In this document: positions 1 through 64,000 of the stretch, piece after piece
How the letters are laid out: every line of letters begins with the position of its first letter
Numbering within the stretch: position 1 is the first letter of the stretch
Origin: Takakia lepidozioides
Lineage: Eukaryota; Plantae; Bryophyta
Reading direction: 5' to 3'
DNA: 64,000 nucleotides
Assembly: GCA_030704615.1 (NCBI GenBank)
Contig: CM060732.1
Location: forward strand, 1,798,001-1,862,000
Position numbers and translations under genes: made by a program
Notes under the pieces: model-generated
The model's database searches: none
What the model was told of the DNA's origin: nothing
The model's input: only the letters and a program-made list of their open reading frames with translations

Positions 1-919
1 ATACTTAAGCGCATGTGGACCAAATATGAGCTTGAACCAAGTTCATTCAATGGGTCATTCAAGTGTTAAACACATCTACGTGTTTTAGAGACGGAAAACT
101 GCATTTCGTTTGCACATGATTTTTTTTAAATTCCGTTCTTAAACCATATGCTTAATGACAACATATGCAATGTGCGTACAAAATTTGAGAGTAAATAAAA
201 GTCATTTGGACCCAAAACCATATTTTCTTCCCTCATTTGCACTCCAAAGTTGAGATGTTTTCAACTTCATGCACTCTTCATAGAGAGTTCTGCAATAGTG
301 AACGAAGATTTTTTATTTATTTTTTAACATTTGTTTTTTGTCCAATCTTTTGCACGGATGTAGTGGTGCAAAGGTTGAATTCACATAACAAAATCAATCA
401 TTACGTCGCAGAAATCCCCAATCATAGAACCCCAGGCGAAAGGGTATTGCGACGCCCTAGCTCGACTGCGACGGCGGGGAATCGCAACCTCGCCATTGTG
501 GACGGGGGGCCGTTGCGACTCCATGGCGACACAGCCTCCCAGGGGCGTCGCAGGGTATGTCTGCGATTCCCGGATGTTGCAAACCCTAGCTCGAGCTGGC
601 TCGGCCCTCCCCACGCGCCTAAGTGGGAGAGGGTGTTGTTGCGACTCCCGGGAGTCGCAGCCTGGCGGGGGCGTCGCAGAGCGTATCGGCGACTCCCGGA
701 CGACGCAACCCCAGGCGCGCTAGCAGATCATGCCCCAATTCCAGTGACATGGTGGCAATGCAAGGTGGGGGCAAGGTCACCTGAGCGGTGCCGTTGCGAC
801 GCTCCAACATCACAATTCATGGATCGGGCGCCTGCGCGGCCCTGCAGTCGCAGGGGGGTCGGCGCGTCCGGCACGCCCGGGGTCCCGTCGTCGCTAAACC
901 CCCCCTAAACGTAGTAGTG
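1..919. mobile_element. Right end of a CACTA (En/Spm) DNA transposon
   Basis: Ends ...CCCCCTAAACGTAGTAGTG at 919 (reverse complement CACTACTACGTTTAGGG). Preceded at ~400-900 by dense GC-rich subterminal repeats in both orientations (GCGACTCCCGG / GTCGCAG / GCGACGCCC). The left end lies outside the window. Confidence 0.75.
95..385 (+). repeat. Dispersed AT-rich repeat, inverted homologue of 39990-40295 and 41350-41660
   Basis: TGCACTCCAAAG..CTTCATGCACTCTTCATAGAGAGTTCTGCAATAGTGAACGAAGA matches the reverse complement of TCTTCGCTCACTATTGCA..TATGAAGAGTGCAT..TTTGGAGTGCA found in both right-hand copies. Confidence 0.8.
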
Positions 920-938
920 CACATTTCCTTTGTGGCAG

Positions 939-1150
939 CTGGAGAAGAGAGTGATTATTGTGCTCGAATAGAATATAAATGACCTGAATATAACTATGAG
1001 CACACCACAAATGAGCTTGGAGGCTTACATTCGGAAGTGGAAAAGGCTGACATGGAGGTACTGTTTTTTCCGAGAGTTTGCCAAGGAAGGGAATATATCG
1101 AGATCCAGCGATTTGGACAATCAGGTTGGAGGCAAGTGGGCCATGATGAG
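939..1150 (+). pseudogene. Degenerate exon homologous to exon 63846-63544 of the methyltransferase-containing gene
   Basis: After the acceptor tttcctttgtggcag it reads LEKRVIIVLE*NINDLNITMSTPQMSLEAYIRKWKRLTWRYCFFREFAKEGNISRSSDLD. This aligns with LEERARSVLHTQLADYGITMTAPKVSFQAYMRKWRATVWQSCFFREFSKGGGISRTNELD, with the same acceptor position. Confidence 0.8.
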
Positions 1151-1192
1151 GGTCGCTTATAGGTCCTCCCAAACTTTTCTCTTTTTTTCACT

Positions 1193-1520
1193 TTGTGATG
1201 ATCGTTAACGATCATTGTAGCAGGTTGTTGTCTGAGGGGGTCACTTTGTATGGCAAGTGCCAAACAAGTGATCGTTCACATGTGATGATCGTCGACGATC
1301 ATCACATGTTTATTTTTTAGCTGATTGCACTCTCAGGTTTTACATTATTTTTTTTGAAAATACAGTAGCAGTCGATTATGTTCTTCATGCTGTGTGTGTA
1401 GTTTCTTTCCAGGGAGAATGTGATAATCGTCGACGATCATTACATTCTCTTGTGTTTTACTGTGGCCGGGTATCATAGACTGCACCCTTCGAATGTGATG
1501 ATCTTCCAAAATCATCACAT
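1193..1520. repeat. Four spaced copies of a palindromic repeat (TGTGATGATCGTCGACGATCATCACA)
   Basis: Copies at ~1193, 1278-1309 (perfect 32-bp palindrome ACATGTGATGATCGTCGACGATCATCACATGT), ~1419 and ~1493. Confidence 0.85.
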
Positions 1521-2232
1521 GTCGCGGCCCTTTGCCTTGAGGGCGAGGGGTCGGGACACAAGAGGGGCTGCCCTTGTGGTGGGGGCAGCGGCAACAAATA
1601 GGGATAGGGGCTGAAGTACCCTTGAGTGCCGAAGGCACTCAAGGAGGTGGAGGCGCTCACTAGGTGGAGCCTCGCCAACCGGGTTGCGGTGGGGGGGCTC
1701 CGTGTGGGGTGGTGGTAGTGTAGGGAGTCGTAGTGGGGGTGGTATAGGACTCACCATGAGGCTGAGGCATTGTGGTGGAGTCGTGGGGAGTCTTGGGACT
1801 CACCACGGTCCATTGGGGCCGTGGTGGGTGGGCCAAGACTCACCGCAGGTTTATGACAAGGAGTCAAGGGTCGAGGTGGTAGTTCACCAGATTTGAACTT
1901 GGCTGTTTGTGGAACCCTCGCGGACACTTACAGAAGTATATATAGGGAGTAGTAACCCTGATAACGGTGCAAGCCCGTTGGTGAACAAAAGCTAGTGAGT
2001 AAGCGTGCGAGCCAGAAAGCGACCAAGGTGTGGGGAGCTATTCCGGACTGCCAACTACTAAAAGCGAATTTCCACTAGGCCCAAAGTGGTGGAGGAGTAA
2101 GGGGGACCGTTATGCCCCGGTGAGCAGCCGAAGCTCCGAATTGGCCCGACGGCCAGTTTGGGAGTTAGGCGCGCGCATCAAAGCGAGTAACTATGACTTA
2201 AAGGGGGAGTTACCAAAGTGAGGTGCGCGATA
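1520..2232 (+). mobile_element. 5' LTR of a Ty3/Gypsy retrotransposon (same family as 42104-56219)
   Basis: Termini TGTCGCG...CGCGATA (decayed TG..CA inverted ends). Reverse-complement match to the LTRs at 42104-42740 and 55746-56219. Followed by a PBS. Confidence 0.9.
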
Positions 2233-2234
2233 TT

Positions 2235-2246
2235 TGGTATCAGAGC
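2235..2246 (+). promoter_or_regulatory. Primer-binding site complementary to the 3' end of initiator tRNA-Met
   Basis: TGGTATCAGAGC two nucleotides after the LTR end. Confidence 0.9.
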
Positions 2247-2255
2247 CTAGAGTTC

Positions 2256-3249
2256 TGTAAAGGGAAAATAGGTGATGAGAAACACACTTGGATTTTGCAA
2301 GTAGAGTATAGAGTGTGCGGGAGAAGGAGACAACAAGCATAGTGGCAAGGCAAACTGGATGAGCAATAGAAGAATGAACGTGGATTAACAAAGAGAAGGA
2401 TGAAGGTCTTGGTTCACTTCGTGGATCAGGATGGATGTAGTGTGAACAGTCAGCATGGGGGAGATACATTCATCAAGTGAGAGGTTGCTTGAGCGCCATG
2501 CCACGACGGATGAAGCCACTGGATGAACAACAGACGAGCAGGGTGGATGGACATAGTTTGACAGCATGCAAACCAATGATCTGATGTTGATCAACGGATG
2601 AGGGGACGTTGTCTTGTGACACTAAGGCGCATGACTAAGCGAAACCATGTAATTAAGTTTTGGGCTCGTAAGATCTTATCAAGACGTGGATCAGGGCCAC
2701 ATGTCCATAACTTAGTGCTTAGTCAGCAGGCACGACTAGGGAAGGCTTAGCTGATTAGTAGATGTTGGGGCAGTGATTAGAACGTAGGGACTTGGGAAAG
2801 TACGATTTCCAAGGATTATTGCAGGGTACAAGGTAGCAGACAGAGATCATTTAAGGCAGAGAGACAATTCACTTTGAAGTTAAGTTTTACTTTCAAGTTA
2901 GAGAGAGGCGATGGAGACAGAGCAGAAGAAACGCGGATTAGACTGAGTAGGTTTAGTGAAGTGATTAGTGAGATGTGTGTATCATGTTGGTACTAAGCGG
3001 CCTTGATAGTAAGCAGTGTGATACAAAAAAGATAGACTGGATTTACAAGGCAAAGCATGTATAGTTGAAATCAACGATCAAGAGAGTAATACTGGAAAAC
3101 GTTTGAGCTGCAACAAGTGTAGAGAGAACGAAAAGAGACAAGATGAGGGTAGCTGGGCTGGATCACAAGTAAAACTTATTCGTGCAGGCCCTGTAAATGA
3201 TAGATCGAGATGAAAAGCAAAGACAATAAGTTGAGAAGTATGTATTGAG
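2256..3249. other. Unidentified ~1 kb segment replacing the Gypsy leader (possibly a different LTR or TE fragment)
   Basis: Homology to the 55730 copy stops just after AGAGTTC and resumes in gag at ~3250. The segment begins TGTAAAGGG and has no convincing ORF. Confidence 0.35.
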
Positions 3250-3432
3250 GGGCACCTTCGAGGGCGTCCGAAATCGAAAGGCACTCACGCTCTTGGAGCT
3301 AGAGCAATACTTCCAGGCGGCCAAGTTGAGTGACGAGGATTGGGTGGAAGTGGTACCCACCTATTTGAGGGGCTACGCTCAACAATGGTGGCAGAAACGC
3401 CTTCAGGACCAAGGGCCAAACCGAGAGACATC
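3250..3432 (+). pseudogene. Gypsy gag fragment
   Basis: TFEGVRNRKALTLLELEQYFQAAKLSDEDWVEVVPTYLRGYAQQWWQKRLQDQGPN is nearly identical to part of the gag in 54257-55744. Confidence 0.9.
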
Positions 3433-4127
3433 ATCAAACATATATGGACTGCAAGTTTACGGGAGGGGGGGGGGGGGAATTCACAATGGCATCATAACAC
3501 TAAGAAGGGAAGTGGAATGGGGAACATGGAATTACAATTTGGGGTCTTCTCTTCACTTTCTCTTGCTGATCACAGGAAGGGAAAAAATTGCTCCCACTAT
3601 CGACTGCCAGCCTTTCTGACCAGACAAACTGACCACCTTGCATGTCCACGATTCTGAGTTTCTTGCACATAATAGGCTAGTGGTTACAAGCCTAACACTG
3701 GATTATAGCCAATGTTCGTCATGGGTACGACTTTTGCACAAAAACGAATTACGACTATGTGAGTGTAGCATGCATGATGCAGCAAATTAAGAATTTGCAG
3801 ATTGGTTCTTGTGAGAATGAAGTGGAGTGGGTACTTCTGCAAAACCTCCACATTGGTGGCATCGTGACATGGGAACATCATATACTGGGTATCTCCATTT
3901 CAGACAAAAATGAGGGGAATGGGGTAAGGATTTTTCTCAGCAATAGCTTGCCATGGTGGCGCTGCCAGAAGTTCAAACCAACAATAACAGTCATGGTAAA
4001 GGTGTGCTAGTCATAGTGCAGCCTACAAGAAAATCTACTCTACACTAGAGGTGAACTTCACTACCACCCATGGACCTTTTGAAATCTGGATAGGAGTGAA
4101 CAAGCATGCTGTCATTTAGTCACTGCA

Positions 4128-5527
4128 TTACACATCGATGTCGGGCAGCTCGTCCTCACTGTCATCTTCTTCCTCATCGGTATTGTCATTCTCCACCACA
4201 ATGGGTGCCTCATTGCGCACATCCCTATATAGTGAGGCAACAACTTTGGGAGTCACTTCAATTGTGTGACCCAAATTGGGGCCTGCAACATGTGTCTTTT
4301 CGACTCGTTCAGGGGCTAAGAGGCCTTCCACACTACGAAGATCATCGTTACCAATTGACACATCACAAACCATCCGAGAAGTCTGGGGCTTTTCTCAAGG
4401 ACCACATTCCACGGAGGTTCATGAACACAAGTGCTGAAAAATACCTGCTCCACCTGTGAGGGCAACATGAATGGCTGCTCTTGTGGAGCCAACATATGGG
4501 AGAAATTCACCAATGTGAACCCACAATCATCCTGCTTCATGGATGCTGGCTGATTGCGGCCACACGTGTCAATGGTGTGGCGGATCAGTAGGTGCTGCAA
4601 TTCATGTGCCAAAACAATTCACAATAAAGTCACAATGGGCCTTGTCTTCCCATAGTCAATTTCTAGTATCTCCCTAATGATACCCACGTACCGCAGGCTT
4701 TCTACCACCTCCTCTCCTGAACTATTTGTAGATACATGCTGGAAAACAGATGACACCCCCGAGTCATATGACATTGTACTTGTGTCCATATTGGTTGAAG
4801 AGACCCTGTAGTGGTTTCCATAAGCTGACATGCTATTGTATGAAGTTGCAATGAACGAGGGAGGCCTGGACAAGTCCAACATTTGGCAATACTTGAGATC
4901 GGATTCAGAATTGGGAATCCTGTCCACATGTGAGCGCACAACATCAATCAGCCAGTCTGCATATTTGGGAGGAAGAGCCAAGTCTAGTGGGTACTCATAG
5001 TCCTCCCCGTGAGCTGCCCTCCCTTCAGCACGTTTTTCCTGCAAAAACAACTAGCGACCTGCCTCCACACGTGCTCAAATTGTTTCATACATCCTGACAT
5101 GAATGTGTCCCTCCCGTGAGAACCAACACGTTCACATAATGCATTTCTATGACAATCAGCAACTCCAAACTGGCATAAACAATGAAATGTTGCATTGAAC
5201 ATAAACAATTAACATCAACAATGAACTGTTGCATTGTCACCTTGGTTAATGGGTTGTTACTTACTCGAACATGGTGTGCATGCTAGGATAGTTTTCAATA
5301 ATGTACTGGTGGAGAACTGAACACAATTCTGCTGTGAATTTACGAGGTTTCCCTGCTCTTTCCAACACGCAACCAGACACGGATTCCTCCTCTCCTGCAT
5401 CCCACACTCTCCGTCTAGTAGCATCAAAACTTGCCATGTACTCTGTGCAAAAGCCAAGAGCCTCCTCAAACATGTACCCCTCGGCCATACTGCCTTCGGG
5501 CTTTGCCATGTTGTGAACGTAGCCTTG
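4128..5527 (-). pseudogene. CACTA TnpD-like transposase, C-terminal half (DUF4218/DUF4216 regions), spliced and disrupted
   Basis: Motifs NMAKPEGSMAEGYMFEEALGFCTEY, YGNHYRV..YDSGV, YVGIIREILEIDYG, DDCGFTLVNF and EQPFMLPSQVEQVFF, followed by an acidic tail. Contains stops and frameshifts and is 5'-truncated. Confidence 0.85.
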
Positions 5528-6437
5528 CTACCAAGGCAAACAGAAAATGCACAATGATCACTCCCACCTTTGTGATGGGAGCTTCACTCGACTATGACAA
5601 CTGCATCGCATGATCCACATCTTTGACAACCTTGTGTCCACAACCACATCCCTTAGCAGCCGCATCCCAGATTACATTGAGTTGACGGATTCTCTACTGT
5701 GCCAGTAATATCGCATGGGTGATTTAAGAGTCTTTCGGAGAAATTAACAAGAAGAGAGAGGAGCAATATGCAAGCCCAGAAGGAGTTGCACAGTGGTACT
5801 CCAAACATGCAATGAAGAAAAGCAGAAAAGCAGAAAAGCACGGAAACATGCAACTGCATGAGGTGGTGCAAGCTAGCTAACCTCAGCATATTACAAAGAC
5901 AGATTTATACTCTAAATGACTATCACAAGAAGGCAAAAGAAAATTACTTGTACCGACAAGGCATGGTCTTGGTCGATGCAAGGAGAAAAGAAAGGCCCTC
6001 CGCGCTCAAGCACGCGGGGACATCACCCGCGCTGCCTCTCCCGATTATTTTCGGGCATTTTGGGCAATTTCCGAAAGAATTGATGACGATGACGTGGCTA
6101 CGAAACATGGCAACGGAATGTGGCGACGATGACGTGGTACAAAAACACCCTATTCCTGCTCTATGCTAAACTAGCTTCCGACCTTCGGTCATCGCTAGAA
6201 TAACAGCATAGAGTTAGCCCCACCAAGGCCTAGGAGGGTGGACCCACCTTTGCAATGGGATCCAGTGGACCCTACCTTATTGGACCCGGGCAAGTCAGGG
6301 CCAAGGGACCCTACCTCATTGGACCCGGGCGGGCGAGGGGTCGCGAGGGGTCTACCCCAAACCATCCAAGCGGCCCGCACTAGCCGGGCCCACCCCTACC
6401 TTAAAGACCCAATTAATTTTTAATGACTTGCCGTTAA

Positions 6438-7449
6438 GGTCTGGGGTGGCATTTTTGGCCCCAAACGCGGAGGTTTCTCAGGCCGAAGATCAGGCCGCGG
6501 GCCCGCCACTGACATGGTCACCATTCTGCATGCAGAATGGCTTCCGGATCACAAACTCGCCATTTTGTACTAGATAACAGGCAGGGGTTGGCATATTATG
6601 CCTCCACGTGAGGCGTCCCGGGGCTCCCTTGACGGCTTAGGGGGAGGCATAATATGCCAACCCCTGCCCGTTAACTGGCGTAAATGATTTTTGTGGCAGA
6701 TTATGCGAGGCCCCTGATTGGCAGCAGGCCATAATGACGGGCCACAAAGTCAAACAGCCGAATTACAGCAGTCAAACTGCCGGTTATGAATGCAGAATGC
6801 GCCAGCACCCTGAATGGCGTGGAGCGACGATCTTCTGCAATTTAATTTGCCTCATAAAACGCATAATCTGCCCCCAAAATCCTTTAGGTGTGCGTAAAAC
6901 CTTCAGATTTTTTGGCTTTGTTAAAATTAGGGCTTCCCTGACAGGAATTTTCCCTCGCACGTGATTACAGGTTTTTGCCCCGGGACGGGGGCTGTAATCC
7001 CAGATTATGGAATCTGTCCCCTGACAGGCTGGCATATTTTATGGATCTATTATTCTTTAATATTGGGCAGACGATTTTCAAACTTGGGCAGCGAGCTACA
7101 ATGAAGTGAAATTGAAACCCTAGTGGCAACGCAGAGGAGAAACGGGCAATTTCAGAAACGGGCAGCTTCGTTTTTACGAGAGGTAAAGCCCTCGCCCTTG
7201 GATTTTCCTGGATTTTCGACCCCTGCCCTCGGGCTCCGCCCTCGTCTGGGGTGCATTTTCTGCAGTTCTCTTTTCTGGAAGCCACTCTGTAAGAGGTAAA
7301 GCCCTGGCCCCATGACTTTCCTGGATTTGAGGCGCCTGTCCCGAGGCCGAGGGCGGGGGTCGAAAATCCAGGAAAGTCCTCGGGCGAGGGCTTTACCTCT
7401 TACAGAATGGCTTCCAGAAAAGAGAACTGCAGAAAATGCACCCCAGACC
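6438..7449. mobile_element. Non-autonomous TIR element with TTAA target duplication (Kolobok-like termini)
   Basis: TTAA(6434-6437)|GGTCTGGGGTGGCATTTT ... AAAATGCACCCCAGACC|TTAA(7450-7453). Internal ~62-bp inverted repeat 7244-7304 / 7387-7448. No transposase ORF. Confidence 0.7.
6580..6668. repeat. Hairpin-forming inverted repeat with ~26-bp arms
   Basis: GGCAGGGGTTGGCATATTATGCCTCC (6580-6605) and GGAGGCATAATATGCCAACCCCTGCC (6643-6668), with a 37-nt loop. Confidence 0.85.
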
Positions 7450-7803
7450 TTAACGCCATTGAAGGCGCCGTGGAGCATCATTCTGCTCGGTTCGCTGCCC
7501 GTCCTCGAATTCTGGCTCGCCCGTTAGCGCCTTCTATAGTACATCTGTGCTTCCTTGAGAAGGTGCCACGTCATGGACGCAAATGGAGTTCTGACCGCAA
7601 AGGTCTTGCGCGGTGGGGTCCATTGATCCGTGTAAGAGAACGAGCGGTAGGTGCAGCCAGAGATGTTGAGCAAGGCGGGCCGAGATGGAGAGAGGAGAGA
7701 TATTTGGTGCTGGCTTCCTTGCGAGAAGGTGTTAGGGTAGAGCATACTGGTGGTATGTGATAACTGGAAGAGAGCTCTGATAGGCACATGCGTGACAGGA
7801 GCA

Positions 7804-10800
7804 ATGGCATGGAACGTACCAGGAGTATCACCATCACCACACCTCCATTCGTCTTCCGCTCTCCTCTCCTGCCGATACTCCTCGACTTCTCCAGCATACA
7901 AAATCGTTTGCAAGTCCTTTTTCTGGAGATTTCTCCCCTGCACACCTGCTACAAGTCGCACCGATGGGCAACGGTGTTGTGAGTTTTCTCTCTGTTTTCC
8001 CCTGATCACCTTTACCATATCCCCTGTGTCTACCTAGCATGAGGTTACTTGATTACCCCTTCTCCTTTTTCTAATCCAAGAAAGAAAAGAATGGTGTGGG
8101 TTGGGGCTAGCGTAACCTTCTGTGCCTCCTCCACTGTTGGCCTTACTAGTTCCTATCAGGAGGTGGGCCCTTTCAACAGCAGTTTGTATCTAAGGGGGTA
8201 GCTTTGTTTCCTGGTTTCACATGCTAGATTCTCAGGATCCCCTAAGTACCGAACTTGGCGTGGCAATGCTTGTGGCTTGGTGGACCTGCCCGGGAAGTTT
8301 CCAAAGTAGGCCACGATGGGATTTGAACCCTATGCTGTCTCTTTGAAGCTGATGCAGATCAGGAAGGAAAATGAGGGTTAATGCCACACAGCCATTTGTA
8401 GATTGGAGGTCAAAGCTGCAGAGTCGTTTGTTTGGCGAATGGGCCTCTTTTTAGTGTTGGTTTCACGTCCTGCTCTTGAATAGGTTGCACACAGTCTTGG
8501 TGGAAGCCAAGGTTCGTGTTATAGTCCTTCTCGAGTGACATGTTGTCAACAGTGCCATGAAGTTGGAAACATTGAACTCAGCAACTGGAAGTGTTCATTG
8601 TACGTCTTCACACCACATATATCAAACATATATCTCACAACAACGCTGGTACCAGCCGCAATACTCGGCAATAATCATTATTATTTCTAAGTCAAAGAAA
8701 ACCGTCAGTGGACTGTCTCAAATGAGGGCTGACTAGGAAATGAGTTTTGGATTTTTGTTGATTCTTTCCGATTTGGTTGTTTGACACTTCCAGTGCCAAG
8801 ACATTCTTTGTTGAGGTACAATGGGCTGGTAAGGAAACCAGCGCTGGAGGTCAATTCAGTCAAGCATAACAGGCAAAGGAATAGCGGCAGTGCTAACTCC
8901 GCAGGTATGGCACTATTTTGTGCTTTCTATATTGCCTCAATTGGTGGTTTTGAAAGGAAAATAGGTTGTTACATAATATGTTAATGGTTGGAATGCTTGC
9001 CACTGTAGAGATGCTGTCAGGAAAGGGCCTAGAAGATGTAATGGTTGACAATCTCAGTGTACAGTTGCCATACGTAAGGACGTGTGTTTTGGTCTTAAGT
9101 TTGACTCTCTCTGGTTCCAAAAACAGGTAGCTAACATTTGAGTCAAATGTGGTGTAGCTGAAAGGATTAGTGTGGTCTAAAGTCTTGCGATGCAGCACCT
9201 AAGGCACATGCTGTTCATACTTCTGCTGTCAGCTTTAGGGAGAGAGAATGTACTCATAAGACATCGTTTGCCGTTGCCTTGTGGCCATTTGCGCGCCCAG
9301 TTTGAGCGGAACACAAAGGGACAGAAAGTACCTTCGTCAGTGGCTGATGCTGGTAGTATGACTTACCTTGAAATAGACAATTGAGCCAAGTTTTCCAGAT
9401 ATCCTCTAGAAATCCTTTCACACAAACATCAATTTGCTGTGTGTGGTTGCCCGATAACTAGACCCCAAAAGGGCCTGGGCTTTTGGCTCAGCCTTGAGAT
9501 TTTCAAAGTTGGTAAACAGAGGTATAGGAACAATTCCCTTGATGGATTTGAAGAGGGTGTCTCTCTGGTGAGAGTACCAGGACAATGAATCAGAAAGTGG
9601 ATATTGTCTTCAGGTTGCCGCACAACAGGCATTTTCAATCCCCCTTTCCTCTCTGTGTCTGTTTGCTGTTCAAAAGTAGGCTTCTCACTAAGAGTGTAAA
9701 TTTCAGTCTAGTGCCGAGGGTTGGTAAACCCTTGAGGTCATCCATGAGGGCCATGTCACAGACTGGAAACAAGTTCAGGGAGGTTTTGTGCCTAACTTCA
9801 TTTTTGTCAGACAATTTCCTGGCAACAGACATGGCTTTGGACTCTACAGCCTCTACGTCAGATTTCTCCAGCAGGGTCAAGACTTGCGGGCTTAGATTCA
9901 GATCCTTGAGATTCTCTTCTACTCTCTTCCGCCAGGACTTAGCCTGTTTGACAGGGTGATCCTGCTTCCAAGATATAGAGTCGATTAACTTAGGATGTCT
10001 GATATTAGACATGTTGCAGCTGACCCCACCATCTGACCTTGAATTGATCTCATCGGGAGCTTAGGAAGGGGATGCCAAACTCACCCCGAACAGCCACGTT
10101 GGCTGTTTTGGAGCATGCTGACATGCACTCCTTAAGCACCCCTACTTGAATGGATTCTGGAGACTTAGCCTGGTTGGAGTAATGGACCCATTCTGCAGAT
10201 GCGTACACCAAGGCAGGCCTAATAACGCGGCAAAGCATGGTTTTTTTTACTTCAGAGTTGATCCCTTTGCACTGGAAAGGTCAAGGTCAAAGTATCTCTT
10301 CCCGCCCTGAGTTTAAATTTCAGTCTAGTGCCGAGAGCGGGTAAACCCTTGAGGTCATCCATGATGGCCTCACCCATGTCACAGACTGGAAACAGTTCAG
10401 GGAAGTGCCTAACTTCATTTTCATCAGACAATTTCCTGGCAATGGACATGGCTTTGGACACTACAACCTCTATGTCAGATTTACCCAGCAGGGTGAAGAC
10501 TTGCGGACTTACATTCACATCCTTGAAAATGTCTTCTACCTCCGCCAGGACTTAGCCTGTTTGACAGGGCGAGCCTGCTTCCAAGACATAAAGTCGCTTA
10601 ACTTAGGATATCTGATATTAGTTATACATTGCAGATGACCCCACCATCTGACCTTGAATTGATCTCGGCGGGAGCTTAAGGGAGGAATGCCAAACTAACC
10701 CCGAACAGCCACATCAGCTGTTTTAGAGCATGCTGACATGCACTCCTTGAGCACCCCCACTTGAATGGATTCTAGAGAGTTAGCCTGGTTGGAGTTTTCA

Positions 10801-13800
10801 ACCCACACTGCAGATGTGTACTCCAAGGTAGGCCTAATAACATGGCAAAGCATGGTTTTTTGACGTCAGAGTTGATCCCTCTGCAGTGGAAAAATTTAGT
10901 GAGCCCCAACACTCTTTGCGCCTGGTCGATTGAACAACTTTTTGTATATGCGCTTCCCAATTACAGTTGGAGGAAAACTCAGTGCCAAGGTATGTGCAGG
11001 AAGGGGGGACATGAATCTCTTGGCTTCCCCACTGCCACTTGATGTCGCCTCCTCCCTCCCCATGGTCCACCACTGCACATTTACTGACGTTAGCCTCTAG
11101 CCCCCAAACTTCAAAGTATCTCTTTGCGCAATCAATCAACTCCTGAAGATTGGATGGAGTCTCCCCTATGCCTGCGATGTCATCCGCAAACATAAGGGCT
11201 GGTATGGTGGCATATTCCACCCTTAACCCAAATCCCTCACTTTCCACATCCTCGAGTAGTTGATAGATGAAACCAGCCCCATTTACAGTAACAATGGCAG
11301 ATCAAAGAAGTGTACAGCCATTGGGATTGATAAGAGGAGCAGAGGGGAGAGGGTAGATCCTTGAGGTACACCTTGGTCTATGTCAAAGAAGTTAGACTTC
11401 TGTCCATTAACAGTGACACAGGTTTTGGTGTGAGCATACAAGTTATGGACCACTCTCCACATCTTTCCCTTGATCCCAGATGACCAGAGTCGGAGGCATA
11501 GACCATCTCTCCACACTGTGTCATAATCCTTTTTGACATCCAAGACAAACACAACAGTATGTTACCCTTCTTTTTTCTTTCCCCGGATAATTTGGCTTAG
11601 AGTGAAGATATGATCCACACAGCCCCTGTTTCTCCGAAAGCCAGCTTGGCCTTCATGGAAACAACCTCTAGACTCCAGATCAACCTCGAGACGAGTACTT
11701 ATAACTCTGCAAAATATCTTGCCAACTGCTTTGAGAAGTGTGATGCCTCAATAGTTCCCTGACTCTTCTCTGGCACCTTTCTGACAATGACCCCCTGTCG
11801 CCATCATTTCAGTCCTCCAGATAAGGTTAAAGAGAAGTACAAGGGCCTCTATCATGGGGTCACCACTATGCTTATAAGCTCATTGACTATGCCATCAGGT
11901 CCACCAGCTTTACATCCGTTTAAAGTTCAAGTCCTTCCACAATCTCAGAAGAACTAATGGGAGCGTTGTAACCCTTTGAAATATACTCCAGTTCATCAGG
12001 GCTGTCTTGAATTAGAGAAACAGTTTTTGCTACTCTGTCCTTCCTTTCTTCAGAAAACCCCTCACTGTTAGACCTAGCATTTCTGCAAAGGGTACAGTAG
12101 TGAGTTTCAAAGGTTTTGACAATGTCAAATGTTGAAGTCACCACTGCATCGTTAGTAGTCCCCAGTGCTTGTACTTGCTGACAATTTTTCGGCTTGTATA
12201 GACGTTGAAGGGCCAACCAGAATCTCTTGTCATTACCACCATGGTGATTTGAGTTTATTTCACTGTATGACTTGTCCCAATAATTTCTTCTGAGACCTTA
12301 CGAGCTGATTGATATCTTTGCAGATCTGGTAGTACCTAGCCCACAGTTCTTTGTCGGCCTTAAATTGCAGCACTCTTTATAGAGGTCTTGTCTCTTGGCT
12401 ATCTTGAGTTTGATCTCATTGGTCCACCAATTGACAGCTCTACCGCAGACAATTAGTTTCCTCCCAATGATCTTGTCAGCCACAGAGGATACGAAGCTGT
12501 CCCAAGAATCCACTGCGCTTTCGACTTCATTTCTTGCCTCACCAGAGTGAGACTGAACATCTTGGATTGAATGGACAAAGTGAGGGAGAGCCTCTTGCAA
12601 GGCCTGGACATACTCAGCCTTGACCTCTTCATTTCGGAATATTTCAATGCGCCACTTCTGAATTGAACGTCTCACAGATCTCTTGCTGTTGGGGAAACAC
12701 CTTTTGATCTCAGTTCAAACCAGAAAGTGGTCAGAGGTACCAATATCAGTTCTATCAATCAACGCATTGGCACACTGGGGACACAAAATCTTGTCCACTA
12801 TGATATAATCCACAATGGATCATTCTCCAGTTTGGACTTCCTCCTGAGTCCACTGCACAAGGTCTCCTTTTGACCTATTATTCAAGGTCAAAAGCTGAAG
12901 TTCTTCCAGACAGTTTATTAACTGTCTTACATTAGAATTCAGCTCGTCCTCTCCAAAAGGCCCAATGTTATCATCCTGGTGCACATAGACATCTAAAGAG
13001 GGAGAGACCCCAAACTCTCCAACTAAGTCCAATGTACTAACCTTACCCAAGGCAGAGTGCTTCTGGTCAAAACAAAAAAAGACACGAGGTCACAAGGCCA
13101 GCATTTAGTCACAGAGACCTTTCTCTACTCCCATATCATATCCACCCAATGGCAATAGGCTTCCTAGAGGGCAGGGAGAGTTGGTGGTGGGGGGGGGGGG
13201 GGGAAGAGAGAGAGAGAGAATGTACTCATAAGACGTTGTTTGCCATGGCCTTGTGGCCATTGACCCCGTGCTCAGTTTGAGCAGAACACAAACGGACAGG
13301 AACTCAGGAATTCCTCATGGATTTGAGGAGGATGTCCCTCTGGTGAGAGTACCTAGGACATTGAATCCGAAAGTGAATATTGTCTTCAGGTTTCCTGCAC
13401 AACGGGCATTTGCAATCACCCTGTCCTCTCTGCTTCTGTTTGCTGTTCAAAGGTAGGCTTCCCGCCCTGAGTTTAAATTTCAGTCTAGTGCCTAGGGTGG
13501 GTAAACCCTTGAGGTCATCCATGATGGCCTCTCCCATGTCACAGACTGGAAACATTTATTTCACTGTATAGCTTGTCCCAGTATAATTTCTTCTGAGACC
13601 TTACGAGCTGATTCATATCTTTGCAGATCTGGTAGTACCTAGCCCACAATTCTTTCAAATTGCAGCACTCTTTATAGAGGACTCGTCTCTCGGCTATCTT
13701 GAGTTTGATCTCATTGGTCCCTATTCGGTAACTTCAAAGCCCGGGTTGGCAAAGGTCTTCATCAGGATGATACCATTGGGCCTTTGGTGAGGACGAGCTG

Positions 13801-16800
13801 AATTCTAATGGAAGACGGTTAATAAAGAAGAACTTCAGCTTTTGACCTTGAATAGTAGGCCAAAAGGAGACCAAGTGCAGTGGACCCGTGAGACAGCCCA
13901 AACTGGGGATTATATCATAGGGGACAAGAATTTGTTTCCCCAGAGCGCAAATGAGTTGATCGACAGAACTCTGACCACTTCCTGGTTTGTACTGAAATCA
14001 AAAGGTGATTTCACAACAGCAAGAGATCTGTGAAACGTTTTATTCGGATGTGGCGCATAGAAATATTCCAAAATGAAGAGGTCAAGGCTGAGTATGTCCA
14101 GGCCTTGCAAGAGGCTCTCCCTCACTTTGTCCATTCGCTCCAAGATCTTCAGTCCTGCTCTGGCAATGCAAGAAATGGCAAAATCTGCATACGAGGTAAT
14201 TGCCCCCCCTTTGCAGAAGGGTTGGCTGTCCAGGAGCAACCATTGGCTACCTAGACGGCAAACAATCCATATGCAAAGGGCTGGCTTGCGGCTGGGCACT
14301 TTCAACTTCTTGGGGCTGTCTAACCAAAGGAAACAATTTGAAGTGGGACAATCAAAGGGTATAATTGGTTCGGCAAGAGGTGTGCACTTAAGGCAGCCTC
14401 TGCCAAGCGTGGTCAAAAAGGTGTTGGCTTCCTTGTCCGTGATTACTTGTGTGACAACTGTGAAATCATCAACAAGGGTCTGCAGTACGAGCACAGTATC
14501 TGGAACTGATTTTGAAGGGCGGCATGAGTACGACGGACCTATTTGTGGGTTGTGTTCACATGCCCACAGAGGGGAACTTTAGTGCTGACGTCGACAAAGA
14601 CTTCAAAGACGTAAAGCTGGACTGTGCTAAGTTCCTCGCACCAATTAACAGCTGTACCAGACAATTAGTTTCCTCCCAATGATTTTGTCAGCCACAGAGG
14701 ACACAAAACTCTCCCAAGAATCCACTGCGCTCTTTATCAGCAATTTGTTGACCTCATCCAGAAGGTTCTTTGTGGCTGGGCTTGCTTCTTCTGGAAGAGA
14801 AGTCTGCAGGATCTCTGCAAGACCAGTTCCCTCTGGAAAGGCACTCAAAAATTTCTCCACTCGAGGTGTTTGCCCCACTCCTAGAAATGCATACTAAAGA
14901 TCTTTGGTGGCATCCTCGATTCCTTGACGAATTTGAAACGTGGACAATCTCATCGAAAAAATCCAAGAGCTTGGGAAGCAGCTCGGAATCTAAAGGAGGA
15001 GACAGATAACTCGGTTCTCCCTCCCCTTAAACGCCATCACCAGCGTGGAAGACCTAGCGAGATAGAAGGATTGGCAAACCATTCAGAGTACCATATCCTT
15101 AAGTCACACGAAGCTCAGGCTCAGCACACTTAGAGCCAGCTTGTGTGTCTGGCTGCTTGGTATCAACCTCATCCAGGGCATCAAACTGGTTAGAAACTTT
15201 CAAGTTAAGTCCCCACCCTTGGTTGTCTTCCTAGAGCGCCTCATTGAATCACCAATGTCTAAGACTGCTCTCCAGCCAGTCAAGGGACGAACTTCTTGAG
15301 CTTGATTTGATGTGAGACTCTATTTGTAGCATTTTTAGACATTGCAACCTTCAAAGTACCTCTGGCACATAATCCAAGAGCAGGTAGTTTTAAAGGACAC
15401 AAAGTCCATCCTGGGATTCACCCCAAAAACTACACACGAAGGCCGAGGTTTGGCGTAAGTAACTAATTCCCAGGAATCCCCCTGGGAGCGTTGTTATCGA
15501 GATGGAGAGATTGTACTCATAAGACGTTGTTTGCCGTAGCCTTGTGGCCATTGACCCCGCTCCCAGTTTGAGCGGAAACAAAAGGGACAGAACCTCCCTC
15601 TGTCAGGGGCTGACATTGGTAGTAAGACTTACCTTCATATATAGAATTAATCCGGGTTTTCCAGATATCCTCTAGAAATCCCTTCACAGAAGCATCAATC
15701 TGCTGTGTGTGATTTGCCCAAAAACTAGGCCTCAGGAGGGCCTGGGCTTTTGGCTCAGCCTCGAGACTTTAAAAGTTGGTAAACAGAGGTACAGGCACAA
15801 TTCCCTTGATAGATTTGAAGAGAGTGTCTCTTTGGTGAGAGAACCCCGGACAGTGTATCAGAAAATGAATACTGTCTTCAGATTGCCCACACAACGGGCA
15901 ATTGCCACTCTCCCTTTCCTCTCTGCTTCTGTTTGCTGTTCAAAGGTAGGCTTCCTGCCCTGAGTTCAAATTTCAGTCTAGTGCCGAGAGTGGGTAGACC
16001 CTTGAGGTCATCCAAGATTTCCAATTGCCATTGATGATGAATTTGTACACATTGGCGTGTTCATTAGGTAGTTCAGGGAAGCTTCCTGCCTAACTTCATT
16101 TTCATCAGACAATCTCATGGCAACAGACATGGCTTTGGACACTACAGCCTCTAAGTCAGATTTATCCAGCAGGGTCAAGACTTGCAGTTCCAGGTCCAGG
16201 TCCTTGAGAATCTCTTCTACTCTCTTCTGCCAGGACTTAGCCTGTTTGACAGGGCGGTCCTGTTTCCAAGATATAGAGTCGATTAACTTAGGATATCTGG
16301 TGTTGGACATATGTTGCAGCTGACCCCACCATCTGACCTTGAATTCATCTCGTCAGGAGCTTAAGGACGGAATGCCAAACTCACCCTGAACAGCCACATT
16401 GGCTGTTTTGGAGCATGCTGACATACACTCCTTATGCACCCCCACTTGAATGGATTCTATAGACTTAGCCTGGTTGGAGTTATCAACCCATATTGCAGAT
16501 CCGTACTCCAAGGCAGGTCTAATAACGCGACAAAGCATGGTTTTTCTTAACCTCAGAGTTGACCCCTCTGCAGTGGAAAAATTTAGTGAGCACCAGAGCT
16601 TTGCCCTTGCCAGTTTGAACAACTTTCCGGATATGTGCATCCCAATTACAATTGGAGGAAAACTCAACGCCCAGGTAAGTGTAGGAAGGGAGGACCGGGA
16701 TCTCTTGGCTACCCCACTGCCACTTAAGATCACTTCCTCCCTCTCCTCTGTCGTTGAATGCTACCACTGCACATTTTGCTGACATTAGCCTCTAGCCCCC

Positions 16801-19800
16801 AAAGATCAAAGTATCTCTTCGCGCAATCAATCGACTCCTGGAGATTGGTTGGAGTCTCCCCTATGCCTGCGAAGTCATCCGCAAACATAAGGGCTGGTAT
16901 GGTGGTATCACCCACCCTTAACCCAAATCCCTCACTTTCCACATCCTCGAGGAGTTGATTGATGAAAACATTGAAGAGCAGAGGGGAGAGAGTACATCCT
17001 TGAGCTACACCTTGGTCTATGTCAAAGAAGTGGACTTCTGTCCGTTAACAGTGACACAGCTTTTGGTGTGAGCATACAAGTTGTGGACAACTCTCCACAT
17101 CTTTCCCTTGATCCCACAAGACCAGAGGCGGAACCATAGGCCATCTCTCCACACTGTGTCATAAGCCTTTTTGACATCCAGGAAAAAAACATAAGTTAGT
17201 TTCCCTTCTTTTTTCCTTCCCTGGATAATCTGGCTTAGAGTGAAGATATGATCCACACAGCCCCTGTTTCTCCGAAAGCCAGCTTGGCCTTCATGGAATT
17301 AACCTCTAGACTCCAGATCAGCCTCGAGACGAGTACTTTATAACTCTGCAGAATGTCTTGCCAACAGCATTGAGGAGCGTGATGCCACGGTAGTTCCTCG
17401 GTTCTTCTCTGTCACCCTTCTTGTATAGATTGACAATGACCCCCTGTCGCCAGCGAAAGGGGATCATTTCAGTCTTCCAGATAAGGTTAAAGAGGAGAAC
17501 TAGAGAGAGAGCTTGGGAAGTATTCTGATATAGGAACTTGTGTGTGATGCAGCCACGGCAGCCCAGGCAGAGTCATCCCCTAAAGACTCTCCAACGTTGT
17601 CAACAGCAACAGTACCAGATTTGGTGACGGGAGGCATCAGTGATAACTCTGGAGTACTTTCTGCAGTAGAGAATGTGGAGGAGGAAACTAAGAAAATTGC
17701 GGAGCAGATTGAGGTGATCTGATTTCACTTGTTTTGGGTTGAACTTGTCTCTCTTTGTTGAGGAGATGCCAGGATGTCTCTGCGAATGCTTGAATTGTAG
17801 AGTCAAAGAAATGGAATATGATGTGGATGTAGGGAAATGCTTTGTCCATTCATGATGACAGGATGTTTTCACTCAAGGTTAACCTAGCAGCATTTTTGGG
17901 TCGCCTTTTGGGCATATTGCAGCTTTAAGTGCAGTCTGTGGAGGTGACTCTGCTGTGTCTAGTGCAGGTCGCTTCGGCATACTTTGGTCATCTTGTTTGA
18001 TTACTTGACTCAAAAATTGTCAAGAGTCATGTTTTTCACCTATGTAAGTTTTTACTTCACCAGGCACTCAGGCAGGAGAATTCTAAGTTACGGGAGCGTA
18101 TGGCACTCGCACAAAATTGTCCAAAGGTGGTTCCCCCGCCAGGAGATGGGCAGAGAATTTATGAGCTAGATCCCTACTTACTTAATCACAAGGACCATCT
18201 TGAATACAGGTGATTAGATTTTGTTTCTCTCCTCCTCTCTTACGAGCTGCTATTGTGTACCCAGACCCACCCAGCAGTAGAGGGTATTGAAGAATGAGTG
18301 GAAGGAGGGTGTAAGCATTTGCACATAGTGCTCAACCATGGTGAGCAGTTACTGGAGCTATATCCCTCCATGTCTAGTGGCTGAAAGGAGGTTTTGGATG
18401 AAACCAAATCATGTTTACCTTTGTTTCGGTTGGGTCCTTTGGGCCCAATTTCAATAATATGACTCGTGTAGAGTAAGGAATTAGAAGAATATTGAATCAA
18501 GTCAGATCATCGCAAATAATGAGCAAGAGGAAGGTTCTGATGTTTTGAGTAACTTGTTTAACTTGCTCAATGAGGCATTCTTGTGACTGTCATTTAGCTG
18601 TAACTTTCATGAATGTGATTGCATACATCTTTGGAGGGCTTTGAAATCTGAGAATTTGGCAATTCAGTAAGATGAACTCCATTAAACTGCATGAATATGC
18701 CTGCGTGTGCTCAGCTCATTATGGCCAAATTAGTGGAAGCAGAAAGGATGGAGGGGAGGAAGTTCAACAAGCGGGTAATAGTAGTGTCCCTAACGGCCAA
18801 CTTAAGACTGGTCATCACCTTTGGGGATCAGGCTAGCCCTGGCTTTGGTAGGTGAGGCCTTTCCAGAGCATATAGGCAGGGCCAAATTCTACTTTGGAAT
18901 CAAGCTTAAGGAGAGGCAGAGCTGTTTGCATTGCCTCAAGTGGCCGCGTGTGATGAAATATATCTGGATACTTTACAAAAGGGCCTTTTTGTTGTGAGGA
19001 TATCCACTTCATTGCACAAGAAAATTGCAGTACCCTCAGTCCATAGCCACCATTGACACATGATACACGTACCTTTTTTTCTGAAAAGTTTAGTAGCTTG
19101 CGGCTGAGGATTATAGCAGGGGAGCCTTGATGTACTTCTTGATTGCCAAATTCTGTTAGAAGCAAAGAGAGGATGTGATCTGATGGATGACTTCAGTGTC
19201 TACTTTGAAGCTCCATCCCTTTCTTGTCCTTCCGAACGCCTGACTTTAAAAGCACCCAATGGTTTCTATTGCAGGACATTGCCTGCAACTTTTATGGGCT
19301 TCTCCTCGATATAGTTCATGTTTGTGAGGGATGTTATTTGCGTAGCTAAGTCGGCCATATCTGTATTAGATCTCATTGTTACATTGTGGTCTGGAGAAAG
19401 CTGACATATTCTCGAGAGCAGAGGAAACTCTTCAGCTTTCACAGTGTTTTTATTCTTGGCATCCACTCTTTCTGTACAAGCTTGGTTAAGCGTATACAGT
19501 AGTACTAAATGCTTATTGTTGTACAGCATTTATTCTGTCATATGTGCGGGCAGATGGAGCTCAGAGCTTTGTTCCTTTGCAGATATGCTCAGTACAAGAA
19601 GACAAGAGAGCTTATTGACAAGCACGAGGGTGGGCTGGAAGTGTTCTCTAGAGGCTATGAAAAGTTTGGTTTTACTCGGGGGTAAGATTACTTGTCCAGT
19701 ATTAAAGAATTCCAAACAGTTGTTCTTCTATATGCATTGTACTCAATTTATGTTTGTGCTTTAATTAGTTTTCATTCATTAATCAGTCCTGGGATTGAAT

Positions 19801-22800
19801 GGGTGGTGTTTGTATGATGTCTTCCAATGCCTCTCCTTTCTGCACGAGTACTCTTCCCCTTATTCATTCCCTTTAAAGGAGGAATGATGGCACAATCTTG
19901 TTGGCATCATATCATATGTTGTTCAGTCGATGGAATGACTGAATAATCATAATGTAGATACATTGTTGTTCAAACGCTGTGGTGGTTATGCTGGAGTTTC
20001 ATATGGTGGAATCTCAGACTTTTGTTGTAGCTGTGTGCAGTCCAAAGGGGATCACTTACAGGGAATGGGCACCAGGAGCTAAGGTTTGTATTCGAGTCAT
20101 CTTCAAGTATGATTGTTTGTTGGCTAGGGAATCTCACATACTTCATGCCATCCTTGTATATTATCTTATTTAAGCTGCTCAGCTGCAGGAAGTTTTCAAC
20201 AACATAGAAAGATGCCAGCATTTGCCAGAGTAGGGGCCCCACCCCCCTCCCTTGCCCATGGAACGCAATAATTGTTTTTATCTTCTCTTTATTTCTTTTT
20301 CTCTACAGGTATCTTGTTCTGTTTCTGACCTGCTTTCTGCATCTTTCTGTATCCACCTAACTCCGTGCAGTAGGTCCAGTCTTTTGCTGTGATTTTGGAA
20401 TTTTCCAGTCCTTGTGAGGGGAGCTCTCCCAATTTGGCATTCATCCTCTGGACGAGGAACCTACTTGTGAGGGGCATGGGTGTAATGACACAGTTGAAAC
20501 TAGCTTCTCTGCAGAGATGAGGCAAAGCTGAACAACTTTTTTTGCAGGCAGTCATGGGAAACCACTGAAAGATGTGGGTTGACTTGTGCTGTTAAGTCCC
20601 ATTATATCACCCTGGGATGCGCACAACTTTTTAGTTTGTCAGTAGCATGATTGCCATCAGGGGGTTCAAGCTTTTGATTCGATCTTTTACTATGATCCTT
20701 TTTGCAGACTGCATCGCTTCTAGGGGATTTTAACAGTTGGAATCCCAGTGCAAATGTGATGACAAAGGTATTATGGTCTTCCTGTGTCCTGCTTTTGCTT
20801 GTTTGTGGCTTGCAATATATGTTTAGGGTGAAGGGTGCCCCTACAGCTACCTGTGTCCTTTTCAGTTCTTTCTCTTGAGAGCTCCATGGCCACAAGGCTA
20901 TGGCAAACAACGTCTTATGAGTACATTCTCTTAAGAGCTCCAGTCATACTACCGGCGTGAGCCCCTGACAAAGGTAGTTTCTGTCCCTTCATGTTCCGCT
21001 CAAACTGAGAGCGGGGTCAATGGCCACAAGGCTGCAAACAACATCTTATGAGTACATCTCTTGAGAACTCCTCCATACTGGTGCGGTCCTGCAGCTATGG
21101 TTGTTAAGCTTTCATGGTAATAGAGATAGCCAAATTTGTCAAGTCACCTCACCAATGTTTGGTTTGGTAAGGTGTTGGTATATGGTCTCTTCAGTGACTG
21201 CACCCAGAACTCTCACTGAAACTGAGGACGAGGAAATTTGCATAAACATATGTGCATGTCTATGAGCATGCATATACATTTTAATCCCACATCCACGGTT
21301 GGGAGCTTTCAGAGGTTTGGTTTACAAGAGATGCTTCAAAACCTTACATGCAGGCTGACATGTTAGTGAAGAGCTTCTTTTGACAGCAACCCATGGAGGG
21401 TAGATGAAGTTGAAGTGCACGCAAACCGCATGACCTTCCTCTTGTATGGAAAGATGTGCTATCCCACTGTGTGTTCCTGCAAAAGCATGATCGAAATACT
21501 AGAAATGCTTGGACTTCATTTACTGCTGATGACAGACGTCGGATTCCCCATTACAGACCTGTTGTATGCTGGCATATACCTGATCGGTCGATAAGCAAAG
21601 TTTGCCTGCAAAGGAGATTGTGGTTGACAAACTAAATGTGCAGACTAATGGAATGGACTCTTTGACAGGGCTCATTGGGCATTGCAGAATTCCTGTTGGA
21701 ATTTTCCTGCCTGACAATGCAGCTGAAACATCAGGTCCACTGGTGATGGTACTTTTAGGTGGACCACTGATGCTGTCTTGTGCTTCCCCTGTTGCTTGGT
21801 CATTGTTCAGAATGAGGTTGACATATGGGAACTGTTGTTGCCTGACAACTCTGATGGCACCCCTGCCATCCCCAATGGTTCGCGAGTCAAGGTAAGCTAT
21901 CTTGGATTACTTGTCTATCAGTATTGTTATTATTTTTGTCGAAACACCCACTTTCTCCTTTATCCCTCCCATTGATATTCCAGGGAGAGCGTTCAGATAT
22001 TTCACTCCACTGTTAGTGGTGAGTTGCAACTTTTCCTAACCATACCAAAGAAAAAGATTGATTGTTAAAACTATGCTTTAGAAAAGTTCCATACAATGTG
22101 TCCTAAAAGCATACAAAAGTAGGCCCTGCTTGTATGCAGGGTAGGGGGGACAGCTTCAGTAATGGAAGAGGAGCATGGTAGTTGCTAGTGGTTCATTTTA
22201 CTCGCATCAGATAAGGTTTGTGTGCCGACTGGCAGATTCATATGGACACACCTTCTGGCAAAAAAGACGCAATACCTGCCTGGATAAAGTTTGCAGTGCA
22301 AGCACCCGGAGAGATCCCTTACAATGGCATTTACTATGATCTTCCTGAGGAGGTACATGCATTACGAGTCTCATTAGCAACATTTGTACTATCAGGAGTT
22401 TGGAAAGCTCAATTGGGTGCAGGGAAGTCTGGGTCTAGTTCAATGCAAGACTTGAGTGAGAAAGAGGCAGTACAGGTCTTAAGGTTATAATCCTGGGGGT
22501 GCATAGTACTAGAGAACAGGTGTGTTTCTTGGGGAGGGGGTTGTCGCTTTTTACTGGGCTGTATTTGCTTTTCCTTAGAGATTTGTTATCTATGTGCGGT
22601 AATAATGTTTCTGCCTTTTATACTTATTTGGTTGATGTTGTTACAATTTTCTGTAAGGGTCTCCTGTCTCTTCTTTTAGAGAGCATCTATTGTTGCCTTG
22701 GATATTGGTCTATTGGAGGGAATCGCTGGAGTCTCCCCTGCGCTTACATGGATATCTTTTTGCCCTACAGCTTTCCCATCAAGCCTGCCACCTTTGTGTC

Positions 22801-25800
22801 ATAAGGATAGAGGCAATTTCAGCTCCACTAATAACCATAGTTATTGACCTGTTGGAAAACTGCTATGCCTGGGTCATAGACAATCTTCCTAATCTCTCAT
22901 ACTTCTCTTTTTGTTTCTCAAAACTGCTCAATATGTTTTGTGGATCTGATGGAGATATGTGCAGGAATGCTATCAATTTAAGCACTTAAACCCAAATCGC
23001 CCAAAATCGCTCCGAATTTATGAAGCCCATGTGGGCATGAGCAGCACGGTTTGTCTTACCCTTTTCCTAGTCCTTAGGTTCTTCTGGCCATAGTAGTCAA
23101 ATGTTGTCCATGGCATATTTCCTTGTAGAAGGAGGGCAAGTGCTTGACAAAAAACGTCATTTTGTTTGTGCTGTGCTACCCTGATTTCTTTGTGGCTGTC
23201 TTTCAATGGGATATCGTGGTATTGTAATGTGCATATTATGGCAGGAACCAAAAGTGAACTCCTATGTGGAGTTTAGAGATGACGTCCTCCCTCGGATTAA
23301 GAGACTGGGCTACAATGCAGTGCAGCTTATGGCCATTCAAGAACATGCTTACTATGGCAGCTTTGGGTGTATATTCTCCCCACTGTTTAGACAGGTCCTA
23401 GTGCAGCGAGATCACCATAAATGGCAAAATATGTTGCTCTTGTATTCGATTAGGATTTTGTTGTAACTGATCTTTAAACCTCTCCTTCTCGTTAACAATT
23501 ATATGGGTGGTACCCTCTAACTTGTTGAGTTATCTTCTGTTTGTCAGATATCATGTGACCAATTTTTTCGCAGTGAGTAGTCGCTGTGGTACCCCGGATG
23601 ATCTGAAGAGTCTGATTGATAGAGCCCACGAACTTGGTATTGTTGTTCTCATGGACATCGTTCATAGGTAAGTGATTCCCTCTGGCTTGTCTTTTTACGT
23701 TCTAGGCCTTCTTCATTTGCCTGATTGTCTGATGATGGTACATTCCTTGCTCCCCATAAAGTCACCGGTTTTGGTGCTCCTCGTTCTTGGGGTGGAGTGG
23801 GTTCAGCCATGCATCAAACAATGTATTGGATGGTTTGAATATGTTTGATGGAACCGATGCTCACTATTTCCATTCTGGAGCTCGCGGTTATCACTGGATG
23901 TGGGACTCCCGGCTTTTTAACTACGGAAATTGGGAGGTTTGTCTCTTTCGTATCTAGTTTCCAGATTACAAGCTCTTTGCATCATGATATTCTGCCTGTA
24001 TGGTTGACTGTCTATCTGCAGTCTCTCTGTTATCTTTTACCTTTTTCCTGAACCATTCGTTCCCCCGTCACCGCATTCTGTGTTAGATGGGTCGGTGTTG
24101 ATACTAAATCGATGTGGAGTATGTTGTCGATGGAACTTCATACAGGAGGTCAGCCTAAGTAGTGAGCCAGCTCCCAGTAGCTTTTCACCTACTAGTTGAG
24201 TATGCGAATGGCCAGCCCTTCTAGTGACTGTGCCTGCTCGTAGGAGGAGGATGCTTGAGCAACCGGAAACCAGGAATATTTGAGTGGCAGGTGCCTTATT
24301 TTCCTGAACAAGGTGGTCAATAATTATACAAGGGTGAACAGGCATTCCTTGATTATACTTTTTTCTATTTTAGGGTGATATTGTAGCCTTTGCAATGTAG
24401 AGGTATGCATTCTTCCCAGTTATGACCGATTGCAGGTTGTATAGGTACTGAGATTTTTGATCTCAAATCTGCGGTGGTGGATGGAGGAGTACAAGTTTGA
24501 TGGTTTTCGTTTTGATGGAATCACCTCCATGATGTACACACATCATGGCTTGCAGGTGTGCCTCGAGTCTCCGGGTAAACTTTAAGTTAGACAAGAGTTA
24601 AGACAGTGATTCCTGGCTCTCAGCGTATGTGGTGTCACCTTATAGACGTCCCTATTGGCCTATGCGTCTGCTGGTCTTTTTGTCTCACGTGGACTTGGAA
24701 GTGGTATTCTATACCATGCCTCAAGTTCTCTTTTCTTTTTTCTGCCAGAGATGGTGAATTGAGTGGCAGGTCTTCGGTTGACCCTGCTAGGAAACATGAA
24801 TTAAAATCCTCATTTTTGGATTGATGGATACAGATGCAATTCACTGGAAGTTATTCAGAGTATTTTGGGCTGAACACGGATGTAGATGCGGTGGTGTATT
24901 TGATGCTTGCCAATGATATGCTCCATGGTCTCTACCCCGATGTCATTACTATTGGTGAAGATGTACTGTTCTCTGTCCCACCTCGATTGTCTGAAGTGCT
25001 TGTGTACTATTGGTGCTTCTGATGTACCTGCACAAGCATGCATAGTGCATAAGTGACTTGTTAGGCTTAGCTTTGCTAGCGCCAATATCCTCTGAATTAT
25101 AGTTGGGTGTCTGATATTCATGACTGTGTTGAAGTATCTCATTCTAATCTCTTTCTAAGGTTGTGTCAAAAGGCTTCACCTGGTTCAAGATAGATTGGTG
25201 AATTATGGAATCATTCGATTTTGCAATCAGGGTTTGGTCACAAACCTTCTTGTGGATGTGGATAGGTTGAAATTATGGATGGGAATTATGGATGGGAATT
25301 ATTCAAATGCTCGAGGAGGTGATTGCAGGTGAGTGGCATGCCTACATTCTGCCGTCCTGTGCATGAAGGAGGAGTAGGATTTGACTATCGGCTCCAGATG
25401 GCTATTGCAGATAAATGGATCGAGCTCCTTGACAAGTAGCTCTCACTTTTATCCCCTGCTTTATTTTGTGTGCGTGTGGCTGCCAAATTCACCAGACCTC
25501 TTTTCCAAAAGAACTGAGCCCCTCAGTCGTAAACATGTCATTTTACACATTGTAGTTGGGAAGATGCACGGGACTGCACTTTAACAACCCCCTTTTGTGC
25601 AGTACTCCATACTAAAGCTCGAAGTCTCTTGATATTTCGTGACCCTTTCTTCTTGACTGTTTGCTCTAGTTTGTATGTCAAACTTATGAGACACACTCAG
25701 TCAAAACTTGGATAGAATTAATGTCTACTGACCTTGGAGTGAATATATTTAATTGACCATGTGATGAAAACTGCAGTGGTGAGGTGGGGGGATGCCGTCA

Positions 25801-28800
25801 GGTACATGGATGAGGACTGGAACATGGGCAATGTGGTGTACACTTTGACAAATCGACGGTGGATGGAGAAGTGTGTGGCATATGCAGAGAGTCATGATCA
25901 GGCACTGGTTGGAGATAAAACGCTCGCTTTTTGGCTCATGGACAAGGTCATCTCCCAGGCCTACTAGACTCATCTTAACTGCGCATCTTTATCTAGGCCT
26001 GCTTCAAGTCTCAACTGGTCATTTGCGTTTATGTTGATTCTTGACCCCATTTGGATCTGCAAAAGAGGTAGCAATGTCTTGAAACCTGGGAACTTGGGAA
26101 TTATATCCTCCTTTGCCAAGGGCATGTTCGGTGGTCCCTTGCCGGTGCTGTCCAGGGATGTTGTCACCACGCTGGCAGTTATCTTCTGCTTTGGAACTTG
26201 CTAAGTGTGTACAGAGTTTTTTGAGGTCCTTTGTGATCCACTCTTCGCCTTTTTGGTAGGTAGTTGCTCTTGGTCTGCACTCCGACTTCTGGTGCATCCC
26301 CTCCTCCTTACACCCAGATTGTAAAATTCGATGTATTTTGGATTGACGTAGATATCTAGCCTTGGAAGAGGGAAGGAAGATGAAGATTCAGAAGTTCAGG
26401 GTCGACTGATAGAGTGATCCTGTTATCTGAACATAAAAGCGACAGCTCTGTACCATTGAAGCTTGTCTACCCACTACCAAGTTTCATCTTAGCCTCTTTC
26501 TTGGCATTGTGCAGGATATGTATGACTTCATGTCAATGAATGGGCCCAGCACACCTGCAATTGACAGGGGCATTGCGCTCCACAAGATGATCCGGCTTAT
26601 TACCATGGCGTTAGGCGGCGAGGGCTACTTAAACTTTATGGGCAATGAATTTGGCCATCCTGGTAGCCACTCATTAATTTCCTCTTGTGAGATTTGTTAG
26701 ATGTAGTAGAGCAAATTGGAACTCAGGAGAATGCAAGATTGCTACATGGTGTCCAGTTACAACCTGTTTCTCGGTGTGCCACTCAGTCCTCAAATTCGGC
26801 AAAAGTATTTGAAACAGAGTTCTTTGTCAATTGGAGGGAGGTAACTTTATTTCGTGGTTGAGTCTTGTGGAAAGGAAAATTCAAGATTGGCTACAGTGTC
26901 CGTTCCACAGGGTGTTCCCACCTGTTCTTAGTGTTGCCCTTGGTCCTCAATTTCTTCGAAAGTGTTTAAATCACAGTTCTTAATAGCTTCATTTTCATGG
27001 TCAAGTCTTTTGGAACTCCATGGTTAGGATAGAACTCAGGACAAGGAAGTAGCAGATGGGAAGAGTTACCTTTCACGGGTCCTCAAGGACAGCACCCCCT
27101 AACATACAAGCTGAGGAATGTGATAAGAAACTGTTAAGAGTGGATACTGGCTACTTTGAACCTTTCTGTGGTTGTCAGCATCTATGTGCTGCTGCCATTT
27201 AGTGCCTCCTGTCTGTAATCCCATTGTTTCATCTAAGAAACAACATGTGGGGTGCTTTGGTTAAAGGGTTGGGAATTATTGCATAAACGCCTTTGTCTGT
27301 TGAAAAGTTGCATGTTTCATTTTGTTGCAGAATGGATTGACTTTCCGCGATGGGACCAGACATTACCAAACGGCAAGTTTGTTCGTGGTAATGGAGGCAG
27401 TTACGACAAATGCCGCCGCCGCTTTGACCTGGTAAGGATGAGTACTGATGACCTAAAGTATTGTAGGAATGTGTAGGTCCTTTTTGGTGTTTTGTGCTGA
27501 GTCTCCAAGATGAGCCTATTTTGCACATTCTCGCTCTGTCCATAACATTTTGATTTTGGATGAATTTGTGGTATAGCTGGTGCACATAAATTGTGCACTT
27601 GATGAGCCTTATTGGCCGGTTGACCTCATCCGGCAAAGGAAACTCTTGACCCCTGTTGCAACGTGTACAGGCAGGGCTCAAAGAAGATTTGCATCCCAGT
27701 AGATGTACATCAGCAAAATGAACGAGACTTCAGGAGCGTAGCACCCACTAAGCAGTAGACTTTGTCTTCATGGTTAGGCGAATAATCCAACAAGTACGTG
27801 AAGACATGAACCATCATGCTATAGCATACGGCGCTTGTAAAATTGCCTACAACATGTCCTTCCTATAGCAATCGTGACACTTTGCAGTGTATATGTGACA
27901 AGCTCAAAGGCATGATCCCTTGGATGCTGAGCCGATCACCCGCTCTTCAGTGTGATATGCAATTTCTCATTGCTACAGTACTTGCCACAGTACTTGCCCA
28001 CAGCCAGTGACATCATGGTTACTGGGCAGATTGAACCTCAGTCTAAGGCTGGCATCTATGTCATTAGGAAGCTTAATGTAGAATTTACTGCAGCTGATTC
28101 CAAACGTGGATGTGACACTTGAGGCTGTATTTGAAGATTGCCAGGATGATGATTCCAGTACCTGGCAAGAAATTTGGAAATCTACCTGGTGAAGTCAACT
28201 AGTTTGGCACATCCCCAATTCAGTACAAGTGTCAATGAAGAGTCAGGGCCTGTGACATCAGGAAACACAACTGCATATATTGTAAGCTTTGTGAGCAGCT
28301 GTCTGGAGTCTGACTCCAGCTATAGTAAAGTTATGCTGGGGGGCTAAGATTTGGGAGAAAAGGGGAGATTGCAGTAATGGCAAACATTTATGGCACGCTT
28401 GCGAGTGGTCGTGGGTTGAAAACCACATCTGTATGTTGGATGTCACTCCTCATCGCCAAGCCAGCTATAAATGGGGGTCTACTGGGTAATTGGTCACCAA
28501 GGTTGTGGGGTACCTGGGAGCTTTGAGTCCTCGTGGAAGTATTGGGTAATTTAGGCACATTGCCCAGGTACAGCAGGTGAAAGGTGTTGAGAGTTCAACT
28601 CCCAAACAGAAGGTACTAGTCGGACAGGTGAAGAGCCTCCGTAATTTGCACTTCTGCATGAGTCATCCCTCTTTAATTCTAAAGCAAGTCTATCCATGGA
28701 GAATACCTAATCATTAATGAGGCCTTCTCGAATTTGTCATGCCCCAAAGCCACAAAGCTGTAGAGGAGATGGAGAGAATAGAAATACAATTGTATGAATC

Positions 28801-30670
28801 CAGAAGCATGCACCAAGGCTAGCATCCAACTGCTGCCTCAATGTGATCCGTTCTTACCTGTCAAGTTTGCCATAAGGTGGGAAAAACTCAATGGACGTAC
28901 TTCTGATTTCTTCTGAAACGTTGTTTGGAAAGGCAATTATGTGGCAAGGTTGACTTGGTTTGGTTGGAATGTGCAGGGTGATGCAGCTTTTCTTAGGTAC
29001 CATGGATTACAGCTCTTTGACGGCACAATGAACCAACTTGAAGAGCAGTTCGGAGTAAAATACTTTGCATTATGAATTCCATTACTTACCTTTTACTGCA
29101 ATGGTGTGTGTTTGTGCTGGTTGGGTTGCATAACAGAGGTATACTGCAAGTAGCACATGCATTCAGTCATCTGAAAACTGTGAAATGAACTACAGTATTG
29201 GCTTGAAAGGAGGGAATCTTTTTCCTATTATTTTTCACTTGTCCTCAAACATACCTACACAGCATAGTCAAAATATCCAATGCTCTTTCAAATTTACATC
29301 AAGACTAGGTGGAAGAGAAAGAGAAACAAAATCAAATTTATCGAGGTCTCTTGCCCTCCGCTCCATCATGTCAATGCATGTGAGCTGAGCAGGGACCTGC
29401 CAAAGTGCTTATTTCTTATGGGGTCTTGTGTCTCCAGTTTATGGTATCAGATCATCAATATGTTTCTCGAAAAGATGAGGGTGACAAGATGATAATCTTT
29501 GAGAAAGGAGAACTAGTGTTTGTCTTCAATTTTCACTGGCAAAAAAGCTTTACAGACTATCGTGTGGGCTGCATCAAACCAGGCAAATACAAGGTACATC
29601 TTCATGGCCTCACTTTTGGATTGTCTATCTAGGTGCAAAGAAATCAGTAATGAAGGAGAACCAGAAACAAAATGAATGCTAACACATTATGACTATGATA
29701 GAGCCACCTGATGGGGTGCTGGGTTTCTGTGGGGGAAGAGTTATATTCCTATGGCCTAGCCATGTTTACCAAATACAATGGCCTCTGCATAGCTGCAGTC
29801 TAGAGAGCAGATGCAACTAACCTAGCTGTCATCTTTGGAACGATTGTGTGGCGTATGCTACACTTTTTCATCATAGACTACAACCCTTGTCATAATGATC
29901 AGTACCATAACAAGGACACAGTATATGCAAGGGTGGAAGTGGTGATATTCAGCTTGGTCACTTGGATCAGACTGTCCCCTATCGCAGGTGGTGCTGGACA
30001 GTGATGAAAAGCAGTTTGGAGGCTTTGGCAGAATTGACCACTCAGCAATCTTCTTTTCTCAAGTCAGTATCACCCACTTTCCTTGATCCCATCCAGTTAC
30101 TTGGCATTAGAGTAATAGAATTTTTGTGAGGAGATCACTTCTACTGATGTTCTTAAATTCAGTGCTATTCTTGTGACGGGATATTGTAAGTGGAGTTGAA
30201 CTTGCAGTCATAGGAGTGTAGGTTTATGGGCTTTTTAGCCCTGTGCACTAATGCCAGTTATGTCAATTCAACGGGGCCACTTTGTGACACACATTCATGA
30301 CTGTGCCAGCTTCAATTGGCACAAACTCTGGTCCCTTTTGCTATTCAAGTTAGGCAGACTGAATGCACTGGCTGTGATAGTGGCTTTTGATGAGTTGCAT
30401 ACTGGTTCACAACACGCGTTGGTGTTTTGTGTCCGTTTAACAGATTGGTAGATAGCACCAGGCTAGGGAACATCACATGGTATTGCAGGATCTTTCCTGA
30501 CACAGTTCTGCAAGTGGGATGGGTGGGTGTTTTTGCAGGAGGGGTGGTATGATGATCGTCCACATTCATTCCAGGTTTATGCTCCTTCCAGAACCGTATT
30601 GGTGTATGGCCCTGCTGATGATCAAGTGAAGTCTATCCTTGGAGCCATCAGCGAAGGAGTGTCTGAGTAG
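7804..30670 (+). CDS. SBE2: Starch branching enzyme II (1,4-alpha-glucan branching enzyme, GH13), plastid-targeted, 24 exons, ~904 aa
   Basis: Phase-consistent GT-AG exons: 7804-7978, 8794-8904, 9009-9073, 17534-17713, 18064-18209, 19583-19681, 20041-20083, 20708-20767, 21811-21891, 22236-22352, 22965-23048, 23245-23366, 23548-23667, 23807-23936, 24445-24555, 24834-24962, 25329-25435, 25802-25946, 26515-26662, 27331-27431, 28977-29054, 29438-29593, 29988-30062, 30539-30670. Motifs [61 protein letters not shown] and [18 protein letters not shown]. Exons 1-4 (transit peptide and N-extension) are less certain than exons 5-24. Confidence 0.93.
9241..10275 (-). mobile_element. LINE copy A (RTEX-like), 3' portion, in SBE2 intron 3
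   Basis: Post-RT region [12 protein letters not shown], a C-terminal zinc knuckle ([14 protein letters not shown]), and a 3' UTR ending GTCTTATGAGTACATTCTCTCT. Confidence 0.85.
10285..13050 (-). mobile_element. LINE copy B: APE endonuclease C-terminus, RT and post-RT region, degenerate
   Basis: Motifs [66 protein letters not shown] and LMFADD. Confidence 0.9.
13205..15400. mobile_element. LINE copy C, internally deleted and rearranged (segments in both orientations, includes ORF1 relic)
   Basis: 3' end 13205-13555 (-); linker 13560-13720 (-); endonuclease pieces 13725-14640 (+, includes [11 protein letters not shown]); 14648-14735 (-); ORF1-like 14735-15400 (-, includes [10 protein letters not shown]). 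Confidence 0.75.
15505..17500 (-). mobile_element. LINE copy D, 5'-truncated within RT
   Basis: [48 protein letters not shown], the zinc knuckle and the same 3' UTR. Confidence 0.9.
20871..21071 (+). mobile_element. Two tandem, very short 3' ends of the same LINE, separated by target duplications
   Basis: TGGCCACAAGGCT..CAAACAAC(G/A)TCTTATGAGTACA occurs twice. TCTCTT(G/A)AGA(G/A)CTCC occurs at 20871, 20927 and 21057. Confidence 0.8.
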
Positions 30671-32445
30671 GGTCAAGGATACAGTAGAGCAGTTCCAAGA
30701 GTTCTGCATAGAGGATTTGCCCAAAAGGGTTGTTCATGTATTTTCATACGATAGTTAGGCACCTCTGCTTGTTAGGTGTTCAGATGTCTGTGTATGGGGT
30801 TCTTTCTATTCTATATACAATGCTTCTCTCACCCTTGGGCTAGATTCTCTGATTTCATTGATATAGTGACATCTCAATTTGACGAAGCTTTACTCCCATT
30901 TTTGGTTTTTCTTCCTGGATTTGCACATCAATTCTAGGTTTGAGTGACAAGAAGTTTGTAAAATTCTGGAATATATTTGGAAATTTTGACTTGATGCACA
31001 GCTTGCTTCTAAGTGGGAAGTTGGTGACTGGTACACAAAGTGTAGGTGAGCATCAAGCCAAATTTGAATATTAGTGAGCAATGAATGTCTCACTAGATTT
31101 GAAATCACTCACTTTATCTATTTCTTAGAGGGTGCATGCACTTTTGAGCGATGTCCTTGCGGCAACAAGAGCCCTTCAACCAAGCAGAAGCTTGTAGAGA
31201 AGATAAGGCCTATCACTCGCAAGAGTTTGACTGGCCTCAAGTGGAACACGACAAGTGGGTGCTGAGATTTCACTTCATGAGTTAAATCAATGTCGAGGGC
31301 AGATCAATAAAGGAGGAGATGGAGCTGATTTTTGGGTAGTTAGACTACTTTCGTAGTTTGCCTGGTAGCATAGGATGAATTCCACCACGCACGTGAAGCA
31401 AGGTTTTCCTTGCCCTTGAATTCTATCCCAGTTGGTTTTCCAGTGAGAGGTTTCTTTGACAATGGGCTTTACACCTGGGGGATTCAGTTTTGCTCTTACC
31501 TTGTGAAGCTTGGTTCTTCTTGGGGGATCAAGTCTTCATATATGTGGAAGTGAGGATTCTCCTAGGTTCATAAGCTCCTTATTCATTACTTCAATAGGTA
31601 TTGCAGCACTCATTATCTAAAGGTGGTTCTGGCTGTTGCAGTATGCATTGATAATTTGTGTATCTGTTACCAAGGTGAGGTGATGAGAACCTGACCATTC
31701 AGGGGTTAAGGGCTTCGGTGCTGGGGTAATCTGGGGTTCCACCCTTTTGGTGACAGTCCTAGGGCTGGAACCTGAGGCCTGATACAATGTGCAATGGCAG
31801 TTTTCTGCTAGCTGAATGTTTCCAAGGCCCAATCTTCTACATTCCCCCATCCCAAACACTAGGAGGATCCTCTGTTGCCTCAATTGTGGTGTTTACATGC
31901 TCACTGAAGGAAATGGACGTATATTGATACAACAATGATGAATCACTTCCATCCATGAACTTTTCTGAGTCTAATCTTACAGGCCAAATTGTTGATAACC
32001 ATTGCAGCTGCTAATCTTGGCAACGGAAATCATAATAACTGTACACAACATAGCTCATCAGTACCCATCCCCACGACTTGCCTAATACATCCAAACCTTC
32101 CGCGGAATAATATGTCTGTGCACTCTTTTTAAACAAAGTGTGAGTCATGTTATAACCAGAAAGACAAGGCTTGCAATGCAAGGCCTCCTTGTCTTGCCAA
32201 AAATTCAAAGGCTGCCCTGGCTGTAGCTGTACCGGTGTGTACACATGGACCCAAAGCTCTGACCTGCCCTTGTCACATCACATGTGTCCACCCTCGCAAC
32301 CCTTCATCACTCCCCCCCTGTCCTGACATGAGATTACACAGCAAGCTGAGCACTCAGAACGGAGCAGCTAATCCGGATCGTTCACAGCTGTGGCACTTTG
32401 CCAAGGGCTGTCCGAGAAGCCTGACCCACCACATCTATTCTACCT

Positions 32446-35400
32446 TCATTCTCTGGGACGAGCTGACCAAAGGGAGCTAAGAGCACGCAGGCGTGCAAAG
32501 TAATCCCCCATGGCAAGGAGGCCTCGAGCGGCTTGGCGGGTGGTCAAGATGCGGTGCATTTGCTGAAGCGTCTGTTGCCGCAGATTATCTGCCTGTCAAG
32601 AAGGCAGTCACAATATATTAGCACCTAAGGTGCAAAGAAACCTGAAATGAGTTGTTCAGGTTCAACATTCAAGATCCAAGCACAGATCCTACAGGAGACA
32701 TACCTATACCCATGTACGTCAGGATGTGATCAAATGAACAATACCGCCTCAGGCTTTTTCTTCCCCGTGAGAATGTCAAGTCACCAACTGGATGTGAAAG
32801 AGGGGGGCACTTCCAAACATATAAACCACAGCCAACAGTCTCTTCAATGACCAGAAGCTCTCACCTGACGAACAAAAGATTCGAGTGTGCCAAGTTTTCC
32901 CATGGCCATGGCCATCTGGCCCATGTAATTGGCCACATTAGGTGATGAACCCAATGAGCCCGCAGCCAGAGTGTCAGCAAGGGATTGCTGCAGAGTTTCC
33001 ATGCCTTGAGAAAGAGCATCCTCAGCTTGCTGTGATGACTGTTGCAAATTACAGATGCCTAAAAGCTGCTGCTCTGTCAGTGGCTCTATTTGTGGGATAA
33101 GAATCTGCCACACCCTCAAACAAACAAGGCAGCAGCTAACTTCATCATCAGTAGATCGGTCATACTTGTCCTCCATTCAATGTCTCTTGTGCTTGTACCA
33201 TGCATCTCTGATTGAGCCCTACAAGGCCATAACAACTCTCCATGCTGAATTCATTTGGTTGAACTACTTTAAAATCAGGCATAAAAGTATAACCAAATGA
33301 AAAATAAATTTATCCTCTGCTTTTTCGGGGTTGTCCTCAAAAACCACACAGAAGCTAAATAGTTAGCCAACTAACAGGTCATGTGGAGATCACAAACATA
33401 CCTTCACTCAACCCTACTGACTGGACCCTGCACTACCAGAAAAAAGTACATACTGGTCATTAACTGTAGTGGGAGAAAACAATAGATGGATATTGAGGAC
33501 CTTGAGGAGTTCAGAAGGTCGAAAGCCACCCATCCACATAAAGCAGCGCTCAGCAGGGGTCTTCCACATGCCTGACACAAGGTGAAAAACATCGGCCTTG
33601 GCAGCGATTGACTTTAAGCGGAAGATATCCTCATAATGTGCCATGCCACCATCAACAAGCAGGCGCAGCTCATTGTCTGCCACATGTGCCTGCAAAGCCG
33701 ATCGCAATTCACACATCTGCCGGTGCTGCTCTTCCACCCACCTTGCATATTCCATGTCAAATGCTGCTGCACCTGCCAACCCCACTACCCTCTGCCATAT
33801 ATGACCTCCACCACGTCTTCAACCTATCACATCCGCTGCCTCTCAAACTATGCTTCAAAACAGCCCCGACTTGAGGTGATTGATAAGCATACACTACCAT
33901 TTCTCATCATGCAGGCAGCAGACTTTTTACCTGGGTTCATAAATGCGTCATTTTAGAAATGATTCAGGTAATAATGACAAACTGGCATCCTCCACCAAGT
34001 GGTCTTCAAAACTGTACACAATGTCCTTGCCTGACAACACACATAGCAGTGGAACTGCCGTGACGAATCTACTAAGACAACTTCCAAAATAGTAAGCAAG
34101 GCACCACAAGATTGTGTGTCTTGATAACCCACCCCTCACTGGTGTTCAGTGGTGTAGCTTGTCCTGCATACCTTGGTGCCAAATCATTGATCAACCCTAA
34201 TTTTCTAGAAGTTTTACTCATGCAAGCCTACACAACAACATGTATCACTGCCTTCTGTAGGTGTATGGAGACTATGTGCTGGGAATGATTAAGCTAAAAG
34301 ATTAAATGCAAAAGTGTGTATTAGAATCCTAACACTATGGGTTCAGAGCATCAGCAATCAATCCTGTGTTCTAAGCAGCAACCCAAAAAAGAGGAGGGCT
34401 GGAGCACTGTCGTAAATTGCAGAAGTCCGACTTTGCCCAGCAAATGGGTATACCTGGATTTATTGCGCCATTGCCACCAACAGCATGAGGATTCTGGTCA
34501 TTACTGTGTCCCCCTGCACCTACATGAAGACCCTGAATCCATAGCCACCCCCACACTGCTCAGATCAAGCATGCACGCCCACTGCAAGAAACCATTTGAG
34601 TCCCAAAAATGTTAGTCTTGGGCTCTTGTCCAAGTAATGCATGATAGTTCAGATGCTCCACAGCCACCCCCAAAAGGGGGAAGTAGCCTGCCGTCAGGTG
34701 AAGTGGCTCTTAGTTACCCTGGCTTCGTCTGGAGTCCTCTCTCTCTCTGCTTCACGGCCCAAATTGATCGAGAAAGGGCATTGGCAGGCTTCAAACCTGT
34801 TGCCGAGCTCTTTGGAGCTCTTGCTCAAGCTGATTCAATTTGATGCGACTTGTTTCCAGTTGCTGGACATATGCCTGTAAATCATCACAGACCACATGCC
34901 ATTTTATACAACCAATCAACATATAATCTCCAACCCCCAATCGCACAATCAGCAAATAGTCTGCAATACGCTTAGGAGTTACCACTAAAGCTTCTCAAAC
35001 CTACATCTAAAGAGTATCAACCTTTTTCCTGAGACGGCTTTTGCGTGCAGCCTCACGATTCTGAGCAAGTCGCCTCAGTGCCTGCAAAAAGGTGGATAAA
35101 CCGATCAGAAATGGTAACAACCTAAAGCTTATCATTTGTTGATAATTTTAACAACTGTAACCTTAAAAGAAGTGGAGAGATTCATATACAACTGTCAGGG
35201 AATTTTCGCATAAATTAAACACATACATGTATGTCTATTTTTACTTTGCCACCACCTGCCTCAAGAACATAAATGCTGGTCGACATTCTTGTGCTTATAT
35301 TTCAATATTCACAATTCCTATAGAAACACTAGTGCCATGCCAACAACATTTTCCATTCCAGTATCCTGATGAGGACTCCCTACAGCTAACATGAGTTGTC

Positions 35401-36056
35401 CATGCTACTGACACCTTCCTACTGTAGCTGAAATTTCTCACTACTCCTTCAAACAACCATTTGATCACTCATCCTTCATCCTTCACCAAACTCACCACAA
35501 TAGACATAAGTCATATTTATGGCATCATCATGACCAGGTTCAATAGTTGGAACATTGAGAATCAAATACAGGGAAGTAATATAATTCCCAACCTTGGAAT
35601 CCCCATTTTTAGTAGCCTCATGATCAGAGTTGTTGGAGACCCCCGTAGCCCCATGGTGCCCATCCTCTAGCTGCACACCCATAGTCTTGATTCAACAAAC
35701 ACATTTTGTCTACAGTGTGTAGGACACCATCAATGGATTTAAGCAACCAACCAAAGGGACGACAATAGTGGCATTTTAAGCTCCAGATCAAGAGAGCAGC
35801 GAAGACATCTGAGACAAGTCTGACTGGAGGGGGGTTTCAGAAACCAAAGATGGCGTCTCTAATGTGTAAGTGATCCTTTGAACCCTTTACAGGGTGACAT
35901 TACAAGTAATCCGATTCCTATATTACAACACACAAAATATGAAGACAACAGTACTATGTGCTAAAAAGTGGTAGAAAGTTCTATTACCCAGTTGTCTACC
36001 TTCACTTCAGCTTCCATATCAGTGGAGGTGTCTGTTGGGGGACTGTTGTCCGCCAT
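32446..36056 (-). CDS. TGA: TGA-family (group D) bZIP-DOG1 transcription factor, ~336 aa
   Basis: Exons 36056-36000, 35670-35593, 35081-35022, 34874-34797, 34532-34454, 33772-33501, 33104-32865 and 32592-32446. Motifs MADNSPPTDTSTD, LRRLAQNREAARKSRLRKKAYVQQLE, FDMEYARW, ADVFHLVSGMWKTPAERCFMWMGGFRPSELLK and QADNLRQQTL..RLRALSSLW. Confidence 0.93.
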
Positions 36057-39000
36057 GCAAGAACTGACCAGTGTTCAAACTGGCGTCTGAAGGGAGATCA
36101 AAAGTGATCAGGACAGTCCTCCGTGATGTAGATCGTACTGAAGACAAATCTGTGCTTCCGGCTAACGAGGTGACTTGTGATGCCTATTGAAGGTGGGGGT
36201 GCTGCTACAACACAAAGGGGGAACCAATGACAGTACTGCAAACACAATTGAGCTCAACCCAACAAGACGTTTGACCTGATCTCATGAAAGAAAAGCTATA
36301 GGTGACTTATCATACTCCATTCATGCTAGTCTACCAGAAGATATATACATCCCATTACTCCGGACATAGCACCTGAACGTCACTGCTCAGCGGACCAGAC
36401 TAAAATCAGTCCACACCACATCTCAGCAACAAAAATGTGACACTGCACTTACTAAAAACACACACAATGCAGCAGGAAGCGCAGATTTGTAAATTTGTTG
36501 TAAAGATGGACAGGCTAAGAGCTAACAAGATGCTTTTTCCTGTCAGTAGTCATGATGATCCTGTGCTGTTAGTCTGTCCAAACTTCAACCGCTGTGCCAT
36601 TGTACTACAAGAAAATTACTAAGTTCCAAACAGTGCTATTTTTAGCCTGTCCATCTTTCATCAGGTTGGCTCAGTGTGTCCTCACAGTCTGAATACTCAG
36701 CACCAAGCCGGACATGCAAACATCCATCCGCAGGTTGATCGAATACGAGGAAAAGCAGGATATGGCAAACACTTACTTCTTTCCGCAAGGTCGGGCTCTT
36801 TGTCAAGATTATATCTAAGACGTTGATGAAGCTCTCCAAGGTCGTAAGCTGTGCGCCCATTAACAGCTTCTGAAGAATAGAATGTTCTGAATGTGTACAA
36901 ACATATTGGCGATTTTATGTCAGACCTGAGCAAATATGCCCTAGTAAAATGCAATAATTAGTGTCCCTGATCTTCCAGTTGTTGATGACAGCAACTGCTT
37001 TGAGCTATTGTGATCCAACATTACGAGCAACCATGAAAACGTGCTGATGCAAAGCCTCATTAGGGCATCCTTAATAAACAAATAGGACTGCATCGAGAAA
37101 TATCCAAAAAATGGGATACTCATGCCACACCTCTGTAAGCTAGACAACCAGTGACCCAAAAGATCATATTCAAATGAATTGTGCAAGTAGCACACTCGGT
37201 TGGACGCTTAGTGGAACTTTGTATCGTAGAATGCAGATTGGAAGATTGTAAACCTATACCAGTTACTCAAATGTTCGCATATGAGTGGTGCAATCATACG
37301 AAGTAATGGCAGGTCGGAAATACCTACTTCCTCCGCTTTCTGTTCAAGGAATTGAAAAATGGAAGTGCCAATTGAAACAAAAAACAAACCCAGGAGCGCT
37401 AAACAGAAGTGTAGAACTTCCGACCACGATGGTGTAACAATCTGACCAGCAGAAATAGTAATAAGCTAATGGGTCCGAAAGGCTCCCGTAGACAAAGGGA
37501 CGAAAGTGGAAGTCAAATGTGCGGTGTCGCCGGTAGGCGGCGAAGACTTCCTCTAACGACACAGAAGTAGAGAAACAGCAGCAGCATACATGTCACGGTA
37601 CTAGTAACGAAAGAACAATTCAGGAGCACAAGGCGAAGGATGTGCATTCCCGTGATCCTGAAACACGCATGAGGACAGAGGAGAAGCCCAGACCAACATG
37701 AGCAAGATTTAAAACCAACCCGTTCAGTCAATGATGCGATCAAGTTGCATTATGCCATAGACATTGAGTCATAAAGGAGGACGAAGAGAAACAATTCACA
37801 TTTAGCTCCGCTTGATCCGCCTCCTTGTTTATGTATGCTTGCTTAGTTTCATTCTCTAAATGGCCCTTCATGGCGCAGAAGCATCAGAAAAGGACAAGAA
37901 GTATTACATGAGATGGAAGGAAGGTGAGAAGGGAAGGCCATGCATGCCGTGAGACCCAGGGGGAGTGGCAGGGCTGATGAGCGCAGGCGCCCCAGGTCCC
38001 TGGAGTCCCTTGTTATTCGCCATCCATGCAACCTCTCATCCTTGCTTAGTCTCTCTACCGACCATCATCCTGCTGTCTCTGCTACAACGTTAACGAGCAC
38101 GAAGCGTCTGCAACACGTCACGGAAAATATACTTCGCACCGGTGGAAGTACGCGAAGCAAGGAGAGTCCGGAAAAGCAAGCACCCATTGGCGAGGGGCTC
38201 GCCCGCACTCTCACGTTGTAGCTACCATTCAGTTAAAGATTGGGACACCAAGGGTTGACTACTTGCACACAGGAGTGTTTGCCAGTTTGCCTATTTGCCA
38301 ACTTTTAGCTGGTCGTCATTCTAGGTGGCATGCTTGTGAATTTTCGGAGCAACGCTGACAGCAGAGGGGCAACGCTGACAGCATGCGGGAAAATCAGCAA
38401 AAGCACTGTGGTCTAAATGTTAGAAAGTTTAAAACGCACACCAAGTAGCAATTTGTGGTGGGTCGCCTATTGGTAATAATAATATATGACGCCTGCCGAA
38501 GCGTAAAATTAAGGTGACTAGTGCCTTCCCACGGGAAGGTGGACACCTTTGTGACACCAATCATTGGATTGAACCCACAACCACTTCCAAGGTGGTATGT
38601 GCCCAGTGGGCCTACAACTTGGGTTGTCCGAGATCGGTATAGTATAACTTGTGTAGATGGAAGCCTCCATTACCACACTTACCTAGCTTATTAGGCACTT
38701 CCGTGCCTAATAATTAATAAAAATGGAATATTATTAGGCAGATTCGTTTTTATTATTTAAGCACCTCACCTAGGTAATTTCCAAACATTAGGCATGTATT
38801 ACAGTCGACCCTGGATAATAATGAACAATTCTTTTTTACTCCCTTGCCATCAAGTGGCGAACATTTCCACCATGGTGTGGAAGAGATGCATTGGCCACAT
38901 TAAACGGTTGATGTGATACCATTTCACAAATGTATCACATCGCATTTGTGAAAATGTATCACATGAACCGTTCCATGTGGCCTACGGGAGTCTTCGATGG

Positions 39001-39117
39001 GTACGAGATCAGTATGGCCTATCAGCTTCCACCAACAAACATGTGATCATTTCAGAAGCGCTTGAAATGACGATGGGCAAGGTTCTTCATCAAAATGTTC
39101 AACATGCTGAGGTCTTC

Positions 39118-39391
39118 TGTAATGTCTCTTGCTTCGTAATGAGGTGCTTCTCCAACTTTTATTTTTCCAATGTTGATATTCTTCATTTGGAACATATCCA
39201 CACGTGCGTATATAAATATTTAAAAAATCAAATGACCATCAAAACTGGAAGCTGGGGATGAGGCTTATAAAAGTGGAGATGGTCATTTGCTTATTTAAAT
39301 ATTTCTGCACATGTGTTCCAAGTGGAGAACATCGACATATTGGATAAAGTGGACATGGATAAGCATCGCATTACGAGCAGGAGACATTACA
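39118..39391. repeat. Imperfect foldback (MITE-like) inverted repeat
   Basis: TGTAATGTCTC..CGTAATG..TGCTT pairs with AAGCA..CATTACG..GAGACATTACA; AAATGACCATC pairs with GATGGTCATTT. Centre near 39258. Confidence 0.65.
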
Positions 39392-39419
39392 AAAAAAGCT
39401 TCAAAAGGCATATCATGTA

Positions 39420-42103
39420 ACAAGTCTCGGTCTAATATGAGACGAAACGAAATTCATTCAATGGGCGATTGAATGGTTGCCCATCCAAATGATTTTCGTT
39501 TGTTTTCAATCTTTGTCATTGTGTTCAACATACCATGTATCAGGTCTCGGACTAATATGAGATCAATCGAAATTCATTTGATGGCTCAACGGATGGTTGC
39601 CTATCGAAATGATTTTGGATCGTTTTGAGACTTGGTCAGTATGTTCAATGTATCATTTAAGAGGTCCCAGAATAATATGAGACGAAATGAAATTCGTTCG
39701 ATGGCCCAACGGATGTTTGCCCATCCAAATGGTTTTCGTTCGCTTCGAGACTTGGTCAGCATGTTCATCGTACCATCTGACAGGCCCAAGAGTAATATGA
39801 GATCAATCGAAATTCGTTCGATGGGCCAATGAGGCGTTCACTTGTCATCCAGTTTTTGTTCATTGCGAAAAAGAAATCCAGCAATGCGTGCATTCAAGAA
39901 TTTAATTGAATTTAAATGAATTTTAAGCCAATAAATAGGTTTGCACTGCCTTTGATTGGGGGTTTCTGCCACGTATCGATTTTGTTTTTGGCTCAATTTT
40001 GTTCTTCGGCTTCAAGCATCCCACCGCTACTCCCCCGCCAAAATTTCGACCAATAAAAAATGTCCAAAAAAAAAATATTCTCTTCGCTCACTATTGCATA
40101 ACTCTTTATGAAGAGTGCATGAAGTAGAATACAAATCAAGTTTGGAGTGCAAAACATAGAAGAAACTGCGGTTCTGGGCCCAAACAAATTTGTTTTGCTC
40201 CCAAATTTGGCACGCACGTTGTATATGGAGTCATTACACATACGATTCAGAAACAGAATGAAAAAAAAATCATGAGCACACGAAACGCAGTCCAACGGGT
40301 CCCAGAGTTATAGAATATCCAACGGAATTTATTCAACGGGTGAACGGATGGTTGCCCATCCAAATCATTTTTGTTTGCTTTCAAAACTTGCCAGTACGTT
40401 CGGGACACCCTCTCACAAGTCCCGAACTAATATGAGATCAATCGAAATTCATTCGATGGCTCAACAGATGGTTACCCATCGAAATGATTTTGGATCGTTT
40501 TGAGACTTGGTCAGTATGTTCAATGTATCATTTAAGAGGTCCCAGAGTAATATGAGACGAAACAAAATTCGTCGATGGCCCAACGGATGGTTGCCCATCC
40601 AAATGGTTTTTGTTCGCTTCGAGACTTGACCAGCATGTTCATCGTACCATCTGACAGGCCCCAGAGTAATATGAGATCAATCGAAATTCGTTCGATGGGC
40701 CAATGAGGCGTTCACTTGTCATCCAGTTTTTGTTCATTGCGAAAAAGAAATCCAGCAATGCGTGCACCGCTATTGCACCCATTGAACGGATGTAGTTGAA
40801 GCCCATCTTTTGCCCGCATGTGCTTGAACATGTGTGCGACACATGTTACGGCGTGTTAGTAAACCCGGTTTAAGAATGTATTCCAATCACCAAGAAATTC
40901 CTAGAGTTTTAGGTGGAATGGGGATTGTAATTCTTTCCACTTCTCAGGGAATTATGACGGATCGGGAAGCGCGACAAAAACGAATTGGAGGAGAAATATT
41001 ACGTTACGTATGGTAATTTATTTACATCTCGTTTGAATAATTTCGCATAGGGGAATCTTTGTAAATGAAAGAAGCTAGCTAGTACTATATTTATCGACGT
41101 TAGTTAATCAAAAATGAGATTCTCCCCCTAATGAAGAAGCAGAATTTGATTGATATGGAAGGTGTAATTACTGAATCACCTCCTAATGCCACGTTTCGGG
41201 TTTGTTTAGACACAACAAAAGAATAAATCATTTGCCTCCCCATCGACGCACTCACCCCTCAAGCCATTCGAGAATTTAAATGAATTTTAAACCAATAAAT
41301 AGGTTTGCACTGCCTTTGATTGGGGGTTTCTGCCACGTATCAATCTTTTTTTTGGCTCAATTTTGTTCTACGGCTTCAAGCATCCCACCGCTACTCCCCC
41401 ATCAAAATTTCGACTAATAAAAAATGTCCAAAAGAAAAAATGTTCTCTTCGCTCACTATTGCAGAAATCTCTATGAAGAGTGCATAAAGTAGAACACAAA
41501 TCAAGTTTGGAGTGCAAAACAGAGAATAAACTGTGGTTATGGGCCCAAACAAATTTTGTTCGCTCCCAAATTTGGCACACGCGTTGCATATGGAGTCATT
41601 ACACATATCATTCAAAAATAGAATGAAAAAAAAGTCATGACCACGCGAAACGCAGTCCAACAGGTCCCAAAGTAATAGCAGATCCAACGGAATTCATTCA
41701 ACGGGTGAACGGCTGGTTGCCCATCCAAATCATTTTTGTTTGCTTTCAAACCTTGCCAGTATGTTCGGAACACCCTCTCACAGGTCTTGGACTAATATGA
41801 GATCAATCGAAATTCATTCGATGGCTCAACGGATGGTTGCCCATCGAAATGATTTTGGATCGCTTTGAGACTTGGCCAGTATGTTCAATGTACCATCTAA
41901 GAGGTCCCAGAGTAATATGAGATCAATCAAAATTTGTACAAAAGGGCAACGGATGGTTGCCCATCTAAGTGGATTTCGTTCGCTTCGAGACTTGGCGAGT
42001 ATATTCAACGTATCATCTGACAAGTCCCAGAGTAATATGAGATCAATCAAAATTATTTTGTGCTTTGAGAACTTTGTGGGTATGTTCGTCATACGTAGAA
42101 AGA
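39420..42103. repeat. ~120-bp tandem repeat array with larger segmental duplication
   Basis: TAATATGAGA(TCAAT/CGAAA)CGAAATTC at 39433, 39553, 39673, 39793, 40428, 40548, 40667, 41793, 41913 and 42033, interrupted twice by the same AT-rich block. Confidence 0.9.
40846..41211 (+). pseudogene. rps8: Nuclear plastid DNA insertion (NUPT): 3' part of rps8, spacer, 5' part of infA
   Basis: [56 protein letters not shown] (stop at 41016), then [27 protein letters not shown] (41131-41211). This is the plastid rps8-infA order and both genes are truncated. Confidence 0.92.
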
Positions 42104-42740
42104 TGTCGTGCACCTCACTTCGGTAAGCTCCCCTTCAAGTCATAGTTACTCGCTTTGATGTGCGCGCCTAACTCCCAAACTGGCCGCCAGACCAACTCGG
42201 AGCTTCGGCTGCTCACCGGGACATAACGGTCCCCCTTTACTCCTCCACAAGTCCCTCTCTCAATTTGGGCCTAGTGGAAATTCCATTTGATTGTAGGCAG
42301 TCCGGAACAGCTCCCCACACCTTGGTCGCTTTCCGGCTCGCACGTTTACTCACTAGTTTTTGGTCACCAACGGGCTTGCACCGTTCTCGGGGTTACTATT
42401 CCCTATATATACTTCTATGATTGTCCGCGGGGGTTTCACAAACAACCCAGTCATTTTATGGCGAACCACCACGAAGACCCTCCATTCCCGGTGATGAGTC
42501 ACAGTGAGTCTTGGCCCACCCACCACGGCCCCATTGGACCGTGATAAGTCCCAAGACTCCCCACGACTCCCACCACAAGGTCTCCGCCCCATGGTGAGTC
42601 ATATGCCACCCCCACTAAGACCCACTAAGCTACCACCACCCCTCGTGGAACCACCCCCACCGCAACCCGGTGTGCGGGGCTTCACCTAGTAAGCGCCTCC
42701 ACCTCCTTGAGTGCCTTGGGCACTCAAGGGTGCTTCAGCA
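42104..42740 (-). repeat. 3' LTR (missing its first ~90 bp)
   Basis: Matches 55746-56219 and the reverse complement of 1610-2232. Joined directly to integrase at WESVSM. Confidence 0.9.
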
Positions 42741-43897
42741 TCGAAACACTTTCCCAAGACCCCTCTGGAATCGGCAAGGGTTGTAACAGCCCCGCTTGCT
42801 TTTTGTATTTGTTCCGGTTTTGTTGGCATGTGGTGCATGTCTTGACATACTCCTCGGCCTCCTCCCTCAGTTTGGGCCAGAAATACTCTTTCTTCAAGAG
42901 TGCCGTGGTGCGCTTGGCTCCGCCGTGGCCCGCAAGCGGGCCATCGTGGCATTCCCTCAAGAGACTATCTCTGATCCCCCCCTTCGGCACGTAGAGGCGC
43001 TTTTGCTTGTACCAGAGCAGTCCATTGTGCAAGTGGAATTGCGATTTAACCCCCATCCTCAAATCCCGCATCACGGACTTCGTCATCTCATCCTTACGGT
43101 AAGCCTTTCGGATCTTCCTTTGGAGCGCCGTCTCGCCCTTGTACACCAACATGAGCTGCTGTTTTCTACTTAAAGCATCGGCCACCATATTGTCTCGTCC
43201 CGGTTTGTACTGGATATCCACGTCAAACACTGCCAAAGTGCCTTGCCACCTAAGTTGTTTTGGGACAACTTAGGATGCGTGGCAAAATACTTCACCGTGA
43301 CATTGTCCGTGAACACCTTTACCGGGTTGGAACCAACATAGTGGCACCAAAGCTCAAGGCAATGCACCACCGCCTTCATTTCTTTCTCGTGCGTAGGCCA
43401 CCGTCGCTCCACTTCATTCAGTTTCTTACTTTCGTAAGCCACTGGACGTCCATCCTGCATGAGCACACCCCCAATTGCGAAGTCCGACGCATCTGTATGA
43501 ATCTCAAATGGACGGTCGAACTCCGGGATTTTCAGGACTGGAGCTTCCGCCATCCGCTGCTTCAACTTGGCAAAGGCTTGGCCACAAAAGGTGTTTCATA
43601 CCCATACCTTGGACTTACACAGAAGGTCTGACAGCGGCCCCGCGATCTTGGCAAAATTTCTCACATACTTTCGGTAATAGGATGCGAGTCCTAGGAAGGA
43701 TCGCACTCCCGGGACCGAAGTCGGAGGCTCCCAGTCCAAGATCTCCCTCACTTTTCTGTCATCCATTTTGATCCCATCCTGTGTAATCACATGCCCTAGG
43801 AACTCCACTTTTGTGACCCCAAATTCGCACTTTGAAGCTTTGGCGTACAGCTTCCCTTCCCGCAATTTCTGGAACACCTTTTTGAGGTGCTCCAAGT
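42741..43897 (-). pseudogene. Gypsy pol: RT C-terminus, RNase H and integrase zinc-binding domain
   Basis: KCEFGVTKVEFLGH, VRSFLGLASYYRKY, IHTDASDFAIGGVL, YKPGRDNMVADALSR and HDGPLAGH..CTTCQ, with stops and frameshifts. Confidence 0.92.
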
Positions 43898-44189
43898 CCT
43901 GGGGGGTGCACTCTTTCTAAACTGTGCGTATCGCGTGCGTTCGTCGCCTAATAAAAGAACCCCCTGTATACGGGTCCTTGGATAATTTATACCCCCTCTG
44001 TACATATTTTTTGAAGATTATAAAACCCCCTCCTGTAAATATACAAAAATTTACAATTTTTAAAAAGTACCCCCTTCTATATGTATATTCTCATTTTCCA
44101 TCATTAAAAATAACCCTCCAATATGTATATGTATGTTTTTATATTATATCGAATTTATTCATTTAAAACGTAATAAAATATAACAAATT

Positions 44190-47100
44190 AATTAAAAAAA
44201 AATTTGCCTTTGATAAAGTTGTCAAAGACTTTTCGGTCATTTGCATCAAGTATATATGTGTTTGACTTGACATTGTACTTTAAACATGCTAACGCGATAA
44301 TGGAATCCAAATCAACCATCATGTTATCCGTCAAATCGTACGTATAGACCCCTCCTCGAAATTTTTTGGTACCATGCTAACCCAATCTCCATATGAGAAG
44401 GACGCTCCAATAAATCAACAGAATCCCTACATTCTACAAACCGCTTATTGATTTTCTTCCGCATTCTTTGAACCCTGCCCAAATACCAAGTGCCTTTGGT
44501 TGCTCCTCTGCAGGTTTTCCCTGGTCTGCCTTTCCTGTTTGTAGTTTGGATCGCAGTCTCCTCATCAACAAAAAATACAGCACAATCCGAACCCAATCCC
44601 AAGCTCGTGGCTTTGTTGCTGGTAGTTGGTTTGTTTTCTTGGCAAAACAACATCGATGCACTTCTTACTCGTGTCAATCTATCCTTGGATAGAGTAGGGT
44701 TGCCATTGAGTTGGCTAACCAAAGTGCTTTTGAATATGGTCTTCCCGTCTACTTTGACAAATGGAACCACCGCCTTCGGTCCATCTTTCTCTTGTTCAAA
44801 CTCATCAATAACAGCATCTAGAGTATGTCTCAATTCACTCTGAATAAGTACCTCTTCCGCATGATCATCCAAAGGTTGGCTCAAAACATCCTCCATTGAA
44901 TTCGAAGGCCCGCACACCAATTCATCTTCCACAACCTCATTTTGAATATGTGTCATTTGTCTCTCAATTGTCCATGGCTCATTCCACCAATCCAAGTTTG
45001 TCGTTTTGTTTGGTTTCATCCCAAGTTTATGGCATAAAAGTGGCGCTTCTAGAAATCCAGTTTTCAAAGCCTCCACAATGCAATCATCCGATTGGACAGT
45101 AGAAAAGTCGGACAAATCAGCAAGGGGGATACCTGGCTTCTTCTCCAAAAAAAACCAAATGTGTTCTTGTTTCTTGTGAGCTCTTGAGAACTTGGGTCCT
45201 TTTGGATTCACCTCGAACTCGGATATGCGTGTTAATGCTCCCGCACTCTCAATCAAATCACACCCGTCATATGTCCTCTCATTCCGTAACATACCTCCCA
45301 CTTTGCTGAAGAATATTTCACACACATCTGAACCAACAAGGCTCAAAGAAACTTGCACATGATTAAACTTATCCTTGAACAATTTGATAAGTAGAACCAC
45401 GTAGTGGCATGAAATTTGTAAATCCAAGTATGCTTCCCTGCTAATGAAGAAGGATTTCAGATTATACACCTCGTGGTGGAATAACCACAACTTCCACAAT
45501 CTGAAAAAAAACGATACCTTCGCAGCAGATTGTACCCTCTCACACAATGACATGTGAGGAGACAAAAAAATGTCGATGTAGCATGAAATGATGTATAGGT
45601 AAATTTCAGTACCTTTGGTCGTCTCCCTTCGATGATTCACAGTTGATTGTAACTCCCTCAAACAAGCTTGCACCTTCCGAGATGCCAGTCGTTGAGCTGC
45701 TGCCCAATTCTGTCGATCTTCTCTTTTGATATCACATTCCCGAAGTCCATGCTTGTCCACTGAAAATGAATGGTAGACCAATAACACATGATTCAATGTA
45801 GCAACCTCATCACCCAACACCAAAGTCCGTGATGCACTGTCCAAGGGATTTTTTCCCATTGTGGATGAAGTCCTGATCATGGAGTCCGTATATATCTCCC
45901 CCGTTGCACACTCGACCTGTAAACAACCATCCTTCCCAAGGGATGCAAAATCTACTTCCAGCCCCATTGGCATAATCTTCTAACATCACTTTTCTCCTCC
46001 TACTATCTCCGTCTGAAGCATGCCCAATTATAGGCCCAATCACGTCCCTCACATATTTGTCCCACAACTGTCTCACCACTTCCCATTGTGATCTCACAAA
46101 ATTGTTGTCAAATCTATTGCAAGTGAGCTGGATTACCAATACCAATCGAGGTAATCGTACATGTAGAGGATTTGCTATCAACACTCTGGCGTAATGGGCA
46201 ACCACATTGTTTTTGAATGCCTCCACAATATGTTCGTACCCTGATTCCCCTTCTCCCACTTGCACCACAAAATTTGAAATACATACATGGTTGTCTTGAA
46301 GCCCACAGAACCCGAGAAGGGTGTCATCCCTAGCAATCCAACGTACCAATCGCTTCACAACAGTTTCATCTTCGGCCACCATCACTGGGATGCTTCCCAT
46401 TGGAATATTTGCATCTTCCATCACATCTCTGTAAATTCCAGCCACATGCTGAAATATATCATCCTTTCTCCCGCTCTGTACTTCAAACCTTTCCTCAAAG
46501 ACCGTCTTGTAGTATCAATAGAAGGACCCCCCACATTTGAAGCCAAAAAATGATGCAATTTCGGACCCCCCCAAAGCTGCACATCTCAAACATTGTTTTG
46601 TGCTAGTACCATACCTCTTCCCTTGTGGAGACCTGTCAATATTCTTGCCCATATCAACAAGAAAATCCCACAAACTTTCTTTTCCTTCAAAACCCCCCCT
46701 CCTATGTGCATCAACAATATCACGACAAAATTTGAGAACATCTCCTCTTTCAATTGCCTCAATCCCAGACTCCTTCAAACTCCTACATCGCACAGACAAG
46801 GATGCCACTTTGGTCCTGGCCTCCCACAATTTGAACCTCAACTGTCTCAACTCCTGTCTGTTTTTGTAAACTTGTTTGACAATCTCGGCATTTCCAAGAT
46901 ATGACAACCTTCTTCCCTTGCCAGTATCTCTCTCCCCTCTACATTCCATGGCACCTCTTTCTCTATATACCCTCATTCTGAAGTCATTTTCCAAGGGAAT
47001 GGAAGAACATGCTGAACATCTCAAGTTTGGAAATGGCTCCCCATCCAATGACACTCTAAAACAATCCGCGTGCCGAAACGTACCAACAACCTTATGCTCT

Positions 47101-48516
47101 TGATTGGTTAGAGTGATGGTTGCATTTGTCAACGGCTCGACATACCACTTCTTTCCTCCCTTGCTATCTTGAAGGAATGGTTTCAGACTTATTCTCTGCT
47201 GGTTGTACTCCCACCATTCATCCCATAGGCCCCAACACAAACTGTCTCTTCCTTTGTTGCATTGGGACCTTTGCTGTAATTTTCAATCCTGATCAGATCT
47301 GCCCGTTGGGCAGCGTCAACACAAGTGTATGGAGTTTGTGACGAGGATGCTCCCATTGTTGATGCCACAATTGGATTGTCAAGTGGTGGGGACGGCAACA
47401 CAGGTTGACTGACCAAGAAAGAGCTTAGATCCCGTTGCTTTACATCTTTGGCAATCATAGGCTTTGGAGGCCTTCCTCTCTTTTTGCACAGTCCGTCACT
47501 ACTTCCAACCTTCTGGCAAATCTCTGCATCGACATGAGTTTTTCCTTTCACATGCTCTGTCAAAGAAGATTGCAAAGAACCTGTCCTTGGAAACAAGAGT
47601 AGCCACTTTGAATCAAGTGGGCACCTAATCCTTATGGAACCCAACTGCGAATAGTCTCCAATTGTGGCTTCCACAATCTCAAATCTGTTTCCAGGATTGT
47701 CCTCACAAAACCGAGCGACTTCCTCTAATGCCTCCTTCACCCTGTTCTTCTTTGCATCTAATGCTTCATCTGCATTTACAGGGCTGATGACACATTGTGA
47801 TGAACCCTTCCCATGACGCCTCTCATAGGTTATGCGATGCCCCTCACTCCTCAAATGAGACATAAAGTTTGCACATGCATCATATGGTTTGTTTTTCCCA
47901 GACCGTGCATAAACATCCTCACACTCAACACACCATATGTGGAACATTGCTTGTCTTGTTGATCCTTTGTCATCAGCTCAAACTTGTCACATCGTCCTTC
48001 TGCAGAGATTTTCCTTTCAACGGCTCTAATCTCTTTCTGCCATTTTTGAATATCGTTGGATGTAGCCAACGTGCTGCACAATCTACCAGATCTCTGCTGA
48101 AGTGCATGCTCATGTGCATGGTCTTCATTTCCACCATCGCCAGCAAATGGTGTATCAGGGTCCATCCTCATCTTGGTAGACACTGGTGCTGGGTCCTCGC
48201 CTGGTCTGTCCTCATGCAAGATCGTAGAACCACTGGAAGATAGAGGTCTTTTCAATCCTTGGTCCCCATCATTTTGGTCTGAAATCTTAATGTGTACAGT
48301 ATCCCCTTTCAGAACCATCCTCTCTTCTTGCTTGGCTGAAAGGACACTACCCCCCATGGAAAGGAAATGAAATTTTGCTGAGACAAGCTCATCACCTATA
48401 ATTTTTGCTTGGATGCATTTGTATGTGACACCTTGCATAGTGAACACAGAACCAAGCCTGTTTGGTGATGCATCTCCTCCAACGAGCAGGACTTTTACTT
48501 CCAACTCTTCTTCCAT
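44190..48516 (-). pseudogene. Large DDE transposase, P-superfamily-like, with several frameshifts
   Basis: Consecutive ORFs 48516-47851, 47947-47189, 47240-46515, 46445-45810 and 45973-44324, with a shifted tail to ~44190. Motifs AEDET, HASDGD, DFIHNGKK (DxxH), DRQNWAAAQRL and GSDVCEIFFSKVG, plus N-terminal zinc fingers and an RGRP AT-hook. Confidence 0.8.
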
Positions 48517-49569
48517 GATGAGTTCACCTGCAAAATGCAATGAAAACATTTCAAATCAGACCTTGATAGACCAATAACAAAGCACCCGGGTTGGAAGGTT
48601 CCAAAGTCCTGTTTTATACAACCCTATAGGCTGTCCAAGCAGGGACTACGTTGATAAGAGGATGAAATGTATACAGAAGCAAGTACCTGATTGATGAGTT
48701 TGACGTTGCTAATTCTTGCTGCTGCTATTGACCAAATGTTGCTACTTCCACTGCTGGTAGCCCTCTTGGGTGATCCTGAACCCACAGTCCATCCTTGCAT
48801 TAGCGGCTAGCCCTCCCTCCACACTAACATATTTAAATACAAAGTTCTGTCAAACTCCCTACGATGTTGCATGAAGAAAGCTCACCTTGTTGACAATATT
48901 GTCCCACCGTTGTGGATCATATTTATAGAGCTCCTGCCAGCACTGTTCCTTGCTCCAAATCTGGCCCTCTTGGATGATTTTGCACCCACGATCCTCTCCC
49001 TACATCAACAGCTACCCCTCCCTCCACACTAACAATGCGTACATCATGCCTCTGCAGCTGCTACAGTGGCTTCCAGTTGACCATCTACCCATGCAGGTTT
49101 CTTGTAGCTATCCTTCCACATGGAGTCATAGGTAATCTAGAGCTTGGAATCCGGCCATCTGGAAATTTAGGGACGACTCTGATAACAGGGAAAAACAGGC
49201 TGAAATGTGTTGAAGAATGTACCTTCATTAGCAGTCCCTTGTTCTATCAATTGCATTGTTGCCGCTGCTATTTCCAGTTGACCATCTACTCACATTGTCC
49301 CACCACTGACTGGGGTCAGAGAAGTATTCATTCCTTGAAAGCTTCTCTCCATCTGTGTTATCTTTTTTTAGGTACTGTCATGCTGTCACCTTGGCAGTAA
49401 CTTGCAAAGTCACTCCAAAGCACCGCAGATCCACCCAACGAGCTAACTTACAGAATTCAATACATATGCTTCAGGGCTGAGTCTGATGAGAGGAAAAACA
49501 GGCTGAAACGGGTCAAACTAGAAGGTGGCCTCAGGCTGAAATGTGTTGAAGAAGGTACCTTCATCAGAT

Positions 49570-51235
49570 CATTTCGTTCGGGCATTTTGATGAACACTTG
49601 CTGAGCATCAACACACCCCACATTTGCAATACATGCTGAGAAGGGCAGTTCCCACTTTGCCATCCGACTCAAATCCAGTTTTGATCAACCCTGCATGGAG
49701 GCCCTTGCCCTGTTCCAAGACTATTGGGGTAGTACATGCGTTCAAGATGCTCATGAAGGTGATTTTCATTTGGCTCCATACCTTCTCGTTGCATTTGCTG
49801 AAAAAGTTTGAACGCCTCCTCACCATGCCCTTGCTATGTTAATCCTGCAATCATCGCATTCCATGAGATCACATTTCTCTTAGGCATTTTGTCAAACACT
49901 TGACAGGCATGCACCACATTTCCGCACTTGCAATACATGCTCACAAGGGCATTCCCCGCCTGGATATCTGACACCAAAGCAGCTTTGATGATGCTTGCAT
50001 GGAGCAGCTTGCCCTATTCCAGAGCTAGAGGGTTGGTGCAAGCAGTAAGGATGTTAATGAAAGTGGCCTTGTCAGGCTTCACACCTTCTCCTTGCATGCG
50101 TGCAAAGAGTTTGAATGCTTCTGCACCTTGCCCTTGCTGAACTAATCCTGCAATCAAGGCATTCCATGAAACTACATTTCTCCGAGGCATCTTATCACAC
50201 ACTTGGAGCGCATTAGCCACACTCCCACACTTGCAATACATGCTCAGATGGGCATTCCCCACTAGAATCCAGCAACAATGATGCAGGCCTGGAGCCAATT
50301 GCCCTGCTCCAGAGCTGCTGGGAGGGAGCACGCATTGAGAATCCCAATAAATGTAACCTCGTTAGGTTTCACTCCTTCTAGTTGCATATGTCGAAAGAGG
50401 TCGAATGGTTCTGCACCATGGCATTGCTGAGCTAATCCTGCAATCATTGCATTCCATGAGATCACATTGCGTTTGGGCATTTTGTCAAACACTTGGCGTG
50501 CATGCACCACACTCCCGCACTTTGCAATACATGCTAATAAGGGTGTTTCCAACAAAAATGTCTGGCTCGAATTCATTATTGAGAATGTGGGCATGAACCC
50601 CCCTTGCCAATTGCCAAAGCTTTTGTTTTAGCACATCCCTGAAGAAGGCAAGCACAGGTCTGCTCATATGTCTCCAAAACATTCCTACGACACCTATGCT
50701 TGGTAAATCTTTCCAACGTAATATTCCACGTGATCAAAGATCATTGAGGCATTTGTTGAACACTTGGTGAGCATCCCTGATGCTCGGCACTTAACATGCA
50801 TATTGACAAGGGTACGTGTTGAGTAGAAAAACATCTGTCGTGAACCCACTTTGGATAAAGTGAGTGTGCACCTGCTTTCCAGCTTTCGAGACCTTCCATC
50901 TTGATGCACTTAAGCAAGAGACAGACATACATATTTGAATTTGCTAAAATGCCTCCTTGGTTTAGAATCTGTAGAGCCTCTGTCAGGCTGTCTGCCGCAC
51001 AAAGTATCTTCACATGCCCAGAAATGTCAGAAGAGGCATTGTGGACTCCCTCTCTTGATCCTCTTTCAGAAGCTGTGGTCATGGTTGAGGTGCCTGATTT
51101 TATCATCTGTGCCGCTGCAATAGCTGCCTTTAGTTTACCATCTACCCATGTAGGTTTCTTGTAGCTACTGACCCACATGGAATCAAGGTAATCTGGAGCT
51201 TGAAGTCCAACCCTCGTGGATGAATCTGGACCCAC
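49570..51235 (-). pseudogene. PLS-class pentatricopeptide repeat (PPR) gene fragment inside the transposon
   Basis: Repeating SMYCKCGSV..ARQVFDKMP.RNVISWNAMIAG..QG.EAF.LF..MQ.EGVKP...TFI.IL.AC motifs with many frameshifts. Truncated at MPERND; no E/DYW domain is visible. Confidence 0.92.
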
Positions 51236-53363
51236 ACTCTATCCCTGCTCCTTCAGGCAAAAACATGGAAAAACTCTGATAACAGGGAAAAACAGGCTGA
51301 AATGTGTTGAAGAATGTACCTTCATTAGCATCGCCTTGTTCTATCAATTGCACTGCTGCTGCTGATGTTTCCAGTTGACCATCTACCCGCGCGATTGCTT
51401 GTAGCTATTGATCCACAGGGAAGCAGAAAGAAACTTGTGTTTGAAATCCGGCCCTCTTGGATGAATCTGGACCTCTATCCTTGGTCCTTAGCTATCCCTG
51501 CCTGTGGACAAATCATGAATACATCCTCAGCCTTGCTACTAGCAGCTGACACTGATGGCATGAAGTTCTTCCAGCAAACACCCTAAACCCTAATGATGAG
51601 AGGGCAAAACAGACTGAAATAGGTTGAAGAAGAAGGTACAGGGAGCACAAAATCACTCCAAAACCACCATAGATCCACCAACGAGCTAACTTGTAGAATT
51701 CAACATGAAAAAATAGGGACGACTCTACTAACAGGGAAAACAGGCTGAAATGCGTTGAAGAAGGTACCTTCATTAGCAGTGCATTGTTCTATCAATGTGC
51801 TGCTGCCGCTATTGTTTCCAGTTGACCATCTACCCACGAAGAGAAAACACAGAGGTTGAGAATATAGCTCCAACTAGACCACACTTCTGTTTATCTTTCC
51901 ACGATGATTCCTTCCAAGTTACTCCATAAGAACGATAGAAGGTCCAAAGTCATCCAGCTTCTGTGTTTATGTAGTGAGAAAATCACATTGAAAAAGAGAA
52001 CAATGACACTGCCATGAGACTAGGTTATGGGGGCCACAATTCTTTGCCAACATTGTCAGTGCTACTGTCTCTTCTGAGGACATTGTTACTTTTCATGGTG
52101 GCTTACAGTGCCACCTCAAGTTTCGAGGCTCTAGGTGCTTGATGGTAAGGTCAATGACATGTCTGTAAATGGCTGAAAACTGTACACTTGTCACTCCTCA
52201 GAGGCCTCCAAATACTTGAACCCAGGACTCCCAATAAGGTAGCCTCATGGAAACCAACCCAGAATACAGACATTGATCTAAATACCTCCTCATTTGTGTG
52301 CCACAGCTATGGGGTGGGGCCTCAAGCTTCCACAAACAGCAGCCTTGATCTATCTACTAGCTCTAAGATTATCTCTCATTGAATATTCGAATCCAGGAGA
52401 GGAGACACTTGAGACAGAGAGATAAAATGGTGTCTTGAGGCTTGTAGGACTTGTACTTTGAAAGTAATTTCGTTGACTACAATCCTTGCTCAAAGAGCAA
52501 GTATGGCGCCCACCTGAAGATTGCACACACAATCAGGAGATGTGTAGTTCATGCAGACAAATACATCACCAAAATCTGAAGCCTGCTAAAGTAGGTCCAA
52601 AGAACAACAAAAGGAGTAAGCTACCTATGCCTCCCCACACCTTCACTGTCGCTCCATTGCATCCCCGCCACCACTGATGCCATCGTCACCATTCACCTCA
52701 ACCAAGCACACATGGACATCTGCTGGTGAGGTGACGGTCTGCGCATGTCAGGCACCCATGTGAAGCCACAAGCACAACTACTGGAACCATTAACTACATG
52801 AAACCCCTACATTTCATAGTGCAATAAACCAACAAAGTGTACATAAAAACCACTAGAAATTGTGATAAAGGTACCAAGAGATGAAAACTTTGAGAACTAG
52901 AGAGGGAGAGTACCGAGACATAGGCATAATATGCTTCCCATTCCACCATGCATTCCTCCTTCTCCCATTGCCCCTTCACAAATTTCTCTGAATACCATCT
53001 GCTTCCCACCAAAAAGCAGAGATTGAAACATGGCCTGCTAAGACCTAGCTGACACGGAAGGGGCGCGGGAGGAGGGAAAAGAGAGCCCACGGGAGACAGA
53101 TCGCGGGGAGAAAAGAAAAAAAAGAAAAGCAAAACAACAGTGCATCGCGATTTGATCCCGCAGTGCATCACGACACATTCTACGTCCTTACCACTAGACT
53201 ACTCCTACAATTCAATTACCCCCTCCTGTAAGATTATATTTAAGGTGATTTAAACCCCCCTCTATATGTATAATGTTGTACATGGAGGGGTTTAAAATAC
53301 CCCCTCCTGTGCACGCACGTGGCTGGTACATATTGGCTGGAGTGCACCCCCCAGGCTCCAAGT

Positions 53364-55690
53364 GCTCTTCCTTCGTTTTCGAGTACACCAAGATGTCATT
53401 GATGTACACGATCACAAAGTCATCCAACCACTCCTAGAAAAGGCTATTCATTAGCGTGCTAAAGGTCGCGGGTGCGTTGGTGAGCCCAAAAGGCATCACC
53501 AAGAACTCATATGAACCATATCTTGTCCTGCACGCGGTCTTCTCATCATCTCCTTCCGCCACTCAGATTTGATGGTAACCCGAGCGCAAATCGATCCGGC
53601 TGAAATATTTTGCTCCTGCCAACCAATCGAAGTGGTCGTCGATCCTTGGCAGAGGGTACTGGTTTTTTATAGTCACCTTATTCAGAGCCCTGTAATCGAC
53701 ACACATTCGCAACGTCCCATCCTTTTTGTCTGCAAATAGCACCGGGGCTCCGTAAGGTGACTTACTCGGCCGGATGTACCCCTTTGACATTAGATCCTTG
53801 AGCTGGGCCTTCAACTCGACCAACTCTCTGTGGCTCAACCGGTAGGGTGCCTTGGCAGGCAGCTCCGATCCCGGTATCACCTCTATCTTGTGGTCAACTC
53901 CTCTTTGCGGTGGCAAGCCGCTTGGTAAATCCTCCAGCATCACATCCTGATATTTCTTCAAGATCCCCTTGATCCAATATGGGCTCGGCTCCCTATCGAC
54001 TTCTCCTTCCATTTGTCTTACGTAAAGCAAAAACTGGGGCTCATGTGGCTCCTCCACGGCCCACTCCTTTGCTGACAGCAGGTTTATTCGCCCTCCCACT
54101 CGGTTGGGCATTTCCGATACCTGTAAAACTTCGCCACCATTCCCACACGATAGCATGACTATTCTCTTGCGGCCATCTATGACCGCTCCGGATTTGCTCA
54201 AAAAGGTCATCCCCAAAATGAGATCCACTCCATTAATCTCGCAAATGGTGAAGTTTTCACGTCCCTCCCAACTCCCCAGCTGAAGAGGAACATTGAACGC
54301 CATCCTCGTCAACAATTATGGTTCTCCTCACCTCAATAGAGGCCCCCACATCACTTGTCGGGAGCCCTAGCTTCCATGCCGTTGTCGGTGTCATGAAGGA
54401 GTGCGATGTTCCTGTGTCCACCAACAACGACACGTTAGTTCCAAAAATTATCCCACTCACGAACATTAACTGACTCCCTTTACGCAGGGCGTCAGTCTCC
54501 TGATACAACTCACAATAGTAGTTGCCTACCTTGCAAGTCTTGGCGACCACCGCTTCCACCAAGCGGCTGATGGAATCTTCGGACAGCTCCGTGGTTGCCC
54601 GAGTCATGTTCAATTGTCGGGGTTTCGCGCACTTCTTGGCCATGTGCCCGGGCTCCCCGCAATTAAAGCACACTCCTTCGAAGGTTGCCTTCTGTCCGCC
54701 ATAAGCCGCCACACCTGATTTTTCTTTCGGAGCACCGGGTGCCACCTTGACGTGTGAAGGCCCTCCCTTCGATTTCCATGTGCCATTGTCGCCGCATGGC
54801 CTATCCCGCTTCTTTTCCGGTTGGAAGGAGTCACCCTCCCGCCAGGTCTTCTTGTGGTTTAGCTCCGTACGGCCATGTCTTTCGCCCCTAGGGACATCCG
54901 AGAAACATTCAGCCCTTTCAATTGCCTCGTTCAAAGTCTTAGGTGGCTTCTCCTCCAACTTCCGCCTGGCCCATGGGGCCAGTCCCGCCACAAAGTTGAA
55001 GACCATTTTTGGTTCTGCCATATCCGCGACTTCGAGCAACAACACATTGAAAGCCTGAGCATATCCCTGAATGTCATCCGTTTGCTTCAAATTCCTCACC
55101 TTGTCCCGGGCGAGCCAGGACGCGTTGAGGGGCACAAATTGTCTTCTCATAAGTTCCTTGAACACACTCCAGCTTAAGGTTTCTGGGTTTGGACCTTGGT
55201 CATGAAGGCGTTTCTGCCACCATTGTTGAGCATAACCCCTCAAATAGGTGGGAGCCACTTCCACCCGATCCTCGTCACTCAACTTGGTCGCTCGGAAGTA
55301 CTGCTCTAGCTCCAAGAGCCAGGTGTTGAGTGCCTTCCGATTTCGGACGCACTCGAAGGTGTCGGGTTCCTTAGGCTTCACCTTAAACTTTGCCTTAGTG
55401 GAAGTGGCATTAGCCGCCTTCAACATGTCCTTCAACGTCCCACCAAACTGCGCCAACAACCCTTCCCAAAAGGCTGCTGGCATGGGAGGCATCTGTTGGT
55501 CTGGCGGAGCCTCTGGAAAGTCCTCGGGCTCCGACTCCCAAAATTCCTCCCGTCCTTGTGCGGCCTTGCTTTCAGAAGCATGAATCGCCTTTTCCGATTG
55601 CCGCTTTGGTGACACGTCGCCCCCACCGGGCTCACCCGGATCATCATCTTTCGGGCCGTTTCGCTTTCGCTTTGTCTTGCCCAACCCCAT
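53364..55690 (-). pseudogene. Gypsy gag-protease-RT N-terminus
   Basis: ORFs 54257-55744 and 53563-54315, with CCHC knuckle, [35 protein letters not shown] and MPFGLTNAP. Confidence 0.93.
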
Positions 55691-55731
55691 GATGAGGCCG
55701 ATCTCAAGGACGATCGCGTACTGAACTCTAA

Positions 55732-55743
55732 GCTCTGATACCA
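55732..55743 (-). promoter_or_regulatory. Primer-binding site (tRNA-iMet)
   Basis: GCTCTGATACCA on + (TGGTATCAGAGC on -), adjacent to the LTR end at 55746. Confidence 0.92.
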
Positions 55744-55745
55744 AG

Positions 55746-56219
55746 TGTCGTGCACCTCACTTTGGTAAGCTCCCCTTCAAGTCAGAGTTACTCACTTTGA
55801 TGCACGTGCCTAACTCCCAAATTGGCCGCCGGGCCAACTCGGAGCTTCGGCTGCTCACCGGGACATAACGGTCCCCCTCTACTCCTCCATAAGACCCTCT
55901 CTCAATTTGGGCCTAGTGGAAATTCCCTTTGGTTGTTGGCAGTCCGGAACAGCTCCCCACACCTTGGTCGTTTTCGGCTCGCACGCTTACTCACTAGTTT
56001 TTGGTCACCAACGGGCTTGCACCGTTCTCGGGGTTACTACTCCCTATATAAACTTCTGTGACTATCCGCGGGGGTTTCACAAACAACCCAGTCATTTTAT
56101 GGCGAACCACCACGAAGACCCTCCATTCCCGGTGATGAGTCGCGGTGAGTCTTGACCCACCCACCACGGCCCCATTGGACCGTGATGAGTCCCAAGACTC
56201 CCCACGACTCCCACCACAA
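55746..56219 (-). repeat. 5' LTR (truncated at its outer end)
   Basis: Aligns with 42104-42579; homology stops abruptly after CCCACCACAA. Confidence 0.9.
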
Positions 56220-56290
56220 ACTGGGAATTGGACATAGAGAAGGAGTGGGGCACCACAACAAGGATGACCAGCCACATCAAACCGGCCTAG

Positions 56291-57175
56291 AGGGAGGAGA
56301 TACCACGACGCATTTTCCCGTCATGGATATCAGATGACACAGTTTGTTCGATGTGCAGGAATCCAAATGGCCCAGTTGGATGTCATGTGCTTGGATCATG
56401 TGGACATATGTTCCATATCACATGTCTTATCCCGCAAGCCTTGCGGATGAGCGTTTGCCCAGAATGCCGTACACCAATCCATCGCCGTTTCTATGAGCTG
56501 GTGGGTTTGGAGGAAATGATGCCCATAGGTTTTGAATACAATTGACACAACCTCCAATTAGATGGGCTACCATTTACATTTTTGAATTGCGTGCATTGGG
56601 GCAAGAACTTGATATGGGATGCAAACACAGAGATGCATGGCATACATGTCGGAAACCCGACATACATTAAAGATCCCCAATATTTCTGGGTCATATCTGA
56701 CTGGGAGATAACCATACGTGCGGGAGGCATTCCCGATTGGTGGGAGAGAGAGCAGTTTTGCCGCAATTTGGGAGGGCATTGGAGTCAGAGAAGGTCCAGG
56801 TTTATCCGGCTCCCACAGGTTCCATGGATGCCGGAGGAGAACGAATTGTATAACCGAGAACCGATTGGGAGACATTTGTTGCTGTCCGAACTGGAAGATG
56901 CTATAATATGTCAACGCCGAATGAATGAGGCGTATGAGGCGGCTTATCGTCTAAGCGACACAATGATTAGGGACAGGGCCCGCGAGAGGCAATTGGAAAG
57001 TTTCAAAAGTACCATCAAGGCAGTTGTAGAGCAATGGAGGCGACTATGGACAGACCGTTATCATCGTGTTTCGGGGGTTCCATTGCCGAATGTGGACGGC
57101 CTCGTTGCCGATTTGCATGCAGCCCGAGCACTTGTTGTTGATTCACCTCCGCCACGTCGTGAGAGTGAAGAATAA
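56291..57175 (+). pseudogene. RING-H2 zinc-finger protein, intronless, with one internal in-frame stop
   Basis: CSMC-x13-CGHMFHITC-x10-CPEC. ORFs 56351-56545 and 56582-57175 share a frame across the TGA at 56543-56545. Confidence 0.7.
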
Positions 57176-58722
57176 AGTCAACTTTTGTCGTGAAGTAGGC
57201 GGATGCAGGCCAGAATTGGGCAGAGACCTTCTGTTCGACCCCGAAATTTTGTGCTCATATCGATCGAACATAAAATCCACATCTACCCAGTTGGTATACC
57301 CGGCAAATACGCTTGATGCGTTGCGGAGATCATTATACCTTTGCATGTTGGCATAAATGTTATCCACGCTACGGTTTATCATGCGTGCGACATGTTACAA
57401 GGCTGACAGTGCCCGCTCTACCCGTGCTTCTCTGGAGGCCAAATGGGTCGCCCATTGTACCCAATTTTCCCAATCGTCATTCAATGGGACCCATGCCCGA
57501 ATCTCCAATGTTTTGGACAAGCGCCATGCAGTTGTCATGGCTATATCCCGCTCCTTTGTGACGCGGTCGATATCGGATTCATCTCGGATTGAATGGCGAC
57601 CCTCGAGCATTCCCCGGTTTCCAGTACTGGTTCTTTTCCTTTTCTCCTTCTCTCATCCGCAATTCGTTATTCCCCAACCATGGTTTCATCGGCCGCATGG
57701 TCAAGGACGTCCGTAATTTCGTGAATGATGAGGTCAATACTGCGATCGGGCATTGCAAACTTTGCGTCCATGTCCACGACGTTTGTTCGAACCTCATTGT
57801 GGACAACAGTGCATTCATTGTTTGGAGGCATGTCTTGCAATCTAGCTTCCAACTCGGCTATGCACAGTGTTTGCCAGTTCAGTCGGTCGTGCAGGGTCCT
57901 GATTCGCTGGTCTCTTTCCGCCAATTGTTCCTCTAACGTTGCAGCCGGATGTGTTCCAAACGTGTCCGGGATGTACTCCAAATCGTATAGCATCCTTGCG
58001 TAACAGTTTGCCAGTTCACTGGACGCAACAGTATGACCTCCACGTACAACATGGCTGCCAAGGTGTACGGGATTTGGCCCTTTAAGAGAGGTTGACCCCA
58101 CAATGTGCAATGCACCTCATTCGCCCTATGCTGGAAATGCAAGTTCGTGCAAGACCTGGACTCTGCATAATTGTTTCGGGTTTGCACGTCATGCCTATCC
58201 AGAGGCCACAATCGATTGATTTGGTATCACTTCACGAATTTTTTGCATCTCGCCATCGGCCACCTGAACTCTTTCGGAACATCCTCCCAGCCCTCTTCTG
58301 CTAGTATGCTAGAGTCATCGTATACTTCCCAATTCAAGTCTTGCCTTGACCCTTTGATTTTCTTAGGGGGCGGTCCATGTCATCTCTTCCATGACGCTCA
58401 TCGTCTTGGCCCTCTGTCATTCTGCAACAATCGGAGCAACACGTAACGAGGTTCACTAATAAGACGTAACTCTAAACCCTTCACCGGAAAAGAGTCTGAG
58501 TAGGTGTCAGAATAGTTCCTAAAAGCTAATTTTGTAAAATAAAATGGTCTGTTGCGCAACACGTTAGTTAAGGTGGAATTGTAGTGGTAGGTTGTCATCA
58601 TCCGAGGCTTCAACTTCCGCCCGGTCCAATGTAGCAGAATGATGCGTGCGTGTGGAAAACAGATCAACCCTGTTGCTCCTTAATGCCCATTGCATCTGTG
58701 GGGAGCTGGATCGGTTTTGGCA

Positions 58723-59285
58723 TTATGGTGGAGCTGGTCGTATCGGTGAGGCATGTTCCCGTCCCGTCGACTGTACAATGGATTCGACACCATCGTTTGT
58801 ATGAACAGGGTTGCGTACGTCGCTCGGTCCTGGTAGTTCATCACCCCTAAGCTCCGTTGGGGCACTGCCAGTAGCTTCAGCATATAGTGGGGGGCGAGGG
58901 TAGACCCCAACTTCATTATGAGGACCATGTTCTAGGGAGGACATAATTGCAGCTTCACCTTCAACTGCGATACGTACTTCCTCAAGAAGGTCATCAAAGT
59001 CGGCTGTATAGACATCCTCCTCTGTGAATGTAAACGGATCATACGCATTGTCGGGAGCATCATCGGACCCATCTTCACTATCGGAGGCAGATGACTCCCT
59101 CTGAGATGATTCCTTCTGAGACTTAGTATCGTCACTCATCAAATCTACCTCAGAAGCAGAATCTTCGGAATGCAAATTCCTCTCGTACCATGCTGCAGCA
59201 TCATCCGCTGCTCTCTCACGTAGAAGTCGGCAATTGGTATACACATACACCAATTTGTCATCCCTCGCCGGGTCTAGTTGTATAG
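58723..59285 (-). pseudogene. hAT transposase extreme C-terminus (end of dimerisation domain plus acidic tail)
   Basis: LDPARDDKLVYVYTNCRLL resembles the hAT RNRL..RA.KLVYVH.NLRL motif and is followed by a D/E/S-rich tail. Confidence 0.6.
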
Positions 59286-60110
59286 AGCCGATGTATCTGA
59301 AAACGATGAGGATTTGACTTGGATGAATCTGCATAGAAAAACATTTTGGTACGACCAGTTGCATTAAAAACAATGCGAATGAAGATAATACGGTTTCTCC
59401 CGGCTCTTTAACGGACAGTTGTAGAAATCCAAATGCAACTAGCATGATTGGTCAGGGGAGTCTCTGCTGTCATTCTCCTATGGAACTCTGGTCGATAAAC
59501 ACACCAGTAGCAATAGGCCGATGCTTAAGAGGACATACTCTGGAATCACGCAATCCGAAAGTGGCGATCCAGATCTGCAGACTCTTGATTCAAATATGCA
59601 GATGAGGAGAAGTCTAGCTTTGTACCTCTCATCAGATGAACGTCTCAGCTGCCCCTGGATATGTTCCAGACTCACCAGTTGATTACACTCCAATGAGCAT
59701 GGACCGCACCGGCAATCTCGGCCTCCTCCATGGACACTAGGGTTTCAAGAACAAGCTCGAGTTGTTCATGGTGTGAAAGAGAAGCCAAAGAGCGGCACAT
59801 GCTTGGGTTGGAAACACCATAGAAAGAATACAACAATGGTAGCTTGAGGAGCATTGAGTAGCTCAAGAGAAGCTAAGAAGTTGTTGATCTATCCATGGTG
59901 AAATGAAGCCAAGTAGGGTTTCATTTGGTTGACAAACAAGCAAGCGACGCTAGAAGGGAGTGCTTTTGCTACTTCTATGAATTCTTGGATTGCCCTTGGT
60001 GAAGCAAGTGGTTGACCAAGCAAGTGGCGCATGTGTAGAGCATGCTTTCCAAGTGTGGCTTCCAATTCAAGCTTGAGGAGAGCTACAAGGTCTCTACAAA
60101 CCCTAGTCTC

Positions 60111-60349
60111 CATACACTTCAAGAAACTGTGTATGGGCTCCCTCTTCCCAACATACACTTTTGTTAACAAAGTATGGGCCCCCTCTGCCAAACATACACT
60201 TTTGTGAACAATGTATGGGACCCCTGCCCAACATACATTTTTGTAAACAAAGTATGGGCTCCCCCTGCCCCACCATACTCTTTTGTGAACAGTGTATGGA
60301 CAAGTGGAGAGACTTTGCCTACCATACATTTCATTGAAAGTGTATGACA
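60111..60349. repeat. ~40-bp tandem repeat, six units, each with an internal hairpin
   Basis: CATACACTTTT-GTG-AACAAAGTATGGG..CCC units at ~60111, 60152, 60193, 60232, 60274 and 60322. Confidence 0.85.
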
Positions 60350-60449
60350 TCTAGGGTGAATCTGGAGGAGTACTGCCTTTGGAGGATCTTTGGGGGGTAC
60401 TTTGAGGAGCTTTTGTAAGACACTTGAATAGCTCTTGAAGGGGTGGTTG

Positions 60450-60735
60450 GAGGACTATTTGGAGGACTATTGGGGGTCCTTGAAGACCAATATTTGGCAA
60501 ACATTTGGAGCCTTTGGAGGGCTATTTGGAGGACTATTTGGGGTCCTTGGAGGCCAAAATTGGCGAGCTTAAGGAGTCTTTGGCAACTTGTTTGAAGGAC
60601 TATTTGGGGTCCTTGAGGGCCAAGATTTGGCGAGCTTAAAGAGTCTTTGGCGACTTGTTTGAAGGACTATTTGGGGTCCTTGAGGGCCAAGGTTTGGCAG
60701 GCTCTTGGGGCCTTGATGGACTATTTGGAGTCTAA
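60450..60735. repeat. ~66-67-bp tandem repeat
   Basis: GGACTATTTGGGGTCCTTG..GGCCAA..TTGGCGAGCTTAA.GAGTCTTTGGC.ACTTGTTTGAA units at ~60531, 60597 and 60664, with degenerate flanking units. Confidence 0.8.
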
Positions 60736-61538
60736 TTGTACAGGCTTTTGGGGACCTTAGTGAGATTGTTTGAGAGACATCTTGAGGGCTCTTGGAGAGT
60801 TATTTGAGAGACCCTGGAAGGTAGTCTTGTTTGTTGGTCATGAGTAAGAGCGTTTGGAGATAGGGGGAGACTAGTGGGATGAGAGCATTCTAAGATTAGG
60901 AATTGCTTTCCTTCCCCGTAGTCTTCCACCCTCTCTGTAGGCCAAAACCTTTCTGTAGGTGGAGGCAAGAGTCAGTCCGGGTGTGGGCTGGGGTGTCTTG
61001 CAGGAGCGACATTGTGGAGTGTTTTTTTGGTGTGGGGGAGTTACTGTCTTGATTTTCTTGTGTTTGGATCCCCCCCACACCTGCATGCTTGACTGTGCGC
61101 CATGTCAGTTTTGTGTGGGCGCTTGTTTTTATAGGAGGTTGGTCCGGATTTGATCACCGACCAATCTTAGAACGTGCTGTCGGTGGTGAGGCTGGGGTGA
61201 TGACCAGTCAGACCATCATTGTTTCCCTTATGGTGAGGCTCAGTTGATGACCAACAAACCATAGGAGTGTTTGAGGTGGATGCAGGTGTAGGTGTAGGTT
61301 TATGTTACGGACCTAGTACTAGTCTAAGTCATAGGCCGCAACAAGTTCTCTACCCGGTTACCTTGTGGAGAGGGGGATTAGATACAGGTTTACAACAAGT
61401 GTGGTTGTGAGTTTTCATCACGGAGGTGCCACCAGTTGCTGAGGGGAGTGCCGGTGCGAGCACCAGCGATACTAGACTTTGCCTTAAGAACAGTGATTTG
61501 GGTATTGAAACAACAATGCAAGCATCCACAGGTTGAAT

Positions 61539-64000
61539 TTACTCACAGGCAAAGTCGGAGTCCAACTCCTTGTCGGAAGTCTCTCCTGTATCAATATCAC
61601 CGGGAAGGGGCTTCGGAAGGACTTGAGAAGTGTGTCCACCCAAACCCATCAGGAGGTTCTTGTAAATCTCGGCATCCCCTTCAATCCCAAGGAGATGTCG
61701 CGCACTGGCCTTGCAAGCGTGGTACGAAGCACCTGCAGTGGAATAGAAGGAAGGAAACAGACATTGAAGACACATTTGGAACGGTGGGAAGTGCGGAAAG
61801 TGCAAGCTCAAACAAACCTGATGAAATGTGAATGTTGAAGAGACGAACCTGTGCCCATTGACAAATCCAGAACTCTGGCGTCTGTGTAGGTGCAGCACTC
61901 CACAATCATTTGAATGAAAGCCAGGCTCCTCTCCTTGGCCCCTCTCCAAGGAACCCCATTCCCCCTTCGCAAGCACACGTTGTTGTCCACGTAGTTGTGG
62001 TGCATGTCATCCGTGGGAGGATCTGTCCTCTCATCTATGAACTTGCCCCCATGAGTGATGGCGAACTCCCTAATGACGGCTGGAGTCGTAGGTGGATGCA
62101 CTCGGACGAGACAAACAGCTTCAAACAAACGAGTCTGCGAACAGGACATCCACAAGGAACTAAGAAGCTTGAAAACCAGGCCCCTACATATTCATTTGAG
62201 CGACTTATGCAACTCCATCCGAGAACCACCAAGAAGAGGAATAAGAAGGCAGATTTACCATCTCTCCCGGACGATCCCCCTTTGTCAGGTACATGTTGTT
62301 CACACAATTCCATGTCTTCACGACCCTCATACCGGAGGCTTTCAAATAGCTGGCAAGTGCACGGTGACAGCAAAGGTCGATGGACTGGATGAGCACCAAA
62401 ACACTTGCATCGGACAGAAAGAAATTGCAAAAGGAGAAAACCCACCGCCAGTAGCGCTCATCAAAAGCATTCCAACCTAGACAAGCATCCATGGAGGGAC
62501 ATCCGGGACTGGCAACCCATCAGGGATGTCCAAGATGATGAGTTCGGCTGCATATGGCTTCTCCTTCCCGTTCACCCATGATTTGGTCATTTTAGCCTGC
62601 AAACAAGCATGCAATGGAATGCTCAAGAGGATTGAAACGACCCATGCCCACAACAGACAAGAAGCAAAAGACAACACGCACCGTGCCGAGGAACTCCACA
62701 ATCCTCTCCCACACTGGTGATGGTTCACCCTTGTAATCAGATTTCTTGGACTCCATCATGGCAAGGAACCCAACGTTTGCCATCTCCAACCTGGTAGGGC
62801 AAATGACCCTCTTGGGATGCTCCACTGCATGGTACGGGTCCTTAGGATCAACCACCCCATTGTTCTTTCTCACGGATCCCCTACCATGCGGTGGAGTCTG
62901 TTGGACATCCACCACAGGGCCAGTTTCTGCAACACTTCCCTGCCCACCTACCTGCCCTTGTGCTCCCTTCCCCCTACCCCTTCTTTTCCCCACACCACCA
63001 GCAACGTCCTTTCCCTTTGCCTTTCTACCTTAACCCGGGGTATCCTGAGCGGGAGACTCATTTTCTGCAAGAGTCCTCAAATTTCTATCATGAATGTCGA
63101 GGTCGGCTGTTGCGGCGGTGGCTGCTATACGCTCATTCTCTCTCCTCAAAGACACCTTCTGAGCTGGGGTCTCAGAAGCAGGGCAATCCAAATACCAACC
63201 ACAAGCATAAAGATGGTCTGGCCCCAGTCATGCAAGATCCCCGTAGTAAACATGGTCTGGTTGCCAGCAGTGACAAGCCAAAGGTCCACGAAATCAGGAT
63301 GTTTGTCCAAGCAGTTCTCTGCCATGAGAACATACTTTATGTACCTGCAGGAACAGAGACAGCCTCATTATGCAATGCAATTATTGTCTCCTAGCTTTTC
63401 CACCACATCACGAAGACCCCCTAAAAGAGTATGCGGCACAGTTCACTGCAACCACCGCACACAAAATAGCCTGAAGGGCCCAGGGTGTGCACGTTGGTGC
63501 TACTACACATGGATAGAACAAATGAGTGTGCGGCACCGCAAACTCATATGAGCCAGCCCAAAACAGGTTGGATGGAGGAGAGTGTGTCTTTGCAAAACAA
63601 ACAAGCACAGTCCATTTCGCACCTGTAAAGGCATCGTTTCCAGGCTTCCTCTCCTTTCTCTCGCTGGTCAAGCTCATTTGTTCGACTGATGCCACCCCCC
63701 TTGCTGAACTCTCTGAAGAAACAAGATTGCCACACTGTGGCTCTCCATTTCCTCATGTATGCTTGGAAGGAGACCTTCGGTGCTGTCATGGTGATGCCAT
63801 AGTCAGCCAGCTGCGTATGTAGAACCGACCGGGCCCTTTCCTCCAACTGCAAAACAATTCAAATGCAAGAATGAACCTAAAAACAATCACAGCCAATGTA
63901 ACATGGAAAGAGAATGACAGAAAAGTGAAAAGAAAGTGACACAACAAAGGACATCATACCTGGCTCCAGTAAGTGGCCTTGTGAAGCATATGTCCATCAC
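61539..64000 (-). pseudogene. Multi-exon gene ending in a beta-class N4-cytosine/N6-adenine DNA methyltransferase domain; frameshifted; 5' end beyond the window
   Basis: MTase exons 62596-62259 (1-nt frameshift near 62495), 62134-61849 and 61732-61539, with phase-compatible GT-AG introns. Motif IV-like ELIILDIPDG comes first and GAKERSLAFIQMIVECCTYTDARVLDLSMGTG|ASYHACKASARHLLGIEGD (motifs X-I-II) comes last. Upstream exons end at 63960, start at 63846 and end at 62682. Confidence 0.8.

Follow-up and report, generated by a model that had tools for sequence, protein, structure and literature searches.

P-type transposases are the only transposases known to require GTP. In the Drosophila P element transposase, D528 contacts GTP and E531 is catalytic (PMC7776569). 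The THAP domain has been reported as animal-restricted (PMC7776569) and may thus not define the P superfamily outside animals. P elements have also been reported from fungi, namely Allomyces and Pucciniales (PMC5751038), and the DxxH motif has been defined in distinction to CxxH (PMC9587614). A 1007-genome plant screen of 2025 looked for P with Pfam models and recovered recently active elements from seven superfamilies only, none of them P (PMC12973397). The absence of P elements from land-plant catalogues, as stated in the initial annotation of the locus described here, agrees with the literature (PMC10741241; PMC12973397; PMC9033089; PMC9641971). The evidence below points to a lineage of land-plant transposons that is of P type but has diverged deeply, the P-superfamily kind itself being known.

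The locus lies in a 64-kb window, the whole stretch of Takakia lepidozioides DNA analysed (CM060732.1), where a P-like element occupies 43890-53363 including both copies of its target-site duplication (TSD). The left TSD copy, CTCCAAGT (43890-43897), is followed by a 16-bp terminal inverted repeat (TIR), CCTGGGGGGTGCACTC (43898-43913, forward strand), with weaker inverted similarity up to 43940; the inverted similarity of the element ends covers 43 nt at 72%. The right TIR (53340-53355, reverse strand) matches the left one letter for letter in reverse complement and is followed by the second copy of CTCCAAGT (53356-53363), so that direct reading bears out both the exact 16-bp TIRs and the exact 8-bp TSD first described. 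No further match to the TIR was found across the 64-kb window when three mismatches were allowed. Subterminal repeats of type ACCCCCTYYTRT, predicted to be transposase-binding sites, are found at the left end (43955-44140, forward strand), and the same motif recurs in direct orientation at the right end (53210-53312, forward strand). The motif matches nine times in the window, five times within the ends of the element; a count of nine was not attained in any of 100 shuffles. The insertion target is a Gypsy RT pseudogene on the reverse strand, whose upstream part (53364-53700) continues at 43600-43889. The empty site proved restorable as claimed, since deletion of the element together with one TSD copy yields a continuous RT reading. 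The RT itself holds two stops elsewhere and was thus probably decaying already. The 9,458-bp unit is one mobile piece, which was inserted into the Gypsy RT gene with duplication of 8 bp of target.

The element contains a P-like transposase pseudogene of ~1,455 codons, delimited from open reading frames and homologues, in six open pieces on the reverse strand (44191-48555). The pieces are read as one protein because homologues span the joins. From the N-terminus, they comprise an N-terminal piece (47854-48555); a Cys/His-rich, zinc-finger-like region (47192-47977); a piece in which CxxC is accompanied by coiled-coil-like and helix-turn-helix (HTH)-like stretches (46518-47282); the N-terminal half of an RNase H fold, where D, D, and DxxH reside (45813-46514); a helical insertion domain, D-x-x-E motif, linker, and the start of a BAH-like domain (44327-45979); and the remainder of the BAH-like domain (44191-44376). 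The N-terminal half of the RNase H fold has its catalytic signature at 45861-46370, with the first Asp (46368-46370) in AEDET, the second (46011-46013) in SDGD, and DxxH as DQDFIH (45861-45872), all on the reverse strand. The motif DRQNWAAAQRL follows on the same strand, its starting codon at 45716-45718, and then the third acidic motif GSDVCE (45317-45328, reverse strand), read on as GSDVCEIFFS, with the Glu codon at 45317-45319 and an Asp three residues earlier. All three residues of the DDE triad on the RNase H fold are kept in this copy. Hence, every motif named in the initial annotation (ED-ET, SDGD, DxxH, DRQN..AAQRL, and D.CE.FFS) was located, in a gene close to the roughly 1400 codons first proposed.

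The reading frame of the copy is broken within 44359-47954 by frame changes near 47954, 47290, 45847, and 44359, by local shifts at 46464, 46583, and 46595, and by an in-frame TGA stop at 46515-46517. In contigs from runs of the same organism, the sequence is 8 letters longer at 45847 and one letter shorter at 44359, and it has a single additional letter at each of 46464, 46583, 46595, 47290, and 47954. As an indel difference lies at or beside each frame change, the breaks look private to the window copy. The window copy is unable to make a transposase, and of the completeness originally ascribed to the element, the part resting on both TIRs and the TSD stands, whereas the coding region is not intact. 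Among the contigs of the same-organism runs, 70 of 135 are at least 99% alike; the element is multi-copy and recently diverged in Takakia. Parts of the transposase gene also occur as contigs in two runs guessed to be RNA, which is no proof of transcription.

The window pieces were searched one at a time, and the fold was taken from the predicted model of an intact homologue, P0009, which is 43-52% identical to them (mean pLDDT 78, core mostly >85). Against all 48,161 PDB representatives, this model matched the Drosophila P transposase with a VIA Z of 25.8 and an rmsd of 3.2 Å over 346 aligned residues, the next-best chains being RAG1, ISCth4, Hermes, and Transib (Z 8.1-8.6), in a ranking of solved folds that leaves out Kolobok, Novosib, MULE, and CACTA, for which there is no solved structure. 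Realignment of the top 1000 Foldseek matches again gave a Z of 25.8 for P, with Transib next at 10.6, and Foldseek itself returned P (6p5a) at E = 1.7e-8 and all others at E of at least 0.05. Residues 34-470 of the model superpose on residues 200-569 of the Drosophila P chain, within which D230, D303, and E531 lie, with the pairing shown at the level of the range rather than per residue. The fold-level match of the predicted model to P takes in the RNase H core as well as the helical domain inserted into it, and the stretch of the model from residue 265 to residue 470 is helical. This supports the proposed inserted helical domain, as the model aligns across the P insertion domain. In the ESM Atlas, TNP-like/THAP9 clusters were retrieved by features (0.92-0.95) and by shape (TM 0.43-0.62, normalised by query).

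Conservation within the family points the same way. In a 50-sequence alignment (A4), D161, E403, and H211 are invariant and D42 and D208 are at least 90% conserved; D208 and H211, together with DQDFIH in the window, uphold the reading of DxxH rather than CxxH after the second Asp. In a further alignment (A3), D400, three residues before E403, is at least 90% conserved, a D-x-x-E spacing equal to that of D528 and E531 in P. Among the GTP contacts of the P element (K385, K400, V401, S409, F443, D444, N447, and D528), the D528 equivalent alone is placed in the family.

Sequence profiles, in contrast to the fold, scarcely reach the family. Pfam gave no match for the transposase on the window ORFs, P models included, and no Pfam P match above threshold in window ORFs or family members. 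PF21788, PF21789, PF12017, and PF12596 had no match among 17 or 50 members, and none of the Pfam P models matched any of nine long relatives. PF21787 matched weakly in two sequences of the 17-member set (best E = 2.6e-4) and in two of the 50-member set (best E = 0.027). PDB searches with 17- and 50-sequence profiles returned chance rows only and no P. At a cutoff of E = 1e-3, an exhaustive profile search reached 3,314 cluster representatives, of which the best 150 were close family members with no bona fide P sequences, and a word search gave the same outcome. Neither THAP nor any other DNA-binding Pfam domain was detected at the N-terminus, whether in the window ORFs that cover it or in ten homologues. 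The family therefore deserves the term divergent that it was first given. Since it has the P fold yet is near-invisible to Pfam P profiles, plant screens could miss it.

Taken together, the locus is best read, at a probability of about 0.82, as a whole but non-functional copy of a cut-and-paste transposon whose transposase is a deeply divergent relative of P/THAP9. The assignment to P is drawn from the fold of a predicted homologue model, the motifs, and the 8-bp TSD, with no link from sequence profiles.

The family extends beyond Takakia. Elements in the liverwort Riccia sorocarpa (locus L001) and in another species (L002) have exact 8-bp TSDs and related termini, CYYGGGG...CACT. The TSD is CTCCAAGT in the window and GATGTCTT and ACTGGGGG at L001 and L002, so that the 7-8-bp TSD expected of P holds as 8 bp in all three elements with recognisable ends. 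The termini of the three elements read CCTGGGG, CTCGGGG, and CCCGGGG, sharing with the CA of P the first C alone, which extends to three elements the departure from CA noted at the Takakia TIR. At two further loci (L003, in Calypogeia, and L004), terminal repeats and a duplication were not recognisable. The family is large and unannotated, and it is present in liverworts, ferns, and Takakia. Among unannotated ESM Atlas clusters, those nearest to the family come from Basidiomycota and lack Pfam domains (features 0.91-0.96; by shape, TM 0.50-0.61, normalised by query). This suggests a non-animal branch of P-like transposases common to the plant family and the Basidiomycota clusters.

Most of the top rows in the all-representatives fold search with the C-terminal part of the transposase were BAH domains (DIM2, Rsc2, AIPP3, EBS, MTA1, DNMT1, and ORC1b), at middling Z of 6-7.8. 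Pfam BAH (PF01426) matched 1 of 16 members (E = 3.6e-6), and Foldseek on this part gave a weak match to DNMT1 (E = 0.029). As modelled, the C-terminal domain may be BAH-like, and it is absent from P/THAP9.

The Takakia copy also holds host-gene fragments. A broken pentatricopeptide-repeat (PPR) gene fragment lies at 49457-51235 on the reverse strand, with Pfam PPR_2 matches in ORFs 50014-50331 (E = 4.5e-19) and 50262-50594 (E = 3.6e-15), a repeat period of ~300 bp, and a reading broken over several frames. A TRIAP1/Mdm35-type (UPF0203)-like fragment lies at 52923-53024 on the reverse strand, inside ORF 52794-53171, where PF05254 matches residues 50-83 (E = 3.5e-6; 27.5 bits, cutoff 27). The Takakia copy is thus a cargo-carrying derivative that could be mobile only with enzyme from other copies. 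An Adiantum gene model (P0092) containing transposase parts and PPR was considered as shared cargo and rejected, as the order differs and the PPR similarity is merely generic.

A different placement of the family would make it a superfamily-level lineage of its own, such as Novosib or an unnamed one, with an ancestor and fold in common with P and no place among curated P members. Novosib also makes 8-bp duplications. The near absence of HMMER-level similarity to P, the termini and N- and C-terminal domains that are all unlike P, and the great size of the family by itself (the 3,314 representatives) speak for such a placement. It is nevertheless unlikely, as the Z of 25.8 extends over core and insertion domain and far exceeds the 8-11 between recognised superfamilies, P being compared with hAT, Transib, and RAG1. 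Every one of the nearest Atlas clusters with a name is TNP-like, and DxxH, D-x-x-E, and the 8-bp TSD are all as in P. As for Novosib itself, a custom profile was used in the 1007-genome plant survey and none appeared among the recently active elements (PMC12973397).

A misread hAT, MULE, or Kolobok element is highly improbable. Although hAT elements make 8-bp TSDs too, Hermes reaches a Z of 8.4-8.6 against 25.8 for P, and the motif is DxxH rather than the CxxH of hAT and MULE. The hAT domain PF05699 and the MULE domains PF10551 and PF00872 had no match in window ORFs or members, and no hAT-dimerisation, MULE, or KDZ Pfam domain was present in any member searched. MULE/MuDR duplications are 9-11 bp long, against TSDs of 8 bp here. 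The transposase is thus P-like as initially proposed, with no grouping with hAT or MULE (Hermes Z 8.4). Kolobok makes 4-bp TTAA duplications and has 5′-RR...YY-3′ termini (PMC9587614), whereas the three TSDs here are 8 bp and non-TTAA and the termini are 5′-CC/CT, so that Kolobok is excluded by TSD length and termini only. That the TIRs and TSD arose by chance around a decayed host gene, a view for which the single copy in the window may be cited, hardly merits consideration given an exact 16-bp inverted pair with an 8-bp flank and a restored RT frame, related termini and TSDs around homologues in two other species, and many near-identical contigs in the same organism.

For the preferred reading, a divergent P-type transposon, a mechanism may be outlined. 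An active enzyme would bind the element ends at their CYYGGGG...CACT termini and at the ACCCCCTYYTRT repeats in the subterminal regions, presumably through its N-terminal Cys/His-rich and HTH-like parts. The ends could then be paired by an enzyme oligomer held through the coiled-coil-like stretch, and the DDE site would cut and join DNA, attacking the target strands 8 bp apart. By analogy with P, a guanine nucleotide bound in the insertion domain probably positions the 3′-terminal G, which is conserved because all three elements begin with 5′-C. The BAH-like C-terminal domain may tether the enzyme to chromatin. On a broader and rather speculative view, the family might be an old, large, recently active P-type branch in land plants and probably basidiomycetes, in which THAP was replaced by other zinc-binding modules, a C-terminal BAH-like histone reader that steers integration was gained, and guanine-nucleotide positioning of the ends was kept, the whole being missed by profile-based annotation of transposable elements. 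If this were true, intact copies could find use as a new transposon tool for plants. The family extends P-type transposases to further hosts and architectures, and a putative transposase-BAH fusion could make chromatin-guided integration of a DNA transposon testable. In addition, a profile and a terminal signature would allow annotators to recover a missing class of transposable elements in bryophyte and fern genomes.

Drosophila P and THAP9 share with the plant family an RNase H DDE core that a large alpha-helical insertion domain splits at the same place, the DxxH after the second Asp, and the Asp three residues before the catalytic Glu. The 8-bp TSD, the 3′-terminal G on the transposon strand, subterminal repeats internal to short terminal repeats, and HTH-like helical and coiled-coil-like stretches ahead of the core are likewise shared. 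In contrast, sequence-profile similarity is not detectable, Cys/His-rich motifs of unassigned type stand where P has THAP, and the protein has ~1,450 residues as opposed to 751 in P. The C-terminal domain is a predicted BAH-like beta-barrel instead of the helical, acidic domain of P, the terminal repeats are 16 bp starting with CC/CT instead of 31 bp starting with CA, and the hosts are land plants, unlike those of Drosophila P and animal THAP9. The hAT elements (Ac and Hermes) resemble the family in the 8-bp TSD, in short terminal as well as subterminal repeats, and in an RNase H fold that holds an insertion domain, but differ from it by a CxxH motif and by the hAT dimerisation domain at the C-terminus. 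Kolobok is similar in its DDE transposase, C/DxxH motif, and core without a Pfam model, and the plant family differs from it in the 8-bp non-TTAA TSD and 5′-CY...RG-3′ termini. Finally, as in Pack-MULEs and other cargo-carrying DNA transposons, host-gene fragments between the TIRs are moved with the element, although the Takakia carrier belongs to another superfamily and keeps its own, broken, transposase gene.

The 9,458-bp element at 43898-53355, whose ends carry the sequence CCYGGGGGGTGCACTC, is probably (at a likelihood of roughly 0.8) a cargo-carrying copy, no longer functional, from a P-type DNA transposon family of land plants that is multi-copy and deeply divergent and whose transposase has a predicted BAH-like domain at its C-terminus. 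Its ends are as the initial annotation described them, both features being exact copies read directly: the 8-bp target site duplication, CTCCAAGT, lies at 43890-43897 and 53356-53363, and the terminal inverted repeat, CCTGGGGGGTGCACTC, occupies 43898-43913 with its exact reverse complement at 53340-53355. Inverted similarity of the ends reaches 43 nt in weaker form. When the 64-kb window was searched for the terminal repeat with up to three mismatches, the two terminal copies were the sole matches. The empty site proposed within a Gypsy reverse transcriptase (RT) can also be restored, as joining 43897 to 53364 yields an RT reading without a break on the minus strand. Thus, the 9,458-bp unit was inserted whole, with exactly 8 bp duplicated. 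Two in-frame stops also interrupt the recipient Gypsy RT (43600-43889 and 53364-53700, minus strand) away from the insertion site, so the element landed in, or aged along with, a decaying retrotransposon. Five of the nine window matches to the subterminal repeat ACCCCCTYYTRT are found in the two ends of the element, each of them in plus-strand orientation; in 100 shuffles, a count of nine matches was never reached.

The transposase is read from 48555 to 44191 on the minus strand as six open pieces of about 1,455 codons, which were searched one by one, unjoined. Homologous proteins cross the joins: the change near 47950 is bridged by P0095 of Adiantum, that near 47290-47240 by P0359 of Calypogeia and P0041 of Adiantum, and those at 45850 and 44350 by several proteins, while the TGA at 46515-46517 is read through by P0048. 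Therefore, the six pieces represent a single gene, interrupted by four frame changes, a number of local shifts, and one stop codon; the length of roughly 1400 codons first estimated holds, but the reading is broken. The motifs noted at the outset (ED-ET, SDGD, DxxH, and D.CE) are present as AEDET, SDGD, DQDFIH, and GSDVCE, and the catalytic residues of the window copy are intact. Relative to the window copy, sequencing-run contigs from the same organism are longer by 8 letters at 45847, shorter by one at 44359, and longer by one at each of 46464, 46583, 46595, 47290, and 47954. Since these contigs differ by indels at such positions, the frame changes look private to the window copy, which differs by about 1% from abundant sister copies; among the 135 contigs aligned from the best run, 70 are alike at the level of 99% or more. 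In one such run, X7, a contig of 1,627 nt has the terminal-repeat-like GAGTGCACCCCCCGGG joined with position 44372 and carries 81 additional letters at 44953. Sister copies in rearranged or nested form must therefore exist, the terminus there being a one-letter variant. The first 230 codons (47854-48555, minus strand) have homologues in Adiantum (P0095, P0092, and P0098) and no Pfam match.

A broken PPR gene fragment (49457-51235) is located in the stretch that separates the transposase start from the right end. Within 52794-53171 on the minus strand, a TRIAP1/UPF0203-like fragment matches Pfam UPF0203 (TRIAP1/Mdm35) at the curated cutoff (E 3.5e-6; best match 52923-53024), and this ORF resembles a further piece of a captured host gene next to the PPR one. 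Both fragments lie within the transposed unit. The PPR fragment is flanked (49050-49460 and 51107-51703) by direct repeats that measure 60-114 nt, share 73-93% identity, and are approximately 2.1-2.3 kb apart, which suggests a duplicated segment or nested insertion in the cargo region.

A word search with a 549-residue piece retrieved 99 relatives; those with a named source came from a fern, Adiantum nelumboides, and two liverworts, Riccia sorocarpa and R. fluitans, to which a subsequent search added a third, Calypogeia fissa. When the catalytic core (13-sequence alignment) served as the profile for an exhaustive search, 3,314 cluster representatives were reached at E values of 1e-3 or below and 516 at 1e-30 or below. 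Recognisable ends occur at a R. sorocarpa locus (6695-15872; termini CTCGGGGATGTCACT, duplication GATGTCTT) and on an ENA contig (4378-11135; termini CCCGGGGGGGGCACT, duplication ACTGGGGG), though none were found at two further homologue loci. Together with the window element, all three have exact 8-bp, non-TTAA duplications and the common terminus CYYGGGG...CACT. Three A. nelumboides models (P0054, P0095, and P0092) keep the N- and C-terminal transposase parts with the catalytic core absent, and could be artefacts of gene modelling or internally deleted derivatives of a kind often seen with P elements. In P0092, these parts are additionally fused to PPR repeats.

The family is divergent, as had been claimed: Pfam gave no match on the window transposase pieces, and weak matches to PF21787 (TNP-like RNase H N-terminal) were limited to 2 members out of 17 and 2 out of 50. 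No Pfam domains were found among the 99 word-search relatives, nor was a P/TNP-like transposase domain in the long members examined, and PDB searches with 17- and 50-sequence profiles found no transposase. This near absence of sequence similarity to P would favor a lineage distinct from P but allied to it (Novosib, for example), an explanation considered unlikely. The nature of the protein is decided by structure. For P0009, an intact homologue with 43-52% identity to the pieces in the window, the fold was predicted from a 44-sequence alignment (mean pLDDT 78, with most of the core >85). Foldseek matched the model to the P element transposase of Drosophila at E 1.7e-8, with all else at 0.05 or above. 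VIA-align superposed model residues 34-470 on chain residues 200-569 of P (Z 25.8, rmsd 3.2 Å, 346 residues), a range in which D230, D303, E531, and the insertion domain that binds GTP are located (PMC7776569). The next best of Foldseek's top 1000 chains were Transib (10.6), RAG1 (9.8), and Hermes (8.6), and across all 48,161 PDB representatives P again scored 25.8 and the next chain 8.6. The ESM Atlas led to TNP-like/THAP9 clusters at 0.92-0.95 by language-model features and in the same direction by shape; the nearest unannotated clusters by both were from Basidiomycota. The predicted fold of the homologue is therefore P-type. Neither of the groupings that the initial annotation had set against P is found, hAT being rejected by DxxH, the lack of a hAT domain, and Z 8.4-8.6 (Hermes), and MULE by duplication length and a missing MULE domain, while Kolobok is rejected because its duplication length and termini differ (PMC9587614). 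The initial observation is borne out, and its P-like interpretation is supported.

The claim that such elements are missing from land-plant catalogues agrees with four sources, although the family may already have a Repbase or Dfam entry. Seven TIR superfamilies are listed in plants with P absent (PMC10741241), a plant table has no P entry (PMC9033089), and of the green plants studied, Chlamydomonas alone was stated to have P and Novosib MITEs (PMC9641971). A screen of 1007 plant genomes with Pfam models covered 17 superfamilies including P and recovered recently active elements from seven others only (PMC12973397), as expected if Pfam cannot see the family.

An alignment of 50 varied relatives shows no change at D161, H211, and E403 and conservation of 90% or more at D42 and D208. 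In the 13-sequence core alignment, conservation of at least 90% also holds for an Asp that precedes the Glu by three residues, and in P the GTP-contacting D528 and the catalytic E531 have equal spacing. Whereas P and THAP9, its animal relative, possess a THAP domain, searches of the N-terminal 450 residues and of the N-termini of ten homologues detected neither a THAP domain nor any other known DNA-binding domain; this region instead contains Cys/His-rich motifs, a coiled-coil-like stretch, and, before the core, an RY..STK...GG stretch that may be read from its sequence as HTH-like. The C-terminal 200 residues, folded alone (pLDDT 73), form a beta-barrel in the predicted fold, and the best matches among all PDB representatives were mostly BAH domains at Z 6-7.8 (DIM2, Rsc2, AIPP3, EBS, MTA1, DNMT1 BAH1, and ORC1b). 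Foldseek was weak by itself on this domain, and one family member reached Pfam BAH (E 3.6e-6). A distant member, P0114 (1,123 aa), ends in a PTM/DIR17-like Tudor domain (residues 1066-1119, Pfam E 9.7e-10). The transposase family may have acquired various modules that resemble chromatin readers. The C-terminal domain of P is helical, in contrast to the predicted BAH-like beta-barrel of this family.
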